Below are positions 1 to 64,000 of a stretch of 64,000 nucleotides of DNA, one piece after another (positions within the stretch are counted from its first letter, which is position 1; the number at the start of each line of letters is the position of its first letter). Under the pieces are notes generated by a model that had not been told where the DNA came from, searched no databases, and worked only from the letters and a program-made list of their open reading frames with translations. Source of the stretch: Candidatus Woesearchaeota archaeon (GTDB lineage Archaea; Nanobdellota; Nanobdellia; SCGC-AAA011-G17; GW2011-AR18); NCBI GenBank assembly GCA_018302765.1, contig JAGVZG010000001.1, positions 68,482 to 132,481 of the forward strand, in the 5' to 3' direction. Both the position numbers and the translations under genes were made by a program.

Positions 1-233
1 TAGATAAGAATACATTTGTAAATATATTGTCTTATCACGGCAAGGATTTTTCTGTTTGTAAGCACGTAAGCAAGAGTATTTCTGATGTAACTTTAGCATC
101 TGTTATTGTTGATTCTAGTGATCTTAAGATGTATATTGCAAAGGGAGGTCCATGCAAAAATAAACATGAAGTTTATTCTCTTGAGTAATAAGCTTTTTAT
201 ATTATTTTGTACTTGTATATTTGAGGTGATTTA

Positions 234-512
234 ATGGTAAAAAAAGTTAATAGTAAAAAACTTAGTGATTCTAAAAAGTTTAACGTTATGGTTTATAGAA
301 CTCAAAGTTGTCCATATTGCCACATGGTTGAAGAATTTTTAAAAGAGAATAAGATTAAATATAAATCAATAGACGTAGGTAGAGATCAAAAGGCTGCTCA
401 GGAAATGATTCAAAAATCTGGGCAGATGGGTGTGCCTGTTATTGATATAAACGGAAAGATAATTGTTGGATTTGATAAAACTGCTTTGAGGAAGACATTA
501 GGAATAAGTTAA
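234..512 (+). CDS. glutaredoxin-like / NrdH-like thiol-disulfide oxidoreductase
   Basis: 92 aa with a CPYC active-site motif (SCPYCHMVEEF) and a thioredoxin-fold length; it sits upstream of thioredoxin reductase. Confidence 0.7.
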   Translation: MVKKVNSKKLSDSKKFNVMVYRTQSCPYCHMVEEFLKENKIKYKSIDVGRDQKAAQEMIQKSGQMGVPVIDINGKIIVGFDKTALRKTLGIS

Positions 513-568
513 AATTTATCTGATTAAGAACAACAATTTTAATATACAACTGTGTTTAAGAAAAAAAT

Positions 569-1066
569 ATGACAGTGCATTATTTTGGTGGTGGCAATGA
601 AGATACTAGGGCTGTATATTTAACTAGGGATTCAGATCAGAGTTGGTTAGAAGATTTAGGATTTGATGATTTGGTGCGTAGAGTTCTTGAAATTCATCCA
701 GGATTAGAAGCAGTTGATACATCAGTAAGATATGCTAGGATTCCTTTATCATCTGAGCGCGGGACACGAGACCTTGTACTTGATGGAAGCGTAGCTAGGG
801 TTTATATTAAGGCGGTTCCTCATAATGATATAAAAATAGAAGTTTGGGCATATAAAGATAACAAGCGAGTATGGGTTAGAGTTTATCATAATGGTTTAAA
901 TTATTCTGAAGATGAAATAAGAAGCTCTATGGATTCTATTATCAGAGGTAGATTAATACCTGAAGGTTTCTCACATTTATTTTCTACAGTTGAGGATGTA
1001 CCAGTAATGTTTAAGCAGGCTTCTGTGGTTAGAGTAAAACCAATTGAACGTCTAGTTTTTTCGTGA
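569..1066 (+). CDS. hypothetical protein (GC-elevated relative to surroundings)
   Basis: 165-aa ORF with no recognisable motif; composition differs from its neighbours. Confidence 0.4.
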   Translation: MTVHYFGGGNEDTRAVYLTRDSDQSWLEDLGFDDLVRRVLEIHPGLEAVDTSVRYARIPLSSERGTRDLVLDGSVARVYIKAVPHNDIKIEVWAYKDNKRVWVRVYHNGLNYSEDEIRSSMDSIIRGRLIPEGFSHLFSTVEDVPVMFKQASVVRVKPIERLVFS

Positions 1067-1100
1067 TTAATTTTATATATATGTTTATTTTTTAGTTTGT

Positions 1101-2024
1101 ATGAAAAAGGAGTATGACTGCGTTATTGTGGGTGCTGGTCCTGCTGGAATTACTGCTTCAATATATCTAGCTAGGACGCAGCTCAGTTGCTTAGTTATAG
1201 GAAAATGGAAGCTAGGGAATTTGTATAAAGCACATATAGTCGGAAACTATCCTGGTTTTTCTAATGATGTAAGTGGTGCTTTCTTAATTGATGAGATGAT
1301 TAAGCAGGCCAAGAGATTTGGAGCTGAGTTTTTAGAAGAAGAAATTATAGCTGTGGATAAAAAAGGAGATAATTTTTTTATTAGCACAGATACAAAAAAA
1401 GAGTTTAAGTCAAAAACATTAATTCTTTGTCCTGGAAGGGCTTATAAGATGAGCAACATAAAAAATGAGAAAGAATTAATAGGCAAGGGAGTTTCCTACT
1501 GTGTTACATGCGATGGCTTTTTTTTCAAGAATAAGAAAGTTGCTTTGCTTGGAAGCAAAAATCTTGCTGCAGGTGAAGCTTTAGAATTGCTTACTTATAC
1601 CAAAGATATTACTATATTCACAAATGGAAGAAATCCTGAGTTTTCTGAAGTTTTGATGAAAGAAATACAGAAAAATGGTATAAAAATTAAGAAAGAAAAA
1701 GTTGTTGAGTTTAAGATGGGTGATGGTGGTTTCTTAGAGTATCTTGTTTTTGAAAATGGAGACAGAGAAAAATTTGATGGTGCTTTTATAGCTTTAGGAA
1801 CTACCTCTGCTTTGAATTTTGCCACAAGATTAGGATTAGAACTTTCTGATACTAATCTAAAGGTTGATAAGAATTGTAAAACAAATCTTGATGGAGTTTG
1901 GGCTGCAGGAGATTGCATAGGTAGCAATGCGCAGGCTGTTGTGAGTGCTGGAGATGGATGCAGTGCAGCAATATCTGTTATAAAATACATTAAAGGAAAA
2001 AATGTTTATCTAGATTATGAGTAA
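1101..2024 (+). CDS. trxB: thioredoxin-disulfide reductase
   Basis: FAD-binding GAGPAG near the N-terminus, redox-active CVTCDG, and a second nucleotide-binding motif; ~307 aa. Confidence 0.8.
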   Translation: MKKEYDCVIVGAGPAGITASIYLARTQLSCLVIGKWKLGNLYKAHIVGNYPGFSNDVSGAFLIDEMIKQAKRFGAEFLEEEIIAVDKKGDNFFISTDTKKEFKSKTLILCPGRAYKMSNIKNEKELIGKGVSYCVTCDGFFFKNKKVALLGSKNLAAGEALELLTYTKDITIFTNGRNPEFSEVLMKEIQKNGIKIKKEKVVEFKMGDGGFLEYLVFENGDREKFDGAFIALGTTSALNFATRLGLELSDTNLKVDKNCKTNLDGVWAAGDCIGSNAQAVVSAGDGCSAAISVIKYIKGKNVYLDYE

Positions 2025-2151
2025 AAATTATTATAAATGCAGCAAGTGTGGAATTAAATATAGAAATAAGAAGTGGGCAAATAAGTGTTATAAATGGTGC
2101 AGTAAGCATAAAAGCTGCAATATTGAAATCATTAAACATGCAAATCAATAA
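2017..2151 (+). CDS. small Cys-rich Zn-ribbon-like ORF (44 aa), not in the ORF track
   Basis: The ATG overlaps the trxB stop in another frame. The product is MSKNYYKCSKCGIKYRNKKWANKCYKWCSKHKSCNIEIIKHANQ, with five Cys in CxxC-type spacing. Confidence 0.3.
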   Translation: MSKNYYKCSKCGIKYRNKKWANKCYKWCSKHKSCNIEIIKHANQ

Positions 2152-2281
2152 ATGATATATAGTTTATTTATTATGGACTAGTTATTATAATTTTAATGGA
2201 AACATTATCAATAATGAATAACCAAAATTAGATTAGAAATATTTTTATATATGTTATTTTATTAATTTAGTAGGTGGTAAC

Positions 2282-2737
2282 TTGAAAAAAGTCTTTGTTT
2301 TATTATTAATGTTGTTAGTTTCTTTAGTTGCTTTTGCTTGCACAAGCCAGAGGGACGATCCAAGTATAAAGATAGTTGACACGCCAAAAAATACTCAAGA
2401 AAGTAGTTCTTCCTCAACACAAGAGCAACAAAAAAATACCCAAAGTCCAGGAGTTGGGCAAGTTAGGGAGTTTACTATTCATGGTTCAAGCTTTAAGCTT
2501 ACTTCTTCTGATATTAAAGTTAAGAAAGGAGATAAGGTAAGAATAAATTATGTATCGGATGACATAGGACATAATTTTGTGATTAGTGAATTTGATATTA
2601 AAACTAATATAATTACTAAAGATCAAACTGAAGTCGTTGAGTTTATTGCTGATAAGGAAGGAACTTTTTCAATGTTCTGTAGCGTTGGTAGCCATAGGGC
2701 TTTAGGAATGGAAGGAAAACTAATAGTAGAACCTTAA
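2282..2737 (+). CDS. cupredoxin (blue copper) lipoprotein
   Basis: Signal peptide followed by Cys (LVAFAC). Type-1 Cu ligands are present: H in GHNF and a C-x2-G-x-H-x3-G-M pattern (FCSVGSHRALGM). Confidence 0.65.
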   Translation: MKKVFVLLLMLLVSLVAFACTSQRDDPSIKIVDTPKNTQESSSSSTQEQQKNTQSPGVGQVREFTIHGSSFKLTSSDIKVKKGDKVRINYVSDDIGHNFVISEFDIKTNIITKDQTEVVEFIADKEGTFSMFCSVGSHRALGMEGKLIVEP

Positions 2738-2991
2738 CAATCTTTTTTATCTTCTTTTTTAAGACTATTATAAACTAGTCCAACTACAGCACCTACTAAT
2801 CCTGTACCAGCAGCAGTGTACAATAAATTCTTCGGGTCTGTTGCACTCATATAATATGCGCATCCTGGAGATAGCCTATAAGTGCTATTTGCAAATTCGT
2901 CTACTCCTCTATTAAATGATGGAGAAATTTCTAGACAAAGTAATGTAGTTAATGATGCTAGTCCAATTATTTTTCCTATTGCATTTGACAT
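2734..2991 (-). CDS. small putative membrane protein
   Basis: 85-aa ORF with a hydrophobic Gly/Ala-rich segment. It lies downstream of eno and overlaps an opposite-strand ORF judged spurious. Confidence 0.25.
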   Translation of the reverse strand: MSNAIGKIIGLASLTTLLCLEISPSFNRGVDEFANSTYRLSPGCAYYMSATDPKNLLYTAAGTGLVGAVVGLVYNSLKKEDKKDC

Positions 2992-3109
2992 TTTTACCTC
3001 TAAATTTGGAGAATTTTATAATTTATATACCTTTCTATTGTTGTATCTAATTAGTGGTAAATTCTGGAAAAGTTTATGTATTGTAATTTTGGCAGTCATG
3101 TTTTCAGGC

Positions 3110-4348
3110 TTAGAATTTTGCATATTTTGCTTTTTTACCCAGATCTTCTTCTATTTTTAATAACCTGTTGAATTTTGCTGTCCTTTCTCCTCTGCAAGGA
3201 GCACCTAATTTAATTTGACCGCAACCTAATGCAACTGCAAGATCTGCTATAAAAGTATCTTCTGTTTCTCCACTTCTATGACTAATCATTGTTTTCCATT
3301 TTGCTTTTGTTGCAAGCTTGAATGCTTCCAGAGCTTCTGTTAAAGTGCCTATTTGGTTGAGTTTTAATAGTAAACAATTGCATAAGTTTCCTTTTACTAC
3401 ATATTCTATTCTATTTTTATTTGTTGCCAATAAGTCATCTCCAACAATCTGTATTCTTATTTTTTTCTTCAGTTCTTTGTAAGCAGAGAAATCATCTTGG
3501 TCAAATGGGTCTTCCAATGATATTATAGGGTATTTCTTTATTAGGTCTTTATAATATTCTATGAGCTTATCTGAATTTAGCATCTTGTCTGGCTCTACTT
3601 TGTATTGGGTTCCTGTATAAAATTCTGATGCTGCTGCGTCTATGGCAAGTTTGACTTCATTTGTGTAATTATTTTCTTCTATTGCCTTTGATAGCATATC
3701 AAGGGCTTCACTAGGAGATTTTATTGGAGGAGCAAATCCTCCTTCATCTCCTACATGAGTTGCTAATTTTCCATATTTATCATCTAAATTTTGTTTTAGT
3801 GTGTAGTAAATTTCTGCTGCCATCTGTGTTGCTTGAGAGAATGATTTTGCTTTTATAGGAACTATCATAAATTCTTGTAACTGTAAGTCTCCTTCTGAGT
3901 GCCTTCCACCATTAATTATATTGCAAAAAGGTATTGGAATTATTGTTTTATTTCCTAAGTATTTGTATAAAGGTTTGTTTAATAAATTTGATGCAGCTAC
4001 AGCTACTGCAAGAGAAACAGCAAGCGTTGCATTCGCTCCCAAGTTTGACTTGTTAGGAGTGCCATCTAGATCTACAATTAAATTATCTATATCTTGCTGT
4101 TTTGTGATTTCTTTTCCTATTAATTTTGGAGCTATTAATTTATGTATATTATTGATTGCTTTGTACACTGATTTTCCATGATATTGTCTTTCTTTATCCC
4201 TAAGTTCCAGCGCCTCATATTTTCCAGTTGATGCTCCAGATGGAACTATTGCTGACCCTTTTGATTTTTCTGTAAACACTTCGCATTCTATAGTTGGGTT
4301 TCCTCTTGAATCTAGAACTTGCCTTGCTTTTATTTTTGTTATTTTCAT
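3110..4348 (-). CDS. eno: enolase (phosphopyruvate hydratase)
   Basis: 412 aa with the enolase signature SHRSGETED and conserved Mg-binding/catalytic regions. Confidence 0.9.
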   Translation of the reverse strand: MKITKIKARQVLDSRGNPTIECEVFTEKSKGSAIVPSGASTGKYEALELRDKERQYHGKSVYKAINNIHKLIAPKLIGKEITKQQDIDNLIVDLDGTPNKSNLGANATLAVSLAVAVAASNLLNKPLYKYLGNKTIIPIPFCNIINGGRHSEGDLQLQEFMIVPIKAKSFSQATQMAAEIYYTLKQNLDDKYGKLATHVGDEGGFAPPIKSPSEALDMLSKAIEENNYTNEVKLAIDAAASEFYTGTQYKVEPDKMLNSDKLIEYYKDLIKKYPIISLEDPFDQDDFSAYKELKKKIRIQIVGDDLLATNKNRIEYVVKGNLCNCLLLKLNQIGTLTEALEAFKLATKAKWKTMISHRSGETEDTFIADLAVALGCGQIKLGAPCRGERTAKFNRLLKIEEDLGKKAKYAKF

Positions 4349-4407
4349 CTCTTTTAATAATTTATAATTGAAAATGTTATTTATATTGGTTTTGGATTCT
4401 TAAATAA

Positions 4408-4647
4408 TCAAATTAATTCTACTCCTCTTAAATATTTGAAATCATTGTCTTTTGTTACAAGACCAATATCATTCATTATTGATGTTGTGAAGATTATTGA
4501 ATCTATTAAACCTATTTTTTTATTTATCTTTCTTAGTTCAATGTAATTTTTGCCGCAATTTATTTTGGCTTTAAAAATTTCTGTCATATTATAATATATT
4601 ATAATTATATTTATAAGCTTTTCTTTATAGTTTTTGAATATTTTCAA
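4408..4647 (-). pseudogene. PIN-domain (VapC-like) C-terminal fragment
   Basis: 79 aa. The C-terminus GLIDSIIFTTSIMNDIGLVTKDNDFKYLRGVELI resembles the last PIN helix/strand (xxTxDxDF). The N-terminal acidic catalytic region is absent. Confidence 0.3.
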
Positions 4648-4722
4648 TAGCGTAAAATGATAAAGTAAAATAGATTTCTTAGAAGAGATTTATTTAAATA
4701 ATTTTGATTTAATTTAGTTTTC

Positions 4723-6333
4723 ATGACTAGTTTTACTGCTGATGAAATTGCTTTATTGGCAAGATATGTTTCGGACCCTAATGAAAATATATTTGTTGTT
4801 AGTGGATTAACCGGTATAATTGGTGCAGTTTATGCGCGTTATAGTAGATCACCAACAGGTTTTAGAGAGACATTTCTTAGAGAATTCTTGAATAATGGAA
4901 ATTTGGATCCGAGAAGAGCAGATGAATTAATAGAGAGGGTCTTGGTTGCATATGGTGATGATTCTGTTGGCGAACTTGAGGGGACTCATCTGTCTATTGA
5001 GAACATATCTATTTTAGCCACAAAAGAAATTGAAGACAGGAGAATAGGTGGCTCTCCAATAGAACAATCAACCAGGTACATAATATATAATACTAAAGAT
5101 GATAATGGGAGATTTAGGTTTTTTAGAGATCCTAAAATTATGGCTTCTGAATTTGGACAAAGATGTGAAGACACACTTAATTTTGTTTTTCAAACTTATT
5201 CTGAATTAGTCTCTTTATTGCAAGATTATTTTAAAAAATTAAAACCTATTGAAGATACACAGTATGCTATTAGAGCTGGAGATGAAAGGGAGTATATGCT
5301 TAGTGATTTATCAGAAGAAAGAGACTTAAGAGCTTTTAGATTGACTTATAAGAATGATATTAAGACAAAGGCATGTGATGTAACCAGAGTTTTATTACCT
5401 GCTGCAACATTAACCAATATTGGTATTTTTGGCAATGGAAGATTTTTTCAGGGTTTGCTTTCACATTTATATACGTTAGATGCTTTTGAAATGAATGATA
5501 TTGCTGCTAGGGCACATACTGCTTTGAATACAGTGATGCCAAGATATGTCAAGAGAGCTAGCCGTAGTTATTATCTGCATTCTGTTGATGAGAATATGAA
5601 AGATTTATCTAATAGTATTTTTAGCAGTGTAACTCCAGATAATGATGAGGATGTTGTTTTGCTTGATAATCCAAAGAATGATAAGGAGTATATGGATTTT
5701 TTATTGGCTGTAATGTTGTATAAATATTCATTATGTCCTATGAGGCAAATTAGAAGTGTTATTAGTAAATTACCAGATGAAAGAAAAATTGAGATTTTTA
5801 ATACTTATATTTGTAATAGAGAAAATAGAAGAAACAGGCCAGGCAGGGCTTTAGAATTTGGATATCCTTTGACTTTTGATTTAACTTTAGACTATGGAGA
5901 CTATAGGGATTTAGAAAGGCATAGAATATTGACACAAGAAAGACAAATGTTAACTCCTGATATTGATTTTGTAATATCTGATGAAATAGATGCAGTTGGT
6001 TTTAGAGGCAGAGTAAATGAAGCAGTTGAAAGGTCTGCTGAGCTTTATAATTTACTAAAGAAAGATTTTCCTTATGAAGCACAGTATGCTGTTTTACTTG
6101 GATTTAAAATTAGATGGATGGTGGGAATGAATCCTAGAGAAGCTATGCATATGCTGGAACTAAGAACTGGAAAGCAAGGCCATCCAAGATATAGGGCTAT
6201 GTGTCAGTCAATGCATAACTTGATTTCTCAGAGATGGCCTTTAATTGGTGAATCCATGAGTTTTGTTGACCATAGATCTTATTATTGGAGCAGAGCAGAG
6301 TCTGAAGCTGGTCAAAGAAGGAGAGAAAAATAA
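4723..6333 (+). CDS. thyX: long-form flavin-dependent thymidylate synthase-like protein (ThyX-like)
   Basis: Contains an RHR motif (DLERHRILTQE) and an ARYSRS segment reminiscent of ThyX. At 536 aa it is about twice the length of canonical ThyX. Confidence 0.5.
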   Translation: MTSFTADEIALLARYVSDPNENIFVVSGLTGIIGAVYARYSRSPTGFRETFLREFLNNGNLDPRRADELIERVLVAYGDDSVGELEGTHLSIENISILATKEIEDRRIGGSPIEQSTRYIIYNTKDDNGRFRFFRDPKIMASEFGQRCEDTLNFVFQTYSELVSLLQDYFKKLKPIEDTQYAIRAGDEREYMLSDLSEERDLRAFRLTYKNDIKTKACDVTRVLLPAATLTNIGIFGNGRFFQGLLSHLYTLDAFEMNDIAARAHTALNTVMPRYVKRASRSYYLHSVDENMKDLSNSIFSSVTPDNDEDVVLLDNPKNDKEYMDFLLAVMLYKYSLCPMRQIRSVISKLPDERKIEIFNTYICNRENRRNRPGRALEFGYPLTFDLTLDYGDYRDLERHRILTQERQMLTPDIDFVISDEIDAVGFRGRVNEAVERSAELYNLLKKDFPYEAQYAVLLGFKIRWMVGMNPREAMHMLELRTGKQGHPRYRAMCQSMHNLISQRWPLIGESMSFVDHRSYYWSRAESEAGQRRREK

Positions 6334-6407
6334 TTATTTAGTTAATATACATTCTGCATAATCGAAATTTATTTTTATTAGTATTATTGTTTATATTTTG
6401 ATGCTAT

Positions 6408-7349
6408 TTGATTAATCGTGAATATTTTAATTATGATATGTTAAGACTATTCTGGTATTTTGTATGTGAGAGACAGAGCGTCTGGTATAAGCGTTTTTGT
6501 TGTAAATTAGATCCGCCATGGACCAAAGATATAATTTTACAAAAAGAGAGATTTACTAATGTTTATAGAGAATTAGATCCTGGAACGATTTACGCTATTA
6601 ATAATATACTTGAGGTTGATGCTCCAAAACAAGATAAAATTTTCAATACCATGTTCTATCGTTTGGTTGGTAGTTCCAATACTCACAAAGAAGTTGGATT
6701 TCAGAAACTAAGTTATTTTAATCCAGAGCATTTAGAGGCAAAGATGAAATATATTAGGGACGTTGAAAAGAAGTCTGTTTTTACTGCAGCTTATATGGTT
6801 AGTGGTTATTCCAAAATGGGTTCAAAAGATAAGGTAGAAAATGTTGTCAGGTTATTTACCAAACTGAGAAATTCTTTTGACTCTATTTATTCAGATATTC
6901 AAGGTTGCAAGAATTCTGAAGAGGTTTATAATGTTATTAGAGGTTTGTATGGTTTTGGCAATTTTTTATCATATCAGATATTGGTTGACTTGCTTTATCC
7001 TTTGAGAATATGTAAAGGCAAGAGTCTTTTACCTTATTCACATGATGACTGGGCAAGTGCAGGGCCTGGAGCAAAAATAGGAATCGAATTATTATTGAAA
7101 AAAGGCTTAAAGTTTAGCAATCTTGATGTAATGATGTGGTTAAGAAAAAATCAGTGTGAAGAATTTTTGAGGTTTGGCTTAAATTTTAATTATTTAACTG
7201 ATGACAAAGGTGATAAAATTGAGCTGTCTTTAGCAAACATACAGAACTGCCTTTGCGAATTTCATAAATACATTAAGATTAGGGATGGAACTGGAAGAGG
7301 AAGAAGAAAGTTTACTAGTGGTTTTTTTAATGTAAACAAAATATCCTAA
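6408..7349 (+). CDS. hypothetical protein (Trp/Tyr-rich N-terminus, no P-loop)
   Basis: 313-aa ORF. Its stop overlaps the convergent HIT gene. It is adjacent to the ThyX-like gene. Confidence 0.45.
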   Translation: MINREYFNYDMLRLFWYFVCERQSVWYKRFCCKLDPPWTKDIILQKERFTNVYRELDPGTIYAINNILEVDAPKQDKIFNTMFYRLVGSSNTHKEVGFQKLSYFNPEHLEAKMKYIRDVEKKSVFTAAYMVSGYSKMGSKDKVENVVRLFTKLRNSFDSIYSDIQGCKNSEEVYNVIRGLYGFGNFLSYQILVDLLYPLRICKGKSLLPYSHDDWASAGPGAKIGIELLLKKGLKFSNLDVMMWLRKNQCEEFLRFGLNFNYLTDDKGDKIELSLANIQNCLCEFHKYIKIRDGTGRGRRKFTSGFFNVNKIS

Positions 7350-7786
7350 TTTGATTTCAACATTCTTTTCATTTCCCTATGCAGTTTTAAAAATTCTTCA
7401 GATGATACATTCTTTTTTTTGTAAGATTCAATTCTAATTTTGTCTCCCCTATCTCTTGGTATTATGTGAAAATGTGTATGAGGGATTGTCTGGCTAGCTG
7501 ACTTGCCTTCATTAAGCAGAATATTACATCCTTCATGGTTTTTACGTAAAATATTTACAATTAAAATAGTATGAGTCATTAATTCTTTTAGAATATATTG
7601 TGGAACTTCTCCAATATTACAGTAATGTCTTATTGGAATTACCAGTATCTGTCCATCTTGTTTTTCTGGAACTGCATTTGATAAAAATGATATGGTGTGT
7701 TCTTTTCTATGAATTATTTTAAATGGAAGCCCATCTGAATGAGTTTTTCTTTCACCGTCTACAAATTGGCAAAAAATACATTGCAT
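7346..7786 (-). CDS. HIT-family (histidine triad) nucleotide hydrolase
   Basis: Histidine triad HTHFHIIPR (HxHxHxx) and an N-terminal CxxC. Confidence 0.75.
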   Translation of the reverse strand: MQCIFCQFVDGERKTHSDGLPFKIIHRKEHTISFLSNAVPEKQDGQILVIPIRHYCNIGEVPQYILKELMTHTILIVNILRKNHEGCNILLNEGKSASQTIPHTHFHIIPRDRGDKIRIESYKKKNVSSEEFLKLHREMKRMLKSN

Positions 7787-7870
7787 GAATTTTTGGGACT
7801 CTGCTTGTATTAAAAAGTTTCTAATTTGTATCTTAAAAATTATACCTAGAAAAAATTAAAAAATAAAAAT

Positions 7871-8623
7871 TTATTTTAATAAAACCATTTTTAAGTCTTC
7901 TATTTTGAATACAACGTTAACATTTGCATTTATATTAACTTGTTCTGGTTGTATTGGTGTTTCTTCTCTTTTAGCAGTGCTTTCTGCTGTTAACATATCT
8001 GTATTATAATATCTGTAATATGGAGTTATTGGTGTTTCCAAAGATATGGATTTTATGCCTTTTATTTTGAAACTAACAGACAATCCTAATTTTTTTGCTC
8101 TTTCTCTTGCATTTTCTCCAGCTTTAGCCAGCGCTTCCTGATATATTTCTTCTTTTTTCTCTTCAGACAGCGTGAACTGCAAATTATTTATGTTTTCAAC
8201 ACCATTCTTTGAAGCTAGGTCTATATATTTTCCGATCTTATCAATGTTTTTTGTTTTAATCTGCATTGAATTAATCACCTGAAAGTCTTTGTCAACATAC
8301 TTGTTATTCTCCCAGACAGTTCTTTTATTAGTGTAATAATTAATAGTTTGTATTTCTTTTTCTGTCATTCCAGCTTCTAATAGTACCTTAATTAAGTTAT
8401 TTGCAAGTTCTAAATTCATTTGTTGCGCTTCTAATATAGTGTCTGCCCTAGTTATTAAGTTGAAAGTAATTTCTGCTTGGTCAGGATCAACTTTTGTTGA
8501 ATATGAGCCTGTTATTGCTATTGTTTTTATCTCTTCGACTTTAGTCTGATATATTAAAAACAAAGATATTAATACCAGACCTATTGCCAAAATTATTGTT
8601 AGTATTGTGTTTTTGTTTTCCAT
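7871..8623 (-). CDS. SIMPL/DUF541-like secreted protein
   Basis: N-terminal TM/signal segment. The residue pattern (ITGSYSTKVDPDQAEITF... LGLSVSFKIKGI) is typical of the SIMPL domain; 250 aa. Confidence 0.5.
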   Translation of the reverse strand: MENKNTILTIILAIGLVLISLFLIYQTKVEEIKTIAITGSYSTKVDPDQAEITFNLITRADTILEAQQMNLELANNLIKVLLEAGMTEKEIQTINYYTNKRTVWENNKYVDKDFQVINSMQIKTKNIDKIGKYIDLASKNGVENINNLQFTLSEEKKEEIYQEALAKAGENARERAKKLGLSVSFKIKGIKSISLETPITPYYRYYNTDMLTAESTAKREETPIQPEQVNINANVNVVFKIEDLKMVLLK

Positions 8624-8724
8624 AAAAGTATGAAAATCAAACTTATTTAAATAGCTTTTTTAGACTTCAAATCAAATTGAAGCTTTAAGAAGGCTTATAT
8701 ATCATTATTTTTATAAAGGTTTTA

Positions 8725-9324
8725 ATGAAACAAGACAAATTTTTACTTGTTAATTTAGAAGATGAAAAATCCAAGAATCTGGCCAATGTTATTTCTTCAG
8801 ACAGTGCAAGAAAGATATTAAATTTATTAACAGACAAGCCTTTGTCTGAAACAGATATTTCTAAGAATTTAAATATTCCATTAACGACTGTGCATTATAA
8901 TATTAGTCAGTTACTTAATGCAAATCTGGTTGAGGTTCATGATTTTTTGTGGAGTGAAAAAGGCAAGAAGATTAATTTTTATAAGTTATCCAATAAGTTT
9001 ATTATTATAGCACCATTGAAAAATTCTAGTTCTTTTATTGACAAATTAAAGGAAATCATTCCTGTTGTGATATTTGGCAGTTTAACTTCATTTGGGATTT
9101 ATATTTATCAGTTGTACAAAAGTAAATTAAGTTTTGATAATATACTTTTAGAGGAGTCTATTGCTGATATACCTTTAAGTATGGCACAAGTTACATCCAG
9201 TGCTCCTGTAATGCCTACATTAAGCACTGATTTTAATTACGCTCTGTGGTTTTTCTTAGGATTTCTGAGCTTCACTTTGGTTTATGTTATTGTTGTTTAT
9301 TTAAAAACAAAGAAGAGACATTAA
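8725..9324 (+). CDS. membrane-anchored winged-helix (ArsR-type) transcriptional regulator
   Basis: N-terminal HTH (ARKILNLLTDKPLSETDISKNLNIPLTTVHYNISQL) followed by two hydrophobic helices at the C-terminus. Confidence 0.55.
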   Translation: MKQDKFLLVNLEDEKSKNLANVISSDSARKILNLLTDKPLSETDISKNLNIPLTTVHYNISQLLNANLVEVHDFLWSEKGKKINFYKLSNKFIIIAPLKNSSSFIDKLKEIIPVVIFGSLTSFGIYIYQLYKSKLSFDNILLEESIADIPLSMAQVTSSAPVMPTLSTDFNYALWFFLGFLSFTLVYVIVVYLKTKKRH

Positions 9325-9346
9325 AGGTATTTTTTATTTTATATGT

Positions 9347-10279
9347 TTAGTATATTTCTTTTTTCTTTATAATTAATAATCCTAAATAATATAATAATGA
9401 TGTTAATATCAATATAATAATTACCAATAAAAATAATGAAATGTTAGATACTTTTGCAGGTTCCATTACATAAGAGGGCAGGTTAGTGGACTGAAAATAA
9501 ATATTGCTAAAAACACCAGTAGGAGAAGCAATATTTTCTTTAGCTGCAGGAGTTAGATCAATGCCAAAGGTTTCTAAAATTTTAACAGAAGTTGAACCTA
9601 ATAAAAATGCCAAGTCTGGTACTTTATCTTGATAGCTGCCTATGGTTGCATTTATAATTGGAGGTATAAAAAATATAGATAAAATTAAAACAAAAAGTAC
9701 TGACATACTTATTATATTCTTTTTTATGTTGCTAGACAGAAACATACCAAATGATATTATAAAAAAAGTTAGAAGTATATTATAGAAAAATAAGCTAAAT
9801 GAGGCAGTATACAGACTTTTCATAATAGTTGCATCTAAAGCATAAAAAATGCCCACTAATGATGATACAAAAAATAAAATCATTGTATTTATGAATAAAC
9901 CGTAAAAAAATAATCCTAAGAATTTACCAAGTAAAAATTCATATCTTCTTAAAGGCCTAGTGAAGACTAACATTATAGTTCCATCGTTTATTTCCTTAGA
10001 AACAGAATTCACAGACAAAGCACCTATATAAAGCATGTAAGGCAGACCTACAATCCAGAAAAAGCCCATTAAGAAGTACCAGCTTACAAATTCAGCATTC
10101 TTATCTATAAAGTTTAGGTAACCTGGCTGAATAGATAGTTTCAGGCCTAAAAGTGTTATAGAAACAACAAAAATAAAATATATCCAAGTTTTCTTAAGAC
10201 TTAAGTTCTCTATAAATGTTTGTTTAGCTATAATAAGTGCCTTATTCATTTTTTCAGTTTCTCCATAACAACACTCCAA
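9347..10279 (-). CDS. ABC-2 type transporter permease
   Basis: Six predicted TM segments. It overlaps the downstream end of the ABC ATPase gene in an operon arrangement. Confidence 0.65.
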   Translation of the reverse strand: MECCYGETEKMNKALIIAKQTFIENLSLKKTWIYFIFVVSITLLGLKLSIQPGYLNFIDKNAEFVSWYFLMGFFWIVGLPYMLYIGALSVNSVSKEINDGTIMLVFTRPLRRYEFLLGKFLGLFFYGLFINTMILFFVSSLVGIFYALDATIMKSLYTASFSLFFYNILLTFFIISFGMFLSSNIKKNIISMSVLFVLILSIFFIPPIINATIGSYQDKVPDLAFLLGSTSVKILETFGIDLTPAAKENIASPTGVFSNIYFQSTNLPSYVMEPAKVSNISLFLLVIIILILTSLLYYLGLLIIKKKEIY

Positions 10280-11178
10280 AGTGATTTTCTAGATGTATGA
10301 ACAGATATTAATTCTTCACCGCTAGATATTATTGTTTCTAAAATACTTTTTCTTAATTTATCTATTCCTTTCGCTGACAGCACAATCTTGTCATCTATTA
10401 TAGTGGTGCTTTGCAAGTTGAATTTTTTTCTTAAAATATTGGCTACATTCTCTAAATTTGTAGTTTTTATTTCCAGCTGTTCACTTGAACCTTTCTTTAA
10501 TGATTCTATATCTGAATTAATAATTATTTTTCCAGCATCAAAAATTAAAACATAATCAACAATCATTTCCAATTCTTCCATATGATGACTACTAATAATA
10601 ATAGTTACGCCTTTTTTTTCTGATAAAAACTTAATCACATTCAGCAATTGTTTTTGTCCAATGGGATCCAGAGCAGTAGTAGGTTCGTCCAATATTAATA
10701 TTTCAGGATCGTGCATTAGAGCTTGTATAATTAGTAATTTTTGTTTCATACCAGAACTAAATGTTTCTATTTTCTTTTCTATAGCATTATCTAAATCAAA
10801 ATTCTTTAGAAATTCTTGAGCATAATTAATGGCTTTATCTTTATCCATTCCAGATAATCCTCCCATATATATTAAATAATCTAATGGAAGCATATCGCCG
10901 TATAGTGCTGGCTTTTCAGGAACGTAACCAATTTTGGAATAAATTTTTGTCAGCCCGCCAGCAATGTTAAATTTGACATTTCCAAAAGTAGGCTTAATCA
11001 AGCCCATAAGCATTTTTATTGTTGTTGTTTTACCAGAACCATTTTCTCCGACTAAACCATAAACTTTGCCTTTATTTATACTAAAGCTTATATCATCAAC
11101 TGCTTTAAATAAACCTTTTCTTGTTTTGAAATATTTTTTTATGTTGTTTACTTCTATTATCGTTTCATTCTTTTCCAT
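10246..11178 (-). CDS. ABC transporter ATP-binding protein
   Basis: Walker A GENGSGKTT, ABC signature FSSGMKQK, Walker B ILILDEPT, and an H-loop. Confidence 0.85.
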   Translation of the reverse strand: MEKNETIIEVNNIKKYFKTRKGLFKAVDDISFSINKGKVYGLVGENGSGKTTTIKMLMGLIKPTFGNVKFNIAGGLTKIYSKIGYVPEKPALYGDMLPLDYLIYMGGLSGMDKDKAINYAQEFLKNFDLDNAIEKKIETFSSGMKQKLLIIQALMHDPEILILDEPTTALDPIGQKQLLNVIKFLSEKKGVTIIISSHHMEELEMIVDYVLIFDAGKIIINSDIESLKKGSSEQLEIKTTNLENVANILRKKFNLQSTTIIDDKIVLSAKGIDKLRKSILETIISSGEELISVHTSRKSLWSVVMEKLKK

Positions 11179-14015
11179 TTTAGTATACTTCCTATTGCTA
11201 AAAATGATATTAAAATAAGTGCTATTATGTATTGTGAGATTGAAGTACTTCTAGATATATTTACAGTCAGGTAATCAACATTTGAGACTGTTGTTCCTGG
11301 TATTGTACTTAGAACAATTAAATTATGTTGGCCTGCTGATAATTTTATATCTTCTGAGTTACCAAGTGTTGATGTATAAAATTGATTGTCAGCGTATATT
11401 AATTTTAAATCTCCATTTGTAAATTGTATGTTAAAATCTCCTTTGAAGTATGCATTATCTGCTAAATTTAGTATAGATTGTGGCTTGCTTAGTTCTACAT
11501 CATTTGAATATATTTTACTATCGTATATAGATAGAGGCATTAAGGATATAATTTTTATTTTGTAGTCATTTAAATCAACTAGTATATTACTTGTTGGCCT
11601 AAAGGCTTCTCCACTTGTGCCATATTTTTGAGTTTCACTGGATTTAATTATTAGGTAATTTCCTGCAATATCTATATTTTTTAGTTCTCTAATGTCGATG
11701 TTCTGGTTGAATTTTCCTTTTTCATATACAATGTTACTTTTAGAAGAAGAAACATCAGTTACTATATCGTAACTATTTATAACAGATTTTGAGATTTTAT
11801 CAATGCAATATAGTTTTAAGTTAGAGCTTCCATCACTGCCAACTACAACGACGTCTTTTCTTTCATCCCCGCCACAATTATAAATCAAAACAGAATCTTT
11901 TCCAGGATTTAAGTAGTTAGGCAAGAAATCTAAAATTACATTGTTATTTTCATCTACTAAGACCGGAGCTCTTTCTGAATAATACAGAAGATGTTCACTG
12001 TCTAAAATTTCAGTAAACTGTAAATTATTAAAACTTTCTTCATTTACAACAGATAAGTCATTAACTCTGTATCTTAATATTTTGTTTCCACCAAATAATA
12101 TTATATTATTTCCAATTATATACTTGTGCTGCTGTATAAAATAAGTACCATTAATTATTTTGCTCTTTATCAGATTGTATTTTGCTCCATCAACAATACC
12201 AAACTTATCATTGCTTACAACTAAAACCTCTTTAACACCATCGTTGTTTATATCCTTAGTGCCATCTGTAAAAGAAAAATAAAAGTCTATATTTCCATCT
12301 TTGATCTCAACTTTATTCTTCTCAAATGTTGCAAGGCTTACTTCATAAGTATGTCCAGAATACAATAAGATAAATATTTTATTGCCTAAGTAAGCATAAC
12401 TGCTAATTTGCATTTTTTTCCCTATGTCAGAAGATTCCCAAAAAATCTTTTCATTCTGCAGTTTAAAAAGTTCATCTTGTGATACTTTATTTTTATTTTC
12501 TAATTTTGTTACATCTTCTCTAACGCTAATTATATTTTTCTCTATAGCTGGCTTATCACTTGCATTTGCAGCTGCTAACTTGGTCTGTAATTCATTAAAT
12601 TTGGTTTGCTTTTCAGATATTGACTTAAAATTACTATTTATAGAATTATTAACAGAACTAATTTTATTTATTATATCATCAATTATATCTGCCTGTTCTG
12701 CAGGAGAAACTTGGAAACTTATTTGCTTTAAAGCACTGGTTTTTGGGTATAAAATTCCTAAGGAATTTATATCAATGCCGCTTCCAAATAAAACTAAAAC
12801 CTCTTTAACACCATCGTTATTAATGTCATTTATTTCTTCTAGTCTAGAAATCTGAACGTTTTGTAGTTTGGTATCATCTACAGTACCAGAATATTGTTTA
12901 TATTTATAACTAAACGGCCAGTTTTTACTTATTATGAATTTAGAACTATCTAAATTTAAATTTACAAACTGTTTGTCAATTGAAAAAGTTCCTACTAATT
13001 TATTGTTTTTATATATGTTTACATTATTGTTACTATATGTCAAAATCAATGAATTATCAAACCAAGCTATTTTTGATGAAGAGTCTAAACTTATATTGCT
13101 AACATCAGCTATGTATTTTAATTCATTATCTTTTAGTACTTTAAGTTGTTTGTCCTGCACTATAAATGCTTGCTCATCATCTATGTTTGGCTGGTTTGTG
13201 GTGTCTAATTTAGTCTCTTCACTTCCAAATGTATTATAAATATAAAATTTATTTTCAAATTCATCAACTAAAATAATTTTATCACTAATAGCACTTACAA
13301 GTGTTTTTTGCAAACTAAAGCTGCTGTATTTATTTAATCTAGAATCATAGACAGTAAATTCAGTAGTAGTTCTGGCAGAATAAACTAATTTATACTGCAC
13401 AATAAAATTGCTTGTTAGAAAATACTTTTCCTGTCCGGTTTTTATGCTTTTTTCCTTTATTTTATTAAAATTTAAGTCATATACAACTATTTTTTGTGGT
13501 GTAATAATCACAAAATTATTTCCTAAAACACCAAAGTTTATTATATAATTTCCGGCATTTATTACTTTATTTATTTCACCGTTAATTGATTCATATATAT
13601 TATTAAAGTTTGAAAAAAATGTTCTTCCATTGTTTTTTAATATTTTTGTGGTTGGTGTAGGATAATTATTCTTGTAAGTTTTTTTTGTTATTGGAATTGT
13701 TTTAATTACTTTACCTTGTTTGCCATCTATAATTTTAGTGCTGGGAACAATAAAACTTTGCGAGCCAATTAAAATATCTTGATAACCATTACCATTTACA
13801 TCTTCTATTATTTCAAGGTCATTTATTTTGTCTTCATCAAAAAAGCTCCACATAAATTCTCCTTCTTTAGAAAATGCTAAAATATTACTTCCAGAACCAA
13901 ATAAAATGTAATTTGATGAAGATTTACTTATACTAAATTCAGCATAGCCTGCTGCACCAACAACCGGAAAAATTACTAAAGCCATCAAAATTAAGTATAT
14001 TGTTTGTTTTAGCAT
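11157..14015 (-). CDS. large surface protein with beta-propeller-like (FG-GAP/VCBS-like DxNGDG) repeats, central coiled coil and C-terminal TM anchor
   Basis: 952 aa with an N-terminal signal peptide and repeated motifs VNGNGYQDILIGS, NNDGVKEVLV (x2) and CGGDERKDVVVVGSDG. A heptad-like Lys/Glu stretch is present. The C-terminus is hydrophobic followed by KWKRMKR. It overlaps the ABC ATPase start. Confidence 0.6.
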   Translation of the reverse strand: MLKQTIYLILMALVIFPVVGAAGYAEFSISKSSSNYILFGSGSNILAFSKEGEFMWSFFDEDKINDLEIIEDVNGNGYQDILIGSQSFIVPSTKIIDGKQGKVIKTIPITKKTYKNNYPTPTTKILKNNGRTFFSNFNNIYESINGEINKVINAGNYIINFGVLGNNFVIITPQKIVVYDLNFNKIKEKSIKTGQEKYFLTSNFIVQYKLVYSARTTTEFTVYDSRLNKYSSFSLQKTLVSAISDKIILVDEFENKFYIYNTFGSEETKLDTTNQPNIDDEQAFIVQDKQLKVLKDNELKYIADVSNISLDSSSKIAWFDNSLILTYSNNNVNIYKNNKLVGTFSIDKQFVNLNLDSSKFIISKNWPFSYKYKQYSGTVDDTKLQNVQISRLEEINDINNDGVKEVLVLFGSGIDINSLGILYPKTSALKQISFQVSPAEQADIIDDIINKISSVNNSINSNFKSISEKQTKFNELQTKLAAANASDKPAIEKNIISVREDVTKLENKNKVSQDELFKLQNEKIFWESSDIGKKMQISSYAYLGNKIFILLYSGHTYEVSLATFEKNKVEIKDGNIDFYFSFTDGTKDINNDGVKEVLVVSNDKFGIVDGAKYNLIKSKIINGTYFIQQHKYIIGNNIILFGGNKILRYRVNDLSVVNEESFNNLQFTEILDSEHLLYYSERAPVLVDENNNVILDFLPNYLNPGKDSVLIYNCGGDERKDVVVVGSDGSSNLKLYCIDKISKSVINSYDIVTDVSSSKSNIVYEKGKFNQNIDIRELKNIDIAGNYLIIKSSETQKYGTSGEAFRPTSNILVDLNDYKIKIISLMPLSIYDSKIYSNDVELSKPQSILNLADNAYFKGDFNIQFTNGDLKLIYADNQFYTSTLGNSEDIKLSAGQHNLIVLSTIPGTTVSNVDYLTVNISRSTSISQYIIALILISFLAIGSILKWKRMKR

Positions 14016-14060
14016 ATTTCTCTTAATGTTTTATTATTTATATATTTTAGTAATCTTAAT

Positions 14061-15521
14061 TTATTTAACATTTCCTATCGGAATTAATTTTGTTACAGGT
14101 TTAGAAATTCCTGCTTTAGCTAATGCATCAATTACGTCATTTATTTCTTTGTATGCAGATCCTGCTTCTTCAGCTAATCCAGACATTGATCCAGACTTAA
14201 CATAAATCCCTCTTTGTTCCATTTCTTTTTGTAGTTGATCTCCTCTAAATTCTTTCTTGGCTTGATGCCTTGACATTGTTCTGCCAGAACCATGTGCTGT
14301 ACTTGAGAAAGTTTCATTGTCTGCTTTTTCTGTACCGACTAATAAATAACTTCCTGTTTCCATTGAGCCGCCAATTATTACTGGTGATCCTATATCTCTA
14401 TATAATTTTGAAACCTCTGAATTTCCTGGACCCTGACACAAAGTTGCGCCTTTTCTATGAACAACTAATTTTTTCTTTTTTCCATCAATTTTAAATTCTT
14501 GTAATCTTGCTAAATTATGAGCTACATCATAGACACAGTGCATCTCCATATCTTCTGCTTTAGTTTTGAAAATTTTTTCAAAACCTTCTCTTATTCTATG
14601 TAAAATTACTTGTCTATTTGCGAAAGCCATATTTGCTGCACAAGCCATTGCTTTGTAATAATCTTGTCCTTCCTTGCTTGAAAATGGAGCACATGATAAT
14701 TCTTTATCTAAAATTTTTATTTTTTCTCTTTGCATTACATTTTCAAAAATTTTTAAGTAGTCTGTAGCAACCTGATGACCAAAACCTCTAGAGCCACAGT
14801 GGAACATTATTACAATCTGATCTGGAAAAATTCCAAATTTCCTTGCTATATCTTTATCAATAATATTTTCTGGTTTTACATGCTGAATTTCTAGATAATG
14901 ATTACCTGAGCCAAGTGTTCCTAGTTGATCAATTCCTCTTTGTCTTGCTTTTTGTGAAACTTTACTTGAGTCAGCCCAGTCAATTCTTCCATTACTTTCT
15001 ATTCTTTCTAAGTCTTTTTGCCAACCATAATTATTTTCAACACACCATTTAACACCTTCTTCCATTACATTATTGAATTGCTGATTATTTATTTTTACAA
15101 AACCTTTGCAGCCTACACCAGATGGTACTGTTTGGAAGAAAGTATTCACTAGTTCTTTTAATTTAGGCTGAACGTCTTTAATTGTGAGATTTGTTGTAAC
15201 AAGCCTCATGCCACAATTTATATCAAAACCAATTCCTCCTGGAGAGATTACTCCTGTCTCAGCATCCATTGCAGCAACTCCACCAATTGGAAAACCATAC
15301 CCCCAATGCCCATCAGGCATGCATAGTGCAGCTTTTTGTATTCCAGGTAGGCATGCTACATTGGTTACTTGGTCAAACACTCCGGGATCCATTGTTTCTA
15401 ATAATTTTTTAGTTGCGTAAATCCTTGCAGGTACGTTCATACCTTGCTTGAAACTAGTTGGGATTTCCCAAACTGCTTCTTCTATCTGTTTTGTATCTTT
15501 TGGTATATTTGACATAATCAA
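14061..15521 (-). CDS. rtcB: RNA-splicing ligase RtcB
   Basis: 486 aa. Metal-binding motifs typical of RtcB are present, including DGHWGYGFPIGGV, HCGSRGFGH and NHYLE. Confidence 0.9.
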   Translation of the reverse strand: MIMSNIPKDTKQIEEAVWEIPTSFKQGMNVPARIYATKKLLETMDPGVFDQVTNVACLPGIQKAALCMPDGHWGYGFPIGGVAAMDAETGVISPGGIGFDINCGMRLVTTNLTIKDVQPKLKELVNTFFQTVPSGVGCKGFVKINNQQFNNVMEEGVKWCVENNYGWQKDLERIESNGRIDWADSSKVSQKARQRGIDQLGTLGSGNHYLEIQHVKPENIIDKDIARKFGIFPDQIVIMFHCGSRGFGHQVATDYLKIFENVMQREKIKILDKELSCAPFSSKEGQDYYKAMACAANMAFANRQVILHRIREGFEKIFKTKAEDMEMHCVYDVAHNLARLQEFKIDGKKKKLVVHRKGATLCQGPGNSEVSKLYRDIGSPVIIGGSMETGSYLLVGTEKADNETFSSTAHGSGRTMSRHQAKKEFRGDQLQKEMEQRGIYVKSGSMSGLAEEAGSAYKEINDVIDALAKAGISKPVTKLIPIGNVK

Positions 15522-15590
15522 AATAAATTATGGTGAGTTTATTAAGTTTTACTGTTATTTTACATTATAAAGAAGTCTTATTTTTGGAAT

Positions 15591-15679
15591 TATATTCAAC
15601 GGCTTTGTGTAAGAAGTAGCTGGATTTAATCACTTTATACACAGATTTTGGACTTTTTACACAAAGCTATATTCAACGG
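15591..15679. promoter_or_regulatory. divergent rtcB/downstream-gene intergenic region with direct repeat TATATTCAACGG (x2) nested with 10-bp inverted repeat CTTTGTGTAA/TTACACAAAG
   Basis: Direct repeats at 15591-15602 and 15668-15679. Inverted repeat arms at 15603-15612 and 15657-15666. A TATA-like TTTATAAAT at 15684-15692 lies ~33 bp upstream of the 15725 ATG. Confidence 0.3.
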
Positions 15680-15724
15680 AACATTTATAAATAATTAACT
15701 ATTGCTTAGTAGTGTATTTAAAAT

Positions 15725-17041
15725 ATGGCAGACGTAGTTGTTCCGGATGGATCTAGCAGAGATGACGATACAGATAAAATTATAACTATAGATATGAGTG
15801 CAATAGCAGATGATACTACGCCTTTACTTCAACAAGTTCATAATGAAAAAAGTGAACCAATGGCTATACCTAATTCTTTAAATTTAAATCTTATTCATGA
15901 TACTAAAATTCATGAGCAAATTGAAGATTTGCGTGTTAGAGACTGTCCTAGTTTAGAAAAGGTTTTGATAGGTTTGGGATATGATGATTCACACAATATT
16001 GTTAATGTATCTGTAGAAGACGCTGATCCTATTTATTATAAGGTTGGAACTGGTCTTGTATTTCAAGTAGACTTAGAAATTAATATTGGTACGACTACAA
16101 GTGGTTTTGTTGGAATTGATTATAGGACATGTGAAATTCCGAATTTGCATGTTTTGGCAAGAAATTCTTCTAATTTAAATCGTAATAATAAATTAGCGAG
16201 CTTGTATAAGAAATGGGTAGATTTTAGTTATAAACATAATTTTAGTAAAATTGTAGGAATGATGGACAGCGATGATGTCGTTAGAATATTCAGAATTTTT
16301 GATTATGATAATATTGAAAATGTTGAAATTCATAAAGTTGAATTAGTTAAAAATGAATATTATTTAGAGGCTTCTTGTTTTTATAGATCTTCTGTTGGGA
16401 GTATAAAATCAAGTTTATTTTGTGGAAAAATTCCAGCGAGTAAAATTTTATTAGACGTACGTTATTTGGAAGCAAATGTGATGAATTTGAAGAGAAAATC
16501 TTCAGCAGGAAAAATTATATCTATTGGCGCTTTTGGACTTGCTAGTTTGCTTGGCTTAGCTTATTTAGGATTGAGTACTCAGGATGTTTCTGGCTATAGT
16601 CCTGATTTATTGACTTCAAGTGGCGGTGATTTAGTAAGTCCTGCAGATATGACGCTTCATGAAGATCTTAAGTCTGAATATTTAGGTGACGCTAGCAATG
16701 GCGTTGCGGTTGATTTAGGAAGTAGTTCTAGTCATCCACCAGTTAGAATTTCTTTTATGGCACGCAGACCTAAAACTAAGGGCAGTTTATTTGTTAAGGT
16801 TGGTGGTGCTTCAGATGGAAGACATGTATTTAAGTATACTGCTGGAAAAGTAGGTTCTTATAGTACAAAAACAGGTAAGCCATCTTTTTATTCAGATGCA
16901 TTTAATGATTGGGTTGGCACAACTGCTGACAAATATGAAAAAGTTGATTCAGACGGTGTTTATAATAATAAAAATTGCAACAAACCACAGAAAGGTTTAA
17001 TGAAAGATATGCCTGCTTATGTTTGTGCGCAGCCAAAGTAA
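15725..17041 (+). CDS. membrane protein P1: acidic N-terminal domain, central TM helix, C-terminal FKY/CKPQ/AYVC domain (paralog family)
   Basis: TM segment ISIGAFGLASLLGLAYLGL. The C-terminus (VRISFMARRPKTKGSLFVKVGG...VFKY...VYNNKNCNKPQKGLMKDMPAYVCAQPK) is near-identical in key motifs to the 32512 and 33830 proteins. Confidence 0.55.
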   Translation: MADVVVPDGSSRDDDTDKIITIDMSAIADDTTPLLQQVHNEKSEPMAIPNSLNLNLIHDTKIHEQIEDLRVRDCPSLEKVLIGLGYDDSHNIVNVSVEDADPIYYKVGTGLVFQVDLEINIGTTTSGFVGIDYRTCEIPNLHVLARNSSNLNRNNKLASLYKKWVDFSYKHNFSKIVGMMDSDDVVRIFRIFDYDNIENVEIHKVELVKNEYYLEASCFYRSSVGSIKSSLFCGKIPASKILLDVRYLEANVMNLKRKSSAGKIISIGAFGLASLLGLAYLGLSTQDVSGYSPDLLTSSGGDLVSPADMTLHEDLKSEYLGDASNGVAVDLGSSSSHPPVRISFMARRPKTKGSLFVKVGGASDGRHVFKYTAGKVGSYSTKTGKPSFYSDAFNDWVGTTADKYEKVDSDGVYNNKNCNKPQKGLMKDMPAYVCAQPK

Positions 17042-17102
17042 GATTCTTAGCAATAGAAATGTTTATTTATCTTCACTATTTTAAAGTAGTGCAAATGATA
17101 AA

Positions 17103-18176
17103 ATGGCTGCAATAATTCCAGATGTTTTACCTTTATTGATTGGACAAGATTTATTAGTTAGATATAGTGACGCTGCTACATTGCCTCCTTTTTATGAGGG
17201 GTATGTTGCTAAACTTGTCGATTCTTCGTTAGGAGGTATAAGTAGGATAGCTGATTTAGACACTTTGACTGCAGATCCATGTGATTTAGACGGTATGTTT
17301 TTTAATAGTACTAATGACACTGCTGCCAGGATAGAATACTTTAGAATTTATAGTGGTCGTATTGATAGATTTGATGCAAGTTCTGGAAAATTGTTTTACA
17401 GAGCTGACGCTAGTCTAGGAGTAATTGGAAGTATTGGTGACAGCAGCAGTATATTTGAAGTTGGTAGAAGAGAATATTTATTTTGCTATTACAATGCTAG
17501 AAATGGTAAATGTTCTGTATTAAACGTTAATAATGATTTATGTAATGTGAGTTCTTATCTTCTTCCTTTTCTAAAAACATTTGTTCCTATTACGCATGTT
17601 GAATGCAGCAGTTCTCCTGTAGGAGTTATATATAATAAAGTATTTTTGGATAAGTTAGACATTCCTGAAGATTTTGTTAAAGGTATTCAGGGCGTTGTGC
17701 TTAAAGAAATAAAAAGAGAAAAGTCAAGTAATAGTTATATTTTATCAGGTACAGTTTATTATGCTAACCCAAATGCCAGAGGATTTTCGTTTGTTAAAGG
17801 TGCTTTTAGTAAATTTGATAATTTATTTTTAGAACATGGAACTAATTTTTTTGTAGATGGTGATTATTTGAAATCATGTGGCGTTGATTTAGGCCAAGAT
17901 AATGACTATTCTTATGGTAGTCTTGTTATCAGTAGAGGCACTAATCTTGATTGGAAATTGATTGGATTGGCTGGAGGTATTGCTTTAGGAGTTTTATCTG
18001 CAATTTGGATTGCTTATAATATTGTTCCTGGTTATTCTGCTGTAATGGCTCCAAGTGTTGATGCTGGCGCTGACTTAATTAAATCCTCTGCAGATAAAGA
18101 CAATAGTGGACCAAAATATAAGAAAAAAATTTCTAAACCTAAAAAACATAAAGCCAAGAAAAAATCATCTAAATAA
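17103..18176 (+). CDS. tail-anchored Cys-containing protein P2 with Lys-rich C-terminus
   Basis: 357 aa with several N-x-S/T sequons, a TM helix near the C-terminus (LIGLAGGIALGVLSAIWIAY) and the tail KKKISKPKKHKAKKKSSK. Its stop abuts the convergent archease stop. Confidence 0.5.
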   Translation: MAAIIPDVLPLLIGQDLLVRYSDAATLPPFYEGYVAKLVDSSLGGISRIADLDTLTADPCDLDGMFFNSTNDTAARIEYFRIYSGRIDRFDASSGKLFYRADASLGVIGSIGDSSSIFEVGRREYLFCYYNARNGKCSVLNVNNDLCNVSSYLLPFLKTFVPITHVECSSSPVGVIYNKVFLDKLDIPEDFVKGIQGVVLKEIKREKSSNSYILSGTVYYANPNARGFSFVKGAFSKFDNLFLEHGTNFFVDGDYLKSCGVDLGQDNDYSYGSLVISRGTNLDWKLIGLAGGIALGVLSAIWIAYNIVPGYSAVMAPSVDAGADLIKSSADKDNSGPKYKKKISKPKKHKAKKKSSK

Positions 18177-18611
18177 TTAAATGTCAACAAGCACTTTTGC
18201 TTTCCATTTGTCTTCTTCTTTTATTATTTCAAATTCATGCATTGTAATTGCCTTTGCATCGTCATGGAGATCCTGAGTTTCTCTGTTGATAAAATCACCT
18301 TCACATCTTGCAAATATTTCATATACTTTATTTTTGTGTGATATAACAACATCGAACTTGTTAAACAGCAAACCTTCTGTGTCTTTAACAAATATAAGTT
18401 CTGAAAGAAAATCATAAAGAAGATTTTCTATGGAATTTGTTTTTAGTGATATTTCATAATGCTCTTTAGTCTCCAATGTTTTTATGTCTACCATGATTTC
18501 TTCTAGAGCCAGAGCTGAATTTTCAAATAGGCTTTCTAATGTTTTTCCATAGGCTTCAAAAATTATATCTGCTGTGTGTGGTAGAAATTTATACTTCATC
18601 TTCTTTAACAT
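18177..18611 (-). CDS. archease (RtcB activator)
   Basis: 144 aa. The N-terminal FLPHTADIIFEAYG motif (HTAD) and a C-terminal ...KVLVDI match the archease family. Confidence 0.8.
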   Translation of the reverse strand: MLKKMKYKFLPHTADIIFEAYGKTLESLFENSALALEEIMVDIKTLETKEHYEISLKTNSIENLLYDFLSELIFVKDTEGLLFNKFDVVISHKNKVYEIFARCEGDFINRETQDLHDDAKAITMHEFEIIKEEDKWKAKVLVDI

Positions 18612-19053
18612 TCCTTCTTTCTACAACAATATTTATTTGCGTTGTCACACCTTCTTTATCTTCCCTTATTAAAATATTTCTGTCAGTTATTTGTTTTACA
18701 ATGTCTTTTATTGTGTAATCTGACTTCATTTTATCTCCAATCAAAACAGCATTTAGCATATATTCATTTGAAATTTGTTCTATTGTGATCTGCTTTATTG
18801 CTGATAATACAAATAACTCGTTATTTGCTAGTTCAAATAATCTTTTTAGAAATTGGAAAAGCAGATTTTTAAGATCCCTTGCTCTTATTATCAGTGTTTT
18901 TGTAATAGCTAGATCTATTTCTTCTGTGTTTATTACAATTTCAAATAATGACTTTGCTATTTTTGAGAACGATGCTTCTAAACTTGATGCTTTTTCTGAT
19001 ATTGTTATTTCTTCGACTTTGTGCTTTGACATAAGCTTTTTAATGCAATGCAC
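18589..19053 (-). CDS. archease-like paralog lacking the HTAD motif
   Basis: 154 aa. ASSLEASFSKIAKSLFEIV and ARDLKNLLFQFLKRLFELANNELFV align with archease core helices, but the metal-binding H-T-A-D is replaced by T-I-S-E. It overlaps the archease start by 23 nt. Confidence 0.45.
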   Translation of the reverse strand: MHCIKKLMSKHKVEEITISEKASSLEASFSKIAKSLFEIVINTEEIDLAITKTLIIRARDLKNLLFQFLKRLFELANNELFVLSAIKQITIEQISNEYMLNAVLIGDKMKSDYTIKDIVKQITDRNILIREDKEGVTTQINIVVERRNVKEDEV

Positions 19054-19144
19054 TTTATATAATTAACCTTGATAATGTTATTACTTTTAAGTAGCTAAAT
19101 ATAGGAAGATTTTTAAATAACTGAAGTTTTATTTTCATGTTAAT

Positions 19145-21649
19145 ATGGGAAAGGTTTTGAACTACGTAGGTAGAGGCATAAGAAATTTTGTTAGAAGGCA
19201 CAAGAAAGGGATTTCGCTAGCTGGAGCTTTAGTATTTGGCACTTCTGCTGCTTTAACTTGTGGCATTTATAAGTATATAACTACTCCTCCAAAGGATTTT
19301 GGAAGAGTAGGGCAATACTGGCATACTTACAAAGAACGTGAAAAATTAAAAAGTATAGAAAATAATGGTGCTTTAGAAAATAAGTTGAATATAAATAGAA
19401 AAGATAATGGTTCTTCAGGCGGGGCTTATCCTGATCCTAATATAATAGGCATTTGGCCGTTAACTCCGGATAACGGAATTAAGGTAGTTACTTCCAGTGG
19501 CAGAGAAATTGTTACTAGATACGCCACTTGGAACTATGCTTCTTTGGATGAAGTACCTAAAACTGTTATAAATTCTGTTTTAAGTGTAGAAGATGCAGAC
19601 TATCTTGAGCATAAAGGAGTAAACTGGAATTTAAGGAAGATTAAGGGTTTATTTTCTCCTATTCTTGGTGGAAGACGTGTTGGTGGAAGTGGCATAACAG
19701 AACAAGTATCTAAAATGATGTTTACTGATTTTGGTAAGATAAAGCCTAGGAGATCAGCAATGCAGAAACTTCGTGAGTTGCGTTATGCTTATTATTTAGA
19801 TAGTGTGCTTGGCAAGGAACAAGTATTAGAATTTTATTTGAATACAACGCCATTAGGAGACAGTTGTTATGGCGTAAAGTGCGCTGCTATGAATTACTTT
19901 GGTAAGGAACTGAGTAATTTAACTTTTCCTGAGAGTTTGTTTTTAGCAGCAATTATTAAAAATCCAGGAGCAAATCCAAAGAATAGTGGTTTTGAATTTC
20001 AAAAACGTAGATATGACATGCTCTGTGAGTCTTTGCACGATCTTGAAAGGATTACTGAAGATCAATATAAGGAGTGCAAATCTGCAGATGTGATTAAAAT
20101 GAAGCCTGGCTTAAAAAGAAGAAGATCTCCAATAAGTGATCCTAGTGTTTTTAGTGCTTTGGCTTATGAATTAGAAAATTATGATTTTGATTTAGTTGAC
20201 AATGTTGTTCATCAGCCAAATCCAGGTTTTGGGTTTACAGTTTATACTACAATAAATGATGAGATGCATGACGCTTTAGGCCAAGCATTTGTGGATGGAC
20301 TTAAACCAAATCAAGAACAGGTTCAACTTGGCGCTGGCGCTGTGCTGAATAGCGAGGCTCAAATAGTTGCTATTTTAGGCAGGACAGACTACAGTACGCT
20401 AAGCGGAGCTTGGAGTTTTAGGAATCTTGCTGTAGCTGGGAGACGTGCTGCTGCTTCTTCAATAAAGCCTTTTGTTTATGGTTCTTGCTATGACCAAGAG
20501 AATTCAAATATTACATGCAAACCAGGCAATGTTATTTCTGATTCTAAAAAAGGATTGAGAAATCCTCCTCATAATTTTGATGGAAAGTATGAAAGAAGAA
20601 TGTCTTTAGCAGAAGCTTTAACTTCATCGAATAATGTAATAGCTTATAAAGTGTGTCGTAGAATTGGACTTAGAAATGTACTTCCAGTTATAGAAGCTGT
20701 TGGATTTGATGTTGCTGAATATGAAACAGTATTTAGGGACTGCAGAAATACTGCTTTAGGCTCAGGGCGTGTAACTCCTTTAGAACTTGCTGCTGCTTAT
20801 CGTGTTTTTGTAAAAGACGATGATGGTAATTTTTCTGCAGAATATAGAAAGCCAACAATTATTGATAGGGTTGATTTATGGTCTTTTAATTACAAAGTAA
20901 ATCTATCTGCAACAAAAGTTTTTCGTAGTGCTAACACAGTTGAATCTGTTAGAATTAGCTTAGACAGGCTTGGAAATAAAATTGTTGGCAGTAAATATGA
21001 AGCAGATATAGGTTTTAAGACTGGCACTCCAAACCCCACTACACATTGGTATTTAGGTGGAGTTCTTGACCTTGATAGTGTTTCTTATTCTATAGGTTTT
21101 CTGGCTGTGGCTAAACCTAAAGTTGTACCTTCAAAAAAAAATCCTAAGGTTTTAGTAAAAGTTTATCCTAATAAGTTGTATGCTAGTGGCGTTCTTGGTC
21201 CTGTGGTAAAAAGTTTTGTTGACGGAGTTGCTCCTAGAAAAGAAATGAAGCCTATTGATCTATATGTTCCTGCTGTTGCTAGCTTGGACAGCGTATGCAG
21301 TAATTATAATTTAGCAAGCGTTGAGCTAACTTTGCCTAGTGCTGATAATCACGATCTTGAGACACTGGGAGATATTTTAAGTGCTTGCTCTTCTTATTTT
21401 TCTGCTAATAATGAAAATGAAAAGTATGGCTTATTTTCTTACGCTGCAGGCCGTGTCTGGGAGACTTTGTACAGTAATGAAGCAACGTCTTCTCCAGGCA
21501 GCAAAACTGCTTTGCTTTACTATAGCAGTGCAATTAATTCTTATAAAACAGCTGTTCAGGAAGACAGTTTTAGTAGTTTAGCTGAAGAAAGAATTAGAGA
21601 TTTAAAGATTAAAAGAGAACAGGAAGCTAATAGAATTCATGCAGATTAA
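19145..21649 (+). CDS. class A penicillin-binding protein (bifunctional GT51 peptidoglycan glycosyltransferase / D,D-transpeptidase), N-terminal TM anchor
   Basis: GT51 motifs EDADYLEHKG, GGSGITEQ, QKLRE and VLEFYLNTTPLG...YGVKCAAMNYFGK...LTFPESLFLAAIIKNP. Transpeptidase motifs SSIKP (SxxK), SSN (SxN) and KTGT appear with canonical spacing. A TM segment lies near the N-terminus. Confidence 0.8.
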   Translation: MGKVLNYVGRGIRNFVRRHKKGISLAGALVFGTSAALTCGIYKYITTPPKDFGRVGQYWHTYKEREKLKSIENNGALENKLNINRKDNGSSGGAYPDPNIIGIWPLTPDNGIKVVTSSGREIVTRYATWNYASLDEVPKTVINSVLSVEDADYLEHKGVNWNLRKIKGLFSPILGGRRVGGSGITEQVSKMMFTDFGKIKPRRSAMQKLRELRYAYYLDSVLGKEQVLEFYLNTTPLGDSCYGVKCAAMNYFGKELSNLTFPESLFLAAIIKNPGANPKNSGFEFQKRRYDMLCESLHDLERITEDQYKECKSADVIKMKPGLKRRRSPISDPSVFSALAYELENYDFDLVDNVVHQPNPGFGFTVYTTINDEMHDALGQAFVDGLKPNQEQVQLGAGAVLNSEAQIVAILGRTDYSTLSGAWSFRNLAVAGRRAAASSIKPFVYGSCYDQENSNITCKPGNVISDSKKGLRNPPHNFDGKYERRMSLAEALTSSNNVIAYKVCRRIGLRNVLPVIEAVGFDVAEYETVFRDCRNTALGSGRVTPLELAAAYRVFVKDDDGNFSAEYRKPTIIDRVDLWSFNYKVNLSATKVFRSANTVESVRISLDRLGNKIVGSKYEADIGFKTGTPNPTTHWYLGGVLDLDSVSYSIGFLAVAKPKVVPSKKNPKVLVKVYPNKLYASGVLGPVVKSFVDGVAPRKEMKPIDLYVPAVASLDSVCSNYNLASVELTLPSADNHDLETLGDILSACSSYFSANNENEKYGLFSYAAGRVWETLYSNEATSSPGSKTALLYYSSAINSYKTAVQEDSFSSLAEERIRDLKIKREQEANRIHAD

Positions 21650-21745
21650 TTTTATATATATGTACTATTATTACTATTGAATATAGCAAATCATTTAAGG
21701 TATGAAAAAATAACCAGACTTTACACACAAAAATTTTTCGTAAGC

Positions 21746-21754
21746 TTTATAAAT
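21746..21754 (+). promoter_or_regulatory. putative archaeal TATA box (TTTATAAAT) for the EF-1alpha operon
   Basis: AT-rich TATA-like element ~49 bp upstream of the ATG. A GAGGGGGA Shine-Dalgarno-like element lies 9-16 nt upstream of the start. Confidence 0.35.
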
Positions 21755-21802
21755 TACTTAAAAATCCAAGTTTTATTGAAATTTTGAGGGGGATATTCAA
21801 AT

Positions 21803-23083
21803 ATGGCTAAGGCAAAACCACATTTAAACGTTGTATTTGTAGGTCACGTAGACCACGGAAAGAGCACTACAGTTGGGAGATTAATGTATGACGCAGGTGT
21901 TATTCCTGAGCAGGATATGAGAAAACTTAAGGAAATGGCTCAGCAGTTAGGAAAGGTTGGTTTTGAATTTGCTTTTGTTATGGATAATCTTAAAGAAGAA
22001 AGAGAGAGAGGAGTTACTATTGATTTAAGCCATAAAAAATTTGACACTCCTAAATTCGAATGTACAATTATAGATGCTCCAGGGCACAGAGATTTCATTA
22101 AAAATATGATTACAGGCGCTAGCCAAGCAGACGTTGCTTTCTTAGTTGTGGCTGCACCTGACGGAGTAATGGCACAAACTAAAGAACATGTTTTCTTGTT
22201 AAAGACTTTTGGTGTAAATCAGATTGCTATTGTTGTTAACAAGATGGACGTAGTAAAATATGACCAAGCTAGATTTAATAAAGTAAAGGAAGATGTAAGT
22301 GCTTTGTTAAAGTCTGTTGGATACAAGCCAGATCAAGTTAAGTTTATTCCAGCTGCTTCTTTCTTAGGAGATAACGTAGTGAAGAAGAGTACAAATATGT
22401 CTTGGTATACTGGATCAACTATCTTAGAACAAATAGATAATTTCAGTCCTCCTGAAAAACCAACAAACTTGCCGCTAAGATTGCCTTTGCAAGATGTTTA
22501 TAATATTACAGGCATTGGCGTTGTTCCAGTTGGTAGAGTTGAAACTGGAGTAATGAAAGTTGGCGATAAAGTGATTATAGTTCCTGGAAGGGAAGGAACT
22601 GGTATAAAAGGAGAAGTTAAAACTATTGAGATGCATCACGAGCAAATACAAGAGGCTGTTCCAGGTGATAATATAGGATTTTCAGTCAGAGGAGTTAATA
22701 AAAAAGATATTGCTAGAGGAGATGTTGTAGGACATGAAAATAATTCACCAATAGTTGTAAGTGAGTTTACAGCACAGATAGTTGTTTTAAATCATCCTAC
22801 AGTATTGACAGTTGGATACACTCCTGTATTTCATATACACACTGCACAAGTTGCTTGCCAATTTGTTAAGTTGTTAGCAAAACTTGATCCTGCAACAGGA
22901 CAAGTAATGCAAGAAAATCCTGACATGCTAAAGAACGGAGATGCAGCTAGGGTTGTTATAAAACCTACAAAACCTTTAGTAATTGAGAAACAGAAAGATA
23001 TACCTCAAATGAGTAGGTTTGCAGTTAGAGATGCAGGTCAAACTGTTGCTGCAGGCATGTGTATTGATTATGTGAAAAAGTAA
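21803..23083 (+). CDS. tuf: translation elongation factor 1-alpha (aEF-1A)
   Basis: 426 aa. [14 protein letters not shown] and the FKYAWV-like segment ([22 protein letters not shown]) are diagnostic of the archaeal/eukaryotic EF-1alpha form. Confidence 0.95.
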
Positions 23084-23091
23084 ATTTAACT

Positions 23092-23110
23092 TCTTTTTTT
23101 AATTTTTAAT
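23092..23110 (+). terminator. T-rich tract downstream of EF-1alpha (archaeal oligo-T terminator-like)
   Basis: cttctttttttaatttttaa lies immediately after the stop. Confidence 0.25.
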
Positions 23111-23185
23111 ATAAAATCAAGAAAGTATAAATTCTGTAAAACTGAACTAAGAAAGCTTTAAAAATAGTCGTCTTTTCTAAATGTC

Positions 23186-23497
23186 ATGCAAAAAGCAAGA
23201 ATAAAATTGGCAAGCGCTGAAATTGACTTACTCAATGAAGTAGTTAATTCTATAGTCGATATAGCTAAAAAAACTAATACTGTTATTAGAGGACCAATTC
23301 CTTTGCCAACTAAGAAATTAAAAATAACCACTAGAAAGTGCCCTTGCGGCGACGGCAGGGCTAGTTTTGATAGGTTTGAAATGAGAGTTCATAAAAGACT
23401 AATTGATTTAGGCGTTGATGAGAGAGCATTAAGATTAGTTATGAGAGTTCCTTTACCAAAAGGGGTGAACATAGAAATAAACCTTTTGGAGAAGTAA
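23186..23497 (+). CDS. rps10: 30S ribosomal protein S10
   Basis: 103 aa. The conserved tuf-rps10 order of archaea is present, and [11 protein letters not shown] matches the S10 loop. Confidence 0.85.
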
Positions 23498-23956
23498 ATG
23501 ACTAGAGAATTAGAATTAATGTTGGGCGTTGACCTTGCTGGTGAAAATGCACCAAATAGATTAGCTATTTTTCTAAATGATTTTGTTAAAGTATTACATT
23601 CTCCCAATTTAAGAGTTTTTCAATTTCATCCTTTGCCTTCTAAGAAAGGAGATAACTATAGAAGATTAATATCCTTAGGTTCTCATGAAGTTCCTCTCGA
23701 TGTTTTTAGTCAAAGTGACTGGGGTCCAAAGGTTTCTTTGTATGATGCTGTAAGAAAGGATAGATTTTTTTCTTTTGAGTTAAATTATGGTAGGATTGTT
23801 CCTGTTGAAATTCTTCCAGACAATTTACTTCCAGGTAACTATCTTTTGATGGAATTGCATAATGGAAATAGTCATAAATCTTATCATATTCTATATTTAG
23901 ATGAAGGATTACAAGAGTTTGCTTTTTCTGGCGGACCAAAGTATAAGAAACAGTAA
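23498..23956 (+). CDS. hypothetical protein
   Basis: 152-aa ORF that starts directly at the S10 stop. Confidence 0.4.
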   Translation: MTRELELMLGVDLAGENAPNRLAIFLNDFVKVLHSPNLRVFQFHPLPSKKGDNYRRLISLGSHEVPLDVFSQSDWGPKVSLYDAVRKDRFFSFELNYGRIVPVEILPDNLLPGNYLLMELHNGNSHKSYHILYLDEGLQEFAFSGGPKYKKQ

Positions 23957-24304
23957 TTATAAGAATTCTACTTCAGTTTCTAATTCTTGTTCATCTGGAA
24001 TAAATTCTACAATTGCAGGTATTAAGTTTTTGGATTTTATTTCTTGTTTATGTCTAAGAACAATTCTTCTGGATGTCCATAATCTGTAATGTTTTTCATC
24101 GACTAAAATATCTTGCTTATTTATTCTAAGATCTTGGCATATTTCTGTTCTTAAGTGCTTTAGCTTTTCTATTTCCTCTTGTTTGTTTTTTTGTTTTAGG
24201 TATTCTGTATAATTGAAAGAAGGTTTTTCTGTATATATTGCCCCTCTTATTATTGTTCCTTGTTCTGTTTTTAGATCAAATTTTGCTTTTTTAAACTCTT
24301 TCAT
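23957..24304 (-). CDS. hypothetical protein (charged, Lys/Glu-rich)
   Basis: 115-aa ORF. Confidence 0.35.
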   Translation of the reverse strand: MKEFKKAKFDLKTEQGTIIRGAIYTEKPSFNYTEYLKQKNKQEEIEKLKHLRTEICQDLRINKQDILVDEKHYRLWTSRRIVLRHKQEIKSKNLIPAIVEFIPDEQELETEVEFL

Positions 24305-24339
24305 GGGATTGTTTCTTTAGGAAAAGATTTAAATATTAG

Positions 24340-25383
24340 TTGCATTTATTTTTATACCTTGATGGTGATAACATAAATAAGATGGCAAGAGAAATTAAAC
24401 GTACAAGATTTGGAGATGGTCCTAATGATATTCTTGTTATAGAGATTGATACAGGAGATGAAGGAGGCGCCAAGGAAGTTGAACCAAGTTCATCTGCTCA
24501 TTGCCTTGCAATAAAATATTTGCATGAAAGTATGAATACAGTTTATCCAGATAGCTATGTTAAATATAGGGTTGCTTTGTACGACGCTGCTAATCTTGCA
24601 CATAAGAACAGGGTTGGTTCAAGTAATGTTAAAGAGGGCAGAACAGTAGGATACGTTAAACCTTATGAAGGTATAAATCCTGAAATACTTCTTCTTAACC
24701 CTAGTGTTGTTAGCTATACTTTTTCAGTTTTGGAGCGCTGTAGAAAGGATCCTAAAAGATCGCTTAACGGGCAATCTTATATTAAACTAGAGAACCTTGT
24801 TAGATCAACTTTAGAGAAAAGAAGAAGGCTGGAAGCGCAAGATTTAGAGACTGGTTTAATTGAGACAGTTTACAGCCCTTTTATTTCTAATGTGCCAGAT
24901 GACTTTAAGATTGAAGCAGCAGTTTTGGATTATCTTATAAACCAGGGAGTGCCGCCTACTTTTGTTCCTGTAGAATATGAAATGCCAATTTCCCAGCTTT
25001 ATAATTCTGTACCTAAAAATCACCCTAAGGTAAGTAAAGATTTTCAGGCAGGTATTTTAACTGCATTAAATCTTGTTAGTACACAATTAGCTTCTTTTGT
25101 TAAGACGTTATCACCTGATGCTAAAAATGCAACTGCAATTAAAAAGAGTCAGTTTTTTTCTGCAATAATGGATTTGAATAAAGGAAAGTCACTTATTCCT
25201 GATTCATGTATGCATCAACTACTTGAGGTTTATGATAGATTTACTGGAGCAAAAATTTTTGATGATGGAAGTAAGCCTCCTATGTTTTACCTTAATAGGC
25301 CAGGTAATCATTTTTTAACAAGTTTAACTATACGTATGATAATTAAAGAACTAGAGAAAAAAGAATTTATAGTTGTTGGTTAA
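24340..25383 (+). CDS. hypothetical protein
   Basis: 347-aa ORF. The true start is possibly at the internal MAREIK (24382). Confidence 0.45.
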   Translation: MHLFLYLDGDNINKMAREIKRTRFGDGPNDILVIEIDTGDEGGAKEVEPSSSAHCLAIKYLHESMNTVYPDSYVKYRVALYDAANLAHKNRVGSSNVKEGRTVGYVKPYEGINPEILLLNPSVVSYTFSVLERCRKDPKRSLNGQSYIKLENLVRSTLEKRRRLEAQDLETGLIETVYSPFISNVPDDFKIEAAVLDYLINQGVPPTFVPVEYEMPISQLYNSVPKNHPKVSKDFQAGILTALNLVSTQLASFVKTLSPDAKNATAIKKSQFFSAIMDLNKGKSLIPDSCMHQLLEVYDRFTGAKIFDDGSKPPMFYLNRPGNHFLTSLTIRMIIKELEKKEFIVVG

Positions 25384-25430
25384 TTCTTTAGAACAAACTA
25401 TTTAAATTTGTATTTCTCTTTATTTAAGAG

Positions 25431-25748
25431 GTGATGTTAATGTCTGAATTTGTCAAAGTAGCAGGTGTTGATGAAATAAAAAATGGTAAGATGAAGAGCT
25501 TTTCTGTTAATGGAAGTAAATTGTTAATAGCAAATGTTGATGGAAAATATTATTCTATGTGTTCTGTTTGTACTCACAAAGGTGGTCCTTTAGAGTATGG
25601 CAAACTTAATGGCAATATAGTGACTTGCCCGTGGCATGGTGCTGAATTTGATGTTACAAACGGGAAAGTTTTGAAAGGGCCTGCTGAGAAGAATGAAAAA
25701 AAATATGAAGTAAAGATACAAGGTAATGATATATTAGTTAAAATTTAA
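25431..25748 (+). CDS. Rieske [2Fe-2S] domain protein
   Basis: CSVCTHKGGPL (CxH) and CPWHGAEF (CxxH) with canonical spacing; 105 aa. Confidence 0.75.
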   Translation: MMLMSEFVKVAGVDEIKNGKMKSFSVNGSKLLIANVDGKYYSMCSVCTHKGGPLEYGKLNGNIVTCPWHGAEFDVTNGKVLKGPAEKNEKKYEVKIQGNDILVKI

Positions 25749-26156
25749 TATTTGTTGATATTAATTTGGGAGCGTTTGGGCTTCTGATATTTAGAAGCAT
25801 TTTTCCTGGAAATTGATCTGAATGGTATAAACAGTAAGTTATATTTGTTTTATATTTATTATTTATTTTTTTAATAATATTACTTAATTCTTTTAAATCC
25901 ACTTCTGTAATATGGGTGTTTCCTAGATTGAAATCTATTTCTAAATCGTTTTTTGATATTAGTTTAGAAGGAATTTTTCCGTATAGTTTGAATTTTATTG
26001 ATATTATATTTTTAATTATACTATTTAAGAATTCTTTATTTTTGAATGGCTTTTGTGTATTAATTTTGGTTCACCCTAAACTATTTAGATTTTTATTTTA
26101 TTTAAAATTATCTGTAAAGCGAAAGGTTAATTTATTACCTATTTTTTGATTTTACC

Positions 26157-26702
26157 ATGAGAAAATTAATTTTAGTATTGTTTTTTATCTTAGCTGTTTC
26201 TTCAGTTTTTGCTGGCTGTTCTGGACAAAGTAATACATCTTTGCCTATGGGTCATAGTGTTCAGGATGTTGGAAATGACAAAGGAGATGTAGCTCCTGAT
26301 TTCAGTGTTAAACTTATTGATGGTACAGATTTTAAATTAAGTGATTACAAAGGTGAGAAACCAGTTTTACTTTATTTCTGGGCTACTTGGTGCCCTTATT
26401 GCAAGGAAGATTTTTCTGTTGTGAAAAATGTTTATCCTAAATATAAAGACGGTGTTGAGTTTTTAGCAATGGATTTGGATTCTAGTGAAGACATTGAATC
26501 TATTAAGGAATATGTTAATAAAATGGGTTTGCATGATATTAAGTTTACAACTGCTCAATCAAGTGTATTAGTTGATTATGGAGTTCATTCTACTACAACT
26601 AAATACGCTATTGGCAGAAATGGTCTTATTTTATGGAAGGGTAGTGGGGCAGTAGATGAAGAAACTTGGGAGACAATATTTACAGGTTTGAAGAATTCTT
26701 AG
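26157..26702 (+). CDS. TlpA/ResA-like thioredoxin-fold lipoprotein
   Basis: Signal peptide followed by Cys (VFAGCSG) and a WCPYC thioredoxin active site (FWATWCPYCKED). Confidence 0.7.
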   Translation: MRKLILVLFFILAVSSVFAGCSGQSNTSLPMGHSVQDVGNDKGDVAPDFSVKLIDGTDFKLSDYKGEKPVLLYFWATWCPYCKEDFSVVKNVYPKYKDGVEFLAMDLDSSEDIESIKEYVNKMGLHDIKFTTAQSSVLVDYGVHSTTTKYAIGRNGLILWKGSGAVDEETWETIFTGLKNS

Positions 26703-26910
26703 ATTTTTGAATATTTAGACAATTTTATAAACTAATTATGTTCATTCAGATCACGCTGATGTTTTCCGATGTTCTAATTTTACACTGTTTTTGTGTTTTA
26801 AACTTTATATCTTTGTTTCTTGCTTAGCTGTGCAATGGAACACTTGACTTATAGATGTCATAGTTTTCTAAAACCTTATCTACATAATAAAGACGTGACT
26901 TATATTTAAG

Positions 26911-26936
26911 CTCATCCCTGTTTTTCTAATATTTGT
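26911..26936. repeat. 26-bp direct repeat CTCATCCCTGTTTTTCTAATATTTGT (copy 1 of 2, flanking the Fic gene)
   Basis: Exact copy also at 27899-27924. Confidence 0.85.
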
Positions 26937-27003
26937 GCTATATTTACCCCTACATTTTGTATAAAATGGTAATATTTATATAGTTGTAGAGGTAGTTATT
27001 TGT

Positions 27004-27894
27004 ATGGTTTTGATAAGAAAAAAATCAATAGATAGCAAGGAGTATTATTATTTGGAACATTCATTTAGAGAAGCAGGTTCTGTCAAAAAAAAAGAACTTT
27101 ACTTAGGAACTGAGATTCCCAAAAATATTGAAGAAATCAAGATAAAATTTACTGAAGAAATATATAAAGAAAGATGGAGTAAAACATTAGAAGAGATAAA
27201 AAAAGAGTATAATAAAGAAAATAGATCAATACCAGAATCGTTAACTGAAAAAGAAATAGAATCTTTTATGATTAAATTTACTTATAATACTCAAAGGATA
27301 GAAGGTTCAAGGTTAACATTAAGAGAAACTGCAAATTTATTAGAAAAAGGAATAACGCCCAAAGAAAAACCTGTTAGAGATGTTAGAGAAGCAGAAGCAC
27401 ATAAAAAAGTATTCTATGAAGTGTTAAAATTCAAAAAAGACTTGTCATTAGATTTAATTCTTCATTGGCATAGAATGTTGTTTTTAGAAACAAAAAAAGA
27501 TATGGCTGGAATACTAAGAAAACACCAGGTTGCAATATCTGGGAGTAAGTTTATACCTTCCTCTCCTGTAGAAGTTTATTTATTATTAAGGGAATTCTTT
27601 AAATGGTATGAAAAAAATAAAAGTAAGATAAATCCTGTAGAATTAGCAGCATGCGTTCATTTAAAATTTGTTACAATACACCCATTTGGAGATGGGAATG
27701 GGAGAATATCAAGACTGATGATGAATTTTGTTCTCAAAAAAAATAAATATCCAATGTTAAATATAAAATATGAAGGAAGAAATAGTTATTATAATGCGCT
27801 TGAAAGATCGCAAGTAAAGAAAAATGAAGGAATATTTATACAATGGTTTATAAAAACTTATATAAAAGAAAATAAAAGATATTTGAAGAAATAA
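27004..27894 (+). CDS. fic: Fic-family protein (AMPylase-type) with putative inhibitory helix
   Basis: Fic motif HPFGDGNGRISR (HPFx[DE]GNGR). An upstream TQRIEG matches the [ST]xxxE[GN] auto-inhibition motif. Confidence 0.8.
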   Translation: MVLIRKKSIDSKEYYYLEHSFREAGSVKKKELYLGTEIPKNIEEIKIKFTEEIYKERWSKTLEEIKKEYNKENRSIPESLTEKEIESFMIKFTYNTQRIEGSRLTLRETANLLEKGITPKEKPVRDVREAEAHKKVFYEVLKFKKDLSLDLILHWHRMLFLETKKDMAGILRKHQVAISGSKFIPSSPVEVYLLLREFFKWYEKNKSKINPVELAACVHLKFVTIHPFGDGNGRISRLMMNFVLKKNKYPMLNIKYEGRNSYYNALERSQVKKNEGIFIQWFIKTYIKENKRYLKK

Positions 27895-27898
27895 GTTC

Positions 27899-27924
27899 CT
27901 CATCCCTGTTTTTCTAATATTTGT
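27899..27924. repeat. 26-bp direct repeat (copy 2 of 2)
   Basis: Identical to 26911-26936. Confidence 0.85.
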
Positions 27925-28078
27925 ACAAATATAGATCCTTTAATTCGTTTTGGAAAAATTTTTAGCTATCTCTCTTGAAGTTAAACTAAACTATGAATTT
28001 CCGCAAGGGTATGCTCATACTATCTAAATAAAACTTTGAAATTTTAAAAATTTAAGATGAATAGTCGCCAGAAATCTA

Positions 28079-28665
28079 GCGAGCTTCTAAATTGAGAAAT
28101 TATTTAATTAAGCTCGCGACCACTCTTTAGAGTGGAGTGAATGGTGTGTAGAAACATTATTCTAGAAATAGTTTAGGAATAATGCTGGTAAAGTGATGCA
28201 TCCCGAAGGAGGCAACGATGAGCATCTACTAGCAAAATACTCATGCACATTCAATCGCATGGAGCACATGGCATTTTGAATGGTGCACTAAGTATTGGTA
28301 TAATATATTCAGGCAAGACTACATTAAAAATCTTTGCCTGATTGCAATAAGCGAAGCTGCAAAGAAGAATAAGATAGAAATTATGGAAATTGAAGTGGAT
28401 GTAGATCACATTCATCTTATTGCTTCAATTCCACTAACAATGGCGCCTAGTAAAGCACTAAACTTAATCAAAGGATTTAGTGCTTACTTATTGTTTAAGA
28501 TTGTACCAAATCTCAGGCTTAGATATAGAAAAGGACATTTATGGAGCAAGGGAAAATTTGCAGCAAGTGTTGGGCATATAACTTTAGAAAATGCGAAAAA
28601 ATATCTCGAGGAGCATCACGCCAAATCAATTAAAGGAATCTCCACCCTTTAGGGTGTGAGAGGAT
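28079..28665 (+). mobile_element. IS200-like (tnpA-only IS200/IS605 family) element with subterminal hairpins
   Basis: Left hairpins GCGAGCTT/AAGCTCGC (28079-28117) and CCACTC-TTTA-GAGTGG (28120-28135). A similar CACCC-TTTA-GGGTG hairpin sits at the tnpA stop (~28645-28660). An HUH/Y1 transposase ORF lies in between. Confidence 0.55.
28233..28652 (+). pseudogene. tnpA: IS200/IS605 family transposase TnpA (HUH Y1), N-terminally degenerate or frameshifted
   Basis: The C-terminal two-thirds is conserved (EIEVDVDHIHLI HUH motif; GHLWSKGKFAASVG; catalytic Tyr region KKYLEEH). The in-frame upstream part has no ATG, and an ATG is found only in another frame. Confidence 0.55.
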
Positions 28666-29193
28666 GTCAATTTTTAGAAATGTGGAAACAAGCTGAGAGA
28701 TGATACAGGGTGTTTTATGGGATGTACTTTATATTCTAATTCTACTTATTATAACTATGAAAACAAAAATTAAATTGGAGGTAAATAAAATGCACTTATG
28801 TCATGAAACTGAGGATTTTGTGATTGTTTCAAAAGATCTCAAAAGTTAATTTTATATAGGTATGGAAGACTTTCTAAAATTACGCCGAGGTCGCCTAACC
28901 TGGTATGGCACAGGATTGCTATATAATGGTTTGCAAATATCCTGCGTCCTCACGGACTTGTGGGTTCAAAAACCATTTAGCACTATCAATGATGTGGCTT
29001 AGTGCCTTTAGATGATTGATAGTCCCACCCTATAAAGGTTCATTTAGAATCTTTAGGTGAACGGCGTTTATAGTAACTGTGCTTAAGACCTCGGATAAAC
29101 TTTTTTAATAGATAAAAATGGTAAAATAAAAGATATTATTGATAAAATTAATTGTGAAACACATGGTAAAGATGTTTTGGAGATGTTTTAAAA

Positions 29194-29454
29194 ATGGGAA
29201 AAAAATATAGGGTTGAATTGGATAGAGAAGGTTGTATAGGTGCAGCAGCCTGCGTTGCTGTAGATTCTGATAATTGGATAATTGTTGAAGATGGAAAAGT
29301 TGATTTGAAAGATAGTATTAAAGATCAAAAAACTAGTTTTTTTGTAAGAGAAATTGATGAGTCTGAATTACAGAAATGGAAGGAAGCTGCTGAAGCTTGT
29401 CCTGTTACTGTAATACATATTGTTGATTTAGAAACTGGTAAGAGGATAATATGA
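29194..29454 (+). CDS. small ferredoxin-like protein (single-cluster 4Fe-4S/3Fe-4S type)
   Basis: CIGAAACVAV...EACP Cys pattern; 86 aa. Confidence 0.45.
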   Translation: MGKKYRVELDREGCIGAAACVAVDSDNWIIVEDGKVDLKDSIKDQKTSFFVREIDESELQKWKEAAEACPVTVIHIVDLETGKRII

Positions 29455-29651
29455 AAACTGAATGTCCCAAATGCAAAAGCAAGCACATTGATGCTGTTGA
29501 ATTAATGGGAAGTAAATTTCTAATATGTTTAAGTTGTGGTTATGATGAAAGTGAAAGTGTGTTAGATGTTTATCCAGAATCCAGGGGTGGAAAAGGCGGG
29601 AAAGGTACCCCTTATAAACGTGGTGGACCAATGAGAAGTGTAAAAAGATAA
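29451..29651 (+). CDS. small zinc-ribbon protein with Gly/Lys-rich basic tail
   Basis: CPKC...CLSCG (two CxxC pairs); the start overlaps the ferredoxin-like stop. Confidence 0.45.
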   Translation: MKTECPKCKSKHIDAVELMGSKFLICLSCGYDESESVLDVYPESRGGKGGKGTPYKRGGPMRSVKR

Positions 29652-29655
29652 TTTT

Positions 29656-30018
29656 TTATATTTTTACTCTAAAATGGAATTTTCTTCCTATATAATATCC
29701 TTTAAGATATGACTCTGAAGCCTCACTTGGGGAAATATTTATTAATCCGTCGTTTAATCCCCTAGAGAACTTAATGGCAGCAACGTCTTGTGTCCTTGCT
29801 TTGGCTAAATCTTGACCAGCTTGATATAGTTTTGATCCGTCACCACAACTTATATCTTGATTTGTATTCATTATTCTTTTATCATAAAATCCTTTAATAA
29901 TATATTCTATATTAATAAAAGTTAATTTATTTAAGATTGTGTCTAAAGAATTACTTGGTAATTGGTATTTTGTAGCAATGCGTTTTAAAGTTACTACTTC
30001 TTCATCTGCGCCAAACAT
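29656..30018 (-). CDS. hypothetical protein
   Basis: 120-aa ORF downstream of trpS on the same strand. Confidence 0.4.
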   Translation of the reverse strand: MFGADEEVVTLKRIATKYQLPSNSLDTILNKLTFINIEYIIKGFYDKRIMNTNQDISCGDGSKLYQAGQDLAKARTQDVAAIKFSRGLNDGLINISPSEASESYLKGYYIGRKFHFRVKI

Positions 30019-30055
30019 AAATCATCAATTTTTTCTTTACTTTTTAAATATTTAG

Positions 30056-31186
30056 TTATTTCATCATATTATTTTTATAAATAAATTTGTCAATTTGCTT
30101 TTTTGCCAATTCTCTTTTTCTTTGATGTTCTTTTAGAAAAGAATTTATTTTTTCAATTAATATTTCTTTCAGTTCTCCTGTTAATAATTTTCCTGATTTG
30201 TAATCGTAGTAAATTTTTTCTAGTTTTTTATCATCAGGTTCAAACAACATTCTTAACCATTGGTAGCTTATATCTATTTCTGGATTGCCGCCTTTTTTTC
30301 TGTGTTCCTCTACTGTTGCTTGACCGCCTGAAAATGCGTACTTTCTGATTTTTTTAGCTACTACTTCAGGCGGATCTATTGTGTGTAGTGCAGATGATTC
30401 TTCTGATGATGACATTTTTCCACTTGATCCTGTTAGTGATGGCAAGAACATGCACTGAATACTTGCTGGTTTGTAATAACCTAATTTTGGTAGAATATCT
30501 CTTGTAATTCTGAAATGTGGATCTTGATCGATGGCATGTGGTATTAAACAAGGGATATTTTTATTTTTTATAACTGAAGGTAGGAATGCTGGAACAGTTT
30601 GCATTGAAGTATAAAATATGGCACCTATATTTGTTTGTTCATTTAATCCAAAAGAGGATTTAACCATAGAAAATGTTATTTTTTTAGCGATTTTGCATGC
30701 TTCTTTATACATTAAGTCAGCATGTTTTGTATCAACTAAGAATTTTGTTTTTTTCTGATCAAAACCAATAGCAATAACGTCTAGCATATTTTCATGTAAA
30801 TATTTTTCTGTATCTTCAGATGTTAATTCTTGTTTGAATAAAAATTTTTCTTCATCTGGAAATTGGAACCACAATTCCGCATCAAATTGGTCTTGCAACC
30901 ACTTTGTGAACAACCAAGGCATTAAATGTCCTAAATGTACATTACCAGATGGAGCCCTGCCACTATATAAGTAAAATTTATTTCCTTTTTCGTATTCGTT
31001 AAGCAGCCAATTTAAATCTCTATGAGCAAAGAATACTTTTCTTCTTAACATGAAATGTAGATCTTTTGTGTGTTTTTTTATTCTTGTTAGGATTTCATCA
31101 TTAATTTTTTCAACGCCAAATTCCTTGATTAATCTGTCGTAATCAACTTCCCCTTTTACATCCCATGGAGTTACTGTGAAATTCAT
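30056..31186 (-). CDS. trpS: tryptophanyl-tRNA synthetase (archaeal/eukaryotic type)
   Basis: Class I HIGH-type motif PSGNVHLGHL and KMSSS (KMSKS variant typical of TrpRS); 376 aa. Confidence 0.75.
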   Translation of the reverse strand: MNFTVTPWDVKGEVDYDRLIKEFGVEKINDEILTRIKKHTKDLHFMLRRKVFFAHRDLNWLLNEYEKGNKFYLYSGRAPSGNVHLGHLMPWLFTKWLQDQFDAELWFQFPDEEKFLFKQELTSEDTEKYLHENMLDVIAIGFDQKKTKFLVDTKHADLMYKEACKIAKKITFSMVKSSFGLNEQTNIGAIFYTSMQTVPAFLPSVIKNKNIPCLIPHAIDQDPHFRITRDILPKLGYYKPASIQCMFLPSLTGSSGKMSSSEESSALHTIDPPEVVAKKIRKYAFSGGQATVEEHRKKGGNPEIDISYQWLRMLFEPDDKKLEKIYYDYKSGKLLTGELKEILIEKINSFLKEHQRKRELAKKQIDKFIYKNNMMK

Positions 31187-31282
31187 ACAAGAATTGGTTT
31201 TAGCTTATTTTTAATTTTATTGTTTTACTTTTTAATGGTGTTAATATGCTTTTGAAGCTAGTTTTATAAGTTTTTTGTATTT

Positions 31283-32281
31283 TTGTTATTTATGGTTTAT
31301 AAAGAAGCAGCAAATATGCACACTGTAGGAGATGGCGAAATACCTTATTTAATTATTAGGCTATTAAACGGTAGAGGAAGCCTTAAGAATTTAGACATTA
31401 ATGCAGTGATATGTTCTCCTTTAGAAAGTCAACATAGTGATATAATTAGAACTGGAGGACTAAATGCTATTAATTGTGTTTATTCTGATTTAAGTCCTGA
31501 TTATATAAGAATGAAAATTGCAGAGAAGGGCAACTATAAATTTAATGTTCTTTTGGTTTTTCCCGGTGGTCCTGTTGTTGATTCTTTTATGTATGATAAA
31601 GTTTCTTCTGCTTTGGAAATATCAATGGAAGAAATTCAAATGCCTATTAATCTAATTGTTTCTGATGATACAATACTTAATGATAGAGCTTTTGTTCCTA
31701 CTGATGTTGAATTTATATTGAGATACGGATATAAATATTTTGTTGGAAAAAAAGAATATGAAAAATTTGATTTAGACGTTCCTGATAAATTAAAAGCCAG
31801 ATTTGCAAACAACTTGTCTGCTGTAAGAGCTAATTTATTAACTTCTAGACATTACTTAGCTTATAATGAAGAAAAGTTCTATGAAAATTTTAAAGAATCT
31901 GTGCGTATTGCAATTGGCTCTATAGGCCTTATGACATCAATACTCAGAAGTGACGGCCACAACATACCTGACGTTAAATTACTAAGCAACTTAAAAACAT
32001 ATCTTGGCGAATTAGACTTTAGTGGGCTTATTGAATTAGTTGATGAAGGTAAATTAGACCACAATTACAATCACTTAAGAGGAAGAGCTGACGAAGTGTT
32101 AAAATATTCTAAGGTTTGTGTTAACATTTTGGAAAACTTAGTAAGATCTTATTTGAGAACTTATAGAGTTGACAGTGATATTTATGAACAATTTCTTGTT
32201 ACTAGATGTTCTGCAGAAAGACTTGTTGGGCTACAAGCATTTAGGGGAAATTCTCTGCAGCATTTAGAGTGCAGAATTTAG
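31283..32281 (+). CDS. hypothetical protein
   Basis: 332-aa ORF. Confidence 0.45.
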   Translation: MLFMVYKEAANMHTVGDGEIPYLIIRLLNGRGSLKNLDINAVICSPLESQHSDIIRTGGLNAINCVYSDLSPDYIRMKIAEKGNYKFNVLLVFPGGPVVDSFMYDKVSSALEISMEEIQMPINLIVSDDTILNDRAFVPTDVEFILRYGYKYFVGKKEYEKFDLDVPDKLKARFANNLSAVRANLLTSRHYLAYNEEKFYENFKESVRIAIGSIGLMTSILRSDGHNIPDVKLLSNLKTYLGELDFSGLIELVDEGKLDHNYNHLRGRADEVLKYSKVCVNILENLVRSYLRTYRVDSDIYEQFLVTRCSAERLVGLQAFRGNSLQHLECRI

Positions 32282-32511
32282 TAAATTTTATTATTTTGTA
32301 GTTATTTTATTTTTTGTGAGCACTTTCAGATTTATCAGAACGGCCCCAATTGTTAATATAAAATAATAAGCATTGCTGGGGAAAGATGCTGTGCGCAGGA
32401 GTTGCGGCTACAAAAAGCTTCGTTATTAAATTGCTGTTTTTGATAAATGCTGCAAAATAGAAATCTTTATAAGTATGTTACTACTTTAGGGATGTTACGG
32501 AGTTTTGAATT

Positions 32512-33774
32512 ATGTCTATTAAAAATTGGACAATAGGTGGCCTTGGTGCACTTGTTTTAGGACTTGCTGCTTCTTCTTTAACTTGTAAGCCTTGCAATGA
32601 TTTAGCAAGAAAAGTTAGTGGTAAAGAACTTCCTTTATTTGGTCGTGTTAATGGAAATACGCAAAACAAAAATCCTGCTCCTTTGCCTAAGCCTCATGTT
32701 GCAGATGACGAACCTGCTGCTGACGAAGGTAGTAGTGATGATAGTTCTGAAAAAACTACAGAATCTGCAGAAGTAGAATCAAAAAGTTCTGGTTCATCAG
32801 ACGCAGATTCTTCTTCTAAAAAACCTAGTTTTGTTAAAGTTGGCAATGTTGGAAATAAAGACGTATTCAAATATGACTTAGGTAAAGTTAGGGATGGAGA
32901 GGGTTCATTTTTGTACGCTGTTAGATTTAATAAATGGGACGACAGTTCTGAAGGAGACACCTATAAAAAAGTTGGTCAAAATGATGTTTACAATAATAAA
33001 AATTGTAAGCCACAGAAAAATTTTATGAAAGGTATGCCTGCTTATGTTTGTGTTCTTCCTAATAATGGGGAAAGTGGAGACACTCCTGGAGATGCTGGTG
33101 ATCGTGCTCCAAATAATGTTGAAGTGAGGTCAGATTCTGGTGCAGTTGCAACAACAGATCCTACATCTACTCGAACTTTGCACGTAGCAATAGAACGTCC
33201 AAGTTCTCCAGATCTTGGTTCAGATTCTGGCGTAGGCAGTTCTGGAACAATTGAATTAGTTGTTAATCCTTATGCTAATGCTACTGAGACAGCAACTCCT
33301 GCTGAGAGTGGCGACTCTGAAGATGATAGTTCTGGCGATACTTACGATGAAGATGCTGCTGGCACTTCTGGTCGTCGTGATTATACTGACCCTTTTGGCG
33401 TTGTTTTGTCTGGCGACCCAGTTGCAGCACAATATGGCACTGCAATAATAAGTGGTTTTAATGAAGCTTATCAAGATAAATATAGGACTAAGAACAGCGG
33501 TAAATGCTTAAGTGTAAATATTGGTTTAGAATACGCTGTTGGAGCAAAAGGCGAACTTGTTAGTATAAGGGGATATTTTTGTGGGGACTTAGAATCATGC
33601 GCTGGAAGAGGAAAACTTTATTTGGATCAACCTCATGATTCTAGTTTAGATGAAAATTTTACTTTTGGAAGAGAGCTGATTAAGGTAATAAGAGTAGAGA
33701 ATTCTAAAAGGCCACTTGTTTCTGTCAAAAGAGGAAACTACGTAGGTTCTATAATTGAATTTGGTTGTGAATGA
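32512..33774 (+). CDS. secreted protein P3: signal/TM N-terminus, acidic Ser/Asp/Glu-rich low-complexity linkers, FKY/CKPQ/AYVC domain (paralog family)
   Basis: N-terminal hydrophobic segment GGLGALVLGLAASSL. The KKPSFVKVGNVG...VFKY...VYNNKNCKPQKNFMKGMPAYVCVLP domain matches the C-terminus of the 15725 protein. Confidence 0.55.
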   Translation: MSIKNWTIGGLGALVLGLAASSLTCKPCNDLARKVSGKELPLFGRVNGNTQNKNPAPLPKPHVADDEPAADEGSSDDSSEKTTESAEVESKSSGSSDADSSSKKPSFVKVGNVGNKDVFKYDLGKVRDGEGSFLYAVRFNKWDDSSEGDTYKKVGQNDVYNNKNCKPQKNFMKGMPAYVCVLPNNGESGDTPGDAGDRAPNNVEVRSDSGAVATTDPTSTRTLHVAIERPSSPDLGSDSGVGSSGTIELVVNPYANATETATPAESGDSEDDSSGDTYDEDAAGTSGRRDYTDPFGVVLSGDPVAAQYGTAIISGFNEAYQDKYRTKNSGKCLSVNIGLEYAVGAKGELVSIRGYFCGDLESCAGRGKLYLDQPHDSSLDENFTFGRELIKVIRVENSKRPLVSVKRGNYVGSIIEFGCE

Positions 33775-33829
33775 TAAGTTTTAAATAGTAGTAATCACTC
33801 TTGTGTGATAACACCATTGGGAGGAGTAA

Positions 33830-36061
33830 ATGTCTTTAAGATCACTACTATATGCAGCGCTTTTTTTATTTATTGGCAGTGCTGAAACTAACGTTGATGC
33901 TGCTAGAAAACCTAGGTCAGAGAGAACAGCGTTTTCTAAAATAAAAGAAAAGGGTAATGTACATGTTTTTAAGTACAGAGTATCTAGTGGTGAAAAAGAC
34001 AGTGATATTGCTTTGAAATTTGGGATTTGGGACAGAGGCCAAGGCAGTTTGTATGAAACAGTTACTTCTGCAAGCGTTACTGGCGACCCTTCTTGTAAAC
34101 CTCAACTTCTTAAAAAAGAAAACATTGCTTATGTTTGCGCTAATAGAAAACTACGTGTAGTGCCTAATGATTTCAAAGGGCCTTCTATTGAATTTATAGA
34201 TTTGTTTGATACTCCTTATTGGGGTTCTTTGTTGAAGGTTACAAAGAGTTTTGGTCCTGATGGATTTCCAGTTCACACTGTTGATTTAAATATAACTGCA
34301 AGAGAAAAAATAAATGTTAATTCTAGGAGAAGTGCTTATGCTTATAGAGGTTCACATGATTTGGAAAGTATAACTATTTTTGCTTTTGATAGAGATGCTG
34401 AGAGAGATCTTACTTTATGTCCAGAAAAAGTCTATGAGTTTAAGTATGACGAGCTAGTTACTTTGCCTAATTGCATTACTGATGGTTCTTATGGTATTTT
34501 GGCAGCTTTAGAACATTTTGCTAAGTTTGAGTATGGCGTTTTAGATAAATATACAGAAACTGTTCCGCCAGGATTAGCAGGTTTTAAGGCTGGAAGATTA
34601 GTTAAACCATCTGCAGAACTTGCACCAGCTCCGATAATATTTATAACTCCTCCACCTTCTCCAACACCTTTAGTTCCAGTTCCAGTTTCAACAATACCAG
34701 CAGCTCCTAGTGGTTCAAGTGCTTCATCTTCTGCTACTACAACAGTTCATTCTCCACCTATTAGTTTCAAAGCTAGAAGACCAGGACCTGGTTCAGCTGT
34801 ACCTTCAGTTGGTTCAGGAATTTCAACAATACCAGCAGCTCCTAGTGGTTCAAGTGCTTCATCTTCTGCTACTACAACAGTTCCTTCTCCACCTATTAGT
34901 TTCAAAGCTAGAAGACCAGGACCTGGTTCAGCTGTACCTTCAGTTCCAGCTTCGGTTTCTGTTTTTAGCGGTTGGACTGATACCGCTTTAGGTTCAAGCA
35001 CTGAATCTTGTAGTGCCTGCGCATCAACAAACTCAGTACAATTTGTAGGAGGAGTTAGAGTTCGTGGCTTGTTAAGTAACGTTGAATTTAATAGCAACAC
35101 AGGTTTAGAATCTTCTTATGGTTTTATTGGTGGAGATTTACGTTTAGTTTTGGGTGGGGGTGTTGGGAATAATTATTTAGCAGTTTCTGCAGCTGCTGGA
35201 TTAAGAAAAGTTGGCGTAGATGGATTATTAAGTAAAAGGCTTTTGGACTTTGGTGACAATAGTAATACAACTCATGTAGAAGTTGGACCGTCTGGAAGAT
35301 TACATTTAGCTAAAGGAAATAAATTGGAAGTTGATGCTGTACTTAATCCTGCTTTTTTATATAGTAGAGAGCGTGTAAATAATTTTGGCGGAAATAGTTT
35401 CTTAGAGGAAGGTAAAGGGCTTAGGATAAATGGCAGTGTAGCTTTACCTCGTCTCTTATTTAATGGAGAAAAATTTGCTTGGGGTTTATACGGTGATTTT
35501 GATTTAGAGGCATTGAGACTAAAGCAAACTAATCTGAATAGTGGACAGGAAACTTTGTTTGGCTGGAGAACTAGAGGATCTTATGGCGGAGGCAGTTCTT
35601 TTAGTTTTGATGCTTTAGGAACAGACGTTAATATTGGTGTTGGATTTAGGACGCACCATAATTATAATTTAGCTTTAAGAAGTAATTTATCTCCTAATGA
35701 TTTAAAGTGGTTACAATACAGACAACAGAGAGGTTTTATACTTGATTTAAGTGATCTTACTGTAGGTGATTCTAGAGGGTATACTTTAGACCCAGCTTTA
35801 ACTATTGAAAATGATAGGTTTTATTTAAGACTTGAAGGACAAGTATCTATTTATGGAAATGTAAGGAGAGGGGGATTTTGCTTAAATACTGGTGGCAAAA
35901 CCAGAGGTGGTTTATACATTGGTAGTGGGTTTTGTTACAGTGATATTACTCAAGAATCTGAAGCAGGCAGTGCCAGAAGCAGGGGAGGATCAGTTAATAT
36001 TACTTTAGGAAGTCCCAGTATTAAATTAAATCCAAGAATTGATCAGGCAGACATAAGATAA
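33830..36061 (+). CDS. secreted protein P4: signal peptide, divergent FKY/CKPQ/AYVC domain, Pro/Ser-rich region with tandem ISFKARRP-containing repeat, Gly/aromatic-rich beta-strand-like C-terminal domain
   Basis: Signal peptide LLYAALFLFIGSA. Motifs VFKY...SCKPQ...IAYVCA are present. SPPISFKARRPGPGSAVPSV appears twice. The C-terminal ~350 aa shows alternating hydrophobic/polar residues rich in G, N, R, Y and F. Confidence 0.55.
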   Translation: MSLRSLLYAALFLFIGSAETNVDAARKPRSERTAFSKIKEKGNVHVFKYRVSSGEKDSDIALKFGIWDRGQGSLYETVTSASVTGDPSCKPQLLKKENIAYVCANRKLRVVPNDFKGPSIEFIDLFDTPYWGSLLKVTKSFGPDGFPVHTVDLNITAREKINVNSRRSAYAYRGSHDLESITIFAFDRDAERDLTLCPEKVYEFKYDELVTLPNCITDGSYGILAALEHFAKFEYGVLDKYTETVPPGLAGFKAGRLVKPSAELAPAPIIFITPPPSPTPLVPVPVSTIPAAPSGSSASSSATTTVHSPPISFKARRPGPGSAVPSVGSGISTIPAAPSGSSASSSATTTVPSPPISFKARRPGPGSAVPSVPASVSVFSGWTDTALGSSTESCSACASTNSVQFVGGVRVRGLLSNVEFNSNTGLESSYGFIGGDLRLVLGGGVGNNYLAVSAAAGLRKVGVDGLLSKRLLDFGDNSNTTHVEVGPSGRLHLAKGNKLEVDAVLNPAFLYSRERVNNFGGNSFLEEGKGLRINGSVALPRLLFNGEKFAWGLYGDFDLEALRLKQTNLNSGQETLFGWRTRGSYGGGSSFSFDALGTDVNIGVGFRTHHNYNLALRSNLSPNDLKWLQYRQQRGFILDLSDLTVGDSRGYTLDPALTIENDRFYLRLEGQVSIYGNVRRGGFCLNTGGKTRGGLYIGSGFCYSDITQESEAGSARSRGGSVNITLGSPSIKLNPRIDQADIR
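34688..34945 (+). repeat. near-perfect tandem duplication: two 123-bp units separated by 12 bp (period 135 bp) inside the P4 coding sequence
   Basis: Units 34688-34810 and 34823-34945 differ at about one base (cattct vs ccttct). Each encodes STIPAAPSGSSASSSATTTV[H/P]SPPISFKARRPGPGSAVPSV. Confidence 0.85.
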
Positions 36062-36091
36062 ATTTTTATAGCTTTAATTTTTTAAAAAATC

Positions 36092-36565
36092 ATGATATTT
36101 TCTATTATAGTTATTTTGGGATGCTTTTTTGGATATTTAATAGCTAGGCTTACAAAGGAGGAATTGAAGAAAGGCTTGGTTTATTTTAAAATATTAGAAC
36201 TTTTTATTTTGGCTTTGTTGCCTTTTATATTTTTATATCATTCTTTTAATATTTTCTTTTTTATTTTAGGAATGTTATTTGGATTTGTTTTTAGATACGA
36301 ATATTTTTATTTTGGTGTTGGTTTTTTTTCTAGTTTTCTGAATAAAGACTTAAATTTTTTAACTTCTTCTTTGATTTTTATTTACGGTCTGCCTTATGGA
36401 AGCGTATTATTTTTTGTTAAGAAATTTAGAATGTTGTTTTATAATGTTGTTTTATTTTTTATACCATTTTTAATTTATTATCTGAATTATGATTTTTTGT
36501 CTTTCTCTGCTGGGGGCTTGTTAGTATTGTTTTTCATGAATTTTTATAGGCTTTTTAATAAATGA
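36092..36565 (+). CDS. Phe-rich small integral membrane protein
   Basis: 157 aa with 4-5 hydrophobic segments; immediately downstream of P4. Confidence 0.4.
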   Translation: MIFSIIVILGCFFGYLIARLTKEELKKGLVYFKILELFILALLPFIFLYHSFNIFFFILGMLFGFVFRYEYFYFGVGFFSSFLNKDLNFLTSSLIFIYGLPYGSVLFFVKKFRMLFYNVVLFFIPFLIYYLNYDFLSFSAGGLLVLFFMNFYRLFNK

Positions 36566-36632
36566 ATATACTTTATGAAATTTATATTGAATTTACAAAA
36601 TTTTTATAAGTTAAATATCTAAGAATTATTAA

Positions 36633-37091
36633 ATGGGATTTAAAGCAAGAGTTATTTTGCCTGAAAATAGACCGCCTGGCAGGGCTTATATTCATTACCT
36701 TGGAATGAACGAAGTTTATGGCTCTGTTAAATCAGCTTATAATTATTTGTTTTTTGCTCTTTCAAAGCATGGTGATAAATTATTGACTTTTGATTTCTTT
36801 TTGGCTAATGTTTGGGGAGATATTAAAGAGGACAAGAAGGTTATAGATTTTTTTGGCTATAAAGATATTAAAGTATGGGGCAATAGTAATCCAAGTGCAA
36901 TTCCATTTCAAGTTGTAAATGGGGATTATTTTCCAGATGGAATTATCACTTGCGAAGATACTCTTATTGCTTTTGGTAGAGAAGGTGAATTTAGGAGAAA
37001 AACTAATAATCTAGATGAGTTTATGAGAAATTATCCAAGTGATATTGGCGGTTTAGAAAAAGGAATAATTACTATTTATCCTAGAAAATAG
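36633..37091 (+). CDS. hypothetical protein
   Basis: 152-aa ORF. Confidence 0.4.
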   Translation: MGFKARVILPENRPPGRAYIHYLGMNEVYGSVKSAYNYLFFALSKHGDKLLTFDFFLANVWGDIKEDKKVIDFFGYKDIKVWGNSNPSAIPFQVVNGDYFPDGIITCEDTLIAFGREGEFRRKTNNLDEFMRNYPSDIGGLEKGIITIYPRK

Positions 37092-37127
37092 CACTAATCT
37101 TATAAACTTTCTTGAAGTTTTATTTTT

Positions 37128-37871
37128 ATGTTATACTTAATTGGACTAGGATTGGGAGATGAGAAGGATTTAACTCTTAATTCTCTGGACGTTATTAAAA
37201 ACTGCAGTTTTGTTTACTTAGAAAATTATACTTCTTTTTTAGTATTTGATGTTAAGAAATTAGAATCTTTAATTGGCAAAAATGTTATTTTAGCAGAAAG
37301 GGAGTTTGTTGAAACCAGTGATGAAATGATTAACAATGCTTTAAATTCTGATGTTGCATTTTTAGTAAAAGGTGATGTTTTTTCCGCAACAACGCATGTG
37401 GACTTGTTTTTGAGAGCAGTTCATCATGGCATTAGGTGTAGTGTTTTGCATAATTCTTCCGTGCTTACAGCTGTAAGTGATACTGGATTAAGCTTATATA
37501 AATTTGGAAGAGTTGTTTCTATACCTTTTGATTATAATAATGTTTACAGTTCTTATGAAACATTTTTAAGCAACGGAGATTCACATACACTTTTCTTACT
37601 AGACTTAAAACCCAGTGAGAATAAATTCATGAACTTTAAAGACGGATTTAATTATTTATTAAATAAAAGTGGAGAAAGAAATGACAGTAGAATTGGCCTT
37701 GACACTATGTGTGTTGTTTGCGCAGCATTAGGAACTGATAAGGCTGTTATAAAATATGGCAAGATCTGTGACTTATTAAATTTTAATATTGATGCTTACC
37801 CGCAGTGCATTATAATTCCTGGCAAGACGCATTTTGTTGAAGAAGAAGTTCTTAATTTATTTAGACTATAA
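37128..37871 (+). CDS. dph5: diphthine synthase
   Basis: MLYLIGLGLGDEKDLT at the N-terminus, and a tetrapyrrole-methylase fold pattern characteristic of Dph5; 247 aa. Confidence 0.8.
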   Translation: MLYLIGLGLGDEKDLTLNSLDVIKNCSFVYLENYTSFLVFDVKKLESLIGKNVILAEREFVETSDEMINNALNSDVAFLVKGDVFSATTHVDLFLRAVHHGIRCSVLHNSSVLTAVSDTGLSLYKFGRVVSIPFDYNNVYSSYETFLSNGDSHTLFLLDLKPSENKFMNFKDGFNYLLNKSGERNDSRIGLDTMCVVCAALGTDKAVIKYGKICDLLNFNIDAYPQCIIIPGKTHFVEEEVLNLFRL

Positions 37872-38566
37872 TGGTGTCGGAACAATACAAGAGATATGTA
37901 GAAAATTTTTCTCGAGTAAATGGCAATGGTGATTTATTTAATCCTATTCGTGAAATTTTTAGAACTAGAAGTGATTGGGTATTACCTATTGATTTTTTCT
38001 TAGTTGGATATCTAAATGATTCTGGAGACTATATTGAAAGTCTTGGAATTCCCGGTCTTCGTATAATGTGTCGAAGAGATTCTGCAATGTGGAATGGTTT
38101 TTGTTCTTATACTGAAAGACAATTAAATACTATTATTAATTATCTAAATAATAGTTATGGTTTACCAACAAAAGATAGATTAAATTTTTCTAGTAGAAAA
38201 TTTGTTATGCACACTGTTAAAATAACTGATATTCTTGATAGTTGTTGTTTGGAATTACCTGGCGATGAAGTAGTTGATTTATCTTCTAAAATTGACTCAA
38301 TTACTGTTAGAATTATACCAAGACTATCCCATCCATCAAAGTTTAATGTTGAACAAGGATTTTATCATGCGAATGGCGTTCTTGATATTTATCAATCTCC
38401 TGTTTTAAGAGGAGATATTTTAGCTCATGAAATAGGGCATGGCATATTTGGTTATGACCATCATGAAATAAAGGGTTGTTTGATGGATAGTACTTCAAAT
38501 AAAAATGAACCAAATATTAGCTTTTGTGAAGAAGATCAAAAAGTACTTGCAAGATTAATATCTTAA
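37871..38566 (+). CDS. archaemetzincin-like zinc metalloprotease
   Basis: HEIGHGIFGYDHH...GCLMD...FCEED matches the HExxHxxGxxH...CxM...C pattern of the archaemetzincin family. Confidence 0.55.
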   Translation: MVSEQYKRYVENFSRVNGNGDLFNPIREIFRTRSDWVLPIDFFLVGYLNDSGDYIESLGIPGLRIMCRRDSAMWNGFCSYTERQLNTIINYLNNSYGLPTKDRLNFSSRKFVMHTVKITDILDSCCLELPGDEVVDLSSKIDSITVRIIPRLSHPSKFNVEQGFYHANGVLDIYQSPVLRGDILAHEIGHGIFGYDHHEIKGCLMDSTSNKNEPNISFCEEDQKVLARLIS

Positions 38567-38803
38567 TTATTCTTCATCTGCCACAATCAATGTGCTTGTT
38601 TTTACTACGCCTTTTACTTTTCCTATTTTTTCCAAAGCCAGTTCTTTTAAGTCAATTAGGTTTTTTGATTTTACATGCACCATTATATCATATTCACCAT
38701 ATATTAAATGCACATTCTCTATTTCTTCTATATTTGTTAGTTCTTTGGCTACTTTATTTACATCTACACCTTCAACTGCAATCATAACATAAGCTCTTAC
38801 CAC
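38567..38803 (-). CDS. stand-alone Lrp/AsnC C-terminal (RAM) domain protein
   Basis: 78 aa. RAYVMIAVEGVDVNKVAKELTNIEEIENVHLIYGEYDIMVHVKSKNLIDLKELALEKIGKVKGV fits the RAM-domain beta-alpha-beta-beta-alpha-beta pattern. Confidence 0.5.
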   Translation of the reverse strand: MVRAYVMIAVEGVDVNKVAKELTNIEEIENVHLIYGEYDIMVHVKSKNLIDLKELALEKIGKVKGVVKTSTLIVADEE

Positions 38804-38815
38804 ATTAAAGCCTCC

Positions 38816-39340
38816 TTATTTTTTCTCCTTTACCAGCTCTAATTTTGTTAGGTTTGAATTAGGTATAAATATTATCTCATTATTATTTGTTTCTATTTTT
38901 GTTTCTAATAGTTTTATCTCTATTACTTTGCCTTTTATATCTTTGGTTTTTATTTTATCCCCTAGTTTTATTTTTTCAGTCCTTATTATATAAATTCCTG
39001 ATATAAGGTTTGGAAGCCAGTCTTTGAATGCCAAAATTATAAATATAACTATTAAAATAATGAATACTACAAGAATTGTCTGCAATATCTTTGTTGATAC
39101 ACCTAATTGGTTTAGTGCAAATATTATTGTTATCAGGTATATTATATATTTTACAATTGCGCTTATGTAATTCTCTAGATTTATTTTTATCTTTAATTGT
39201 TGTTCTAGTGTTTTGTTTACTTCTATGCCTTTTATAAATCTTCTAAGTATGTTGCTTGTTACTTGCGCTATTATTAGACCCATAATTAATATTAAAAACC
39301 CAGTTAATAGCCTTATTAATAATTCTTGATACGGGACCAT
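38816..39340 (-). CDS. small MscS-family mechanosensitive channel
   Basis: N-terminal TM helices followed by an MscS-like beta domain (KLGDKIKTKDIKGKVIEIKLLETKIETNNNEIIFIPNSNL). Confidence 0.55.
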   Translation of the reverse strand: MVPYQELLIRLLTGFLILIMGLIIAQVTSNILRRFIKGIEVNKTLEQQLKIKINLENYISAIVKYIIYLITIIFALNQLGVSTKILQTILVVFIILIVIFIILAFKDWLPNLISGIYIIRTEKIKLGDKIKTKDIKGKVIEIKLLETKIETNNNEIIFIPNSNLTKLELVKEKK

Positions 39341-39416
39341 ATTTGTTGTTTTGATTAAATCTTTTTAATTTTATGGCTATGAATTTATAAAAGTTGTGCT
39401 TTTTTATAGTTTTATT

Positions 39417-40016
39417 CTAAGAATCTGAATTTTTGCTTATATAAATCCTGTAGCCTGAGGATTTTGATATTTCAGTTACGTTGTTAAAAACCTCTTTCAT
39501 TTTCCTTGAGAGCTCTTTTCCGCCCTTGTTGTGCCTTGCTACTACCTGCAGTAAACCATTTTTTTCTAAGTATTCTTTAGAATTTTCTATTAATTTAAAG
39601 CACAATTCTTTGCCTGCAGTTTGCGGTGGATTTAATAGTATTGCATTAAATTTTTCTCTTATATTTTCAAACCCATTGCTTTGGACAACTGTTGCTTTTA
39701 GTTTATATATATCTAAGTTTTTCTTTGTTAACTGTATTGCTCTTTCATTTATGTCTGAGAAAGTTAATTTTAATGTTTTATTTGATTTAAGTAAAGCTAG
39801 ACCTATAATTCCATAACCGCAGCCTAAATCTAAAACTTTCCAGTTGTCTTCTATTATACATTTATTTATTAATATTTCAGAACCTAGGTCTACTCTAGAA
39901 ATTGAGAATAAACCAGATGCTGTGAAGAACTCTATTTCTTTGTTTCTTAATTTAACTTTTAATTTCTTTATTATTAATTTTGATTGGGGTGACTTGGTAA
40001 AGTAATGTTCTTGCAT
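39417..40016 (-). CDS. class I SAM-dependent methyltransferase (MTS small domain, NPPQ motif)
   Basis: SAM-binding LDLGCGYGIIG and catalytic NPPQ; 199 aa. Confidence 0.65.
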   Translation of the reverse strand: MQEHYFTKSPQSKLIIKKLKVKLRNKEIEFFTASGLFSISRVDLGSEILINKCIIEDNWKVLDLGCGYGIIGLALLKSNKTLKLTFSDINERAIQLTKKNLDIYKLKATVVQSNGFENIREKFNAILLNPPQTAGKELCFKLIENSKEYLEKNGLLQVVARHNKGGKELSRKMKEVFNNVTEISKSSGYRIYISKNSDS

Positions 40017-40090
40017 ATCTTTTATAAAATCTATAAATCTTTTAATAATTGCTCCGAAACATATTAAAATCTGAATAAGTTATTATTTTT

Positions 40091-41089
40091 ATGTCTGTCT
40101 ATGAATTGATAAAAATTAATTGGAAAGCCTATTGCTTAATGTCTGCTATTGCTTATATTGAAGAAATGACTAAACCTAAACATAAAGTTGAATATAAAAC
40201 TCGTTATGGTAAAAATTACAAATGTAATTCTTTTAGAAGTTTAAGACTTAAAATGAAAGATAAAGAATTTATTGATTATTTATTTAATATAACTAAAGAA
40301 TGGGGAAAAAAGAAAGGCATTAGATTTATTGGGCCTTCTTATAAAAAACCTAGATTAGAAAACTATGATAAACAATATTCATTTTTATTTAGTCCTTTAT
40401 GGTTGAATTTAATAATAGCTGAATGTGGAAAATTACCTAATAATTATTCTTATTCTACAGCATTAAAAAGAATTGAATATATGAAACATTATGATATAGT
40501 CCCAATAGATAAAGATAAAAATCTCTTTAATTTATTATTTAAAGATAAAAAATTAGCTGCTGGTGCTTTTATATTAAGTTTTGATTTAGAATGCCGTGGA
40601 GTACAATTTGGAAGAATTTCTTTGTGTATGAGTGAACCATTTAAAGATTTTTTAGAATTTATGCTAAATGTTGCTAAACATTATAGATGGACTAATAATA
40701 AAAATTTATCTCCTGTGAGTGTTGAGTATAGTAGAAAAATAGGAATAAAAGCATCAAATCAATACCAATTTGGAATAAGTATTAAAGGCTTAAAAGAAAT
40801 CTATGAATTAGCTGGCCCATTGATAATTAAAAATAAAGATCAATGTGTTAATTTTCATGTTCAACGTTCTAAAAATTATGTAAATCTAGGTGGAAAAGGC
40901 AGATTTAAATTAACTAGAGATAAAATATTAAATCAATTCAAAAATAAAAGTAATTTAACAACAACTCAATTACAATTTGTTGCTGGTGTTGGCGGTGATG
41001 TAGTTCTTGATCACTTAAATAAATTATATAAGGATGGAAAAATAAATAAAAAAAGACAGGGAAAAAGATATATATGGAACTTAATTTAA
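40091..41089 (+). CDS. hypothetical protein
   Basis: 332-aa ORF, Lys-rich, with no convincing motif. Confidence 0.45.
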   Translation: MSVYELIKINWKAYCLMSAIAYIEEMTKPKHKVEYKTRYGKNYKCNSFRSLRLKMKDKEFIDYLFNITKEWGKKKGIRFIGPSYKKPRLENYDKQYSFLFSPLWLNLIIAECGKLPNNYSYSTALKRIEYMKHYDIVPIDKDKNLFNLLFKDKKLAAGAFILSFDLECRGVQFGRISLCMSEPFKDFLEFMLNVAKHYRWTNNKNLSPVSVEYSRKIGIKASNQYQFGISIKGLKEIYELAGPLIIKNKDQCVNFHVQRSKNYVNLGGKGRFKLTRDKILNQFKNKSNLTTTQLQFVAGVGGDVVLDHLNKLYKDGKINKKRQGKRYIWNLI

Positions 41090-41104
41090 TTCTAATGAGA
41101 TAAA

Positions 41105-42091
41105 ATGCCAACAAATGCAGGAGTAGAATACAGCTTAGCTTTAGTAGAATATAATAAAGCTAAAACTAACGAGGAGAAAATTAGAGCTTTAGAAAAGGTT
41201 TATGCAGCTGCTCCCAAACACAAATCAGCGGAAAAGCTTTTACAAGAAATAAAAACTAAAATTTCAAAATTAAAAGCGAAAGTTGAAAAAGATAGAAGTA
41301 AAAAATCCGGAGGTTTTAGTTTAAGCATTAAAAAAGAAGGTGCTGCACAAGTTGCTTTAGTTGGATTGCCCAATTCTGGCAAAAGTACTATATTAAATAA
41401 ATTGACAGGAGCTAAAGTTGAGATTGCTGCTTATCCATTCACAACTAAAATGCCTGAAGTTGGAGTAATGGATTACAATGGGGTAAAGATACAAATTATA
41501 GAAATACCTGCTTTATTTGAAGGATTTATAGAAAGTGATAGAGGACCAAGTTTTTTAGCTATAGCAAGAAGCGCTGATTTAGTTATTGTTGTTTTAGATG
41601 GTACTGAGAACTGTGAGAAACAATTAGAAATTATTGAGGGGGAAATTGACAAAGCTTTTTTTAGATTAAAAACAGTAAAAAATTATAAAGCTAAAAATAA
41701 GACCGGTTTTGCCCAAGATTTAATAAATAAATATGAAAAGGAATTAGAGGAAAATACAAAAAAGTGTTTAGTTGTAGTAAATAAACTCATAAATAATTTT
41801 AAGTGTCCATATCCTGTATGCTGGGTTGATGATTTAAAAAATGCCATATGGAGTCTGCTAGATTTGGTTTATGTGCAGACTAAGATGCCTGGAAAAAAAG
41901 CAGACTGGCCTCCTGTTGCTTTGAGAAAAGGAAGCACTGTTGGAGAACTAGCTGGGGTTGTACATAAAGATTTTGTTAAGAACTTTAAATATGCGAGAAT
42001 ATGGGGAAAAAGTGTGAAACATAATAGAAGCACTGTTGGTTTAGATCATGTTTTAGGCGAAGGGGACGTTGTTGAGATTCATACTAAATAA
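41105..42091 (+). CDS. Obg/DRG-family GTPase with C-terminal TGS domain
   Basis: G1 GLPNSGKST, G2 PFTT, a G3 region, and a C-terminal TGS-like RIWGKSVKH...GDVVEI. Confidence 0.75.
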   Translation: MPTNAGVEYSLALVEYNKAKTNEEKIRALEKVYAAAPKHKSAEKLLQEIKTKISKLKAKVEKDRSKKSGGFSLSIKKEGAAQVALVGLPNSGKSTILNKLTGAKVEIAAYPFTTKMPEVGVMDYNGVKIQIIEIPALFEGFIESDRGPSFLAIARSADLVIVVLDGTENCEKQLEIIEGEIDKAFFRLKTVKNYKAKNKTGFAQDLINKYEKELEENTKKCLVVVNKLINNFKCPYPVCWVDDLKNAIWSLLDLVYVQTKMPGKKADWPPVALRKGSTVGELAGVVHKDFVKNFKYARIWGKSVKHNRSTVGLDHVLGEGDVVEIHTK

Positions 42092-42148
42092 TTTTGTTGT
42101 TCTGCCACCATAAAGCTTAAAAAAGGCTTATATCTTAATAGTTTTGGT

Positions 42149-42778
42149 ATGATTAGCAGGATAAAGGGTTTTTTCGGCGGCGTTTTTAGTGTATTTAAAA
42201 AAAGAAGATCTATAAAATTAGGAATATATGGTCACCCGAATGCAGGTAAGAGTACAATCGCAAATAGAATTTCTAAGGACTGGTTAGGTGAAGAGTTTAC
42301 AAAATCAAGTGCAGTTCCTCATGAAACTAGAGAAGTAATAGTAAAGGAAAAGGTTACTATTAAGTCAAAAGGAAAAGAACTTACTTTTAATTTAGTTGAT
42401 ACTCCAGGCATAGCAACAAAGATTGATTATGAAGATTTCTTGAAGTTTAAAATTAATCCTAAAGAGGCAAAGGAAAGGGCTAAGGAAGCTACCAAAGGAG
42501 TTATAGAAGCTATTAAGTGGCTTGACGATATGGATTGCGTTTTAGTAGTTATAGATTCAACACAAAACCCTTACAGTCAAGTTAATATTACAATTATTGG
42601 AAATTTAGCTGCTAGAGATATTCCAGTTTTAATAGTTGCTAATAAAATAGATTTAAGGAAGTCAGACGTTAAAAGGGTAGAATCAGCTTTCCCGCAATAC
42701 CCAACTGTTGCAGTAAGTGCTATTAAGGGAGACAATATGGAGTCATTTTATGAGCACTTGTTTAAGCTTGTCAAATAA
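42149..42778 (+). CDS. small GTP-binding protein (Era/EngB-like)
   Basis: G1 GHPNAGKST, G3 DTPG, G4 ANKID. Confidence 0.65.
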   Translation: MISRIKGFFGGVFSVFKKRRSIKLGIYGHPNAGKSTIANRISKDWLGEEFTKSSAVPHETREVIVKEKVTIKSKGKELTFNLVDTPGIATKIDYEDFLKFKINPKEAKERAKEATKGVIEAIKWLDDMDCVLVVIDSTQNPYSQVNITIIGNLAARDIPVLIVANKIDLRKSDVKRVESAFPQYPTVAVSAIKGDNMESFYEHLFKLVK

Positions 42779-42793
42779 AAAAGAGGAGGAAAC

Positions 42794-43168
42794 ATGCTAA
42801 CATTACAATATGTACCACATCATGAATTTGTTTCTTTGGACATGGATGAAAAGATAAGAAGAATTCTTAAATCTGTTAAGGATGGTAAAATTTTGTTGAT
42901 TGAAGGAAGATTGGATCATATTGAAGAATCAGAACTAATAAAGAGAACAATGCAGATAATAAACAAAACTTTCAAAGGCATAGAGATTGCAAGCATAGAT
43001 TATGAGTTCAAGGGTGATTTTTTAGACAAACTTAAGAAAGATATTGCGCATTTTTTATTAAGAAAGAGATCTGGTTTAACAATTGTAGGTCCTGCAACCA
43101 TAGTTAAGGAAATAAGGAAAGATCCTAGCAAAATAGAACTTTTAACTATGGAAAAAAAGAAGAAATGA
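42794..43168 (+). CDS. hypothetical protein (possibly DUF2073-like archaeal protein)
   Basis: 124-aa ORF downstream of the GTPase. The family assignment is from memory only. Confidence 0.35.
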   Translation: MLTLQYVPHHEFVSLDMDEKIRRILKSVKDGKILLIEGRLDHIEESELIKRTMQIINKTFKGIEIASIDYEFKGDFLDKLKKDIAHFLLRKRSGLTIVGPATIVKEIRKDPSKIELLTMEKKKK

Positions 43169-43357
43169 TATTTAGGAATCATAGGATAAACCCTGGCTTT
43201 ATTGTTGTTGGGTCTTTTGTTTTTACTTCTTTAGTACATTATTTTATATTTAGTAGATTGCAGCAGGTTAATTCTACAGTGCATGCTTTTATTGGAACAT
43301 TATTATTTTTTATAGTTTTTACTGTAAGTTCTTCTTTGAATAGGAAATAATATTTTA

Positions 43358-43759
43358 CTAAAAATATTTATTGTTTTTTCCTGATATTGAGTAAAATGCT
43401 AAGCCAACTGCAACCAGACCTAAGCCTATTTCTAGTTCATGGTTTCCTAATTTGACAGCTAGATCTCTGTCTCTTTGAATTTTTCCGCCTGTTGCTGTCA
43501 ATTCACTATAACAGCACCAAGATCCAGATATGAAACCAGATTCGTCACAAGTTCCTTCATTATAATTACTAACTCTTGTTTGATAAAGAGGAAAGCATTC
43601 GTGTTCAAGTTTAACTCCTAAAATTTTTGAAGTTATATTTACATCGGGAAGAACGCCATCATCAAGAGTATTTTCTAGAGTGCATTTAATTAAAACATTA
43701 CCAGCAAGCACCAAACCTCCTAAAAATGCAATTGCTCCAGCAGGTTTATTTTTTATCAT
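43358..43759 (-). CDS. secreted/membrane Cys-containing hypothetical protein
   Basis: N-terminal hydrophobic segment, several Cys, and a C-terminal hydrophobic segment. Confidence 0.4.
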   Translation of the reverse strand: MIKNKPAGAIAFLGGLVLAGNVLIKCTLENTLDDGVLPDVNITSKILGVKLEHECFPLYQTRVSNYNEGTCDESGFISGSWCCYSELTATGGKIQRDRDLAVKLGNHELEIGLGLVAVGLAFYSISGKNNKYF

Positions 43760-43900
43760 TTTAAGTAATTGTTCTGTTATTTTATTTAAAACTTTCTATT
43801 GGTAATTACTTGTTAGTAATTAAATAATTCAGTACAAAACTAATTATTTTTACAGAAACTTTAATATAGTACGTTTTTTTATTAATTATAGTGATACAAA

Positions 43901-44287
43901 GTGCCCCACCAATGTGTTAAGTGTAATAAAATATACGAAGATGCAAGTAACGAAATTCTGAAAGGTTGCAACAGTTGCGGTGGTAAATTTTTCTTTTTTA
44001 TTAAGAAAGAGGCTTTGGAACGTGTTAAGGAAGTTACAAGTCAATTAACAAAGGAAGATAAAGAAAAGATAGAAAGGGATGTTTTAGATATTATTGGCTA
44101 TGAAGAGGATAAGCCTATTATTTTGGATTTGGCTTCTGTCAATATCCTGAAACCTGGCAAATTTGAATTGGATATAGTTAGATTGTTTAAGGGAGAGCCA
44201 ATGGTTTATAGACTAGAAGAGGGAAAATATGTTATAGATATAGCTGAGACTTTTAAAAACGTGAAAAAGAGCTTAGTTGGAAAGTAA
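43901..44287 (+). CDS. Zn-ribbon protein
   Basis: CVKC...CNSCG (two CxxC pairs) at the N-terminus; 128 aa. Confidence 0.45.
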   Translation: MPHQCVKCNKIYEDASNEILKGCNSCGGKFFFFIKKEALERVKEVTSQLTKEDKEKIERDVLDIIGYEEDKPIILDLASVNILKPGKFELDIVRLFKGEPMVYRLEEGKYVIDIAETFKNVKKSLVGK

Positions 44288-44603
44288 AATGTCAATGCAG
44301 CATATTCAGAAACAAGTTGATGAATGGACTCAACAATTTAAAGTTCCTTATTGGAGTCCGTTAGAAATGCTGGCTAGGTTAACTGAAGAGACTGGAGAGC
44401 TAGCGAGAGAAGTAAATCATCGTTTTGGTCCTAAAAAGAAAAAACCTACTGAGGAAGTTAAAGAGGTTGGAGATGAAATAGGAGACATAATATTTACAGT
44501 TTGCTGCTTAGCTAATTCTCTCAATATAAATCTTGATGATAGCTTTTCTAGAGTAATGGATAAATGTTATGGAAGAGATAAAGATAGATATGAGAAAAAA
44601 TAA
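44277..44603 (+). CDS. MazG-like nucleoside triphosphate pyrophosphohydrolase
   Basis: EExGELAxE and EVGDEIGDIIF motifs (the EExxE...ExxD pattern of all-alpha NTP-PPases). Confidence 0.7.
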   Translation: MESKMSMQHIQKQVDEWTQQFKVPYWSPLEMLARLTEETGELAREVNHRFGPKKKKPTEEVKEVGDEIGDIIFTVCCLANSLNINLDDSFSRVMDKCYGRDKDRYEKK

Positions 44604-44611
44604 TTTCTAAA

Positions 44612-45247
44612 ATGGCATTTAAACTAATTTGTTTTGATATGGATGGCGTTATTTTTAAAGATATTAATTTTTGGATTGAGCTACATAAAAAGTTTGGAAC
44701 ACTAGAACAAGGTAAAATATTGACTGAAAAATATCTCCATTCAGATTATGCTAAATTAGTTGAGGAAGTAGTTATTAAGTTGTGGAAGGGGAAAAACGCT
44801 GAACTATATTATGATTTAGTTAATTCTTTGGAATATTTGCCTGGTGTTAAAGAAGTTTTTAATTATGTGAAGAACAATTATTATTTTACTGCAATTATTA
44901 GTGGTTCAAGTATAGATGTTGCTAGAAGAGTTCAAAGAGATTTTGGTATAGATCATATATATGCTAATGAATTAGTTATTAAAAATGGAAAAGTAAGTGG
45001 TGAATTTGTTTGGCCAATAGGTGCAGGAAAAGAGAAAAAGGCACAAATTATTATGAATTTATGTAATGATTTGAATATACTTACAAAAGAAGCTATTTAT
45101 ATTGGAGATAGTGATAATGATATAGAAGCATTTAAAGAAGTAGGTTTATCTATTGCGTTTAATTCTGATTCTAAAGAACTGAAAAAATTTGCAACTTATG
45201 TTGTTGATAGTAATAATTTATCTGATATATTGAAGTATTTACCTTAA
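44612..45247 (+). CDS. HAD-superfamily hydrolase (phosphoserine phosphatase-like, subfamily IB)
   Basis: Motif I FDMDGV and motif IV GDSDND. Confidence 0.7.
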   Translation: MAFKLICFDMDGVIFKDINFWIELHKKFGTLEQGKILTEKYLHSDYAKLVEEVVIKLWKGKNAELYYDLVNSLEYLPGVKEVFNYVKNNYYFTAIISGSSIDVARRVQRDFGIDHIYANELVIKNGKVSGEFVWPIGAGKEKKAQIIMNLCNDLNILTKEAIYIGDSDNDIEAFKEVGLSIAFNSDSKELKKFATYVVDSNNLSDILKYLP

Positions 45248-45317
45248 ACTCTAACTTCAATTTTTCTTCTATTGTCTAGGTCTTTAAGAAGCTCTTGTCC
45301 TAATTTGGATTTTTTAT
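45244..45317. repeat. 74-bp perfect direct repeat, copy 1 of 2 (flanks the hicBA cassette; duplicates the 3' end of the PIN-PhoH-KH ATPase gene)
   Basis: Identical to 45805-45878. Confidence 0.85.
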
Positions 45318-45559
45318 AAATATTTTGCAAATTCTTCTTCATCTATTTTTGCTAGTTTTAATACAGATTTAAGAGTTCCTATTTTTATTTCTTTATGCAT
45401 TGGAACAACAGTACCAACTTTTCCTTCAGGTGTTTCTTTAGATAATCTTACATGGCTTCCAGTTCTGCCACTTATTTGGAATCCAAGTTTATTACAAAGA
45501 ATTTTAATTGCTTCCTGTCCTGAAACTTTTCTTAGCTGTGGCATGAATATCAACCTCAA
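45314..45559 (-). CDS. hicA: HicA-family mRNA interferase toxin
   Basis: SGRTGSHVRL motif (GSH) and a dsRBD-like fold; 81 aa (the start may be the internal Met). Confidence 0.7.
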   Translation of the reverse strand: MRLIFMPQLRKVSGQEAIKILCNKLGFQISGRTGSHVRLSKETPEGKVGTVVPMHKEIKIGTLKSVLKLAKIDEEEFAKYL

Positions 45560-45743
45560 ATGTAGTCATTATGGGCTTCTCTATATCCTCTGCAGGAAAT
45601 TCTTCTAAGTATAACTCTGTAGCTTCTTTTAGATTAAATATTGCTTCTTCTATAGTATTGCCCTGACTAACTGTACCAATTTCAGGGCATTCGGCAACAT
45701 ACACATCTTCTTCTTTATGTAAAACTGCAGTTAACGTTTTCAT
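45504..45743 (-). CDS. hicB: HicB-family antitoxin
   Basis: YVAECPEIGTVSQGNTIEEAIFNLKEATELYLEE matches the HicB/UPF0150 N-terminal domain. It lies upstream of hicA with overlap. Confidence 0.7.
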   Translation of the reverse strand: MKTLTAVLHKEEDVYVAECPEIGTVSQGNTIEEAIFNLKEATELYLEEFPAEDIEKPIMTTFEVDIHATAKKSFRTGSN

Positions 45744-45804
45744 AATATTTTATAGTTGTACATTTTTATATACTTATCGCCCCTTTAAACGTAAATCTTT
45801 CAGA

Positions 45805-45878
45805 TTAAACTCTAACTTCAATTTTTCTTCTATTGTCTAGGTCTTTAAGAAGCTCTTGTCCTAATTTGGATTTTTTAT
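45805..45878. repeat. 74-bp direct repeat, copy 2 of 2 (native 3' end of the ATPase gene)
   Basis: Identical to 45244-45317. Confidence 0.85.
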
Positions 45879-47628
45879 TTATTTTTAATTCTGCTTTATT
45901 TCCTATAGTATATGTTAACAAAAAATGGCCATCAACGTAAACTTCTGCTATTTTTCCTGCATGTTCTTGGGGAAGTTTGAATACTAATGCTTTTTTTGAT
46001 TCTTCAACTTTATAATTTATAGGAATTTTATCAGACTCTTCATTTTCTATAACTTCTTTTAGTTCTTTTACTGTTAGACCAAAACCTAACTTTTTTTCTA
46101 TTTGAGAAATGTTCTTGCCTTCTTTGCCTATGAATTTAGCTATTTCATCTTCTGGAAGATATACTTCTGCTCTGTTATTATTTATTATTTTTACTTTGAC
46201 ATCATTAACATAAGCTCTAAGTTCTCTTTCTAGTTGTTTTGCTGCTAATGCTTTTGTAGGATCATGCAAGAATTCTTCTTGTACAGGAATTACTACTGTT
46301 TCTTCACCATAGCTGTATATTTCAAATTCTAGTTTGTTTGTTATATAATCACGAACTTCAATTACAGGTCTTGCAAGGTCTGCTTCTGTCATCCCAGAAG
46401 GGACTTTTACTATCATTTGTACTGTAAGTATTCTTGAGACATTTCCTTTTTCTATAAATATTAAAGTATCTAGAACACTTGGAATCATACCAACTTCTAA
46501 TCTTCCAATAAATCTTTGTATTGCATCTATGGGGGTAGCTGCATGTAATACTCCTAAAACATTTGATCCACCTAATCTTAAATCTGTGAATAATATAAAA
46601 TCTGGAGTATCTCTCATTTCATCAAATATAATATAATCAGGCCTTGATAAAAACAAAATGTCATGGATTTCTTCTGAGCTTGCTAGATTTTTACTGTACT
46701 GCGTAACGTCTTTGCTTAGAATTAAACTTCTAGGACTTTCTATTGTTTTTGTTATAAAACTATTAGTTGCATAATATTCTGCTAGAGATTGTGCGAAGGT
46801 AGATTTTCCAGATCCCGTAGTGCCAGCAATTATAACACCTCTTGCTTTTGTCTTTACTCTTTCTGCTATGTTAGTTGGTAAATTATAATCATCAATTTTT
46901 AAGACTTTAATCGGTCTTACAGCAGTTATTTCCCAGCCGTCAGAAACTGGTGTTTTAGTTATTACTATTCTGTAATTTTTGTATTGAACTATTGTTGATC
47001 CAGGTCTTGAAATTTCAATAAATGCATCAGACTCTATCCTTGATCTTTCTACTATTTCTTTTGCCATTTCTTGTACTTCTTGTTGAGTTAGAATATTTGT
47101 GGCTACGTCTAATAATTTCCATTCTCCTGGCTTTCCTTTTTTAGCCCTTGGAGGGCAACCTTCTCTCAGATGCACAGACATTGTTTCATAATCAAAATAT
47201 TGTTCAATTTCTAAAGCTTCTGTTAATTGCCTATGTGGAGAATATATTACTTCTACGCCTAATGCTTTTGCTGATTCTGCTTGTATTCTATCTGCTGTAA
47301 CCAGAATAGCTCCTTCATTGTAGGCAATATCCCTTATTATAGCATCTATCTCTCCACCTTGTTTTGCATAAGCAATTTGATAGAGGTTTGGACGTTCTCC
47401 TGTAAACATTAGTGTTATTTTTCCTTCTTTGAATAGCTTTTGTAAGTTTTGAACTTCTTCTAAACCTAGAAATCCAATCTCTTGGCCTGTGTTAGCCTGG
47501 TGTTCTAGTTCAGCCATTACAGCTTTAGGCACTATAATTTTACCTGAAATTTTCTTAGATTTGATAAACTGAGACACTAGGCGTTCTACAACTACAGATG
47601 TATCAACAACATATGTTTTTTCTTCCAT
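45805..47628 (-). CDS. PIN-domain + PhoH-like ATPase + KH-domain protein (archaeal PilT/PhoH2-like)
   Basis: N-terminal PIN (VVDTSVV), Walker A AGTTGSGKST, and a C-terminal KH GxxG (IGKEGKNI); 607 aa. Confidence 0.7.
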   Translation of the reverse strand: MEEKTYVVDTSVVVERLVSQFIKSKKISGKIIVPKAVMAELEHQANTGQEIGFLGLEEVQNLQKLFKEGKITLMFTGERPNLYQIAYAKQGGEIDAIIRDIAYNEGAILVTADRIQAESAKALGVEVIYSPHRQLTEALEIEQYFDYETMSVHLREGCPPRAKKGKPGEWKLLDVATNILTQQEVQEMAKEIVERSRIESDAFIEISRPGSTIVQYKNYRIVITKTPVSDGWEITAVRPIKVLKIDDYNLPTNIAERVKTKARGVIIAGTTGSGKSTFAQSLAEYYATNSFITKTIESPRSLILSKDVTQYSKNLASSEEIHDILFLSRPDYIIFDEMRDTPDFILFTDLRLGGSNVLGVLHAATPIDAIQRFIGRLEVGMIPSVLDTLIFIEKGNVSRILTVQMIVKVPSGMTEADLARPVIEVRDYITNKLEFEIYSYGEETVVIPVQEEFLHDPTKALAAKQLERELRAYVNDVKVKIINNNRAEVYLPEDEIAKFIGKEGKNISQIEKKLGFGLTVKELKEVIENEESDKIPINYKVEESKKALVFKLPQEHAGKIAEVYVDGHFLLTYTIGNKAELKINKKSKLGQELLKDLDNRRKIEVRV

Positions 47629-47736
47629 TGTATTTTGTTTTATTATATTTTATTTAAATGTTTCTAGTACTTTTCTTTGCTATGGATTTGATTTATAACT
47701 AATAAAGGACATCACAAACTATAAATATTATTTTTC

Positions 47737-48102
47737 TTGAATACATTTTATATGACAAAATTTAAAGAAATTTCAAATCATGATTTTAGAGATTTTTTAT
47801 CAAAATTAGTTTCAGATTATAGATCTGGAAAATTACCTACAAGTAAAGCAACCCATAATTTTAAAGTTGAGAAAATTGATTTTAGGATTGAGGCTGATGG
47901 TATTTTATCATCTGCTTTTAAATGCTCAGATGTTGAATTATCTATAGAAGTCTCGTATGATCTTATGCAATTTTCTATTAATTATCCTAATCGCGGAAAT
48001 CCAAGTACTAGAATTATTGTCCCAAGGTATAATATTTTGTCGCCTAGTAATGATATCTATAAAATTTCATTTAAAGATTTGGAAATTGTACTGAGATTTT
48101 AG
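47737..48102 (+). CDS. hypothetical protein
   Basis: 121-aa ORF. Confidence 0.4.
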   Translation: MNTFYMTKFKEISNHDFRDFLSKLVSDYRSGKLPTSKATHNFKVEKIDFRIEADGILSSAFKCSDVELSIEVSYDLMQFSINYPNRGNPSTRIIVPRYNILSPSNDIYKISFKDLEIVLRF

Positions 48103-48352
48103 TTTTTGATATTTATTTGTTTCTAGTTAAAATAATCTTTCTAAGTTCATTATCTAATAACTTTGTATTTTTAATCTGTGTTTTTGTTTCTATTTGCTTG
48201 CAGATTTTTCTTATTATTTCTTTCATAGTGCTGCCTTGGTAATTGTTATGGGATTTTTTGACTTAAATAGCTTTATATATTAGTTATAAGACATATTTTT
48301 TAGTCAACATCTACTTCTTTGGAAGTATTTGTTATTATAGGAGGAATATAGA

Positions 48353-48520
48353 ATGAGAGAAGGACACGGCAGATCTGGTGGTTTTAGAAGTATGGGTCCT
48401 AGAGAAATGCACGACGCAGTTTGTCATAAGTGCGGCGAACAGACTCAAGTACCATTTAAACCGGCAGAAGGAAGACCTGTATTTTGTAAGAAGTGTTACA
48501 TGGAAAATAAAGGAATGTAA
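48353..48520 (+). CDS. small Zn-ribbon protein (55 aa), not in the ORF track
   Basis: GGAGG Shine-Dalgarno 8 nt upstream of the ATG. The product is MREGHGRSGGFRSMGPREMHDAVCHKCGEQTQVPFKPAEGRPVFCKKCYMENKGM (CxxC-x17-CxxC). Confidence 0.5.
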   Translation: MREGHGRSGGFRSMGPREMHDAVCHKCGEQTQVPFKPAEGRPVFCKKCYMENKGM

Positions 48521-48567
48521 TAACCTCAATAATATAGCGTTCTAATCTAATTAATTATTTTTTATTT

Positions 48568-48939
48568 TTGTTTAATTTTTTAGGAATATTTATAATTTTT
48601 GTTCATTATGAATTTTATGGAAGCAATAGAAAATCCTTATTGCCTTATTTCAAAGCTGTAAGTCAAGTATTAAGAGGAACAGTTGTTGAAGATCTTGATA
48701 GTATTAGGGATAAATGTAATGAAAGATTTTTTGCTTCTGTTGATCGTAGTTTAGGTAGAATTGTTGGTTATACTCCGGAAGCTATCATAATAAGTTATGC
48801 AGCAGATGCGGAAAATAGAATTCTTAGGGGTGAAGATCCTATAATTTTATATAATGTTTTTAAAGGGCTTGACCCTTCTATAGCTAGGAGTAAATATAGA
48901 ACTATTCTTGAACATACTGCGTCTGAGCATTTACATTAA
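48568..48939 (+). CDS. hypothetical protein
   Basis: 123-aa ORF; the N-terminal 20 codons are doubtful. Confidence 0.35.
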   Translation: MFNFLGIFIIFVHYEFYGSNRKSLLPYFKAVSQVLRGTVVEDLDSIRDKCNERFFASVDRSLGRIVGYTPEAIIISYAADAENRILRGEDPIILYNVFKGLDPSIARSKYRTILEHTASEHLH

Positions 48940-48974
48940 AAATGTTTATATATTAGTTTAAGCCGTATAATTAT

Positions 48975-49775
48975 ATGGGAAAACTTGTCTTAGGCTTGTT
49001 TCTTCTGGTTTTACTTTTTGGTTGTACTCAACAGACTATTAATCAAGAGAAGGTTTCTTCTGGAAGGGTTGTTTTTGTGGTTACAGATGCTGCAGCAGAT
49101 ATGAAGATAGCCACAAATGTAAAATTAACTTTTGATAGTGTAGAAGTTCATAGCAATACAGAAGGATGGACAAATGTATCTTCTACTCCTAAAACTTATG
49201 ATTTGCTGCAGCTGACTGAAGGTCATAAAGTTATATTAGCTGATGTTCAATTAAAAGAAGGAACATATCAACAAGTTCGTTTAGATGTTTCAAAAGTTGT
49301 TGTGACAGATGCTAGTGGTGATCATGAAGCTAAATTGCCTTCTGGAGAATTGAAGATAGTTGGCGAGTTGGTAGTTAAATCTAATACAACTACTGCAGTA
49401 ACTTTTGACTTTATTATGAATGAGTCATTGCACGTAACTGGAAATGGTAAGTATATATTGGCTCCTGTTGTACGTTTAGAAATACATGAGGATGCTGATA
49501 TTAAACCTCAGCCATATGGTAAATTTGAAGTTATAGGTAAATTAAAAACTAATGTTAAAGTTGGTATGGATATTAATGGAAATTTTGGTACTGGTCTTAG
49601 CATTCCAAAAGGTAGCGAGTTATCAATTGAAAATGATAAAGTTAAAGTTGGCGCAAGAATTACAGGCGCTGCTGTTAGTGAGAAACCAAAAGTTGTTGTT
49701 CGTGATTTATCTTCTGATAGCGGTGATGATGGTGGTATTGTTGATATAGAGGGTTATTCTATTGTTAATCAGTAG
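48975..49775 (+). CDS. secreted lipoprotein (DUF4382-like)
   Basis: Signal peptide plus LFGC lipobox-like Cys. The YDLLQLTEG...GTYQQVRLDV...LPSGELKI pattern resembles the DUF4382 family. Confidence 0.45.
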   Translation: MGKLVLGLFLLVLLFGCTQQTINQEKVSSGRVVFVVTDAAADMKIATNVKLTFDSVEVHSNTEGWTNVSSTPKTYDLLQLTEGHKVILADVQLKEGTYQQVRLDVSKVVVTDASGDHEAKLPSGELKIVGELVVKSNTTTAVTFDFIMNESLHVTGNGKYILAPVVRLEIHEDADIKPQPYGKFEVIGKLKTNVKVGMDINGNFGTGLSIPKGSELSIENDKVKVGARITGAAVSEKPKVVVRDLSSDSGDDGGIVDIEGYSIVNQ

Positions 49776-49813
49776 AATAGTAGTTTTTTAAATTTTCTTG
49801 TTTCTCTATTTTT

Positions 49814-50340
49814 ATGAGTTTAGATAAAATTGTTTACAATGGTCTTATACTTGCAATTTATGAATATATAATAATATTTGGAGATTCTTTTTGGAGCAGT
49901 GTTAGAAAAATAGCAGCTGAAAGGCATAGTACTAATTTAGATTTATCTTTTAATTTTTTTGAATCTGCTTCTGAGGCTTGGGAAGACACTAGAAGCAAAG
50001 CTTATGATTTGTATATAATAGATGGTGCTTGCGATAATGAAGTTTTAAAAAACAAAGTTTTTCTAGAGCTCTTCGGGATATTTATCCTTCTAGATATATT
50101 TTAGGCGTTAGTGCGAATGCAGGATTTTTAAGAGCAGACTATTTTGCCAGAGAAAATAACCCTTATAGTAGTATTATATCTACACTTAGTTTAAATCCGG
50201 GGTCATTTATAAGGGTTTTAGTTGATGGTAGTTTTATACCTGAGGATACTAATAATATCACGCCTGAAGAAGATAAATTAGTTGATAGACTTATTGATGA
50301 TAGGAGAGTAGGTAGAATTCTTGAGGATGAAGGTTATTAA
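49814..50340 (+). pseudogene. frameshifted gene: ORF 49814-50104 continues in another frame (50054-50340) across a T5 homopolymer
   Basis: The second frame is stop-free for ~95 codons with protein-like sequence (ALRDIYPSRYILGVSANAGFLRADYFARENNPY...). The junction is at aaagtttttcta (~50063-50074). Confidence 0.35.
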
Positions 50341-50347
50341 CAATTGT

Positions 50348-51055
50348 TTATATTTTTCTTGCAAATACTAAAAAAGCTGTATGTCCAAGCATTTGATTTT
50401 TAGGACGGACTTTTAATCCTTCAATATGCCACTCCCTTTCCAATAATTCTGAAACTTTCCACAGGTAGAATTTATTTTCTAAGTTTTTTACAAATTCCAT
50501 AACTTGCGTTATTGTTGGAAGATAAGCAACCAGAAAAGCTCCAGATTTTAAAGATTTCTGAGCATGATCAATAACTTTCCAAGGTTCTAATAAATCTAAA
50601 GTTATAATATCTAGGTCTTTTTCTTCTATTCCTTCATAAATATCTTGGTTTTTTATTTCTACTTTTAATTTTAAGTTTTCCAGATTTTCTTTTGCTATTT
50701 TATAAAATTCTGGATTTATTTCATAAGTTGTAACATCACAACCTATTCTAGCTAGATGCGCAGCTATTTTTCCAGATCCAGATCCTACATCAACTACTTT
50801 TGATTTTACACCAATTCCTGTTTCTGTTATAATTAATCCTATATCTTTAATGTGTGCTATTGCTGGACCTCTTTTTATTCCATGAATATTATCACTAAAA
50901 TTTGCATCAAATACTAGAAATTCCTTACCTATATCACTTTTAACTATGCCAGGTTTAATTTCTTTTTCTCTTATTACTCCAAACATACTATGGAAATCTC
51001 CTTTTTTATAATTAGATAAGTTTCCTTTTCTGTCTATTATTATTTTTGTAATCAT
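50348..51055 (-). CDS. trmI: tRNA (adenine57/58-N1)-methyltransferase TrmI
   Basis: VVDVGSGSGKIAAHLA SAM motif, DLLEPW (DLPxPW) motif, and an N-terminal beta-barrel domain; 235 aa. Confidence 0.7.
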   Translation of the reverse strand: MITKIIIDRKGNLSNYKKGDFHSMFGVIREKEIKPGIVKSDIGKEFLVFDANFSDNIHGIKRGPAIAHIKDIGLIITETGIGVKSKVVDVGSGSGKIAAHLARIGCDVTTYEINPEFYKIAKENLENLKLKVEIKNQDIYEGIEEKDLDIITLDLLEPWKVIDHAQKSLKSGAFLVAYLPTITQVMEFVKNLENKFYLWKVSELLEREWHIEGLKVRPKNQMLGHTAFLVFARKI

Positions 51056-51459
51056 AGCAATTTTCTCATTGATTTTTTCAAATTTTTTATTTTATTTATT
51101 ATTAATTCTGCTTCTTCTATAGAGACATCTTTTCCATAATAATTTATATTGTTTCTTATCTTTCTTATTTCATCAAATTCTTCTGCTTGTGAATTCATTT
51201 TTAGAATTTCTTTTAGAAATGGCGTGTAACATTCATGATTGTATATTTTGTATTTGTTTTTTATTGCTATTGCTTCTAGTAGTTCTCTTAGTGAATCATA
51301 AACTAAGCTTATTTTTGAACTTGCAGTTATTTTATCCATAATTAGCTTATCTTCTGATAGTTCTTTGTTTTTACTTGATTTTATTAAAGAATTAATTAAT
51401 TCGTTATCAATGTTAATTTCTTTTGCTATTCTTTTATTGCAACATTCTTTCCAATCCAT
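51052..51459 (-). CDS. HEPN-like domain protein (partner of adjacent nucleotidyltransferase)
   Basis: All-alpha 135-aa protein. IRKIRNNINYYG resembles Rx4-6H with Tyr in place of His. Confidence 0.45.
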   Translation of the reverse strand: MDWKECCNKRIAKEINIDNELINSLIKSSKNKELSEDKLIMDKITASSKISLVYDSLRELLEAIAIKNKYKIYNHECYTPFLKEILKMNSQAEEFDEIRKIRNNINYYGKDVSIEEAELIINKIKNLKKSMRKLL

Positions 51460-51968
51460 TATAGTCTTAACCTTCCGCTTAATGTTACTCCATTAATAAT
51501 ACTATTTTTTAATTCGTTGTTTTTAACTTCCTCCATTGATTTAAACCATAATATTTGAATTTTTCTTTTTATTCTAGCTTCAAAATTTTTTATGTCTATA
51601 TCTTTTTTTATACCTATAATTGCTATGTCTATGTCTGAATCTTCCTTAATTTCTCCTTTTGAAGTTGAACCAAAAAGTATTATTGTTTGTGTTATTAGTT
51701 TTTTTTCTATGTGTTCTATAAATTCTTTTAATCTTAATCTCCAGTAGATTTTTGATAATTCTATAAACAATTTATTTTCTTTATTTGCATAGAATAACAT
51801 ATAATTTTTGTATTCTTCCATTAGCAATAATCCTTCTTTTTTGTAGTAAGATAGTAGTTTTGATGCTGTAGGGGGAGAAATCTTAACTAATTTTCCATAT
51901 TCCCTGACATTTATTCTTCTATAATTATCTTCGAAGAATGGTTGTAAATCATTAATTATTTTTAACAT
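51459..51968 (-). CDS. minimal nucleotidyltransferase (MNT) with N-terminal winged-helix domain
   Basis: GSTSKGEIKEDSDIDIAI (the GSx9-13DxD NTase motif). Its stop overlaps the HEPN-like start. Confidence 0.6.
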   Translation of the reverse strand: MLKIINDLQPFFEDNYRRINVREYGKLVKISPPTASKLLSYYKKEGLLLMEEYKNYMLFYANKENKLFIELSKIYWRLRLKEFIEHIEKKLITQTIILFGSTSKGEIKEDSDIDIAIIGIKKDIDIKNFEARIKRKIQILWFKSMEEVKNNELKNSIINGVTLSGRLRL

Positions 51969-52085
51969 ATGTAAAATATATTTAACACTTGTTTAAATAA
52001 CTTTCTATATTTTCCTGTTTTTATTGCATAGTTAAAGTGACTACAATTAATAATTATTTTGTTGTTTTGAGTCAAATTTAAATAA

Positions 52086-52598
52086 TTGTTAATGTCTTGT
52101 AATGGTGTGAATATAAAACAAAAATTAATTTACTTAAATATGATAGAGAAGGGAGAATTTCTTTTAAGGAGTGGTGGGAAAAGTAATATTTATTTTAATG
52201 TTAAAAAAGCATATGGAAATCCAGGCTTGCTGAGTAATATTGCAGATAATTTATTTAATTTGTTTGATAAGAATATCACATGCGTAGCTGCTTCTGGCCA
52301 TGGAGGTTTACCTTTAGCTACAGTTATAAGCCAGACTTATGATTTACCTTTGGTTTTAGTCAGACAAGAAATTAAAGATCATGGTTTGCAGAATAGTATT
52401 GACGGTTATATTCCTAATAAGACTGACAACGTTGCTGTAGTTGATGATGTTTTTACAACTGGAAGTAGTTTGTTAGATACAATAAGTATTTTGAAGAGTA
52501 TTACAAACATTGAAGGTTGTTATGTTGTTTTTAGAAGAACAGAGAATGATTTTAATTATAAGATTAAATTTTTATTTGATTACAGAGAATTTTTGTAA
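52086..52598 (+). CDS. type I phosphoribosyltransferase (orotate PRTase-like)
   Basis: PRPP-binding motif VAVVDDVFTTGSSL; 170 aa. Confidence 0.5.
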   Translation: MLMSCNGVNIKQKLIYLNMIEKGEFLLRSGGKSNIYFNVKKAYGNPGLLSNIADNLFNLFDKNITCVAASGHGGLPLATVISQTYDLPLVLVRQEIKDHGLQNSIDGYIPNKTDNVAVVDDVFTTGSSLLDTISILKSITNIEGCYVVFRRTENDFNYKIKFLFDYREFL

Positions 52599-52604
52599 AA
52601 ATTT

Positions 52605-52754
52605 TGGTGCGGGGGACAGGACTTTCGTTTTTGTTTAAACTTTTTCAAAAAGTTTGTATTCGAACCTGCGTAGGCCTGAGCCAGTAGCTCTTGAGGCTAC
52701 CCCGTCAAGCCATGGTTAATTTATAATCCATTTTGGCCACTCCGGCACCCCCGC
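52605..52754 (-). tRNA. tRNA-Leu(CAA) with two putative non-canonical introns (D-loop region and T-loop/T-stem junction), encoded CCA
   Basis: Acceptor GCGGGGG/CCCCCGC with discriminator A and CCA. Anticodon stem GTAGC/GCTAC with loop CTCAAGA (anticodon CAA). A long variable arm is present. The T-arm GCAGG-TTCGAAT...CCTGT is interrupted by a 37-nt insert containing hairpin AAACTTTTT-G-AAAAAGTTT. A ~26-nt insert lies between the D-loop and the 3' D-stem. Mature length is ~86 nt. Confidence 0.6.
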
Positions 52755-52841
52755 TTACAAAATAGATTTTAATGTTTATTTATAAGTATTTCTGACTAGC
52801 TATTCAAAATATTTATTAACATAACATTAACTTAATTTATT

Positions 52842-53987
52842 GTGTCTAAAATAAATAAAAAAGTTGTGTGGCTTGGAATAGCTAGCTTTTTTAGTGATGT
52901 TGCTTCTGAGATGATTTTTCCAATATTGCCTTTGTTCTTTGCTAATGTTCTAAACCTAAATAAATCAGTAATTGGATTAATTGAAGGGACAGCTGAGAGT
53001 TTTTCTTCTTTACTTAAAGTATTTGCTGGCTGGTTAAGTGATAAATTAAAGAAGAGAAGGATTTTTTTATTATTTGGCTATGGAGTTCCTGTATTAACTA
53101 AGCCAATATTAGCACTATCTACAATATGGCAATATGTTTTTTTGTTCAGATTTTTTGATAGAACTGGAAAGGGATTAAGAACAAGCCCAAGAGATGCATT
53201 GATTTCAGAGTTAAGTGATGTAAAAATAAGAGGTGAATATTTTGGTTTTCATAGAACGATGGATACACTTGGAGCTGTTCTAGGTGTTTTGGTTACTGTG
53301 TTTTTAATATATTTTGTAGGAAACCAATATAGATTTATATTCTGGCTAACATTAATACCTGCATTTATTTCTTTTCTAATTATACTTTTATTTGTCAAGG
53401 AAAGCAAAAATAAGTTTGTCAGTAATTTTAAATTTAGTTTTAGTAACCTTGACGGCAAGTTCAAGAAGTTTATTTTTGTCAGTTTCTTGTTTTCCTTGGC
53501 TAACTTTAGTTATGCTTTTTTTATTTTAAGAGTTAATGAATTAGGAATTGCTTTGTTTTTAATACCTTTATTGTATTTGGTTTACAATATTTTTTATGCT
53601 TCTGCATCATTGCCTTTTGGAAAATTGAGTGATAAAATTGGAAGATTACCAACTTTATTTTTAGGATATGTTTTATTTGCTTTATTGTGTTTAGGATTTG
53701 TATTTGTAAAGAATAGTTTATTTTTGTGGTTGTTATTCGCTATATATGGTATTGTTGTAGCAATAGTGCAGACTGTACCAAGTGCTTATATTGGTGACTT
53801 AATAGAACAAGATAAAAGAGGAACTGCTTATGGTATTTATTTTGCAGTTGTAGGATTTACTATTTTATTATCCAATATTATTGCTGGTATTTTGTGGGAT
53901 AAGTTTACTTTTGCTGGAGCTTTTTACTTTGGGGCTGTAGTTTCTTTTTTAAGTGCTATAATTTTAGTTTTATTGTTTAGAAAGTAG
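52842..53987 (+). CDS. MFS transporter
   Basis: 12 predicted TM segments and an MFS loop motif region (DRTGKGLRTSPRDAL). Confidence 0.7.
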   Translation: MSKINKKVVWLGIASFFSDVASEMIFPILPLFFANVLNLNKSVIGLIEGTAESFSSLLKVFAGWLSDKLKKRRIFLLFGYGVPVLTKPILALSTIWQYVFLFRFFDRTGKGLRTSPRDALISELSDVKIRGEYFGFHRTMDTLGAVLGVLVTVFLIYFVGNQYRFIFWLTLIPAFISFLIILLFVKESKNKFVSNFKFSFSNLDGKFKKFIFVSFLFSLANFSYAFFILRVNELGIALFLIPLLYLVYNIFYASASLPFGKLSDKIGRLPTLFLGYVLFALLCLGFVFVKNSLFLWLLFAIYGIVVAIVQTVPSAYIGDLIEQDKRGTAYGIYFAVVGFTILLSNIIAGILWDKFTFAGAFYFGAVVSFLSAIILVLLFRK

Positions 53988-54520
53988 GTTTTTAGTTTTA
54001 TTATACATAGTATTATTATTAATAACATTGCAGTTATATTCATTAAAGGTATTGTTATGTATCCATATTGCATAAAACTTGTTTGAGAACAAGAAGGTCC
54101 TGTCGCTGAGCATACTGCATTTTGCACAGTAAAAAATACATTTTTTATTTGTAAACTATAATGATAAGTCCCTATTAACAGGCTTATTGCTGCAAGAGAT
54201 AGTATACACTTTGCGTATACTCTTTCTTTTGTAATTAAGCTCACTAATGCAATTATAAGTATTGGATATGTAAATGCTCTTTGATACCAGCATAGTTTAC
54301 ATGGATCTATTCCTGCAATTTCTGATATAAATAAACTAGCTAGAACTGCTATTAGGCTTATTGCTATTATTATTTCTATGTTTCTTTCATACAGAAATTT
54401 GTTTATTTTATCTGATATTTTATTTTTTGTGACTAATGTAATTATATAAATTAAAATAAATATCTGGATAATTAAAGTCCCAGTTGATAGTATATTTATT
54501 ATTATTTCTTTGGCAGTCAT
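53924..54520 (-). CDS. DsbB/BdbC-like disulfide bond formation membrane protein
   Basis: Four TM helices. DPCKLCWYQR (the PCxLCxYQR DsbB signature) is in the first extracytoplasmic loop, with a second Cys pair CSATGPSC. Confidence 0.55.
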   Translation of the reverse strand: MTAKEIIINILSTGTLIIQIFILIYIITLVTKNKISDKINKFLYERNIEIIIAISLIAVLASLFISEIAGIDPCKLCWYQRAFTYPILIIALVSLITKERVYAKCILSLAAISLLIGTYHYSLQIKNVFFTVQNAVCSATGPSCSQTSFMQYGYITIPLMNITAMLLIIILCIIKLKTYFLNNKTKIIALKKETTAPK

Positions 54521-54522
54521 TT

Positions 54523-54900
54523 TTATTGTGGAATTTCACATCCGCTATACTGGCTTAACTGCTCAAATGGTAATTCTCTTTCTACTCTTTTACTATCTTT
54601 AAATTCCCAAGTAGGATATCTTCTTATTCCTGCTTGGTTGCATTCTTGGGTCTGGCCTTTTCCATCAGGAAGTGAACATTCAATGTAGTTAATGTGCTTG
54701 AAAGAATCTCCAAACATTTCTTTTTGATTTTTACAATGAGAGCACCAGTATGCACCATACATCTTTGTTCCATTTTCTGTCAGGCATTTTGCAAAGTTGT
54801 CATACTTACTTTCTTTTGTCACATTACCTGTTGAAGTGCAAGCACTTATAGCAGTGCCTGTTAACACAAATAGAATTATTATTATTGCTAATTTTTTCAT
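54523..54900 (-). CDS. thioredoxin-fold lipoprotein (DsbA/BdbA-like)
   Basis: Signal peptide followed by Cys (ISAC) and a WCSHC CxxC active site. It is immediately upstream of the DsbB-like gene. Confidence 0.6.
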   Translation of the reverse strand: MKKLAIIIILFVLTGTAISACTSTGNVTKESKYDNFAKCLTENGTKMYGAYWCSHCKNQKEMFGDSFKHINYIECSLPDGKGQTQECNQAGIRRYPTWEFKDSKRVERELPFEQLSQYSGCEIPQ

Positions 54901-54995
54901 AAACTTCTATTTTTTAATTCTTATTTATAAAGTTTATTAAAGTAAGTTCTTTATGTAACAAATAGTTTTATTAATCTTTAATTGAATCCTATTTT

Positions 54996-55934
54996 ATGGG
55001 ATACTTATTGTTTCTGAATAAGTTTGACTTAGACAAGGAAAAACTAAAGAATAAGATAAATAATTTGGATAACTCTGCTAAATTTGAATATGATGAAGGA
55101 AGATTATTTGTAAATACTAAACTAGATCCTGAGAATTTTTTAGAGCTTCAAGAAGTTTCTAAATTATGCGTTGTTTTTAATCATTGGAAAAAATTTAGTT
55201 TTAAAATTTTGAAGGAAGATTGTTTGAGGCTTTGCCAGGATAAAAACATTAAAAGTTATTTTATTGAAGTAAAGTTTCATAATAAAGTTCCTATGTCTGC
55301 AAGTTCTTTATACAAACATATTAATCCTTATCTTAAGCATGAAGGCATTTTAGTTAATGAAGAAAACGGAAACATAATTTATTTAGAGTTTAAGAAGATC
55401 AATGGTATATTAAATTATAGATTAAGTTATTCTAAGAAAGAATACTGGTATAAAATTAATAATATTGATGTTGATCTAAGCAGGTTTGTTGTTGTTATTG
55501 AAAATCCAACTTTGGTTAGTGAAGTTTCTGATTTTTTAAGACTATGCTGGATCTTTAGATTGCCTTTATACATTTTAACTGGAGATAAAGTTGGTTTTGG
55601 TAATATACTTAAAAAAGCAAAAGAAGAAACAAAAGGAATAGACTATGAAAAGTTTAAATTAAATATTGCTGAAAAAATTCCTACAGGATTTGTGCTTGTC
55701 GGATTTAGCAAACATGCCAATAGAAATGAAAAATATATGAAAGATGTAATTTTTAACGATGCAAAAATTGCTTTGGTATTTGGGGATGATAAATATGGAT
55801 TAACGCAAGAAACCAGAGACAAGTTAAATTATTGCTTTAGATTAACTCCTGAAATTAAAAAGCCATTAAGAGCAAGCCATGCTTTAAGTTACGTTATTGG
55901 TTTTTATACTGCTTATAAAATTTTAGATAAATAA
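54996..55934 (+). CDS. SPOUT-class RNA methyltransferase with N-terminal extension
   Basis: C-terminal SpoU-like motifs (IALVFGDDKYGLTQE ... LRASHALSYVIGFY). Confidence 0.5.
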   Translation: MGYLLFLNKFDLDKEKLKNKINNLDNSAKFEYDEGRLFVNTKLDPENFLELQEVSKLCVVFNHWKKFSFKILKEDCLRLCQDKNIKSYFIEVKFHNKVPMSASSLYKHINPYLKHEGILVNEENGNIIYLEFKKINGILNYRLSYSKKEYWYKINNIDVDLSRFVVVIENPTLVSEVSDFLRLCWIFRLPLYILTGDKVGFGNILKKAKEETKGIDYEKFKLNIAEKIPTGFVLVGFSKHANRNEKYMKDVIFNDAKIALVFGDDKYGLTQETRDKLNYCFRLTPEIKKPLRASHALSYVIGFYTAYKILDK

Positions 55935-56206
55935 CTGCCAATTGTTGCTCCTGTATAAATTCCTAATGATCCTGAAATTCTTCCTGAATTATCAGTTTTA
56001 AAAAATGGCAGATAACTCATTAATAACGTACTTGAAGTTGCAATCTCAGGATACTTTTTAATTCCTATACTTCCAAAAATATAACCACAAACTAAGCCAA
56101 ACCCTAATGCCACAATAAACTTTTCAATAAAAATTCTTTCTCCTACATTTTCTTCTCTTTTATTGCTTACTTCAACTGCTAAATCTTCTAATCTTATATC
56201 TTCCAT
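55913..56206 (-). CDS. small membrane protein
   Basis: 97-aa ORF with two hydrophobic segments. Confidence 0.3.
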   Translation of the reverse strand: MEDIRLEDLAVEVSNKREENVGERIFIEKFIVALGFGLVCGYIFGSIGIKKYPEIATSSTLLMSYLPFFKTDNSGRISGSLGIYTGATIGSYLSKIL

Positions 56207-56306
56207 AGTAAAGAGAAATTTACTTTATTTATAAATTTTACTATCTTAATTACTTATAAGTAGTAAAAATAGTAAGGTTTATAAACTTTGAACACTCATT
56301 ATTTTT

Positions 56307-57365
56307 ATGGAAATTTTTAAAGTATTCAATCCGGAAACTGGCGAAGAGGCAGTTGCGTACGTACCACCAAAAATACCTGATGAGCTTTCTGATGCTATAT
56401 TAAAATTTGATGAACGAGCTAGAAGGCCAGCATTTACTTTAGTTGAAACATTATATGATTCTTCTGATGCAGGAAATTGGGACTTGGAAAGTTTAATTTG
56501 GGTTGCAAATGCAGTTTCTAGGATTTATAGCGCAGTTCCTGAGAAAGGAGACGCTCTTGTTGAATCTGGATATTGTTTATCTCTTTTAGATGCTAAAGCT
56601 AGAGAAGCATATTTTTCTAGATTTTCTGGATGTTTAACTAATGGAATTAATAAGAGTGAATTAAATAATTTTGTTGATGCTGTTCTTAATTTAGTTTTGG
56701 GAGTAAGAGCAGGATTAGATTCTGAATATGCTGTTGATTTTGCAAATAATGCAACTGATGGCAAATTACGTGAAGCTGGAAAGGTTTTTGCAAATTTTTA
56801 TCGTTTAAAGGAAGACAATGCTGATCTTTTTGGTAGAATATATGAAATAGCTTGTGAGAAACATGGCTTGTTTAACGCTACTCTTGGATTTGCATGTCCT
56901 TATATTGCTAGTCTTCGTGTCGCTACAAATAGATTTAATGTTGAAGAATTAACATTAACTGGTTTAGCTAATTTCGTAGACCCTTGCGTAGAAATATTTC
57001 AGGATGGAATGGTAAGAATAGATAATTTAGATAACTTAGCTTATCATGCTTTAGGTGCACAACTAAGTGGAATGACTAATTGCCCAGACCAAGCTTGGTG
57101 GTACGCTACTGCTTTATTAGAAGCTGCTTCAGAGAAATGGAATATAAATAGATGGAGTGAATCTGTTAAAAGATATGTTTCAAATCGTTTAAGTTTAGAT
57201 GGGGCAGTATCTTTGGCTAGTTCATTAGAGATGCATGCTAAGGAAAAAGGTCAATATTGCGATAATACTGTAGATAGATGTGTAAATTTGCAGCAAGGTA
57301 TGATATTTGATAATGAAGAGAAATTGGTAAATAATGCTGTTAGTGCACTATATGATTATCTTTGA
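56307..57365 (+). CDS. hypothetical protein (GC-elevated)
   Basis: 352-aa ORF with multiple Cys and no recognised motif. Confidence 0.45.
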   Translation: MEIFKVFNPETGEEAVAYVPPKIPDELSDAILKFDERARRPAFTLVETLYDSSDAGNWDLESLIWVANAVSRIYSAVPEKGDALVESGYCLSLLDAKAREAYFSRFSGCLTNGINKSELNNFVDAVLNLVLGVRAGLDSEYAVDFANNATDGKLREAGKVFANFYRLKEDNADLFGRIYEIACEKHGLFNATLGFACPYIASLRVATNRFNVEELTLTGLANFVDPCVEIFQDGMVRIDNLDNLAYHALGAQLSGMTNCPDQAWWYATALLEAASEKWNINRWSESVKRYVSNRLSLDGAVSLASSLEMHAKEKGQYCDNTVDRCVNLQQGMIFDNEEKLVNNAVSALYDYL

Positions 57366-57375
57366 TATAGTTGCA

Positions 57376-59139
57376 TTATTTTTTAACTATGTCTAATTTT
57401 ATATTAAGTTCTTTTAACTGTTTTTCATCAATGTCGCTTGGTGAGCCATCCATAGGACATTGAGCTGCTTTGTTTTTTGGAAATGCTATTACTTCTCTAA
57501 TGTCTTTTAATCCTATTAGTAGTGTAACTAATCTGTCTAAACCTATACCAACTCCTCCGTGTGGCGGACCAGCATACTTATATGCTTCAAGTAAAAATCC
57601 GAATTTCTTTTCTGCTTCTTTTTCACTTAACCCTATTATTGAGAATATTTTTTTTTGTATTTCTGGTTTGTGGATACGTAAGCTTCCTGAGCATAATTCT
57701 ACTCCATTTAAGACAAGATCATAAAGTGTTGCATATACTTTACCTGGATCAGAATCTAAAAATTTAATATGTTCTTGCTTTGGCATGCAAAACGGATGAT
57801 GTTCTGGTTCCCATTTTTGTTCTTCTTCATTCCATGCAAAAAGTGGAAAGTCTGTAATCCAGCAGAATTTATATTCATTTTTTGGAATGGTTTTAAGTTT
57901 TTCTGCTATTGCTAATCTAACTTGACCAAGCGCAGTGCAAGTAGTCTTGAAACTGTCTGCTATAAATAATAACAAATCACCTTCTTTTGCTTTTGTTACT
58001 TTTATTAATTCTTTTTGTAATTTTTCATCTATATATTTTGTAATTGAACTTTCTAGTTTTCCTTTTTCTACTTTTGCCCATGCCATTCCCTTAGCGTGAT
58101 ATCTTTTTGACAGTTCAATTAATTCATCAATGTCTTTTCTTGAGAAATTGGAGCAGCCGACTGCATTTAGACATTTAATTAATCCTTTATTTTTAACTGC
58201 TGACTTAAATACTTCAAAATCTGAATCTGCAACAGTATTAGTTACGTCAATTAATTCTAAATTAAATCTTAAGTCTGGCTTGTCAGATCCGTATCTTGAC
58301 ATTGCTTCATTATAAGATAATCTAACAAATGGTTTTTTGATTTTTATATTTCTTGTTTTAAATACTGCTTCCATTAATCCTTCTACAGTTTTAAATATGT
58401 CTTCTTCAGTAACAAAACTCATTTCTATGTCGATCTGCGTGTGCTCTGGCTGTCTGTCTGCTCTTAGATCTTCATCTCTTAGACATCTAGCTAATTGAAA
58501 GTATCTATCGCAGCCAGCCACCATAAGAATTTGCTTATATAATTGTGGGCTTTGAGGCAGGGCATAAAATTTTCCAGGATTTATCCTGCTTGGAACTAAG
58601 TAATCACGTGCTCCTTCAGGAGTTGGTTTTACGAGCATTGGTGTTTCTATTTCTAGGAATCCTTGAGACGATAGATATTCTCTTGCAGCTTGGGCAGCTT
58701 TATGCCTTATTAACAAACGTTCCTGCATTACAGGTCTTCTTAAATCTAGATATCTATATTTTAGTCTTATTTCTTCATTTGCTTCTATTCTGTCATCAAT
58801 TTCAAAAGGCGGAATTTCTGATTCATTTATTATTTCTAGTTTTTTAACCTCTACTTCAATTTCTCCTGTTATTAGTTTTTTATTTTCCATTCCTTTTGGT
58901 CTTTCTCTTACTTTACCTTCTATTTTTATACACCATTCTCTTCTTAGCTTATTTGCATCTGGAATTTTACTTGGATCTAGAACTACTTGGGTAAAACCAT
59001 ATTTGTCTCTTAAATCTATAAAGATAATACCGCCATGATCTCTTCTAGAGTTAACCCAACCACATAACTTAATCTCTTTTTTAATATCTTTACTTGTAAG
59101 TTGTCCACAAGTGTGGGTTCTTAGTGTTGTTGTTAACAT
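57376..59139 (-). CDS. aspS: aspartyl-tRNA synthetase, bacterial-type (with GAD insertion domain)
   Basis: 587 aa. N-terminal OB fold (GGIIFIDLRD) and class II motifs (FRAD...QPEHTQIDIE; GGVGIGLDRLV). Confidence 0.85.
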   Translation of the reverse strand: MLTTTLRTHTCGQLTSKDIKKEIKLCGWVNSRRDHGGIIFIDLRDKYGFTQVVLDPSKIPDANKLRREWCIKIEGKVRERPKGMENKKLITGEIEVEVKKLEIINESEIPPFEIDDRIEANEEIRLKYRYLDLRRPVMQERLLIRHKAAQAAREYLSSQGFLEIETPMLVKPTPEGARDYLVPSRINPGKFYALPQSPQLYKQILMVAGCDRYFQLARCLRDEDLRADRQPEHTQIDIEMSFVTEEDIFKTVEGLMEAVFKTRNIKIKKPFVRLSYNEAMSRYGSDKPDLRFNLELIDVTNTVADSDFEVFKSAVKNKGLIKCLNAVGCSNFSRKDIDELIELSKRYHAKGMAWAKVEKGKLESSITKYIDEKLQKELIKVTKAKEGDLLLFIADSFKTTCTALGQVRLAIAEKLKTIPKNEYKFCWITDFPLFAWNEEEQKWEPEHHPFCMPKQEHIKFLDSDPGKVYATLYDLVLNGVELCSGSLRIHKPEIQKKIFSIIGLSEKEAEKKFGFLLEAYKYAGPPHGGVGIGLDRLVTLLIGLKDIREVIAFPKNKAAQCPMDGSPSDIDEKQLKELNIKLDIVKK

Positions 59140-59207
59140 AGAGTTGTTAGTTCTTAGTACATTTATAAAATTAATTGTTTTAAAAGTAAAATAGCTTTTG
59201 ACTTTAT

Positions 59208-60218
59208 TTATTCAGCTAAGCCATCTCCTCTTTTTACAAGCCTTTCTTTAATTATTGTAGTTATGTAAGGGGTAATTTCATCAGATAGTTTGTTTTTAAG
59301 ATCATATAAAGAGTCACCAAAGTAGCCTTGTTTTTTCTTTGCAGCTATTAGTTCATTGACTCTTTCTACAATTTCTGATAGTGACTTAAATTCATGAATC
59401 TCAATTTTCTCTTTTATCTTATCAAGACCAATTCTGCGTTTTTCCCAATTGTCTTGGACTCCGAATATTACACATATCGAATCTAAGGGTTTTCCTAGCA
59501 ATAGTGTACTTGTTTTATAATTAAGAACGAAAGTGAATGGCGTATGAGATAATCCTATAATTCCTTCGTATGAATCATCCAGGTTTTCTCCCTTAACAAT
59601 TCTCGTACTTCCATTTTCTATTTTTCTTCCTTCTAATGATGTCACACCAATGCCATTCGGTAAGCTGTAGCCATATGAAAGATATTCTCTGACTGTTTTT
59701 TCAGCTTCAATATCACCTTTGAATTCATCTTCAATCAAATTGTATGATATTGCTAGATTTGATTTTCCTTTTGGAGTAAATCTTGTAAACCTGAAGTCGT
59801 ATTCTCCATTTCTAATATTTACCCCATCTAGAAAGTCAATTGCAGCAAGTTCCTTATCTAAATAATGGTGTTTTCCTTCATCAAAACATAAGTTTGCTAT
59901 ATGGTCAACTATATTATCCAATAAGTTTTCATCAAATAGGAAACCTCCTGAAGAATATTGACTTGTTTGATCAACATCGTAATTTCTTTGTTTTAGTCTT
60001 TGCAATATTAATGGAATTTGTTCTCTTCTTTCTTCTTTTGAATCATATGCTGTTAATAAACCGTGAGTTGATGTAATAACTCTTCTAGTGTCGTCGTCAT
60101 TTGCAATATTGTCTAACCATAAGTCTTTTAACTCAGTACCTTTTTGTACTGCGCTTAGTGCAATAAGTAAGTGATTGTATATATTTGATTCACTATAAAT
60201 ATGCATAATATTTGGCAC
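59208..60218 (-). CDS. hypothetical protein
   Basis: 336-aa ORF. Confidence 0.45.
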   Translation of the reverse strand: MPNIMHIYSESNIYNHLLIALSAVQKGTELKDLWLDNIANDDDTRRVITSTHGLLTAYDSKEERREQIPLILQRLKQRNYDVDQTSQYSSGGFLFDENLLDNIVDHIANLCFDEGKHHYLDKELAAIDFLDGVNIRNGEYDFRFTRFTPKGKSNLAISYNLIEDEFKGDIEAEKTVREYLSYGYSLPNGIGVTSLEGRKIENGSTRIVKGENLDDSYEGIIGLSHTPFTFVLNYKTSTLLLGKPLDSICVIFGVQDNWEKRRIGLDKIKEKIEIHEFKSLSEIVERVNELIAAKKKQGYFGDSLYDLKNKLSDEITPYITTIIKERLVKRGDGLAE

Positions 60219-60224
60219 TTCTTT

Positions 60225-60719
60225 TTAATATTTTTCTCTTGCTTTTTCTGCTAAGATTTCATATATTTCATTGAAATTATCTTTGTTCTTATCAAAAGAA
60301 GCAATGATGTCTAAAATACCTATTAATCTATTAAACTGTGGTGAGAATTTTCTTACTGCTTCTCTAGTTACACTTTTATGTTTACACCATTCTCTTAGTT
60401 CTCTTTTAAATTCTACTAGCATTTCATTGTAATGTGGTCTTACTACATCAGCAAACTTGTCTTTCTTGAAATCATTTCTTAATTGTTCTTTAGTTCCACC
60501 ATATTGTTCATAGACTTCTTCTAGTGTAATTGGCCTTTCTGTTTTTTTAACTTCTACTTCAAATCTGGCCTTGATGTCTTTATCTTTACCAGCAACATTT
60601 TGATCAGTAGCAAGCGGTAAAATATATGAAACTTTGTATAAATTAATAGAAAAAGGCTTAGTTGAAGTTTTTGTTGAAAATGGAGTAAAGCAGTTTATAG
60701 CAGCTGACCCTGATAGCAT
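60225..60719 (-). CDS. hypothetical protein (start uncertain; the N-terminal ~45 codons are antisense to a TrmB-like remnant)
   Basis: 164-aa ORF; the C-terminal 120 aa look protein-like. Confidence 0.35.
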   Translation of the reverse strand: MLSGSAAINCFTPFSTKTSTKPFSINLYKVSYILPLATDQNVAGKDKDIKARFEVEVKKTERPITLEEVYEQYGGTKEQLRNDFKKDKFADVVRPHYNEMLVEFKRELREWCKHKSVTREAVRKFSPQFNRLIGILDIIASFDKNKDNFNEIYEILAEKAREKY

Positions 60720-61230
60720 ACTGCTTTACATGGAAGAAAGAAAAAGAGCAATAAGCGAGCAAGCAAAAAAACTTCAGGATGCTCTTCCTGAAATGCAGAA
60801 ATTAAAGAGGTTTAAGAATTTTGACAATGTTTATCTAATTAAAGGATTTAGAGGAATACAGCCCATTGTTTACAAGGCGTTAAGAGAAGCTAATGGTGAG
60901 ATAAAAATCATGGGAGTAAGGTCTTCCAAAGATAAAAAATTTAATATTTTTTGGCAACATTGGCATAAGGAACGCGTTGATTTAAAGATTAATGCAAAAA
61001 TGTTGTTTACAGATAGAAATACAGAATATTGGAATTTTTTTAAAAGTTTAGGCAATACTGTTATTAGAACTGTATCTGAATTAAGCCCTTCAGCAATAAT
61101 GATTATTGATGAAAATGTCTTTATACTTTCTTATGAAAAAGAATTTACATGCATACATATAAGATCTGAAGATATTTCTAAATCATTTAGTTCATTTTTT
61201 GATGGGCTTTGGAACACAGGGAAACTTTAG
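60604..61230 (+). pseudogene. TrmB-family transcriptional regulator, N-terminally truncated (HTH lost)
   Basis: The frame opens after a stop at 60601-60603. It retains only the end of the recognition helix (SGKIYETLYKLIEKGLV) plus the C-terminal domain. The annotated start is TTG at 60634. Confidence 0.4.
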
Positions 61231-61347
61231 GATTTTGTATTGCAATTGTTTATTGAATTGAGTTTTCGCTCTAACTACCAAGTGGTTGCTATGACTGGCT
61301 ATAGAAATCTTTTTATATTTAAGCATTTACAGTATTTCGAGGGTTTT

Positions 61348-62739
61348 ATGATGAAGGGGAAATTAACTATACTGTTGCCTATTTTGTTTGTTTTATTGTC
61401 TAGTTTTGTATTTGCTGCTCCTATAGCTCCTACTAATTTTCAAGCCAGAGCAGTCAGTATAAATACTATTAATTTAACTTGGAACTACAATTTTGGCAGT
61501 GAAGACCGTTATTATATATACCAATCTACAGACGGTACAAATTTTGCATATAAAACTACAGTTCTTTTTAGTGCTTTTGCCATGAGTACTTTGATTGGAA
61601 GTTTATCTCCTAATACTAGGTATTGGTATTCTATTAGGTCTTCAGACGGATTTCAAAATTCCACTGCTGTTTTTGCATTTCCGGTTTATACTTTGGCTAG
61701 TACACCTACATCTGTGGCAGCCGCAACCTTAAACAAAACCTCTGTTTTTGTTTCGTGGAATGGAGATGGAAATGATTATTATGTAACAGCAACTACAGGT
61801 TTAACTTCAAAGGCTTCAGGTTTTGTGACAGGCAAAAATTATACTTTTACAGATTTAAGTTGTTCTTCTACTTACGGTTTTCGTGTTTTAGGTAGAAATG
61901 GAGATGGACGTAATTCAAGTTTTTCGTTCCCTGAATTTTCTGCAACAACAAGTTCTTGTTTTACTCCTCCTCCTGCAGACGCTGTTAGTCCGCGAGTTAC
62001 TGGGGTTGTTGATAAATCTATAGCTGTTAGTTGGGACGATGGTGGCGGAGGAGAAATCCAATATAAATTAGAGCAGTCTACAAATGGAACAGATTTTGTT
62101 CAGATTGCTACAGTTCCTGCAACAACTTTACAATTTGCTTTTAGTTCTTTGGTGCCAAACACCCCTTATTGGTTTAAGATTAAAGCTACAAATGGCGAAA
62201 CTACTACTGACGGAGTTATAGCGATTGTAGCTCCTACTCATACAAGAGCAGAACCTCCAGGGTTAACTCAAGGTACTGCAACAGAGACTGAAATTCCTTT
62301 GTTTATAGATCCAGGAAATAATACTGATTATACATTATATAATATTAGAGTAAATAATGGCGGCTTTTTAGGTTCTTGGCAAAATCTTTCTTCTTGGGGC
62401 AATATAGTTGCTAGAAATCTAATACCTAATACTGTTTATGTTTTTGATGTTTACGCTGTAAATGAAGGTGGGTATATAGCACAGGGCTCAACAGTTGTTG
62501 AAAGTACACTTCCTACAACTACTCCATTGGCTCCTTATAATTTAGCTGTTAGTGACGTAGTAAATGATTCAGTAACATTACAATGGTCTCCAAGTTTTGG
62601 AACAGAAACAAATTTCTTGATAGAGCAAGACAGCGGAGCAGGATTTGTTCAGGTAGGTTCAGTTCCATCAACATCAACATCATACCAGGCTACAGGTCTT
62701 CTTCAGCATATACAAATACAGAACAGGCAACTACATTAG
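61348..62739 (+). CDS. fibronectin type III repeat surface protein (N-terminal part, up to the frameshift)
   Basis: Signal peptide MMKGKLTILLPILFVLLSSFVFAA and a GAGGG Shine-Dalgarno. Repeated ~95-aa FN3-like units (PTNF..L.W; Y.Y.V.A.N..G). Confidence 0.6.
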   Translation: MMKGKLTILLPILFVLLSSFVFAAPIAPTNFQARAVSINTINLTWNYNFGSEDRYYIYQSTDGTNFAYKTTVLFSAFAMSTLIGSLSPNTRYWYSIRSSDGFQNSTAVFAFPVYTLASTPTSVAAATLNKTSVFVSWNGDGNDYYVTATTGLTSKASGFVTGKNYTFTDLSCSSTYGFRVLGRNGDGRNSSFSFPEFSATTSSCFTPPPADAVSPRVTGVVDKSIAVSWDDGGGGEIQYKLEQSTNGTDFVQIATVPATTLQFAFSSLVPNTPYWFKIKATNGETTTDGVIAIVAPTHTRAEPPGLTQGTATETEIPLFIDPGNNTDYTLYNIRVNNGGFLGSWQNLSSWGNIVARNLIPNTVYVFDVYAVNEGGYIAQGSTVVESTLPTTTPLAPYNLAVSDVVNDSVTLQWSPSFGTETNFLIEQDSGAGFVQVGSVPSTSTSYQATGLLQHIQIQNRQLH

Positions 62740-64000
62740 CTAATATTCCTACTGGTGTTGTAGCCAATACAATTGATAGAGACTCTATTATCGTTTCATG
62801 GAATGGGGATGCAACTGAATACTATGTTTTTGATATTTTTAATCCAAGTACTAATTCAGATTGGATTACTGGAACGTCTTATACTTTTAATAATTTAAAT
62901 TGTGGCGTTTTTTATAGCTTTAGTGTTAGAGGAAGAAATTCTATTGGTAATGAGACAACAGATTCTGAAGTTGTTTCAAATAGAACAGCTGACTGCCCAG
63001 CACCATTAAATCCTACTAGTGTTATTGCAGAAAATGCTACCAATGAAAGTATGGACATAAGTTGGACTCCTGCAAGTGGAGGTATAGAAACTAATTATAT
63101 AGTACAAAAATCTACTAATGGGTTTAGTTTTTCAACAATAGCAACAGTTCCTGCAATAGTTACATCATATCAAGCTAGAGATTTATTTACAGATACTAGT
63201 TATTGGTTTAGGATACAGTCAACTGACGGAACAATAATATCAAGTGGCACTGTATCAAGTCCTCTTTATACACTAGCAAATATTCCAGGAATTCCCACAT
63301 TGACTAGTGAAACTTCAAATACTATTAAAGTAGTAATAGATCCAGCTAATAATCCATTTAACACAGGGTACTTTTTATATGATTCTACAACAAATAAATA
63401 TCTTCAATCAGATTATAGTTGGGGAGATGTTTCTACTCGTGGTTTGTTTGGTTATTTTGGTTTAGGTGGACCAAATGGAGCAACTACAATAGGAATAAGT
63501 CCAAATAGTTTACATAGTATAAATGTTGCTTCTGTTAATGGTAATGGGATTGTAAGAGGTGGCTCTGCTGCTAATGTATATACTTTAGCAAGCATCCCTG
63601 CAAATGTTACAACAAATGCAAATAATAATAGTGCCATTACTGTTTCATGGAATGGAGATGCAACTGATTATTATGTTCTTGAGTCTTCTGGAATGAATTC
63701 AGACTGGATTACTGGAACGTCTTATACTTTTAATAATTTAAATTGTGGCGCTTTTTATAGCTTTAGAGTGAAGGGAAATAATGCTGTGGGCGCTGAGACA
63801 ATATATTCAAATGATTTTGGTCAGAGTACCCAAGCTTGTGATCCTACAGTTAATGCTCCTACAGATCTTCAAGTTGATTTTGTAACTAATGAGACAGTAG
63901 ATTTAAGCTGGACATCAGGAAGAGGAAGTGAGAGTACTTTTATAATAGAACAAAGTTTAAATGGAAATGATTTCAGTGTTGTAGGTTTCACTCAGTCTCT
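62697..64000 (+). pseudogene. continuation of the FN3-repeat protein in the +2 frame (more FN3 units; runs off the window end)
   Basis: Stop-free frame to the window end. It encodes repeats such as IVSWNGDATEYYV...NLNCG.FYSF.V.G.N. The junction lies inside an FN3 unit. Confidence 0.5.

What the first reader, a model, noticed from the sequence alone, without database searches (positions are those of the whole stretch)
19145..21649. Complete class-A penicillin-binding protein (murein transglycosylase + transpeptidase) encoded in an archaeal gene neighbourhood
The 834-aa ORF carries every diagnostic motif of a bifunctional PBP. The GT51 glycosyltransferase motifs are EDADYLEHKG, GGSGITEQ, QKLRE and VLEFYLNTTPLG...YGVKCAAMNYFGK...LTFPESLFLAAIIKNP. 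The acyl-serine transferase triad is SSIKP (SxxK), SSN (SxN) and KTGT, with textbook spacing, behind a single N-terminal TM anchor. Its neighbours are unambiguously archaeal: aEF-1alpha and S10 sit 150 bp downstream, RtcB and archease upstream, and Dph5 elsewhere. Archaea are not known to build murein, and class-A PBPs are a bacterial hallmark. The gene is therefore either a horizontal acquisition used for an unknown envelope polymer or for interaction with a bacterial partner, or it signals a murein-like layer in this lineage. The secreted paralog family elsewhere in the window (15725, 32512, 33830) may be functionally connected.
Basis: partly seen in the sequence, partly recalled or inferred. 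Interest (0 to 1): 0.8.

Follow-up and report, generated by a model that had tools for sequence, protein, structure and literature searches.

The report
Class-A penicillin-binding protein in Woesearchaeota
A small groundwater archaeon (Woesearchaeota, DPANN) carries a complete, apparently active copy of the bacterial enzyme that polymerises and cross-links peptidoglycan. The gene was acquired long ago and has been inherited at one fixed chromosomal position, so it is worth asking whether these archaea build or handle a murein-like polymer.

Summary
ORF 19145-21649 (+) encodes an 834-aa protein with Pfam Transgly (2.3e-38) and Transpeptidase (1.1e-10) domains and one N-terminal TM helix. All catalytic motifs are present, and its predicted fold best matches full-length class-A PBPs.

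It is not an assembly chimera. The identical protein lies in the same archaeal neighbourhood (RtcB, two archeases, aEF-1alpha, S10) on at least 23 contigs from independent assemblies. Its GC3 and codon usage match the neighbouring genes.

It belongs to a distinct clade of 17 clusters (at 50% identity), monophyletic in 60/60 NJ bootstraps. The members that could be attributed come from Woesearchaeota/Nanoarchaeota MAGs. Relatives sit at the same position downstream of the archease pair in at least five other lineages. This points to one old bacterial-to-archaeal transfer followed by vertical descent.

The clade has its own juxtamembrane motifs and a Cys-containing helical C-terminal domain. It diverges fast (about 32% identity where aEF-1alpha is 95%) yet keeps every catalytic residue.

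No lipid II pathway gene was seen in the roughly 74 kb I could read. Whether the substrate is made by the archaeon or taken from a bacterial host is therefore unresolved. Databases auto-annotate some members as PBPs, but I found no paper that discusses them.

The parts
19110..19119 (+). TATA-like element (TTTTTAAATA) about 30 nt upstream of the ATG, with no Shine-Dalgarno sequence. A putative archaeal promoter for a leaderless or short-leader mRNA.
   Evidence: Read directly from the sequence. Inference only. The region is AT-rich, so a chance match is possible.
19145..21649 (+). Whole gene: 834-aa class-A penicillin-binding protein of the Woesearchaeota clade.
19145..19279 (+). Short basic cytoplasmic tail (RRHKKG) and single TM anchor (aa 23-41). 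Predicted type II topology, N-in / C-out.
   Evidence: Hydropathy scan. The positive-inside rule is established knowledge.
19280..19525 (+). Clade-specific juxtamembrane region with the conserved GQYW (aa 56-59) and (F/Y)PDP...WPLT..N (aa 95-110) motifs. No known homologue.
   Evidence: Family alignment A2. No Pfam or PDB match.
19526..20020 (+). GT51 peptidoglycan glycosyltransferase domain. Catalytic E149 (motif 1) and E211 (motif 3), pyrophosphate-binding K208 and GGSGITEQ motif 2.
   Evidence: PF00912 2.3e-38, aa 128-292. E149, Q187, K208 and E211 are invariant in the 13 core family members and in 36 sequences including bacterial PBPs. It is the most conserved region of the family, at 47% mean pairwise identity.
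20021..20353 (+). Interdomain linker.
   Evidence: Low pLDDT at 320-360. 27% family identity.
20354..21124 (+). Acyl-serine transpeptidase (penicillin-binding) domain: S438-x-x-K441, S495-x-N497, K625-T-G-T628.
   Evidence: PF00905 1.1e-10, aa 404-632. All three motifs are invariant across the family and the bacterial PBPs. pLDDT is 85-93.
21125..21646 (+). Clade-specific helical C-terminal domain with two conserved cysteines (C718, C748), probably a disulfide in an extracytoplasmic domain. Function unknown.
   Evidence: Alignment A2. Helices predicted at low confidence. No Pfam or PDB match.
18177..19053 (-). Two tandem archease genes. They are the conserved upstream, divergently transcribed syntenic anchor of the PBP gene in all related loci.
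   Evidence: PF01951. Synteny in L007, L008, L009, L014-L017.
21803..23497 (+). aEF-1alpha and ribosomal protein S10. They are the downstream syntenic anchor and the marker of archaeal identity.
   Evidence: aEF-1alpha is 95% and S10 89% identical in Woesearchaeota MAG locus L007, directly downstream of that locus's PBP.

Best explanation
The gene encodes a genuine, catalytically competent bifunctional class-A penicillin-binding protein. An ancestor of a Woesearchaeota (DPANN) lineage acquired it from bacteria, and it has been inherited vertically since, fixed between the archease pair and aEF-1alpha.

Proposed mechanism:
1. The protein is inserted in the archaeal cytoplasmic membrane by one N-terminal helix, with everything else outside the cell.
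2. The GT51 domain sits on the outer face of that membrane. It uses E149 and E211 to polymerise a polyprenyl-pyrophosphate-linked disaccharide, that is lipid II or a close analogue, present in the archaeon's own membrane.
3. The acyl-serine domain (S438) then forms an acyl-enzyme with a D-Ala-D-Ala-type stem peptide and cross-links or trims it.

Shown: the domain identity, the fold, retention of all catalytic residues under purifying selection, the archaeal genomic location, and old vertical inheritance.

Inferred: the topology, enzymatic activity and substrate. My preferred inference is a murein-like glycan-peptide made at the archaeal surface. The precursor would be made by the cell or taken over with host lipids. 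I do not think the enzyme acts directly on a host sacculus.
For: Identity as a class-A PBP:
- Pfam GT51 and transpeptidase domains are well above their cut-offs.
- PBP1A-family profiles are the best NCBIfam hits.
- PDB sequence hits are all class-A PBPs or monofunctional GTs.
- The AF2 model has catalytic domains at pLDDT 80-93. Its best Foldseek matches are full-length S. aureus PBP2, E. coli PBP1b and A. baumannii PBP1a, E 5e-26 to 1e-21.

Catalytic competence:
- E149, K208, E211, S438, K441, S495, N497 and KTGT are invariant in 13 divergent family members. The catalytic domains are the most conserved regions, at 47% and 37% versus 21-30% elsewhere.

Archaeal location:
- The identical protein lies in the same archaeal context on at least 23 contigs from different samples and assemblers.
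- GC3 (0.217) and codon usage fall within the range of the neighbouring genes.
- Relatives are on contigs labelled Candidatus Woesearchaeota, with the archease-PBP-aEF1a-S10 order conserved and with archaeal flanking genes such as TrmB and ATP-dependent DNA ligase.

Old, single acquisition:
- The 17 family representatives are monophyletic in 60/60 NJ bootstraps against the 62 other sequences in the tree (bacterial-type PBP hits).

Why the substrate should be in the archaeon's own membrane:
- In GT51 enzymes both donor and acceptor are lipid-anchored in the membrane that holds the enzyme. This is established knowledge of PBP1b and S. aureus PBP2 structures.

Extracytoplasmic folding:
- There is a conserved Cys pair in the C-terminal domain.
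- The window also encodes DsbB and a membrane-anchored thioredoxin-fold protein.
Against: - No MurA-G, MraY, Ddl, MurJ or FtsW/RodA homologue was seen in the 64-kb window, in 10 kb upstream, or in the flanks of related loci. This covers a small fraction of the genome, so it is weak evidence.
- The DPANN genome papers I could read report peptidoglycan-degrading enzymes, not synthetic ones.
- The protein scores below the trusted cut-off of every NCBIfam PBP subfamily (225 vs 508 bits for TIGR02074), so its substrate specificity may have shifted.
- No expression or biochemical data exist.
- The fast sequence divergence of the protein resembles that of host-interaction surface proteins.
Confidence: 0.55

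Rival explanations
1. Host-directed enzyme. The archaeon is an episymbiont or predator of bacteria and makes no wall of its own. The surface-anchored PBP acts on the partner's peptidoglycan at the contact zone. For example, the transpeptidase domain could work as a DD-carboxy- or endopeptidase, or could covalently tether to or remodel host stem peptides. The GT51 domain could bind glycan strands or extend host-derived lipid II. This would fit alongside the lytic transglycosylases and LD-carboxypeptidases already reported in Woese- and Pacearchaeota.
For: - The literature reports GH23 lytic transglycosylase giant proteins and muramoyl-tetrapeptide carboxypeptidase in these lineages, interpreted as interaction with bacterial walls.
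- The PBP is the fastest-evolving of the annotated syntenic genes: 32% identity versus 43-95% for annotated neighbours (one unannotated ORF, 23498-23956, is at 30%). That is typical of interface proteins.
- It has clade-specific N- and C-terminal extracellular modules of unknown function.
- No mur genes were seen nearby.
Against: - GT51 chemistry needs lipid-linked substrates in the membrane that anchors the enzyme. A host's lipid II is behind the host's own wall or outer membrane.
- The GT51 domain, not only the transpeptidase domain, is the most strongly conserved part, with both catalytic glutamates invariant. That argues for real polymerase activity and not mere binding.
- No secretion or toxin-delivery features are present.
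Confidence: 0.3
2. Re-purposed enzyme. The protein keeps the fold and catalytic machinery but works on an archaeal, non-murein substrate. An example would be a dolichol/polyprenyl-PP-linked GlcNAc-containing glycan related to N-glycosylation intermediates. The serine domain would act as a peptidase or acyltransferase on surface proteins.
For: - The protein scores below all curated PBP subfamily cut-offs.
- It is a long-branched, clade-specific family with extra domains.
- Archaea possess lipid-PP-chitobiose-type intermediates made by MurG-like Agl24. I saw only that paper's abstract in the search listing.
Against: All residues that contact the pyrophosphate-MurNAc moiety and the D-Ala-D-Ala acyl donor in characterised PBPs are kept without exception: K208, E211, SxxK, SxN and KTGT. 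No precedent is known to me for a GT51 enzyme using a non-muramyl substrate in vivo.
Confidence: 0.1
3. Artefact: bacterial DNA mis-joined to an archaeal contig, or contamination of the bin.
For: None found. This was the a priori concern, because class-A PBPs are otherwise bacterial.
Against: - The junctions on both sides are identical in at least 23 contigs from different samples and assemblers, including IDBA-type scaffolds, MEGAHIT k141 and k127 assemblies, and JGI assemblies.
- Composition and codon usage are native.
- Divergent orthologues occupy the same position in other Woesearchaeota MAGs and metagenome contigs.
Confidence: 0.01

Closest known systems
Bacterial class-A PBPs of the PBP1A family (TIGR02074), e.g. 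S. aureus PBP2 (PDB 2olv, 3dwk), E. coli PBP1b (3vma, 5hlb), A. baumannii PBP1a (3udf)
   Same: The architecture is the same: N-terminal TM anchor, then GT51 domain, linker and acyl-serine transpeptidase. All GT51 motifs and the SxxK/SxN/KTG triad are present with normal spacing. These are the best structural matches.
   Different: - Only 24-34% identity to any bacterial PBP.
- Below the trusted cut-offs of all NCBIfam subfamilies.
- No OB/ODD (PF17092) or UB2H insertion.
- It has its own juxtamembrane region (GQYW, PDP..WPLT) and a ~170-aa helical, Cys-containing C-terminal domain.
- It is encoded in archaea, next to translation and tRNA-splicing genes.
Murein-like lytic transglycosylase (GH23) giant proteins of Woesearchaeota/Pacearchaeota (Castelle et al. 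2021, PMC8204110; Vigneron et al. 2022, PMC9723730)
   Same: Both are bacterial-type peptidoglycan-related extracellular proteins found in the same DPANN lineages. Both are interpreted as evidence of dealings with bacterial cell walls.
   Different: Those proteins are degradative (SLT/GH23 domain, up to 3,000 aa) and unrelated in fold family and chemistry. The present protein is a synthase (GT51 plus DD-transpeptidase). I found no paper that mentions a GT51 enzyme or PBP in DPANN.
Pseudomurein biosynthesis machinery of Methanobacteriales/Methanopyrales
   Same: It is the only established murein-like wall in archaea, and it also involves genes related to the bacterial Mur ligases and MraY.
   Different: Pseudomurein-forming archaea showed little or no evidence of transglycosylase or transpeptidase orthologues, and the final cross-linking step is postulated to involve transglutaminases (PMC10117817). 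None of 101 archaeal genomes surveyed in 2012 had the minimal GT28+GT51+GH gene set, and none was reported to carry a GT51 gene (PMC3541169).

Membership tests
Class-A (bifunctional) penicillin-binding protein | GT51 glycosyltransferase domain detected by a curated profile | tested here: met
   PF00912 at 131.9 bits, cut-off 27, aa 128-292.
Class-A (bifunctional) penicillin-binding protein | GT51 catalytic residues: Glu of motif 1 (EDxxFxxHxG), Glu of motif 3 (RKxxE), and motif 2 (GxSTITQQ-like) | tested here: met
   E149/D150, E211/K208 and GGSGITEQ are present. They are invariant in alignments with bacterial PBPs and within the archaeal clade.
Class-A (bifunctional) penicillin-binding protein | Acyl-serine transferase domain with SxxK, SxN and KTG motifs at canonical spacing | tested here: met
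   PF00905 at 41.7 bits, cut-off 22.1. S438/K441, S495/N497 and K625-T628 are all invariant.
Class-A (bifunctional) penicillin-binding protein | N-terminal membrane anchor placing both domains outside the cytoplasmic membrane | tested here: met
   Single hydrophobic segment at aa 23-41 after a basic stretch. The topology itself is inferred.
Class-A (bifunctional) penicillin-binding protein | Overall fold of a full-length class-A PBP | tested here: met
   Foldseek top 27 hits are full-length class-A PBPs, E 5e-26 to 1e-19. The model's mean pLDDT is 70.7 and the catalytic domains reach 80-93.
Class-A (bifunctional) penicillin-binding protein | Covalent beta-lactam binding, lipid II polymerisation and cross-linking activity | not testable with these tools
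   Needs biochemistry (Bocillin-FL labelling, lipid II polymerisation assay).
NCBIfam PBP1A subfamily TIGR02074 (also PBP1B TIGR02071 and PBP1C TIGR02073) | Whole-protein score at or above the curated cut-off | tested here: not met
   TIGR02074 scores 225.5 bits vs 508.75. TIGR02073 scores 160.8 vs 494.2. TIGR02071 scores 116.2 vs 717.75. It is therefore not a member of any curated bacterial subfamily, but a separate clade.
Peptidoglycan-synthesising organism (minimal GT28 + GT51 + PG hydrolase gene set, PMC3541169) | Presence of lipid II synthesis genes (MurA-G, MraY, flippase) in the same genome | tested here: inconclusive
   None was found in the window, 10 kb upstream, or the flanks of relatives. 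Only about 74 kb of this genome could be read.

The most novel reading that the evidence does not exclude
A clade of Woesearchaeota assembles a true murein-like (glycan plus D-Ala-containing peptide) layer or septal or contact-site patch on an archaeal cell. It would use a vertically inherited class-A PBP, with lipid II either made endogenously or imported with bacterial host lipids. This would be the first peptidoglycan synthesis in the domain Archaea, and it would make these archaea beta-lactam and moenomycin sensitive.
Probability: 0.25. Interest if true: 0.9.

Novelty: new variant of a known kind. Interest (0 to 1): 0.62.

Why it matters
GT51/class-A PBPs are among the strongest genomic predictors of peptidoglycan. 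A 2012 survey reported a correlation of 0.96 and found the minimal GT28+GT51+hydrolase gene set in none of 101 archaeal genomes. "Archaea lack murein" is a textbook domain-level distinction.

A conserved, vertically inherited and catalytically intact PBP clade in DPANN archaea makes that rule directly testable. The tests are concrete:
- fluorescent D-amino-acid or Bocillin labelling of groundwater ultra-small cells;
- muropeptide analysis;
- beta-lactam effects on enrichment cultures.

Whichever way the tests come out, the result bears on how Woesearchaeota interact with bacterial partners. The known repertoire so far contains only wall-degrading enzymes.

If the enzyme proves active, it is also a very divergent PBP scaffold, at no more than 34% identity to any bacterial one. 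That makes it useful for structure-function and inhibitor studies.

Tried and rejected
- **Chimeric assembly or contamination.** Rejected.
- **Recent HGT or a mobile island.** Rejected. Composition is native, the position next to core genes is conserved in several lineages, and there are no flanking mobile-element genes. The only transposase remnant (Y1_Tnp) is about 7 kb away.
- **Degenerate pseudo-enzyme or binding module.** Rejected, because all catalytic residues are invariant across a family with only 21-47% regional identity.
- **Word-index homologue searches.** The first search missed the true family, which appeared only in the exhaustive HMMER search. The second search, with the family profile, was swamped by bacterial PBPs. 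The third, with only the clade-specific N- and C-terminal regions, returned nothing. As a result, family members could not be passed to structure prediction or contig look-up.
- **Homologues of the N-terminal juxtamembrane and C-terminal domains.** Pfam and PDB profile searches found nothing.
- **Donor lineage.** Not resolved. The nearest non-family proteins score no more than 157 bits at about 30% identity, with mixed or unlabelled taxonomy, for example Paceibacterota, Gemmatimonadota, Blastocatellia and Burkholderiales.
- **The afdb50 fold library.** Unavailable.
- **Castelle et al. 2015.** Not held in the paper library.
- **Link to the 'secreted paralog' genes.** No evidence found.
Full report
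**1. The observation**

The ORF listing gives an 834-aa ATG-initiated ORF at 19145..21649 on the + strand.
- EDADYLEHKG at aa 149-158
- GGSGITEQ at 180-187
- QKLRE at 207-211
- VLEFYLNTTPLG at 227-238
- SSIKP at 438-442
- SSN at 495-497
- KTGT at 625-628

A single hydrophobic segment (aa 23-41) follows a basic stretch, RRHKKG. This is the classical type II anchor of class-A PBPs.

Profile and structure searches agree:
- Pfam gives PF00912 (Transgly) at 2.3e-38 and 131.9 bits for aa 128-292, and PF00905 (Transpeptidase) at 1.1e-10 and 41.7 bits for aa 404-632. Both are well above their gathering scores.
- NCBIfam's best models are all class-A PBPs, with TIGR02074 PBP_1a_fam at 225 bits. None reaches its trusted cut-off.
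- Sequence search of the PDB returns only class-A PBPs and monofunctional GT51 enzymes.
- An AlphaFold2 model built on an alignment with 35 bacterial PBPs has mean pLDDT 70.7, with 80-93 in both catalytic domains.
- The model's best Foldseek matches are full-length S. aureus PBP2, E. coli PBP1b and A. baumannii/H. influenzae PBP1a, at E 5e-26 to 5e-21.

**2. Is it really archaeal DNA?**

The window has about 30% G+C throughout, and the PBP region does not stand out.

The flanking genes are:
- RtcB at 14061-15521(-)
- two tandem archease genes at 18177-19053(-)
- aEF-1alpha at 21803-23083
- S10 at 23186-23497

Further away lie enolase, ThyX, a class I aaRS (W/Y family), a diphthine-synthase-like methylase, a PIN-ATPase and others.

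The PBP gene's GC3 (0.217) and its codon-usage likelihood under the window's codon table (-0.893) lie within the range of the other 46 genes.

The decisive evidence comes from an exact-sequence look-up. It found the identical 834-aa protein on at least 23 contigs from different samples and assemblers:
- ENA ERZ28564302 (ANAN16-1 scaffold_254, 132 kb)
- ERZ27254845 (a k141 contig, 97 kb)
- JGI 3300025311 and 3300025152
- ERZ909578 (a k127 assembly of a groundwater metagenome)

The same neighbours appear on both sides in every case. A chimeric join is excluded.

**3. A distinct archaeal clade, old and vertically inherited**

The word-indexed search found only the protein itself and then bacterial PBPs at no more than 34% identity over partial lengths.

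The exhaustive HMMER search of 1.84 billion cluster representatives revealed a separate group:
- P0121-P0132 score 478-200 bits at 34-39% identity and align over nearly the full length.
- P0133 and P0134 score 178 and 164 bits.
- P0145 and P0154, lower in the list, also share the N-terminal region.
- Ordinary bacterial PBPs score 157 bits or less.

In a neighbour-joining tree of 79 sequences and 638 columns, these 17 representatives form one clade in 60 of 60 bootstraps.

Members that carry source names are:
- 'penicillin-binding protein [Candidatus Woesearchaeota archaeon]' (MBI2148769.1, MBS3168618.1)
- 'transglycosylase domain-containing protein [Candidatus Woesearchaeota archaeon]' (MBS3161415.1)
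- a Nanoarchaeota MAG protein (HIH25876.1)
- 'hypothetical protein QT09_C0016G0008 [archaeon GW2011_AR18]' (KHO53168.1)

A scan of GTDB species representatives with the family profile found three Woesearchaeota MAG contigs (JACPCE010000017, CAYJSR010000038, CAYNBR010000025) and only one weak bacterial hit. A JGI metagenome scan added four more divergent loci.

In all of these loci the PBP gene sits immediately downstream of the divergently oriented archease pair. Where the contigs extend, RtcB lies upstream, with enolase, ThyX and SIMPL further upstream in L014, and aEF-1alpha and S10 lie downstream in L007. The other flanking genes are archaeal, for example TrmB regulators and ATP-dependent DNA ligase.

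The simplest reading is one ancient bacterial-to-archaeal transfer, fixed at this position, followed by vertical descent.

The donor could not be identified. The nearest non-family sequences are about 30% identical and taxonomically mixed or unlabelled.

**4. Pattern of conservation**

Identity between the window and its syntenic relatives, by gene:

| Gene | Identity |
|---|---|
| aEF-1alpha | 95% |
| S10 | 89% |
| RtcB | 83-87% |
| archeases | 48-75% |
| enolase | 61% |
| ThyX | 58% |
| class I aaRS (W/Y family) | 43% |
| PBP | 32-34% |

The PBP is the fastest-evolving of the annotated syntenic genes. One unannotated ORF (23498-23956) is at 30%.

Mean pairwise identity within the 13 core family members, by region:

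| Region | Identity |
|---|---|
| GT51 domain | 47% |
| Transpeptidase domain | 37% |
| Membrane and juxtamembrane region | 29-30% |
| Linker | 27% |
| C-terminal domain | 21% |

The 41 invariant positions include E149, Q187, K208, E211, S438, K441, S495, N497 and K625-T-G-T628. The same residues are invariant when the protein is aligned with 35 bacterial PBPs. Both active sites are therefore under purifying selection, and a decayed or purely structural remnant is excluded.

Clade-specific features:
- A juxtamembrane region with GQYW and (F/Y)PDP...WPLT..N motifs.
- A helical C-terminal domain of about 170 aa with two conserved cysteines, C718 and C748.
- Neither region matches any Pfam family or PDB sequence.

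The conserved Cys pair is consistent with extracytoplasmic oxidative folding. So are the DsbB gene (53924-54520) and the membrane-anchored thioredoxin-fold gene (26157-26702) in the window.

Upstream of the ATG there is a TATA-like TTTTTAAATA about 30 nt away and no Shine-Dalgarno sequence. aEF-1alpha, by contrast, has a GAGGGGG element. This suggests an archaeal-type leaderless transcript. It is an inference from an AT-rich region and is not tested.

**5. How it most likely works**

Shown:
- It is a membrane-anchored protein with intact GT51 and DD-transpeptidase machinery.
- It is encoded and maintained by Woesearchaeota.

Inferred from established knowledge of class-A PBPs (structures 2olv, 3vma, 3udf):
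- The GT51 domain lies on the outer leaflet of the membrane that anchors it, and it needs both donor and acceptor as polyprenyl-pyrophosphate-linked disaccharides in that membrane.
- The serine domain is acylated by a D-Ala-D-Ala-terminated stem peptide.

The GT51 domain is the best-conserved part of the family. I therefore favour real polymerase activity on a lipid II-like precursor in the archaeon's own membrane, producing a murein-like glycan-peptide (confidence 0.55 for this overall mechanism).

The source of the precursor is open. No mur, mraY or flippase gene occurs in the window, in the 10 kb upstream, or in the flanks of relatives. This covers only about 74 kb of this genome.

The main rival (0.3) is that the enzyme acts on a bacterial partner's wall. 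Published work reports lytic transglycosylase giant proteins and muramoyl-tetrapeptide carboxypeptidases in Woese- and Pacearchaeota, and reads them as interaction with or scavenging from bacteria (PMC8204110; PMC9723730; PMC11537232). The rapid divergence of the PBP fits a host-interface protein.

A third possibility (0.1) is re-purposing to an archaeal lipid-linked glycan.

An assembly artefact is essentially excluded (0.01).

**6. Comparison with what is known, and novelty**

By every testable criterion this is a class-A PBP: domains, motifs, anchor and fold. It fails the trusted cut-offs of all curated bacterial subfamilies and forms its own clade with extra domains.

Relevant literature:
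- A CAZy-based survey found the minimal GT28+GT51+hydrolase set in none of 101 archaeal genomes, and reported GT51 as the best single predictor of peptidoglycan (PMC3541169).
- The pseudomurein literature reports little or no evidence of transglycosylase or transpeptidase orthologues in archaea (PMC10117817).
- Nine full-text searches combining DPANN, Woesearchaeota or archaea with PBP, GT51, transpeptidase, transglycosylase or peptidoglycan-biosynthesis terms found no paper that discusses a class-A PBP in DPANN.

The sequences have been public since 2015. Some are auto-annotated as PBPs, so the gene is not unknown to databases. I rate it a new variant of a known kind.

**7. Verdict**

The finding is real and correctly identified. 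The archaeal location is secure, and the gene is an old, conserved and probably active member of the lineage's envelope toolkit.

What it makes, or what it acts on, cannot be settled with the sequence available here. A whole-genome census of lipid II genes in the PBP-carrying MAGs and simple labelling and biochemical tests would decide.

Interest is 0.62. The most novel reading that is not excluded is genuine peptidoglycan-type synthesis by an archaeon, with probability about 0.25 and interest 0.9 if true.

Noticed in passing
window 14061-15521 (-); L014 5834-8803 (-); also L016 and L007: The RtcB genes of related Woesearchaeota loci carry an in-frame insertion of about 500 aa at residue ~102. 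In L014 it scores as an intein (Pfam Intein_splicing 6e-15). L016 and L007 show a similar gap in the tblastn alignment. The window's RtcB is intein-free.
   Followed up: partly
window 4723-6333 (+) and 6408-7349 (+): An unusually long ThyX-like protein (536 aa, with the Thy1 domain only in the C-terminal part) is followed by a protein with the 5-hmdU DNA kinase helical domain (PF18723, 4.9e-57). That domain belongs to a phage-type thymidine hypermodification pathway. The pair is conserved in other assemblies of this organism (L011, L012), and the ThyX-like gene also has a homologue in L014. This hints at modified DNA bases in this archaeon.
   Followed up: no
window 18177-18611 (-) and 18589-19053 (-): There are two tandem archease paralogues that overlap by 23 nt, next to RtcB. 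The pair is conserved in all related loci.
   Followed up: partly
window 57376-59139 (-); 53924-54520 (-): An aspartyl-tRNA synthetase with a GAD insertion domain (which, from my own knowledge, marks the bacterial type) and a DsbB disulfide-bond protein. Both appear to be further bacterial-type genes in this archaeal genome.
   Followed up: no
window 15725-17041 (+), 17103-18176 (+), 32512-33774 (+), 33830-36061 (+): Only 15725-17041 (aa 356-437) and 32512-33774 (aa 102-183) share a detectable segment, at about 50% identity. 33830-36061 is not related by BLASTP. The two genes between RtcB and archease (15725-18176) are absent from the syntenic loci L014 and L016, so they are lineage-specific insertions of membrane or surface proteins.
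   Followed up: partly
L013 725-1806: A 99%-identical variant of the PBP gene on a short JGI contig shows an apparent frameshift around codons 57-62. It could be a sequencing or assembly error, or a population variant.
   Followed up: no
window ~28383-28652 (L001 19239-19508): A short Y1 (IS200/IS605-type) transposase fragment about 7 kb downstream of the PBP gene. It varies in length between assemblies (83-89 aa).
   Followed up: no
L011 8598-9620 (10 kb upstream of the window start): A gene matching PF03417 (AAT, the acyl-CoA:6-aminopenicillanic-acid acyltransferase / peptidase C45 family). It lies near glycogen synthase, phosphoglucomutase and GalT genes. The name is probably coincidental with respect to the PBP.
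   Followed up: no
window 45805-47628 (-); 27004-27894 (+); 61240-62739 (+): A PIN domain fused to a T2SSE-type ATPase and a KH domain (607 aa), a Fic-domain protein, and a secreted protein with five fibronectin type III repeats.
   Followed up: no

What the first reader, a model, noticed from the sequence alone, without database searches (positions are those of the whole stretch)
19145..21649. Complete class-A penicillin-binding protein (murein transglycosylase + transpeptidase) encoded in an archaeal gene neighbourhood
The 834-aa ORF carries every diagnostic motif of a bifunctional PBP. The GT51 glycosyltransferase motifs are EDADYLEHKG, GGSGITEQ, QKLRE and VLEFYLNTTPLG...YGVKCAAMNYFGK...LTFPESLFLAAIIKNP. 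The acyl-serine transferase triad is SSIKP (SxxK), SSN (SxN) and KTGT, with textbook spacing, behind a single N-terminal TM anchor. Its neighbours are unambiguously archaeal: aEF-1alpha and S10 sit 150 bp downstream, RtcB and archease upstream, and Dph5 elsewhere. Archaea are not known to build murein, and class-A PBPs are a bacterial hallmark. The gene is therefore either a horizontal acquisition used for an unknown envelope polymer or for interaction with a bacterial partner, or it signals a murein-like layer in this lineage. The secreted paralog family elsewhere in the window (15725, 32512, 33830) may be functionally connected.
Basis: partly seen in the sequence, partly recalled or inferred. 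Interest (0 to 1): 0.8.

Follow-up and report, generated by a model that had tools for sequence, protein, structure and literature searches.

The report
Bacterial-type cell-wall synthase kept by an archaeal lineage
A small symbiotic archaeon (DPANN group) carries a complete, intact copy of the two-part enzyme that bacteria use to build their cell wall. The organism cannot make that wall's building blocks, and a whole archaeal family has kept the gene for a long time, so it probably acts on the cell wall of a bacterial partner rather than building a wall of its own.

Summary
Window 19145-21649 (+) encodes an 834-aa class A penicillin-binding protein (PBP). It has one N-terminal membrane anchor, an intact GT51 glycosyltransferase domain (Pfam 132 bits), and a divergent transpeptidase domain (42 bits) in which every catalytic motif is present: E149 in GT51; SxxK (S438-K441), SxN (S495-N497) and KTGT (K625-T628) in the transpeptidase. 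The predicted structure matches solved bacterial PBP1A, PBP1B and S. aureus PBP2. The genome is a complete, 1.02-Mb DPANN archaeon (nearest named EF-1α hits: Nanoarchaeia/Woesearchaeota). The gene is not an assembly chimera: the same archease–archease–PBP–aEF1A–S10 order appears in 9 of 22 independent metagenome contigs (the others were not shown), and contigs from three separate sequencing projects cross both junctions without a mismatch. Five other genomes of the same archaeal family carry orthologs (26-34% identity) that form one strongly supported clade, with catalytic residues invariant across 24 relatives. The genome lacks Mur ligases, D-Ala-D-Ala ligase and SEDS proteins, so it builds no murein of its own. 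It does encode peptidoglycan hydrolases (SLT and M23 domains). Best reading: an old horizontal acquisition, kept by the lineage, that works outside the cell on a bacterial partner's peptidoglycan or lipid II. The mechanism is inferred, not shown.

The parts
19145..21649 (+). Class A PBP ORF (834 aa), archaeal-lineage subfamily
19211..19267 (+). Single N-terminal membrane anchor (aa 23-41), positive-inside N-terminus
   Evidence: hydropathy scan; model
19526..20020 (+). GT51 glycosyltransferase domain (aa 128-292)
   Evidence: Pfam PF00912 131.9 bits; aligned to PBP1A GT domains
19589..19591 (+). Catalytic glutamate E149 of GT51 motif 1 (EDxxYxxHxG)
   Evidence: present in all 6 family orthologs; at least 90% of 24 subfamily members
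20354..21040 (+). Transpeptidase domain (aa 404-632)
   Evidence: Pfam PF00905 41.7 bits; structure match to PBP TP domains
20456..20467 (+). SxxK active-site motif, S438-S-I-K441 (nucleophile serine S438)
   Evidence: invariant in 24 subfamily sequences; aligned to PBP1A SxxK
20627..20635 (+). SxN motif S495-N496-N497
   Evidence: S495 and N497 invariant in 24 sequences; aligned to bacterial S-K/R-N
21017..21028 (+). KTGT motif K625-T-G-T628
   Evidence: invariant
21182..21649 (+). C-terminal all-helical, TPR-like domain (about aa 680-834), unique to this subfamily, no Pfam hit
   Evidence: AF2 model pLDDT 84; Foldseek nothing; VIA-wide Z 10-12 to TPR-like repeats
18589..19053 (-). Divergent archease paralog next to the PBP (conserved partner gene in the module)
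   Evidence: Pfam 54.9 bits; adjacent to the PBP in all 6 family genomes that carry it and in metagenome contigs
18177..18611 (-). Canonical archease (module member)
   Evidence: Pfam 136.9 bits
21803..23083 (+). aEF-1α, archaeal marker next to the PBP in this genus
   Evidence: syntenic in the congeneric genome G001
23186..23497 (+). Ribosomal protein S10 (str-operon context)
14061..15521 (-). RtcB tRNA ligase (archease partner)

Best explanation
Part 1, well supported: the gene is a genuine, catalytically intact, bifunctional class A PBP. It belongs to a distinct subfamily that one DPANN archaeal family (Nanoarchaeota, probably Woesearchaeales-like) acquired from bacteria long ago and has kept, with some losses. 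Part 2, inferred: the protein sits in the archaeal membrane through its N-terminal helix, with both catalytic domains facing outward. The cell cannot make lipid II or D-Ala-D-Ala peptides. So the enzyme most likely works on a bacterial partner's (host's) peptidoglycan substrates at the cell-cell contact. Its transpeptidase would use the host's pentapeptide stems; its glycosyltransferase would polymerise lipid II that reaches it at the contact, or else act only if such lipid II is available. Possible roles are repairing or remodelling host wall that the archaeon's own hydrolases (SLT, M23) open, or cross-linking host peptidoglycan to anchor the archaeal cell. The C-terminal TPR-like helical domain may bind a partner protein.
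For: Intact gene and correct assembly: 22 independent contigs carry the same protein, 9 of them shown and all with the same neighbours. Logan contigs from three studies run continuously across both junctions. The genome is 100% complete and archaeal. Lineage-level retention: orthologs in 5 other genomes of the family, forming a clade with SH-aLRT 100 and 99 with 18 metagenome members. There is a clear score gap between this subfamily (377-1156 bits) and bacterial PBPs (at most 286 bits). GC3 is within the genome's range. Catalytic residues of both domains are invariant or nearly so across 24 sequences, which points to purifying selection on both activities. The predicted fold matches class A PBPs. 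No murein precursor pathway: no Mur ligase, no Ddl, no FtsW/RodA. Peptidoglycan-directed hydrolases are present: a secreted 2257-aa SLT+M23 protein and a 380-aa SLT protein. M23 is widespread in the family. The literature places DPANN peptidoglycan-degrading enzymes in a bacterial-host context (PMC8204110, PMC9723730, PMC12352652).
Against: No host of this family is known, and no experiment links the enzyme to a bacterial partner. Many DPANN are episymbionts of other archaea, which have no peptidoglycan. M23 peptidases occur in family genomes that lack the PBP, so the 'peptidoglycan toolkit' does not co-occur tightly with the PBP. Eight of 24 family genomes carry PF00912, and of the 6 genomes sharing the divergent archease paralog without the PBP, 3 are 90% complete or more. 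The gene is often lost, so it is not essential to the lifestyle. No RNA run was found, so expression is unknown. How a GT51 domain in an archaeal membrane would get lipid II is unexplained.
Confidence: 0.55

Rival explanations
1. The PBP builds an envelope polymer of the archaeon's own from archaeal lipid-linked sugar precursors (for example dolichyl- or undecaprenyl-linked glycans), giving a murein-like or glycan layer without peptide stems.
For: The GT51 domain is intact and conserved. Woesearchaeota are reported to carry bacterial-type isoprenoid pathways (PMC8204110), so a lipid carrier might exist.
Against: The invariant transpeptidase active site (S438, K441, S495-N497, KTGT) would have no D-Ala-D-Ala donor without Mur ligases or Ddl. 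There is no SEDS or true MurJ. The gene is frequently lost within the family.
Confidence: 0.15
2. Scavenging: the PBP, mainly through its transpeptidase acting as a DD-carboxypeptidase or endopeptidase, works with the SLT and M23 hydrolases to break down bacterial peptidoglycan for nutrients (D-Ala, muropeptides).
For: SLT and M23 hydrolases are in the same genome. DPANN 'vampiristic' and peptidoglycan-degrading lifestyles are proposed in the literature (PMC9723730). PBP transpeptidase domains can hydrolyse substrates.
Against: Scavenging would not need the GT51 domain, yet its catalytic glutamate and motifs are kept. A degradative role would usually use dedicated hydrolases, which the genome already has.
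Confidence: 0.15
3. Assembly chimera or bacterial contamination inserted into an archaeal contig.
For: Class A PBPs are bacterial hallmarks, and the closest database hits are bacterial PBP1A.
Against: The same neighbours appear in independent assemblies from different samples. Contigs from three studies cross both junctions without a mismatch. Orthologs sit at the equivalent locus in other genomes of the family. Composition is normal.
Confidence: 0.02
4. A non-functional relic kept only by chance.
For: The transpeptidase domain is divergent, with a weak Pfam score. The gene is lost in several relatives.
Against: The full length is intact in at least 6 genomes and 18 metagenome clusters, and the catalytic residues are invariant across 24 sequences about 25-40% identical. 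That is strong purifying selection.
Confidence: 0.05

Closest known systems
Bacterial class A PBPs (E. coli PBP1b, A. baumannii and H. influenzae PBP1A, S. aureus PBP2)
   Same: Same architecture: N-terminal anchor, GT51 domain, transpeptidase domain. The GT51 motifs and the SxxK/SxN/KTG motifs are conserved, and the predicted fold matches them (Foldseek E 1e-24 to 1e-20; HMMER to PDB chains).
   Different: It sits in an archaeal genome with no murein precursor pathway. It lacks the PBP1A OB/ODD domain (PF17092, present in most bacterial hits). It has a subfamily-specific C-terminal TPR-like helical domain. Its motifs read SxIK rather than SxFK, and SNN rather than SRN/SKN. It forms its own deep clade.
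Other PBPs found in DPANN (Nanoarchaeota) genomes
   Same: Bifunctional GT51+TP proteins also occur in other families of the same phylum.
   Different: Those group with different bacterial PBP clades and probably reflect separate acquisitions. This subfamily is distinct, with a score gap, and keeps its place next to the archease module.
DPANN peptidoglycan hydrolases (large murein-like lytic transglycosylase proteins; M23 zoocin-like peptidases)
   Same: Bacterial peptidoglycan-directed enzymes in Woesearchaeota, Pacearchaeota and Nanoarchaeia, thought to mediate contact with bacteria (PMC8204110, PMC9723730, PMC12352652). The same genome has an SLT+M23 protein.
   Different: Those enzymes break peptidoglycan down; this one is a synthase or transpeptidase.
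CPR/Patescibacteria episymbionts
   Same: Ultrasmall symbionts that interact with bacterial cell walls; P0091 (Paceibacterota PBP1A) is among the bacterial homologs.
   Different: CPR bacteria make their own peptidoglycan precursors; this archaeon does not.

Membership tests
Class A (bifunctional) penicillin-binding protein | Single N-terminal TM anchor with both catalytic domains outside the membrane | tested here: met
   Hydrophobic aa 23-41 after a positively charged N-terminus; the AF2 model places the domains C-terminal to it
Class A (bifunctional) penicillin-binding protein | GT51 domain with catalytic Glu in motif 1 and conserved motifs 2-5 | tested here: met
   PF00912 131.9 bits; E149, D150, H156, GGSxITxQ, YLN motifs conserved
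Class A (bifunctional) penicillin-binding protein | Transpeptidase domain with SxxK, SxN and KTG motifs at typical spacing | tested here: met
   S438-K441, S495-N497, K625-T628, invariant in 24 sequences; PF00905
Class A (bifunctional) penicillin-binding protein | PBP1A/PBP1B/PBP2 three-dimensional fold | tested here: met
   Foldseek top hits 2olv, 3dwk, 5hlb, 3udf, 5u2g, E 1e-24..1e-20
Class A (bifunctional) penicillin-binding protein | β-lactam binding / acylation of the active-site serine | not testable with these tools
   Needs a Bocillin-FL binding assay on the purified protein
Class A (bifunctional) penicillin-binding protein | Works in a cell that makes lipid II (Mur ligases, Ddl, MraY/MurG, flippase, SEDS partner) | tested here: not met
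   No Mur_ligase, no Ddl, no FtsW/RodA in the complete G000 genome; only a weak MurJ-family hit
PBP1A subtype (Gram-negative, LpoA-activated) | PBP1A OB/ODD docking domain (PF17092) between the GT and TP domains | tested here: not met
   No PF17092 in the Pfam scan; present in most bacterial PBP1A hits
Archaeal pseudomurein synthesis (Methanobacteriales) | Pseudomurein pathway enzymes (Mur-ligase paralogs, transglutaminase-type cross-linking), not PBPs | tested here: not met
   No Mur_ligase domain; the protein is a PBP; the lineage is DPANN, not a methanogen
Lineage-specific archaeal PBP subfamily (defined here) | Monophyletic clade of DPANN PBPs with SxIK/SNN motifs, a C-terminal helical domain and an archease-paralog neighbour | tested here: met
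   Clade support 99-100 SH-aLRT; score gap; motifs; neighbour conservation

The most novel reading that the evidence does not exclude
An archaeon that makes peptidoglycan at the host interface. The episymbiont uses lipid II obtained from its bacterial host (for example through the membrane-contact or lipid exchange that DPANN are thought to rely on), together with the host's wall, to build or stitch a peptidoglycan bridge. That bridge would anchor the archaeal cell to the bacterial wall or repair wall openings made by its own SLT/M23 hydrolases. It would be the first archaeal enzyme shown to make murein.
Probability: 0.15. Interest if true: 0.9.

Novelty: new variant of a known kind. Interest (0 to 1): 0.6.

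Why it matters
Archaea are usually said to lack penicillin-binding proteins and to be naturally resistant to β-lactams because they have no murein. Here a whole DPANN family has kept a bifunctional class A PBP with every catalytic residue intact, even though it cannot make that enzyme's normal substrate. That makes two open questions testable: whether DPANN archaea live on bacterial hosts, and how they engage the host's cell wall. The enzyme can be expressed and assayed for β-lactam binding and lipid II polymerisation, and its expression can be tracked in situ. If it works on host peptidoglycan, it would be the first archaeal murein-synthesising enzyme, and β-lactams could affect these archaea or their partnerships indirectly. 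It also shows plainly that bacterial cell-wall machinery can be taken up and kept by archaea.

Tried and rejected
Chimera or mis-assembly: rejected by independent contigs and by contigs from three studies spanning the junctions. Murein synthesis by the archaeon itself: rejected by the absence of Mur ligases, Ddl and SEDS. Recent transfer: rejected by orthologs across the family and normal GC3. A link to the 'secreted paralog family' (ORFs 15725, 32512, 33830): no sequence similarity to the PBP. Expression: no RNA holder was listed by the look-up of sequencing runs; this says nothing for or against expression. Identifying the C-terminal domain: Pfam found nothing, the ESM Atlas gave no usable hit and Foldseek PDB found nothing significant. 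VIA-wide gave only generic TPR-like helical matches (Z 10-12), so the fold family remains inconclusive. The search for homologous proteins, even with the archaeal alignment, returned only bacterial PBPs because its word filter favours them; the archaeal relatives were reached through the genome search and the search of protein representatives. Co-occurrence of the PBP with M23 hydrolases across the family was not informative, because M23 is common in genomes without the PBP too. Literature searches found papers on DPANN peptidoglycan hydrolases but none on class A PBPs in archaea (limited to the open-access library).
Full report
What was checked. The reported ORF is real: window 19145-21649 (+), 834 aa. 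Pfam finds a strong GT51 glycosyltransferase domain (PF00912, aa 128-292, 131.9 bits) and a weaker but significant transpeptidase domain (PF00905, aa 404-632, 41.7 bits). There is a single hydrophobic anchor at aa 23-41 after a positively charged N-terminus, which gives type II, N-in topology. AlphaFold2, run with an alignment of 24 relatives (pLDDT 83, pTM 0.72), gives a model whose best Foldseek matches are S. aureus PBP2, E. coli PBP1b and A. baumannii / H. influenzae PBP1A (E 1e-24 to 1e-20).

The host genome. The window is contig C27 of a complete 1.02-Mb genome (28 contigs, 100% complete). The nearest named EF-1α relatives are 'Candidatus Nanoarchaeia archaeon' and 'Candidatus Woesearchaeota archaeon' at 82-85% identity. 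The genome has an archaeal L7Ae and lacks bacterial L20. It is a DPANN archaeon of the Nanoarchaeota.

Not an artefact. The exact protein occurs in 22 public contigs from independent samples and assemblers. In the 9 shown, it always lies between the archease pair and aEF-1α followed by S10. Logan contigs from three separate studies run continuously, without mismatches, from 18000 through the PBP into aEF-1α. Orthologs occur in 5 other genomes of the same GTDB family: G001 (same genus, syntenic with aEF-1α), G017, G006, G005 and G021. They share 26-34% identity over nearly the full length (blastp 1e-131 to 1e-47), far closer than any bacterial PBP. Codon-position GC is typical of the genome (GC3 0.217 against 0.201 ± 0.037 for ORFs of 300 aa or more).

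An archaeal subfamily. In an IQ-TREE analysis (quick search, SH-aLRT), the family's PBPs form one clade (SH 100) on a long stem, outside the sampled bacterial PBP1A/1B/1C. Adding 18 metagenome relatives keeps one clade (SH 99). A HMMER profile search of 1.84 billion cluster representatives shows a clear gap: 18 subfamily members score 377-1156 bits, and everything else scores 286 bits or less, a continuum of bacterial PBPs. Catalytic residues are invariant or at least 90% conserved across 24 subfamily sequences that are only about 25-40% identical to the query. That points to purifying selection on both the glycosyltransferase and the transpeptidase activities. Features specific to the subfamily: SxIK in place of the bacterial SxFK, SNN in place of SRN/SKN, and no PBP1A OB/ODD domain (PF17092). 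Most members also have a C-terminal all-helical domain (aa ~680-834), which has no Pfam or Foldseek match and only generic TPR-like matches by VIA-wide (Z 10-12). Four subfamily members lack this domain.

A conserved module. In all 6 family genomes that carry the PBP, it lies next to a canonical archease plus a divergent archease paralog. The same module occurs in metagenome contigs: in one, RtcB carries an intein; in another, an S-layer-like gene follows the PBP. The divergent paralog also occurs in 6 family genomes without the PBP. In the congeneric G002, aEF-1α directly follows the archease pair. Its promoter region is 85% identical to the stretch that follows the PBP in G000, while the stretch upstream of the G000 PBP has no counterpart. 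So the PBP was gained at, or lost from, a fixed place in the module. PF00912 is found in 8 of 24 family genomes and in none of 16 other families of the same order. Across 401 Nanoarchaeota genomes, 13 carry GT51 proteins. Those outside this family are different PBPs that group with various bacterial clades, which suggests several separate acquisitions across DPANN.

What it can and cannot do in this cell. The genome lacks Mur ligases, D-Ala-D-Ala ligase and FtsW/RodA. It has only a weak MurJ-family hit, which also appears in archaea without murein. The same genome does encode peptidoglycan-directed hydrolases: a secreted 2257-aa protein with SLT and M23 domains, and a 380-aa SLT protein. M23 peptidases are common across the family. 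This fits published proposals that Woesearchaeota and Pacearchaeota use murein-like lytic transglycosylases and M23 hydrolases to engage bacterial cell walls (PMC8204110; PMC9723730; PMC12352652).

How it most likely works (inference). The anchor places both catalytic domains outside the archaeal membrane, and the active sites are kept under selection. The organism supplies no substrate. The most economical reading is that the enzyme acts on a bacterial partner's peptidoglycan or lipid II at the point of contact. It could repair or remodel wall that the archaeon's hydrolases open, or cross-link host peptidoglycan in a way that anchors the episymbiont. The TPR-like C-terminal domain is a candidate partner-binding module; it resembles, loosely, the TPR-containing LpoA activator of PBP1A. 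This is inference. Rivals: (i) an archaeal glycan polymer of its own, which cannot explain the kept transpeptidase site; (ii) scavenging peptidoglycan for nutrients, which cannot explain the kept GT51 site; (iii) a relic, which is contradicted by invariant catalytic residues. A chimera is refuted.

What remains open. No host is known for this family. Expression is unknown: no RNA run was found, which is no evidence either way. The bench tests that would decide are listed under next steps.

Noticed in passing
window 18589-19053 (-) and orthologs in G001, G005, G006, G017, G021 and metagenome contigs L011-L019, L065, L067: A divergent archease paralog (Pfam 35-68 bits, against 135-147 for the canonical copy) always lies between the canonical archease and the PBP. 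It also occurs without the PBP in 6 family genomes. Why an RtcB cofactor paralog sits in a conserved module with a cell-wall synthase is unexplained.
   Followed up: partly
G000:C26:27251-34024 (-) (outside the window; locus L071): A 2257-aa protein with an N-terminal signal peptide, an SLT lytic-transglycosylase-like domain and a C-terminal M23 peptidase. Similar giant M23 proteins occur in G001 and G006.
   Followed up: partly
G000:C16 (locus L072 514-1656 +): A 380-aa protein with an SLT domain (54 bits).
   Followed up: no
G024, G022, G014 (loci L040 4723-8385 -, L043 2093-5257 -, L044 4889-8941 -): Other genomes of the family carry large (1054-1350 aa) GT51-only proteins without a transpeptidase domain. 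They form their own clade, separate from the bifunctional subfamily.
   Followed up: partly
Nanoarchaeota genomes G049, G356, G246, G233, G318, G383 (loci L058-L064): Other DPANN families carry bifunctional GT51+TP PBPs that group with different bacterial clades, suggesting several separate acquisitions of class A PBPs in DPANN.
   Followed up: partly
window 15725-17041 (+) and 32512-33774 (+): Two proteins share an ~85-aa region at 51% identity; no Pfam hit; not related to the PBP.
   Followed up: partly
window 57376-59139 (-): An aspartyl-tRNA synthetase with a GAD insertion domain, a feature usually of bacterial-type AspRS, in an archaeal genome.
   Followed up: no
window 61291-62739 (+): A protein with fibronectin type III domains (fn3, 100.9 bits), a possible surface or adhesion protein.
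   Followed up: no
window 11157-14015 (-): A 952-aa ORF with no Pfam hit, upstream of RtcB.
   Followed up: no
metagenome locus L065 2306-5275 (-): An RtcB homolog interrupted by an intein (Intein_splicing domain) in a relative's archease-PBP module.
   Followed up: no
window 21926-22076: A local depth spike in Logan contigs inside the conserved aEF-1α region: conserved sequence shared with other organisms, not a feature of this genome.
   Followed up: partly

What the first reader, a model, noticed from the sequence alone, without database searches (positions are those of the whole stretch)
19145..21649. Complete class-A penicillin-binding protein (murein transglycosylase + transpeptidase) encoded in an archaeal gene neighbourhood
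The 834-aa ORF carries every diagnostic motif of a bifunctional PBP. The GT51 glycosyltransferase motifs are EDADYLEHKG, GGSGITEQ, QKLRE and VLEFYLNTTPLG...YGVKCAAMNYFGK...LTFPESLFLAAIIKNP. The acyl-serine transferase triad is SSIKP (SxxK), SSN (SxN) and KTGT, with textbook spacing, behind a single N-terminal TM anchor. Its neighbours are unambiguously archaeal: aEF-1alpha and S10 sit 150 bp downstream, RtcB and archease upstream, and Dph5 elsewhere. Archaea are not known to build murein, and class-A PBPs are a bacterial hallmark. The gene is therefore either a horizontal acquisition used for an unknown envelope polymer or for interaction with a bacterial partner, or it signals a murein-like layer in this lineage. 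The secreted paralog family elsewhere in the window (15725, 32512, 33830) may be functionally connected.
Basis: partly seen in the sequence, partly recalled or inferred. Interest (0 to 1): 0.8.

Follow-up and report, generated by a model that had tools for sequence, protein, structure and literature searches.

The report
Orphan murein synthase in Woesearchaeota
A small groundwater archaeon (Woesearchaeota, DPANN) carries an intact, long-resident bacterial-type cell-wall synthase but no pathway to make that enzyme's substrate, so the enzyme most likely works on the wall material of a bacterial partner.

Summary
Window 19145-21649 (+) encodes an 834-aa class A penicillin-binding protein. It has an N-in membrane anchor, a GT51 glycosyltransferase domain, a transpeptidase domain with SxxK/SxN/KTG, and a helical TPR-like C-terminal extension. 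The structure model is confident (pLDDT 89.9; Z 35 to A. baumannii PBP1a).

It is not an assembly artefact. Contigs from four other sequencing runs bridge both gene junctions without a mismatch. Codon usage matches the genome. The layout archease-archease-PBP recurs in at least five genera of the same Woesearchaeota family.

The protein belongs to a small DPANN-only clade of about 20 clusters, nested among bacterial enzymes. Other DPANN GT51 proteins come from separate transfers.

The 100%-complete genome shows no Mur ligase, MurG, D-Ala-D-Ala ligase or SEDS polymerase, and no MraY or MurJ match above the curated cut-offs. Five relatives that carry the PBP also lack Mur ligases. A self-made murein layer is therefore not supported.

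The genome, and 21 of 27 family genomes, also carry SLT lytic transglycosylases. The PBP evolves very fast (32% identity within a genus, against 95% for the adjacent EF-1alpha). Its catalytic residues stay fixed or nearly so across the clade.

Best reading: a domesticated ectoenzyme that acts on murein or lipid II of bacterial origin. The mechanism is inferred, not shown.

The parts
19145..21649 (+). Gene for the 834-aa class A penicillin-binding protein (P0001)
   Evidence: ORF list, translation, Pfam PF00912 + PF00905. AlphaFold model pLDDT 89.9. Z 35.1 to A. baumannii PBP1a.
19111..19118 (+). TATA-box-like TTTAAATA about 27-34 nt upstream of the ATG. It would fit an archaeal promoter giving a near-leaderless mRNA. 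This is weak evidence in a 30% GC genome.
   Evidence: Read directly from the sequence. Inference only.
19211..19279 (+). Single N-terminal membrane anchor (aa 23-45), preceded by a basic cytoplasmic tail (7 K/R and no D/E in aa 1-21). This implies N-in topology with everything downstream outside the cell.
   Evidence: Kyte-Doolittle maximum 1.73 at aa 23-41 and charge count. Long helix 20-46 in the model.
19280..19525 (+). Clade-specific juxtamembrane segment (aa 46-127) with invariant G56, W59 (GQYW) and P96, D97 (FPD)
   Evidence: Alignment A1. Generic bacterial aPBPs match the clade profile only from about position 115 onward.
19526..20020 (+). GT51 peptidoglycan glycosyltransferase domain (aa 128-292). 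Catalytic E149 is at nt 19589-19591 and E211 at nt 19775-19777.
   Evidence: Pfam. E149 is kept in 20/20 and E211 in 18/20 (2 Asp) of clade members with a residue aligned there. Matches the Aquifex PGT and PBP1A GT domains.
20354..21241 (+). Acyl-serine transpeptidase domain (aa 404-699). S438xxK441 is at nt 20456-20467, S495xN497 at 20627-20635 and K625-T-G at 21017-21025.
   Evidence: Pfam. All three motifs are kept in 21/21 clade members and 67/67 bacterial sequences. They are invariant in A2. Structural alignment covers 110-699.
21284..21646 (+). Clade-specific extracellular C-terminal helical domain (aa 714-834, four long helices, TPR-like) with invariant C748, L775, A796, Y800 and A813
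   Evidence: No Pfam match. Model pLDDT about 90. Atlas structural neighbours are TPR proteins, TM 0.56-0.64. Conservation in A1.
18177..19053 (-). Tandem archease genes (one canonical, one divergent), transcribed divergently from the PBP gene. They serve as the conserved synteny anchor.
   Evidence: Pfam. The same pair lies next to the PBP gene in L004-L008 and L048.
21803..23083 (+). aEF-1alpha, the downstream neighbour. In a congeneric genome without the PBP it directly abuts the archease pair.
   Evidence: Pfam. Also downstream of the PBP in G001. Clean absence of the PBP in G002.

Best explanation
The gene encodes a catalytically competent, bacterial-type bifunctional class A PBP. An ancestor of this Woesearchaeota family took it from bacteria long ago, and it has since been inherited vertically with repeated losses. 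The protein sits in the archaeal membrane with its N-terminus inside. The glycosyltransferase domain, the transpeptidase domain and a TPR-like C-terminal domain face outward. The cell cannot make UDP-MurNAc-pentapeptide or lipid II. The substrates must therefore be of bacterial origin: the wall, nascent glycan strands or lipid II of a bacterial host or prey at the contact site. The enzyme would work alongside the family's SLT lytic transglycosylases, remodelling, re-sealing or cross-linking the partner's murein, or covalently engaging its D-Ala-D-Ala stem peptides. Shown here: domain identity, conserved catalytic residues, archaeal residence, lack of the precursor pathway, co-presence of SLT genes, and fast evolution. 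Inferred: the topology, that the substrate is a partner's murein, and every mechanistic detail. One route by which lipid II could reach the enzyme is uptake of host lipids. The GGGP synthase family was not found in this genome, and lipid uptake from the host is documented for another DPANN archaeon.
For: Identity: Pfam, PDB sequence matches to PBP1A, PBP2 and PBP1b, model pLDDT 89.9, Z 35.1 to 3ue1_B over residues 110-699. Function retained: SxxK, SxN and KTG are kept in 21/21 clade members, E149 in 20/20 and K208 in 20/20, despite 25-45% overall identity. Long residence in archaea: GC3 and codon usage sit at the genome median. Archease-PBP synteny recurs in at least five genera and on an independent NCBI contig. 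Bridging contigs come from four runs in four studies. The clade is monophyletic (SH-aLRT 99), and the three deeper-branching members whose contigs were looked up gave two archaeal contexts and one ambiguous one. No self-made substrate: Mur_ligase_M, FtsW/RodA, Ddl and GT28 were not found in a 100%-complete genome. The GT4 protein scores 46 bits against the MraY cut-off of 192, and the flippase 27 against the MurJ cut-off of 235. No Mur ligase was found in five other PBP-bearing genomes. Murein-directed toolkit: two SLT proteins in this genome, one in a 2262-aa open frame. SLT occurs in 21 of 27 family genomes, as described for Woesearchaeota and Pacearchaeota (PMC8204110, PMC9723730). Recurrence: GT51 proteins occur in 20 of 401 phylum genomes. 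They entered more than once (AU p 0.0033). All but one of these genomes have at most a single FolC-like Mur_ligase_M match of roughly 400 aa. Signature of an interaction protein: within one genus the PBP is 32% identical while its flanking archeases are 74-76% and EF-1alpha 95% identical. The gene is cleanly absent in a congener. Lipid scavenging is plausible: PF01884 was not found, and lipid uptake from the host is shown in another DPANN archaeon (PMC11035636). Precedent for an invader's PBP-type enzymes acting on another cell's wall: Bdellovibrio (PMC3276566).
Against: GT51 enzymes use lipid II embedded in the same membrane as the enzyme (established knowledge of the family), and here that membrane is archaeal. 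No host is known for this lineage. Basic residues that are nearly fixed in bacterial GT51 domains are relaxed in the clade: the motif 3 Arg is kept in 64/67 bacteria but 5/21 clade members, and the motif 5 Arg in 62/67 against 5/21. Motif 2 reads GGSGITEQ instead of GGSTITQQ. This could mean a different donor substrate. The gene is dispensable: 9 of 27 family genomes carry a GT51 match.
Confidence: 0.45

Rival explanations
1. The enzyme builds an endogenous, non-murein envelope polymer. The GT51 domain would polymerise an archaeal polyprenyl-diphosphate-linked HexNAc oligosaccharide made through the genome's GT4 and Wzx-type genes. The transpeptidase would attach or cross-link it to surface proteins.
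For: The genome has a GT4 phosphosugar transferase and two Polysacc_synt (Wzx-like) flippases clustered on contig C10. The enzyme and such a substrate would share one membrane. The clade has changed GT51 residues that are nearly fixed in bacteria.
Against: The transpeptidase triad is invariant. By established knowledge of the family it needs an acyl-D-Ala-D-Ala donor, and the genome has no D-Ala-D-Ala ligase or Mur ligase. The gene is missing from 18 of 27 family genomes and from a congener with otherwise identical synteny, which is odd for a structural wall component. GT4 and Wzx genes are ordinary archaeal glycosylation genes.
Confidence: 0.15
2. The protein serves mainly as a murein-recognising adhesin or sensor. 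It would dock the archaeon to exposed stem peptides or glycan strands of a bacterium, possibly through a long-lived acyl-enzyme, with the TPR-like domain binding a partner protein. Polymerase activity would be unimportant.
For: Surface-exposed regions evolve fast around fixed active-site residues. There is an extra extracellular TPR-like domain. Lipid II in cis is lacking. In other DPANN lineages one of the two domains has decayed: genus g13 proteins have no recognisable transpeptidase domain.
Against: Both catalytic glutamates of the GT51 domain and the full transpeptidase triad are kept across the clade. This is more than binding alone would require.
Confidence: 0.2
3. The gene is bacterial DNA wrongly joined to, or binned with, an archaeal contig.
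For: Class A PBPs are overwhelmingly bacterial. The gene's GC content (36.2%) is in the 95th percentile of the genome.
Against: Error-free contigs from four other runs span both junctions at even depth. GC3 and codon usage are typical of the genome. The same archease-PBP arrangement is found in MAGs from several studies. The gene lies inside a 132.7-kb contig between housekeeping genes.
Confidence: 0.01

Closest known systems
Bacterial class A PBPs of the PBP1A type (A. baumannii PBP1a 3UDF/3UE1, H. influenzae PBP1A 5U2G, S. aureus PBP2 2OLV/3DWK, E. coli PBP1b 3VMA)
   Same: Same two-domain architecture behind one N-terminal anchor. Same catalytic residues (two Glu in GT51; SxxK, SxN, KTG). 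Same fold: Z 35.1 with 474 residues aligned for PBP1a, Z 31.8 for PBP1b.
   Different: It is encoded in an archaeon without any lipid II pathway. Identity is only 20-25%. It scores below the NCBIfam subfamily cut-offs (225 bits against 508 for PBP_1a_fam). It has clade-specific N-terminal and TPR-like C-terminal segments, and no UB2H domain was detected. Basic residues in GT51 motifs 3 and 5 are relaxed, and motif 2 reads GGSGITEQ.
Large SLT/GH23 'murein-like lytic transglycosylase' proteins of Woesearchaeota and Pacearchaeota (PMC8204110, PMC9723730)
   Same: Bacterial-type, murein-directed, extracellular proteins in murein-less DPANN archaea. They are present in this same genome and in 21 of 27 family genomes.
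   Different: Those are degradative GH23 enzymes. This is a synthase-type GT51 plus transpeptidase, an unrelated fold and the opposite chemistry. It was not mentioned in any paper found.
Bdellovibrio PBP4-type DD-endopeptidases that sculpt prey walls (PMC3276566)
   Same: Penicillin-binding-type enzymes of one cell acting on the murein of another cell. This is an analogy for the proposed mode of action.
   Different: Those are secreted low-molecular-weight PBPs of a bacterium that also builds its own wall. Here the enzyme is a membrane-anchored bifunctional class A enzyme in an archaeon.
GT51 genes outside Bacteria (for example Micromonas; PMC3541169)
   Same: Transfer of a murein glycosyltransferase out of the bacterial domain.
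   Different: In that case the gene comes with GT28 and a murein hydrolase as a set. Here it is an orphan. That survey found no GT51 in 101 archaeal genomes.

Membership tests
Class A (bifunctional) penicillin-binding proteins | GT51 glycosyltransferase domain | tested here: met
   PF00912, 131.9 bits against a cut-off of 27. GT domain matches to 2oqo/3nb6 and PBP1A.
Class A (bifunctional) penicillin-binding proteins | Catalytic glutamates of GT51 motif 1 (EDxxFxxHxG) and motif 3 (xKxxE) | tested here: met
   E149/D150/H156/G158 and K208/E211 are present. They are kept in at least 90% of the 67 aligned sequences.
Class A (bifunctional) penicillin-binding proteins | Acyl-serine transferase domain with SxxK, SxN and KTG at canonical spacing | tested here: met
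   PF00905, 41.7 bits against a cut-off of 22.1. S438, K441, S495, N497 and K625-T-G are invariant in A2.
Class A (bifunctional) penicillin-binding proteins | Overall two-domain fold | tested here: met
   Model pLDDT 89.9, pTM 0.79. Z 35.1, rmsd 6.3 A, 474 residues aligned to 3ue1_B. Z 31.8 to E. coli PBP1b.
Class A (bifunctional) penicillin-binding proteins | Single N-terminal membrane anchor with catalytic domains outside | tested here: met
   One hydrophobic segment at aa 23-45 and a basic N-tail. The topology itself is inferred.
Class A (bifunctional) penicillin-binding proteins | Lipid II polymerisation, DD-transpeptidation and beta-lactam acylation | not testable with these tools
   Needs purified protein and substrates.
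Named bacterial subfamilies PBP1A / PBP1B / PBP1C (NCBIfam TIGR02074, TIGR02071, TIGR02073) | Score above the curated subfamily cut-off | tested here: not met
   225.5 against 508.75, 116.2 against 717.75 and 160.8 against 494.2 bits. It forms a separate clade.
Endogenous murein biosynthesis system | Mur ligases MurC-F | tested here: not met
   No PF08245 match in G000 (100% complete) or in G001, G005, G006, G017 and G021.
Endogenous murein biosynthesis system | MraY, MurG, D-Ala-D-Ala ligase, SEDS polymerase and MurJ | tested here: not met
   GT28, Ddl and FtsW/RodA were not found. The only GT4 protein scores 46 bits against the MraY cut-off of 192. The flippase scores 27 against the MurJ cut-off of 235. 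MurA and MurB were not searched.
DPANN SLT/GH23 lytic transglycosylase proteins | SLT (PF01464) domain | tested here: not met
   The PBP has no SLT domain. SLT proteins are separate genes on contigs C16 and C26.

The most novel reading that the evidence does not exclude
Cells of this Woesearchaeota family take up lipid II together with other membrane lipids from a bacterial host. They then use this enzyme to polymerise and cross-link true peptidoglycan on their own surface or across the cell-cell junction. That would make them archaea with real murein in their envelope, or physically welded to a bacterial sacculus.
Probability: 0.07. Interest if true: 0.95.

Novelty: new variant of a known kind. 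Interest (0 to 1): 0.6.

Why it matters
Murein synthases are a textbook marker that separates Bacteria from Archaea. This is an intact one, kept for a long time by a DPANN family that cannot make its substrate. Several other DPANN lineages have acquired similar enzymes independently.

If the enzyme acts on a partner's wall, it is direct genetic evidence that these uncultured Woesearchaeota live on bacteria rather than on archaea. It also gives a concrete handle for finding the host and the contact site. Possible approaches are fluorescent D-amino acids, beta-lactam probes and moenomycin.

It adds a synthetic or remodelling activity to a toolkit so far described only as degradative.

Tried and rejected
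- **Mixture-model trees:** the LG+C20 trees did not finish. The tree cited is a quick LG+G4 tree, so deep placements and the sister group (P0142, P0248, P0040) are tentative. The bacterial donor lineage is unresolved.
- **Naming the nearest bacterial relatives:** the cluster look-up returned no organism names.
- **Expression:** no RNA holder was listed among the sequencing runs, so expression could not be addressed.
- **C-terminal domain:** it had no Pfam hit even at E = 1 and no usable feature hit in the Atlas. Only generic TPR-like structural neighbours came up.
- **'Secreted paralog' link:** searches in 27 family genomes found the three proteins almost specific to this genome. I dropped the idea that their shared domain is LysM-like after aligning it and finding no LysM match in Pfam.
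- **Lipobox in the anchor:** the Cys at position 38 is not conserved in A1, so this idea was dropped.
- **Literature:** searches for class A PBPs or GT51 in DPANN archaea found nothing specific. Paywalled papers are not covered, including the 2015 paper that described GW2011_AR18.
- **Active-site geometry:** it could not be measured because model coordinates are not exposed.
- **Not searched:** MurA, MurB, alanine racemase and undecaprenyl-phosphate enzymes. Archaeal phyla other than the window's own were not surveyed.
Full report
**What is there.**
Window 19145-21649 (+) is an uninterrupted 834-codon ORF. Pfam assigns a GT51 transglycosylase domain (PF00912, aa 128-292, E 2.3e-38) and a transpeptidase domain (PF00905, aa 404-632, E 1.1e-10). 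Both are above their curated cut-offs. The only correction is that the homologous SxN is S495-N-N497, not 'SSN'.

The N-terminus has seven K/R and no acidic residue in aa 1-21, followed by the only strongly hydrophobic segment, aa 23-45. I infer an N-in anchor with the rest of the protein outside the cell.

An AlphaFold model built on a 67-sequence alignment is confident (pLDDT 89.9, pTM 0.79). It aligns to A. baumannii PBP1a with Z 35.1 (474 residues, model 110-699) and to E. coli PBP1b with Z 31.8. Sequence searches of the PDB give the same families. After residue about 714 there are four long helices with no Pfam match. Their structural neighbours are TPR proteins, TM 0.56-0.64.

**Whose genome it is, and whether the contig is real.**
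The window is part of a 132.7-kb contig of a 1.02-Mb, 28-contig genome scored 100% complete and 1.15% contaminated. The neighbours are archaeal housekeeping genes: RtcB, two archeases, aEF-1alpha and S10. Record titles of the nearest relatives read Candidatus Woesearchaeota and archaeon GW2011_AR18.

Contigs assembled independently from four other groundwater or soil metagenome runs (four studies) match with no differences. They bridge both the archease|PBP junction and the PBP|EF-1alpha junction at an even depth of 4-6x.

The gene's GC content (36.2%) is high for the genome. Its GC3 (21.7%, 67th percentile) and its codon-usage distance (49th percentile) are ordinary.

A TTTAAATA box lies about 30 nt upstream of the ATG. 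This is weak evidence in an AT-rich genome.

Mis-assembly and recent transfer are therefore both excluded as far as these data go.

**Distribution and history.**
In five other genomes of the same family, from five genera, a homologue lies in the same place. It is transcribed divergently from the same pair of archease genes, and in the one locus that reached far enough (G001) it is followed by aEF-1alpha. An unrelated NCBI contig shows the same arrangement.

In the order, GT51 was found in 9 of 240 genomes, all in this one family.

A profile search of 1.84 billion cluster representatives found about 20 that match over the full length, including the N- and C-terminal extensions. The weakest of the 20 still scores 300.9 bits. 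The score then drops to 256 bits, where ordinary bacterial aPBPs begin, and those match only the two catalytic domains.

In a quick LG+G4 tree, these sequences form one clade together with two proteins from other orders of the same class (SH-aLRT 99). The clade is nested among bacterial aPBPs. Of three deeper-branching members whose contigs were looked up, two lie in archaeal gene contexts and one is ambiguous.

Other DPANN GT51 proteins scatter among bacterial sequences (GT51 was found in 20 of 401 sampled genomes of the phylum). An AU test rejects a single clade for all of them (p 0.0033). The picture is several independent transfers from bacteria, one of them old and now typical of this family. 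The donor is unresolved, and the mixture-model trees did not finish.

**No substrate pathway.**
The genome has no match to Mur ligases, FtsW/RodA, D-Ala-D-Ala ligase or GT28/MurG. The controls ring in the expected bacteria.

The single GT4 protein scores 46 bits against an MraY cut-off of 192. The best flippase is a Wzx/Polysacc_synt protein scoring 27 bits against a MurJ cut-off of 235.

The five other PBP-bearing relatives also lack Mur ligases. Across the phylum sample, genomes with GT51 have at most one FolC-like match of roughly 400 aa. The exception is G454 (see 'seen in passing' below).

The PBP is the only PF00905 protein in the genome. A self-made murein layer is therefore not supported.

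**Signs of function.**
Clade members share only 25-45% identity. Even so, S438, K441, S495, N497 and K625-T-G-T are kept in 21 of 21 members. E149 and K208 are kept in 20 of 20, and E211 in 18 (2 Asp).

Several positions that are nearly fixed in bacteria have shifted in the clade:
- Motif 2 reads GGSGITEQ rather than GGSTITQQ.
- The Arg of motif 3 is kept in 64/67 bacterial sequences but only 5/21 clade members.
- The Arg of motif 5 is kept in 62/67 bacterial sequences but only 5/21 clade members.

From my knowledge of GT51 structures, these basic residues contact the diphosphate of the lipid-linked donor. The change may therefore reflect an altered or less tightly bound substrate. That is a lead, not a result.

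The gene evolves strikingly fast. Between two species of one genus it is 32% identical, while the archeases on one side are 74-76% and EF-1alpha on the other side is 95% identical. The tree still pairs the window's protein with cluster P0123, which I take to be its congener's copy (not verified) (SH-aLRT 96).

The gene is also dispensable. In another congener, EF-1alpha abuts the archease pair with a 60-bp gap and no trace of the PBP. In genome G015 the slot holds an alpha/beta-hydrolase.

Fixed active sites in a rapidly diverging, surface-exposed, accessory protein are what one expects of an enzyme engaged with another organism.

**Context pointing to bacteria.**
The genome encodes two SLT-domain lytic transglycosylases, one in a 2262-aa open frame. 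SLT proteins occur in 21 of 27 family genomes. Such proteins have been described in Woesearchaeota and Pacearchaeota and read as evidence for bacterial hosts or prey (PMC8204110, PMC9723730).

I found no paper that mentions a GT51 or class A PBP in DPANN archaea. A 2012 survey found no GT51 in 101 archaeal genomes (PMC3541169).

**Most likely mechanism.**
I favour an outward-facing, active murein enzyme working on bacterial material at a contact site, together with the SLT enzymes (confidence 0.45).

The main difficulty is that GT51 domains take lipid II from their own membrane. One way round it is lipid scavenging. GGGP synthase (PF01884) was not found in this genome, and another DPANN archaeon demonstrably takes its lipids from its host (PMC11035636). 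Host lipid II could arrive the same way. This step is pure inference.

The transpeptidase domain needs no membrane substrate and could act directly on exposed stem peptides. Bdellovibrio offers a precedent for PBP-type enzymes reshaping another cell's wall (PMC3276566).

The rivals are:
- An endogenous non-murein glycan (0.15). It is weakened by the invariant D-Ala-D-Ala-type active site without any Ddl, and by the gene's patchy presence.
- A mainly adhesive or sensing role (0.2).
- An assembly or binning artefact (0.01).

**Membership and novelty.**
The protein meets every sequence and fold criterion of a class A PBP. It falls below the NCBIfam cut-offs for the named PBP1A, PBP1B and PBP1C subfamilies and forms its own clade with two extra segments.

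It is not part of a murein biosynthesis system.

I rate it a new variant of a known kind. The variant is an archaeal, orphan, fast-evolving aPBP clade with a TPR-like tail. It is present in public MAGs since 2015 but, as far as I could search, undiscussed.

**Seen in passing.**
- A 12-kb contig of another MAG of the same class (G454) carries MraY, two Mur ligases (one fused to an M23 peptidase), a FemAB-like gene, a monofunctional GT51, a flippase and a Wzy gene. It has no marker gene to say whether it is archaeal.
- Genus g13 of the family has GT51 proteins of 1084-1357 aa with an unrecognisable transpeptidase part.
- Three window ORFs share an 85-aa two-cysteine domain that is unrelated to the PBP.

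Noticed in passing
L057 (G454:C37:1-12061), a MAG of the same class as the window's genome: A compact cluster: Wzy_C, ALG10-like, Polysacc_synt flippase, monofunctional GT51 (281 aa), DUF4015 hydrolase, Mur ligase, FemAB-like, Mur ligase fused to peptidase M23, and MraY with the MraY signature. GC is 42-47%. The contig has no phylogenetic marker, so it is either a mis-binned bacterial contig or a murein-type pathway in a DPANN archaeon.
   Followed up: partly
L055 (G002:C50:7000-16500), same genus as the window: aEF-1alpha (89% identical) directly abuts the archease pair with a 60-bp gap. The PBP gene is cleanly absent, and tblastn finds no remnant.
   Followed up: yes
L056:5383-7317 (-) (G015, same family, no PBP): The slot beside the archease pair is occupied by a 645-aa alpha/beta-hydrolase with lipase, LCAT, PGAP1 and Tle3-like matches. 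It is another possibly secreted, membrane-directed enzyme at the same locus.
   Followed up: partly
window 16775-17038, 32800-33075, 33899-34156 (+): An ~85-aa domain with two conserved cysteines (NC-KPQ ... AYVC) is shared by ORFs 15725-17041, 32512-33774 and 33830-36061 at 36-54% identity. It has no Pfam match and is nearly specific to this genome within the family.
   Followed up: partly
window 18177-18611 and 18589-19053 (-): Two tandem archease genes overlapping by 23 nt: one canonical (E 7e-40), one divergent (E 1.5e-14). The pair is conserved across the family. RtcB lies 2.6 kb away, separated from the pair by two ORFs of unknown function.
   Followed up: partly
L040, L041, L042 (G024, G022, G014; genus g13 of the same family): GT51 proteins of 1084-1357 aa whose transpeptidase region is no longer recognisable. 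The one in G024 sits next to aEF-2. They are either a much-diverged branch or a separate acquisition.
   Followed up: partly
G000 whole genome; contigs C16 (L036:589-1728) and C26:28217-28378: Two SLT lytic-transglycosylase proteins (380 aa, and a 2262-aa open frame). No GGGP synthase (PF01884) was found, which hints at dependence on foreign lipids.
   Followed up: partly
window 4723-6333 (+) and 27004-27894 (+): A 536-aa ThyX-like protein with two Thy1 stretches, and a Fic-domain protein.
   Followed up: no
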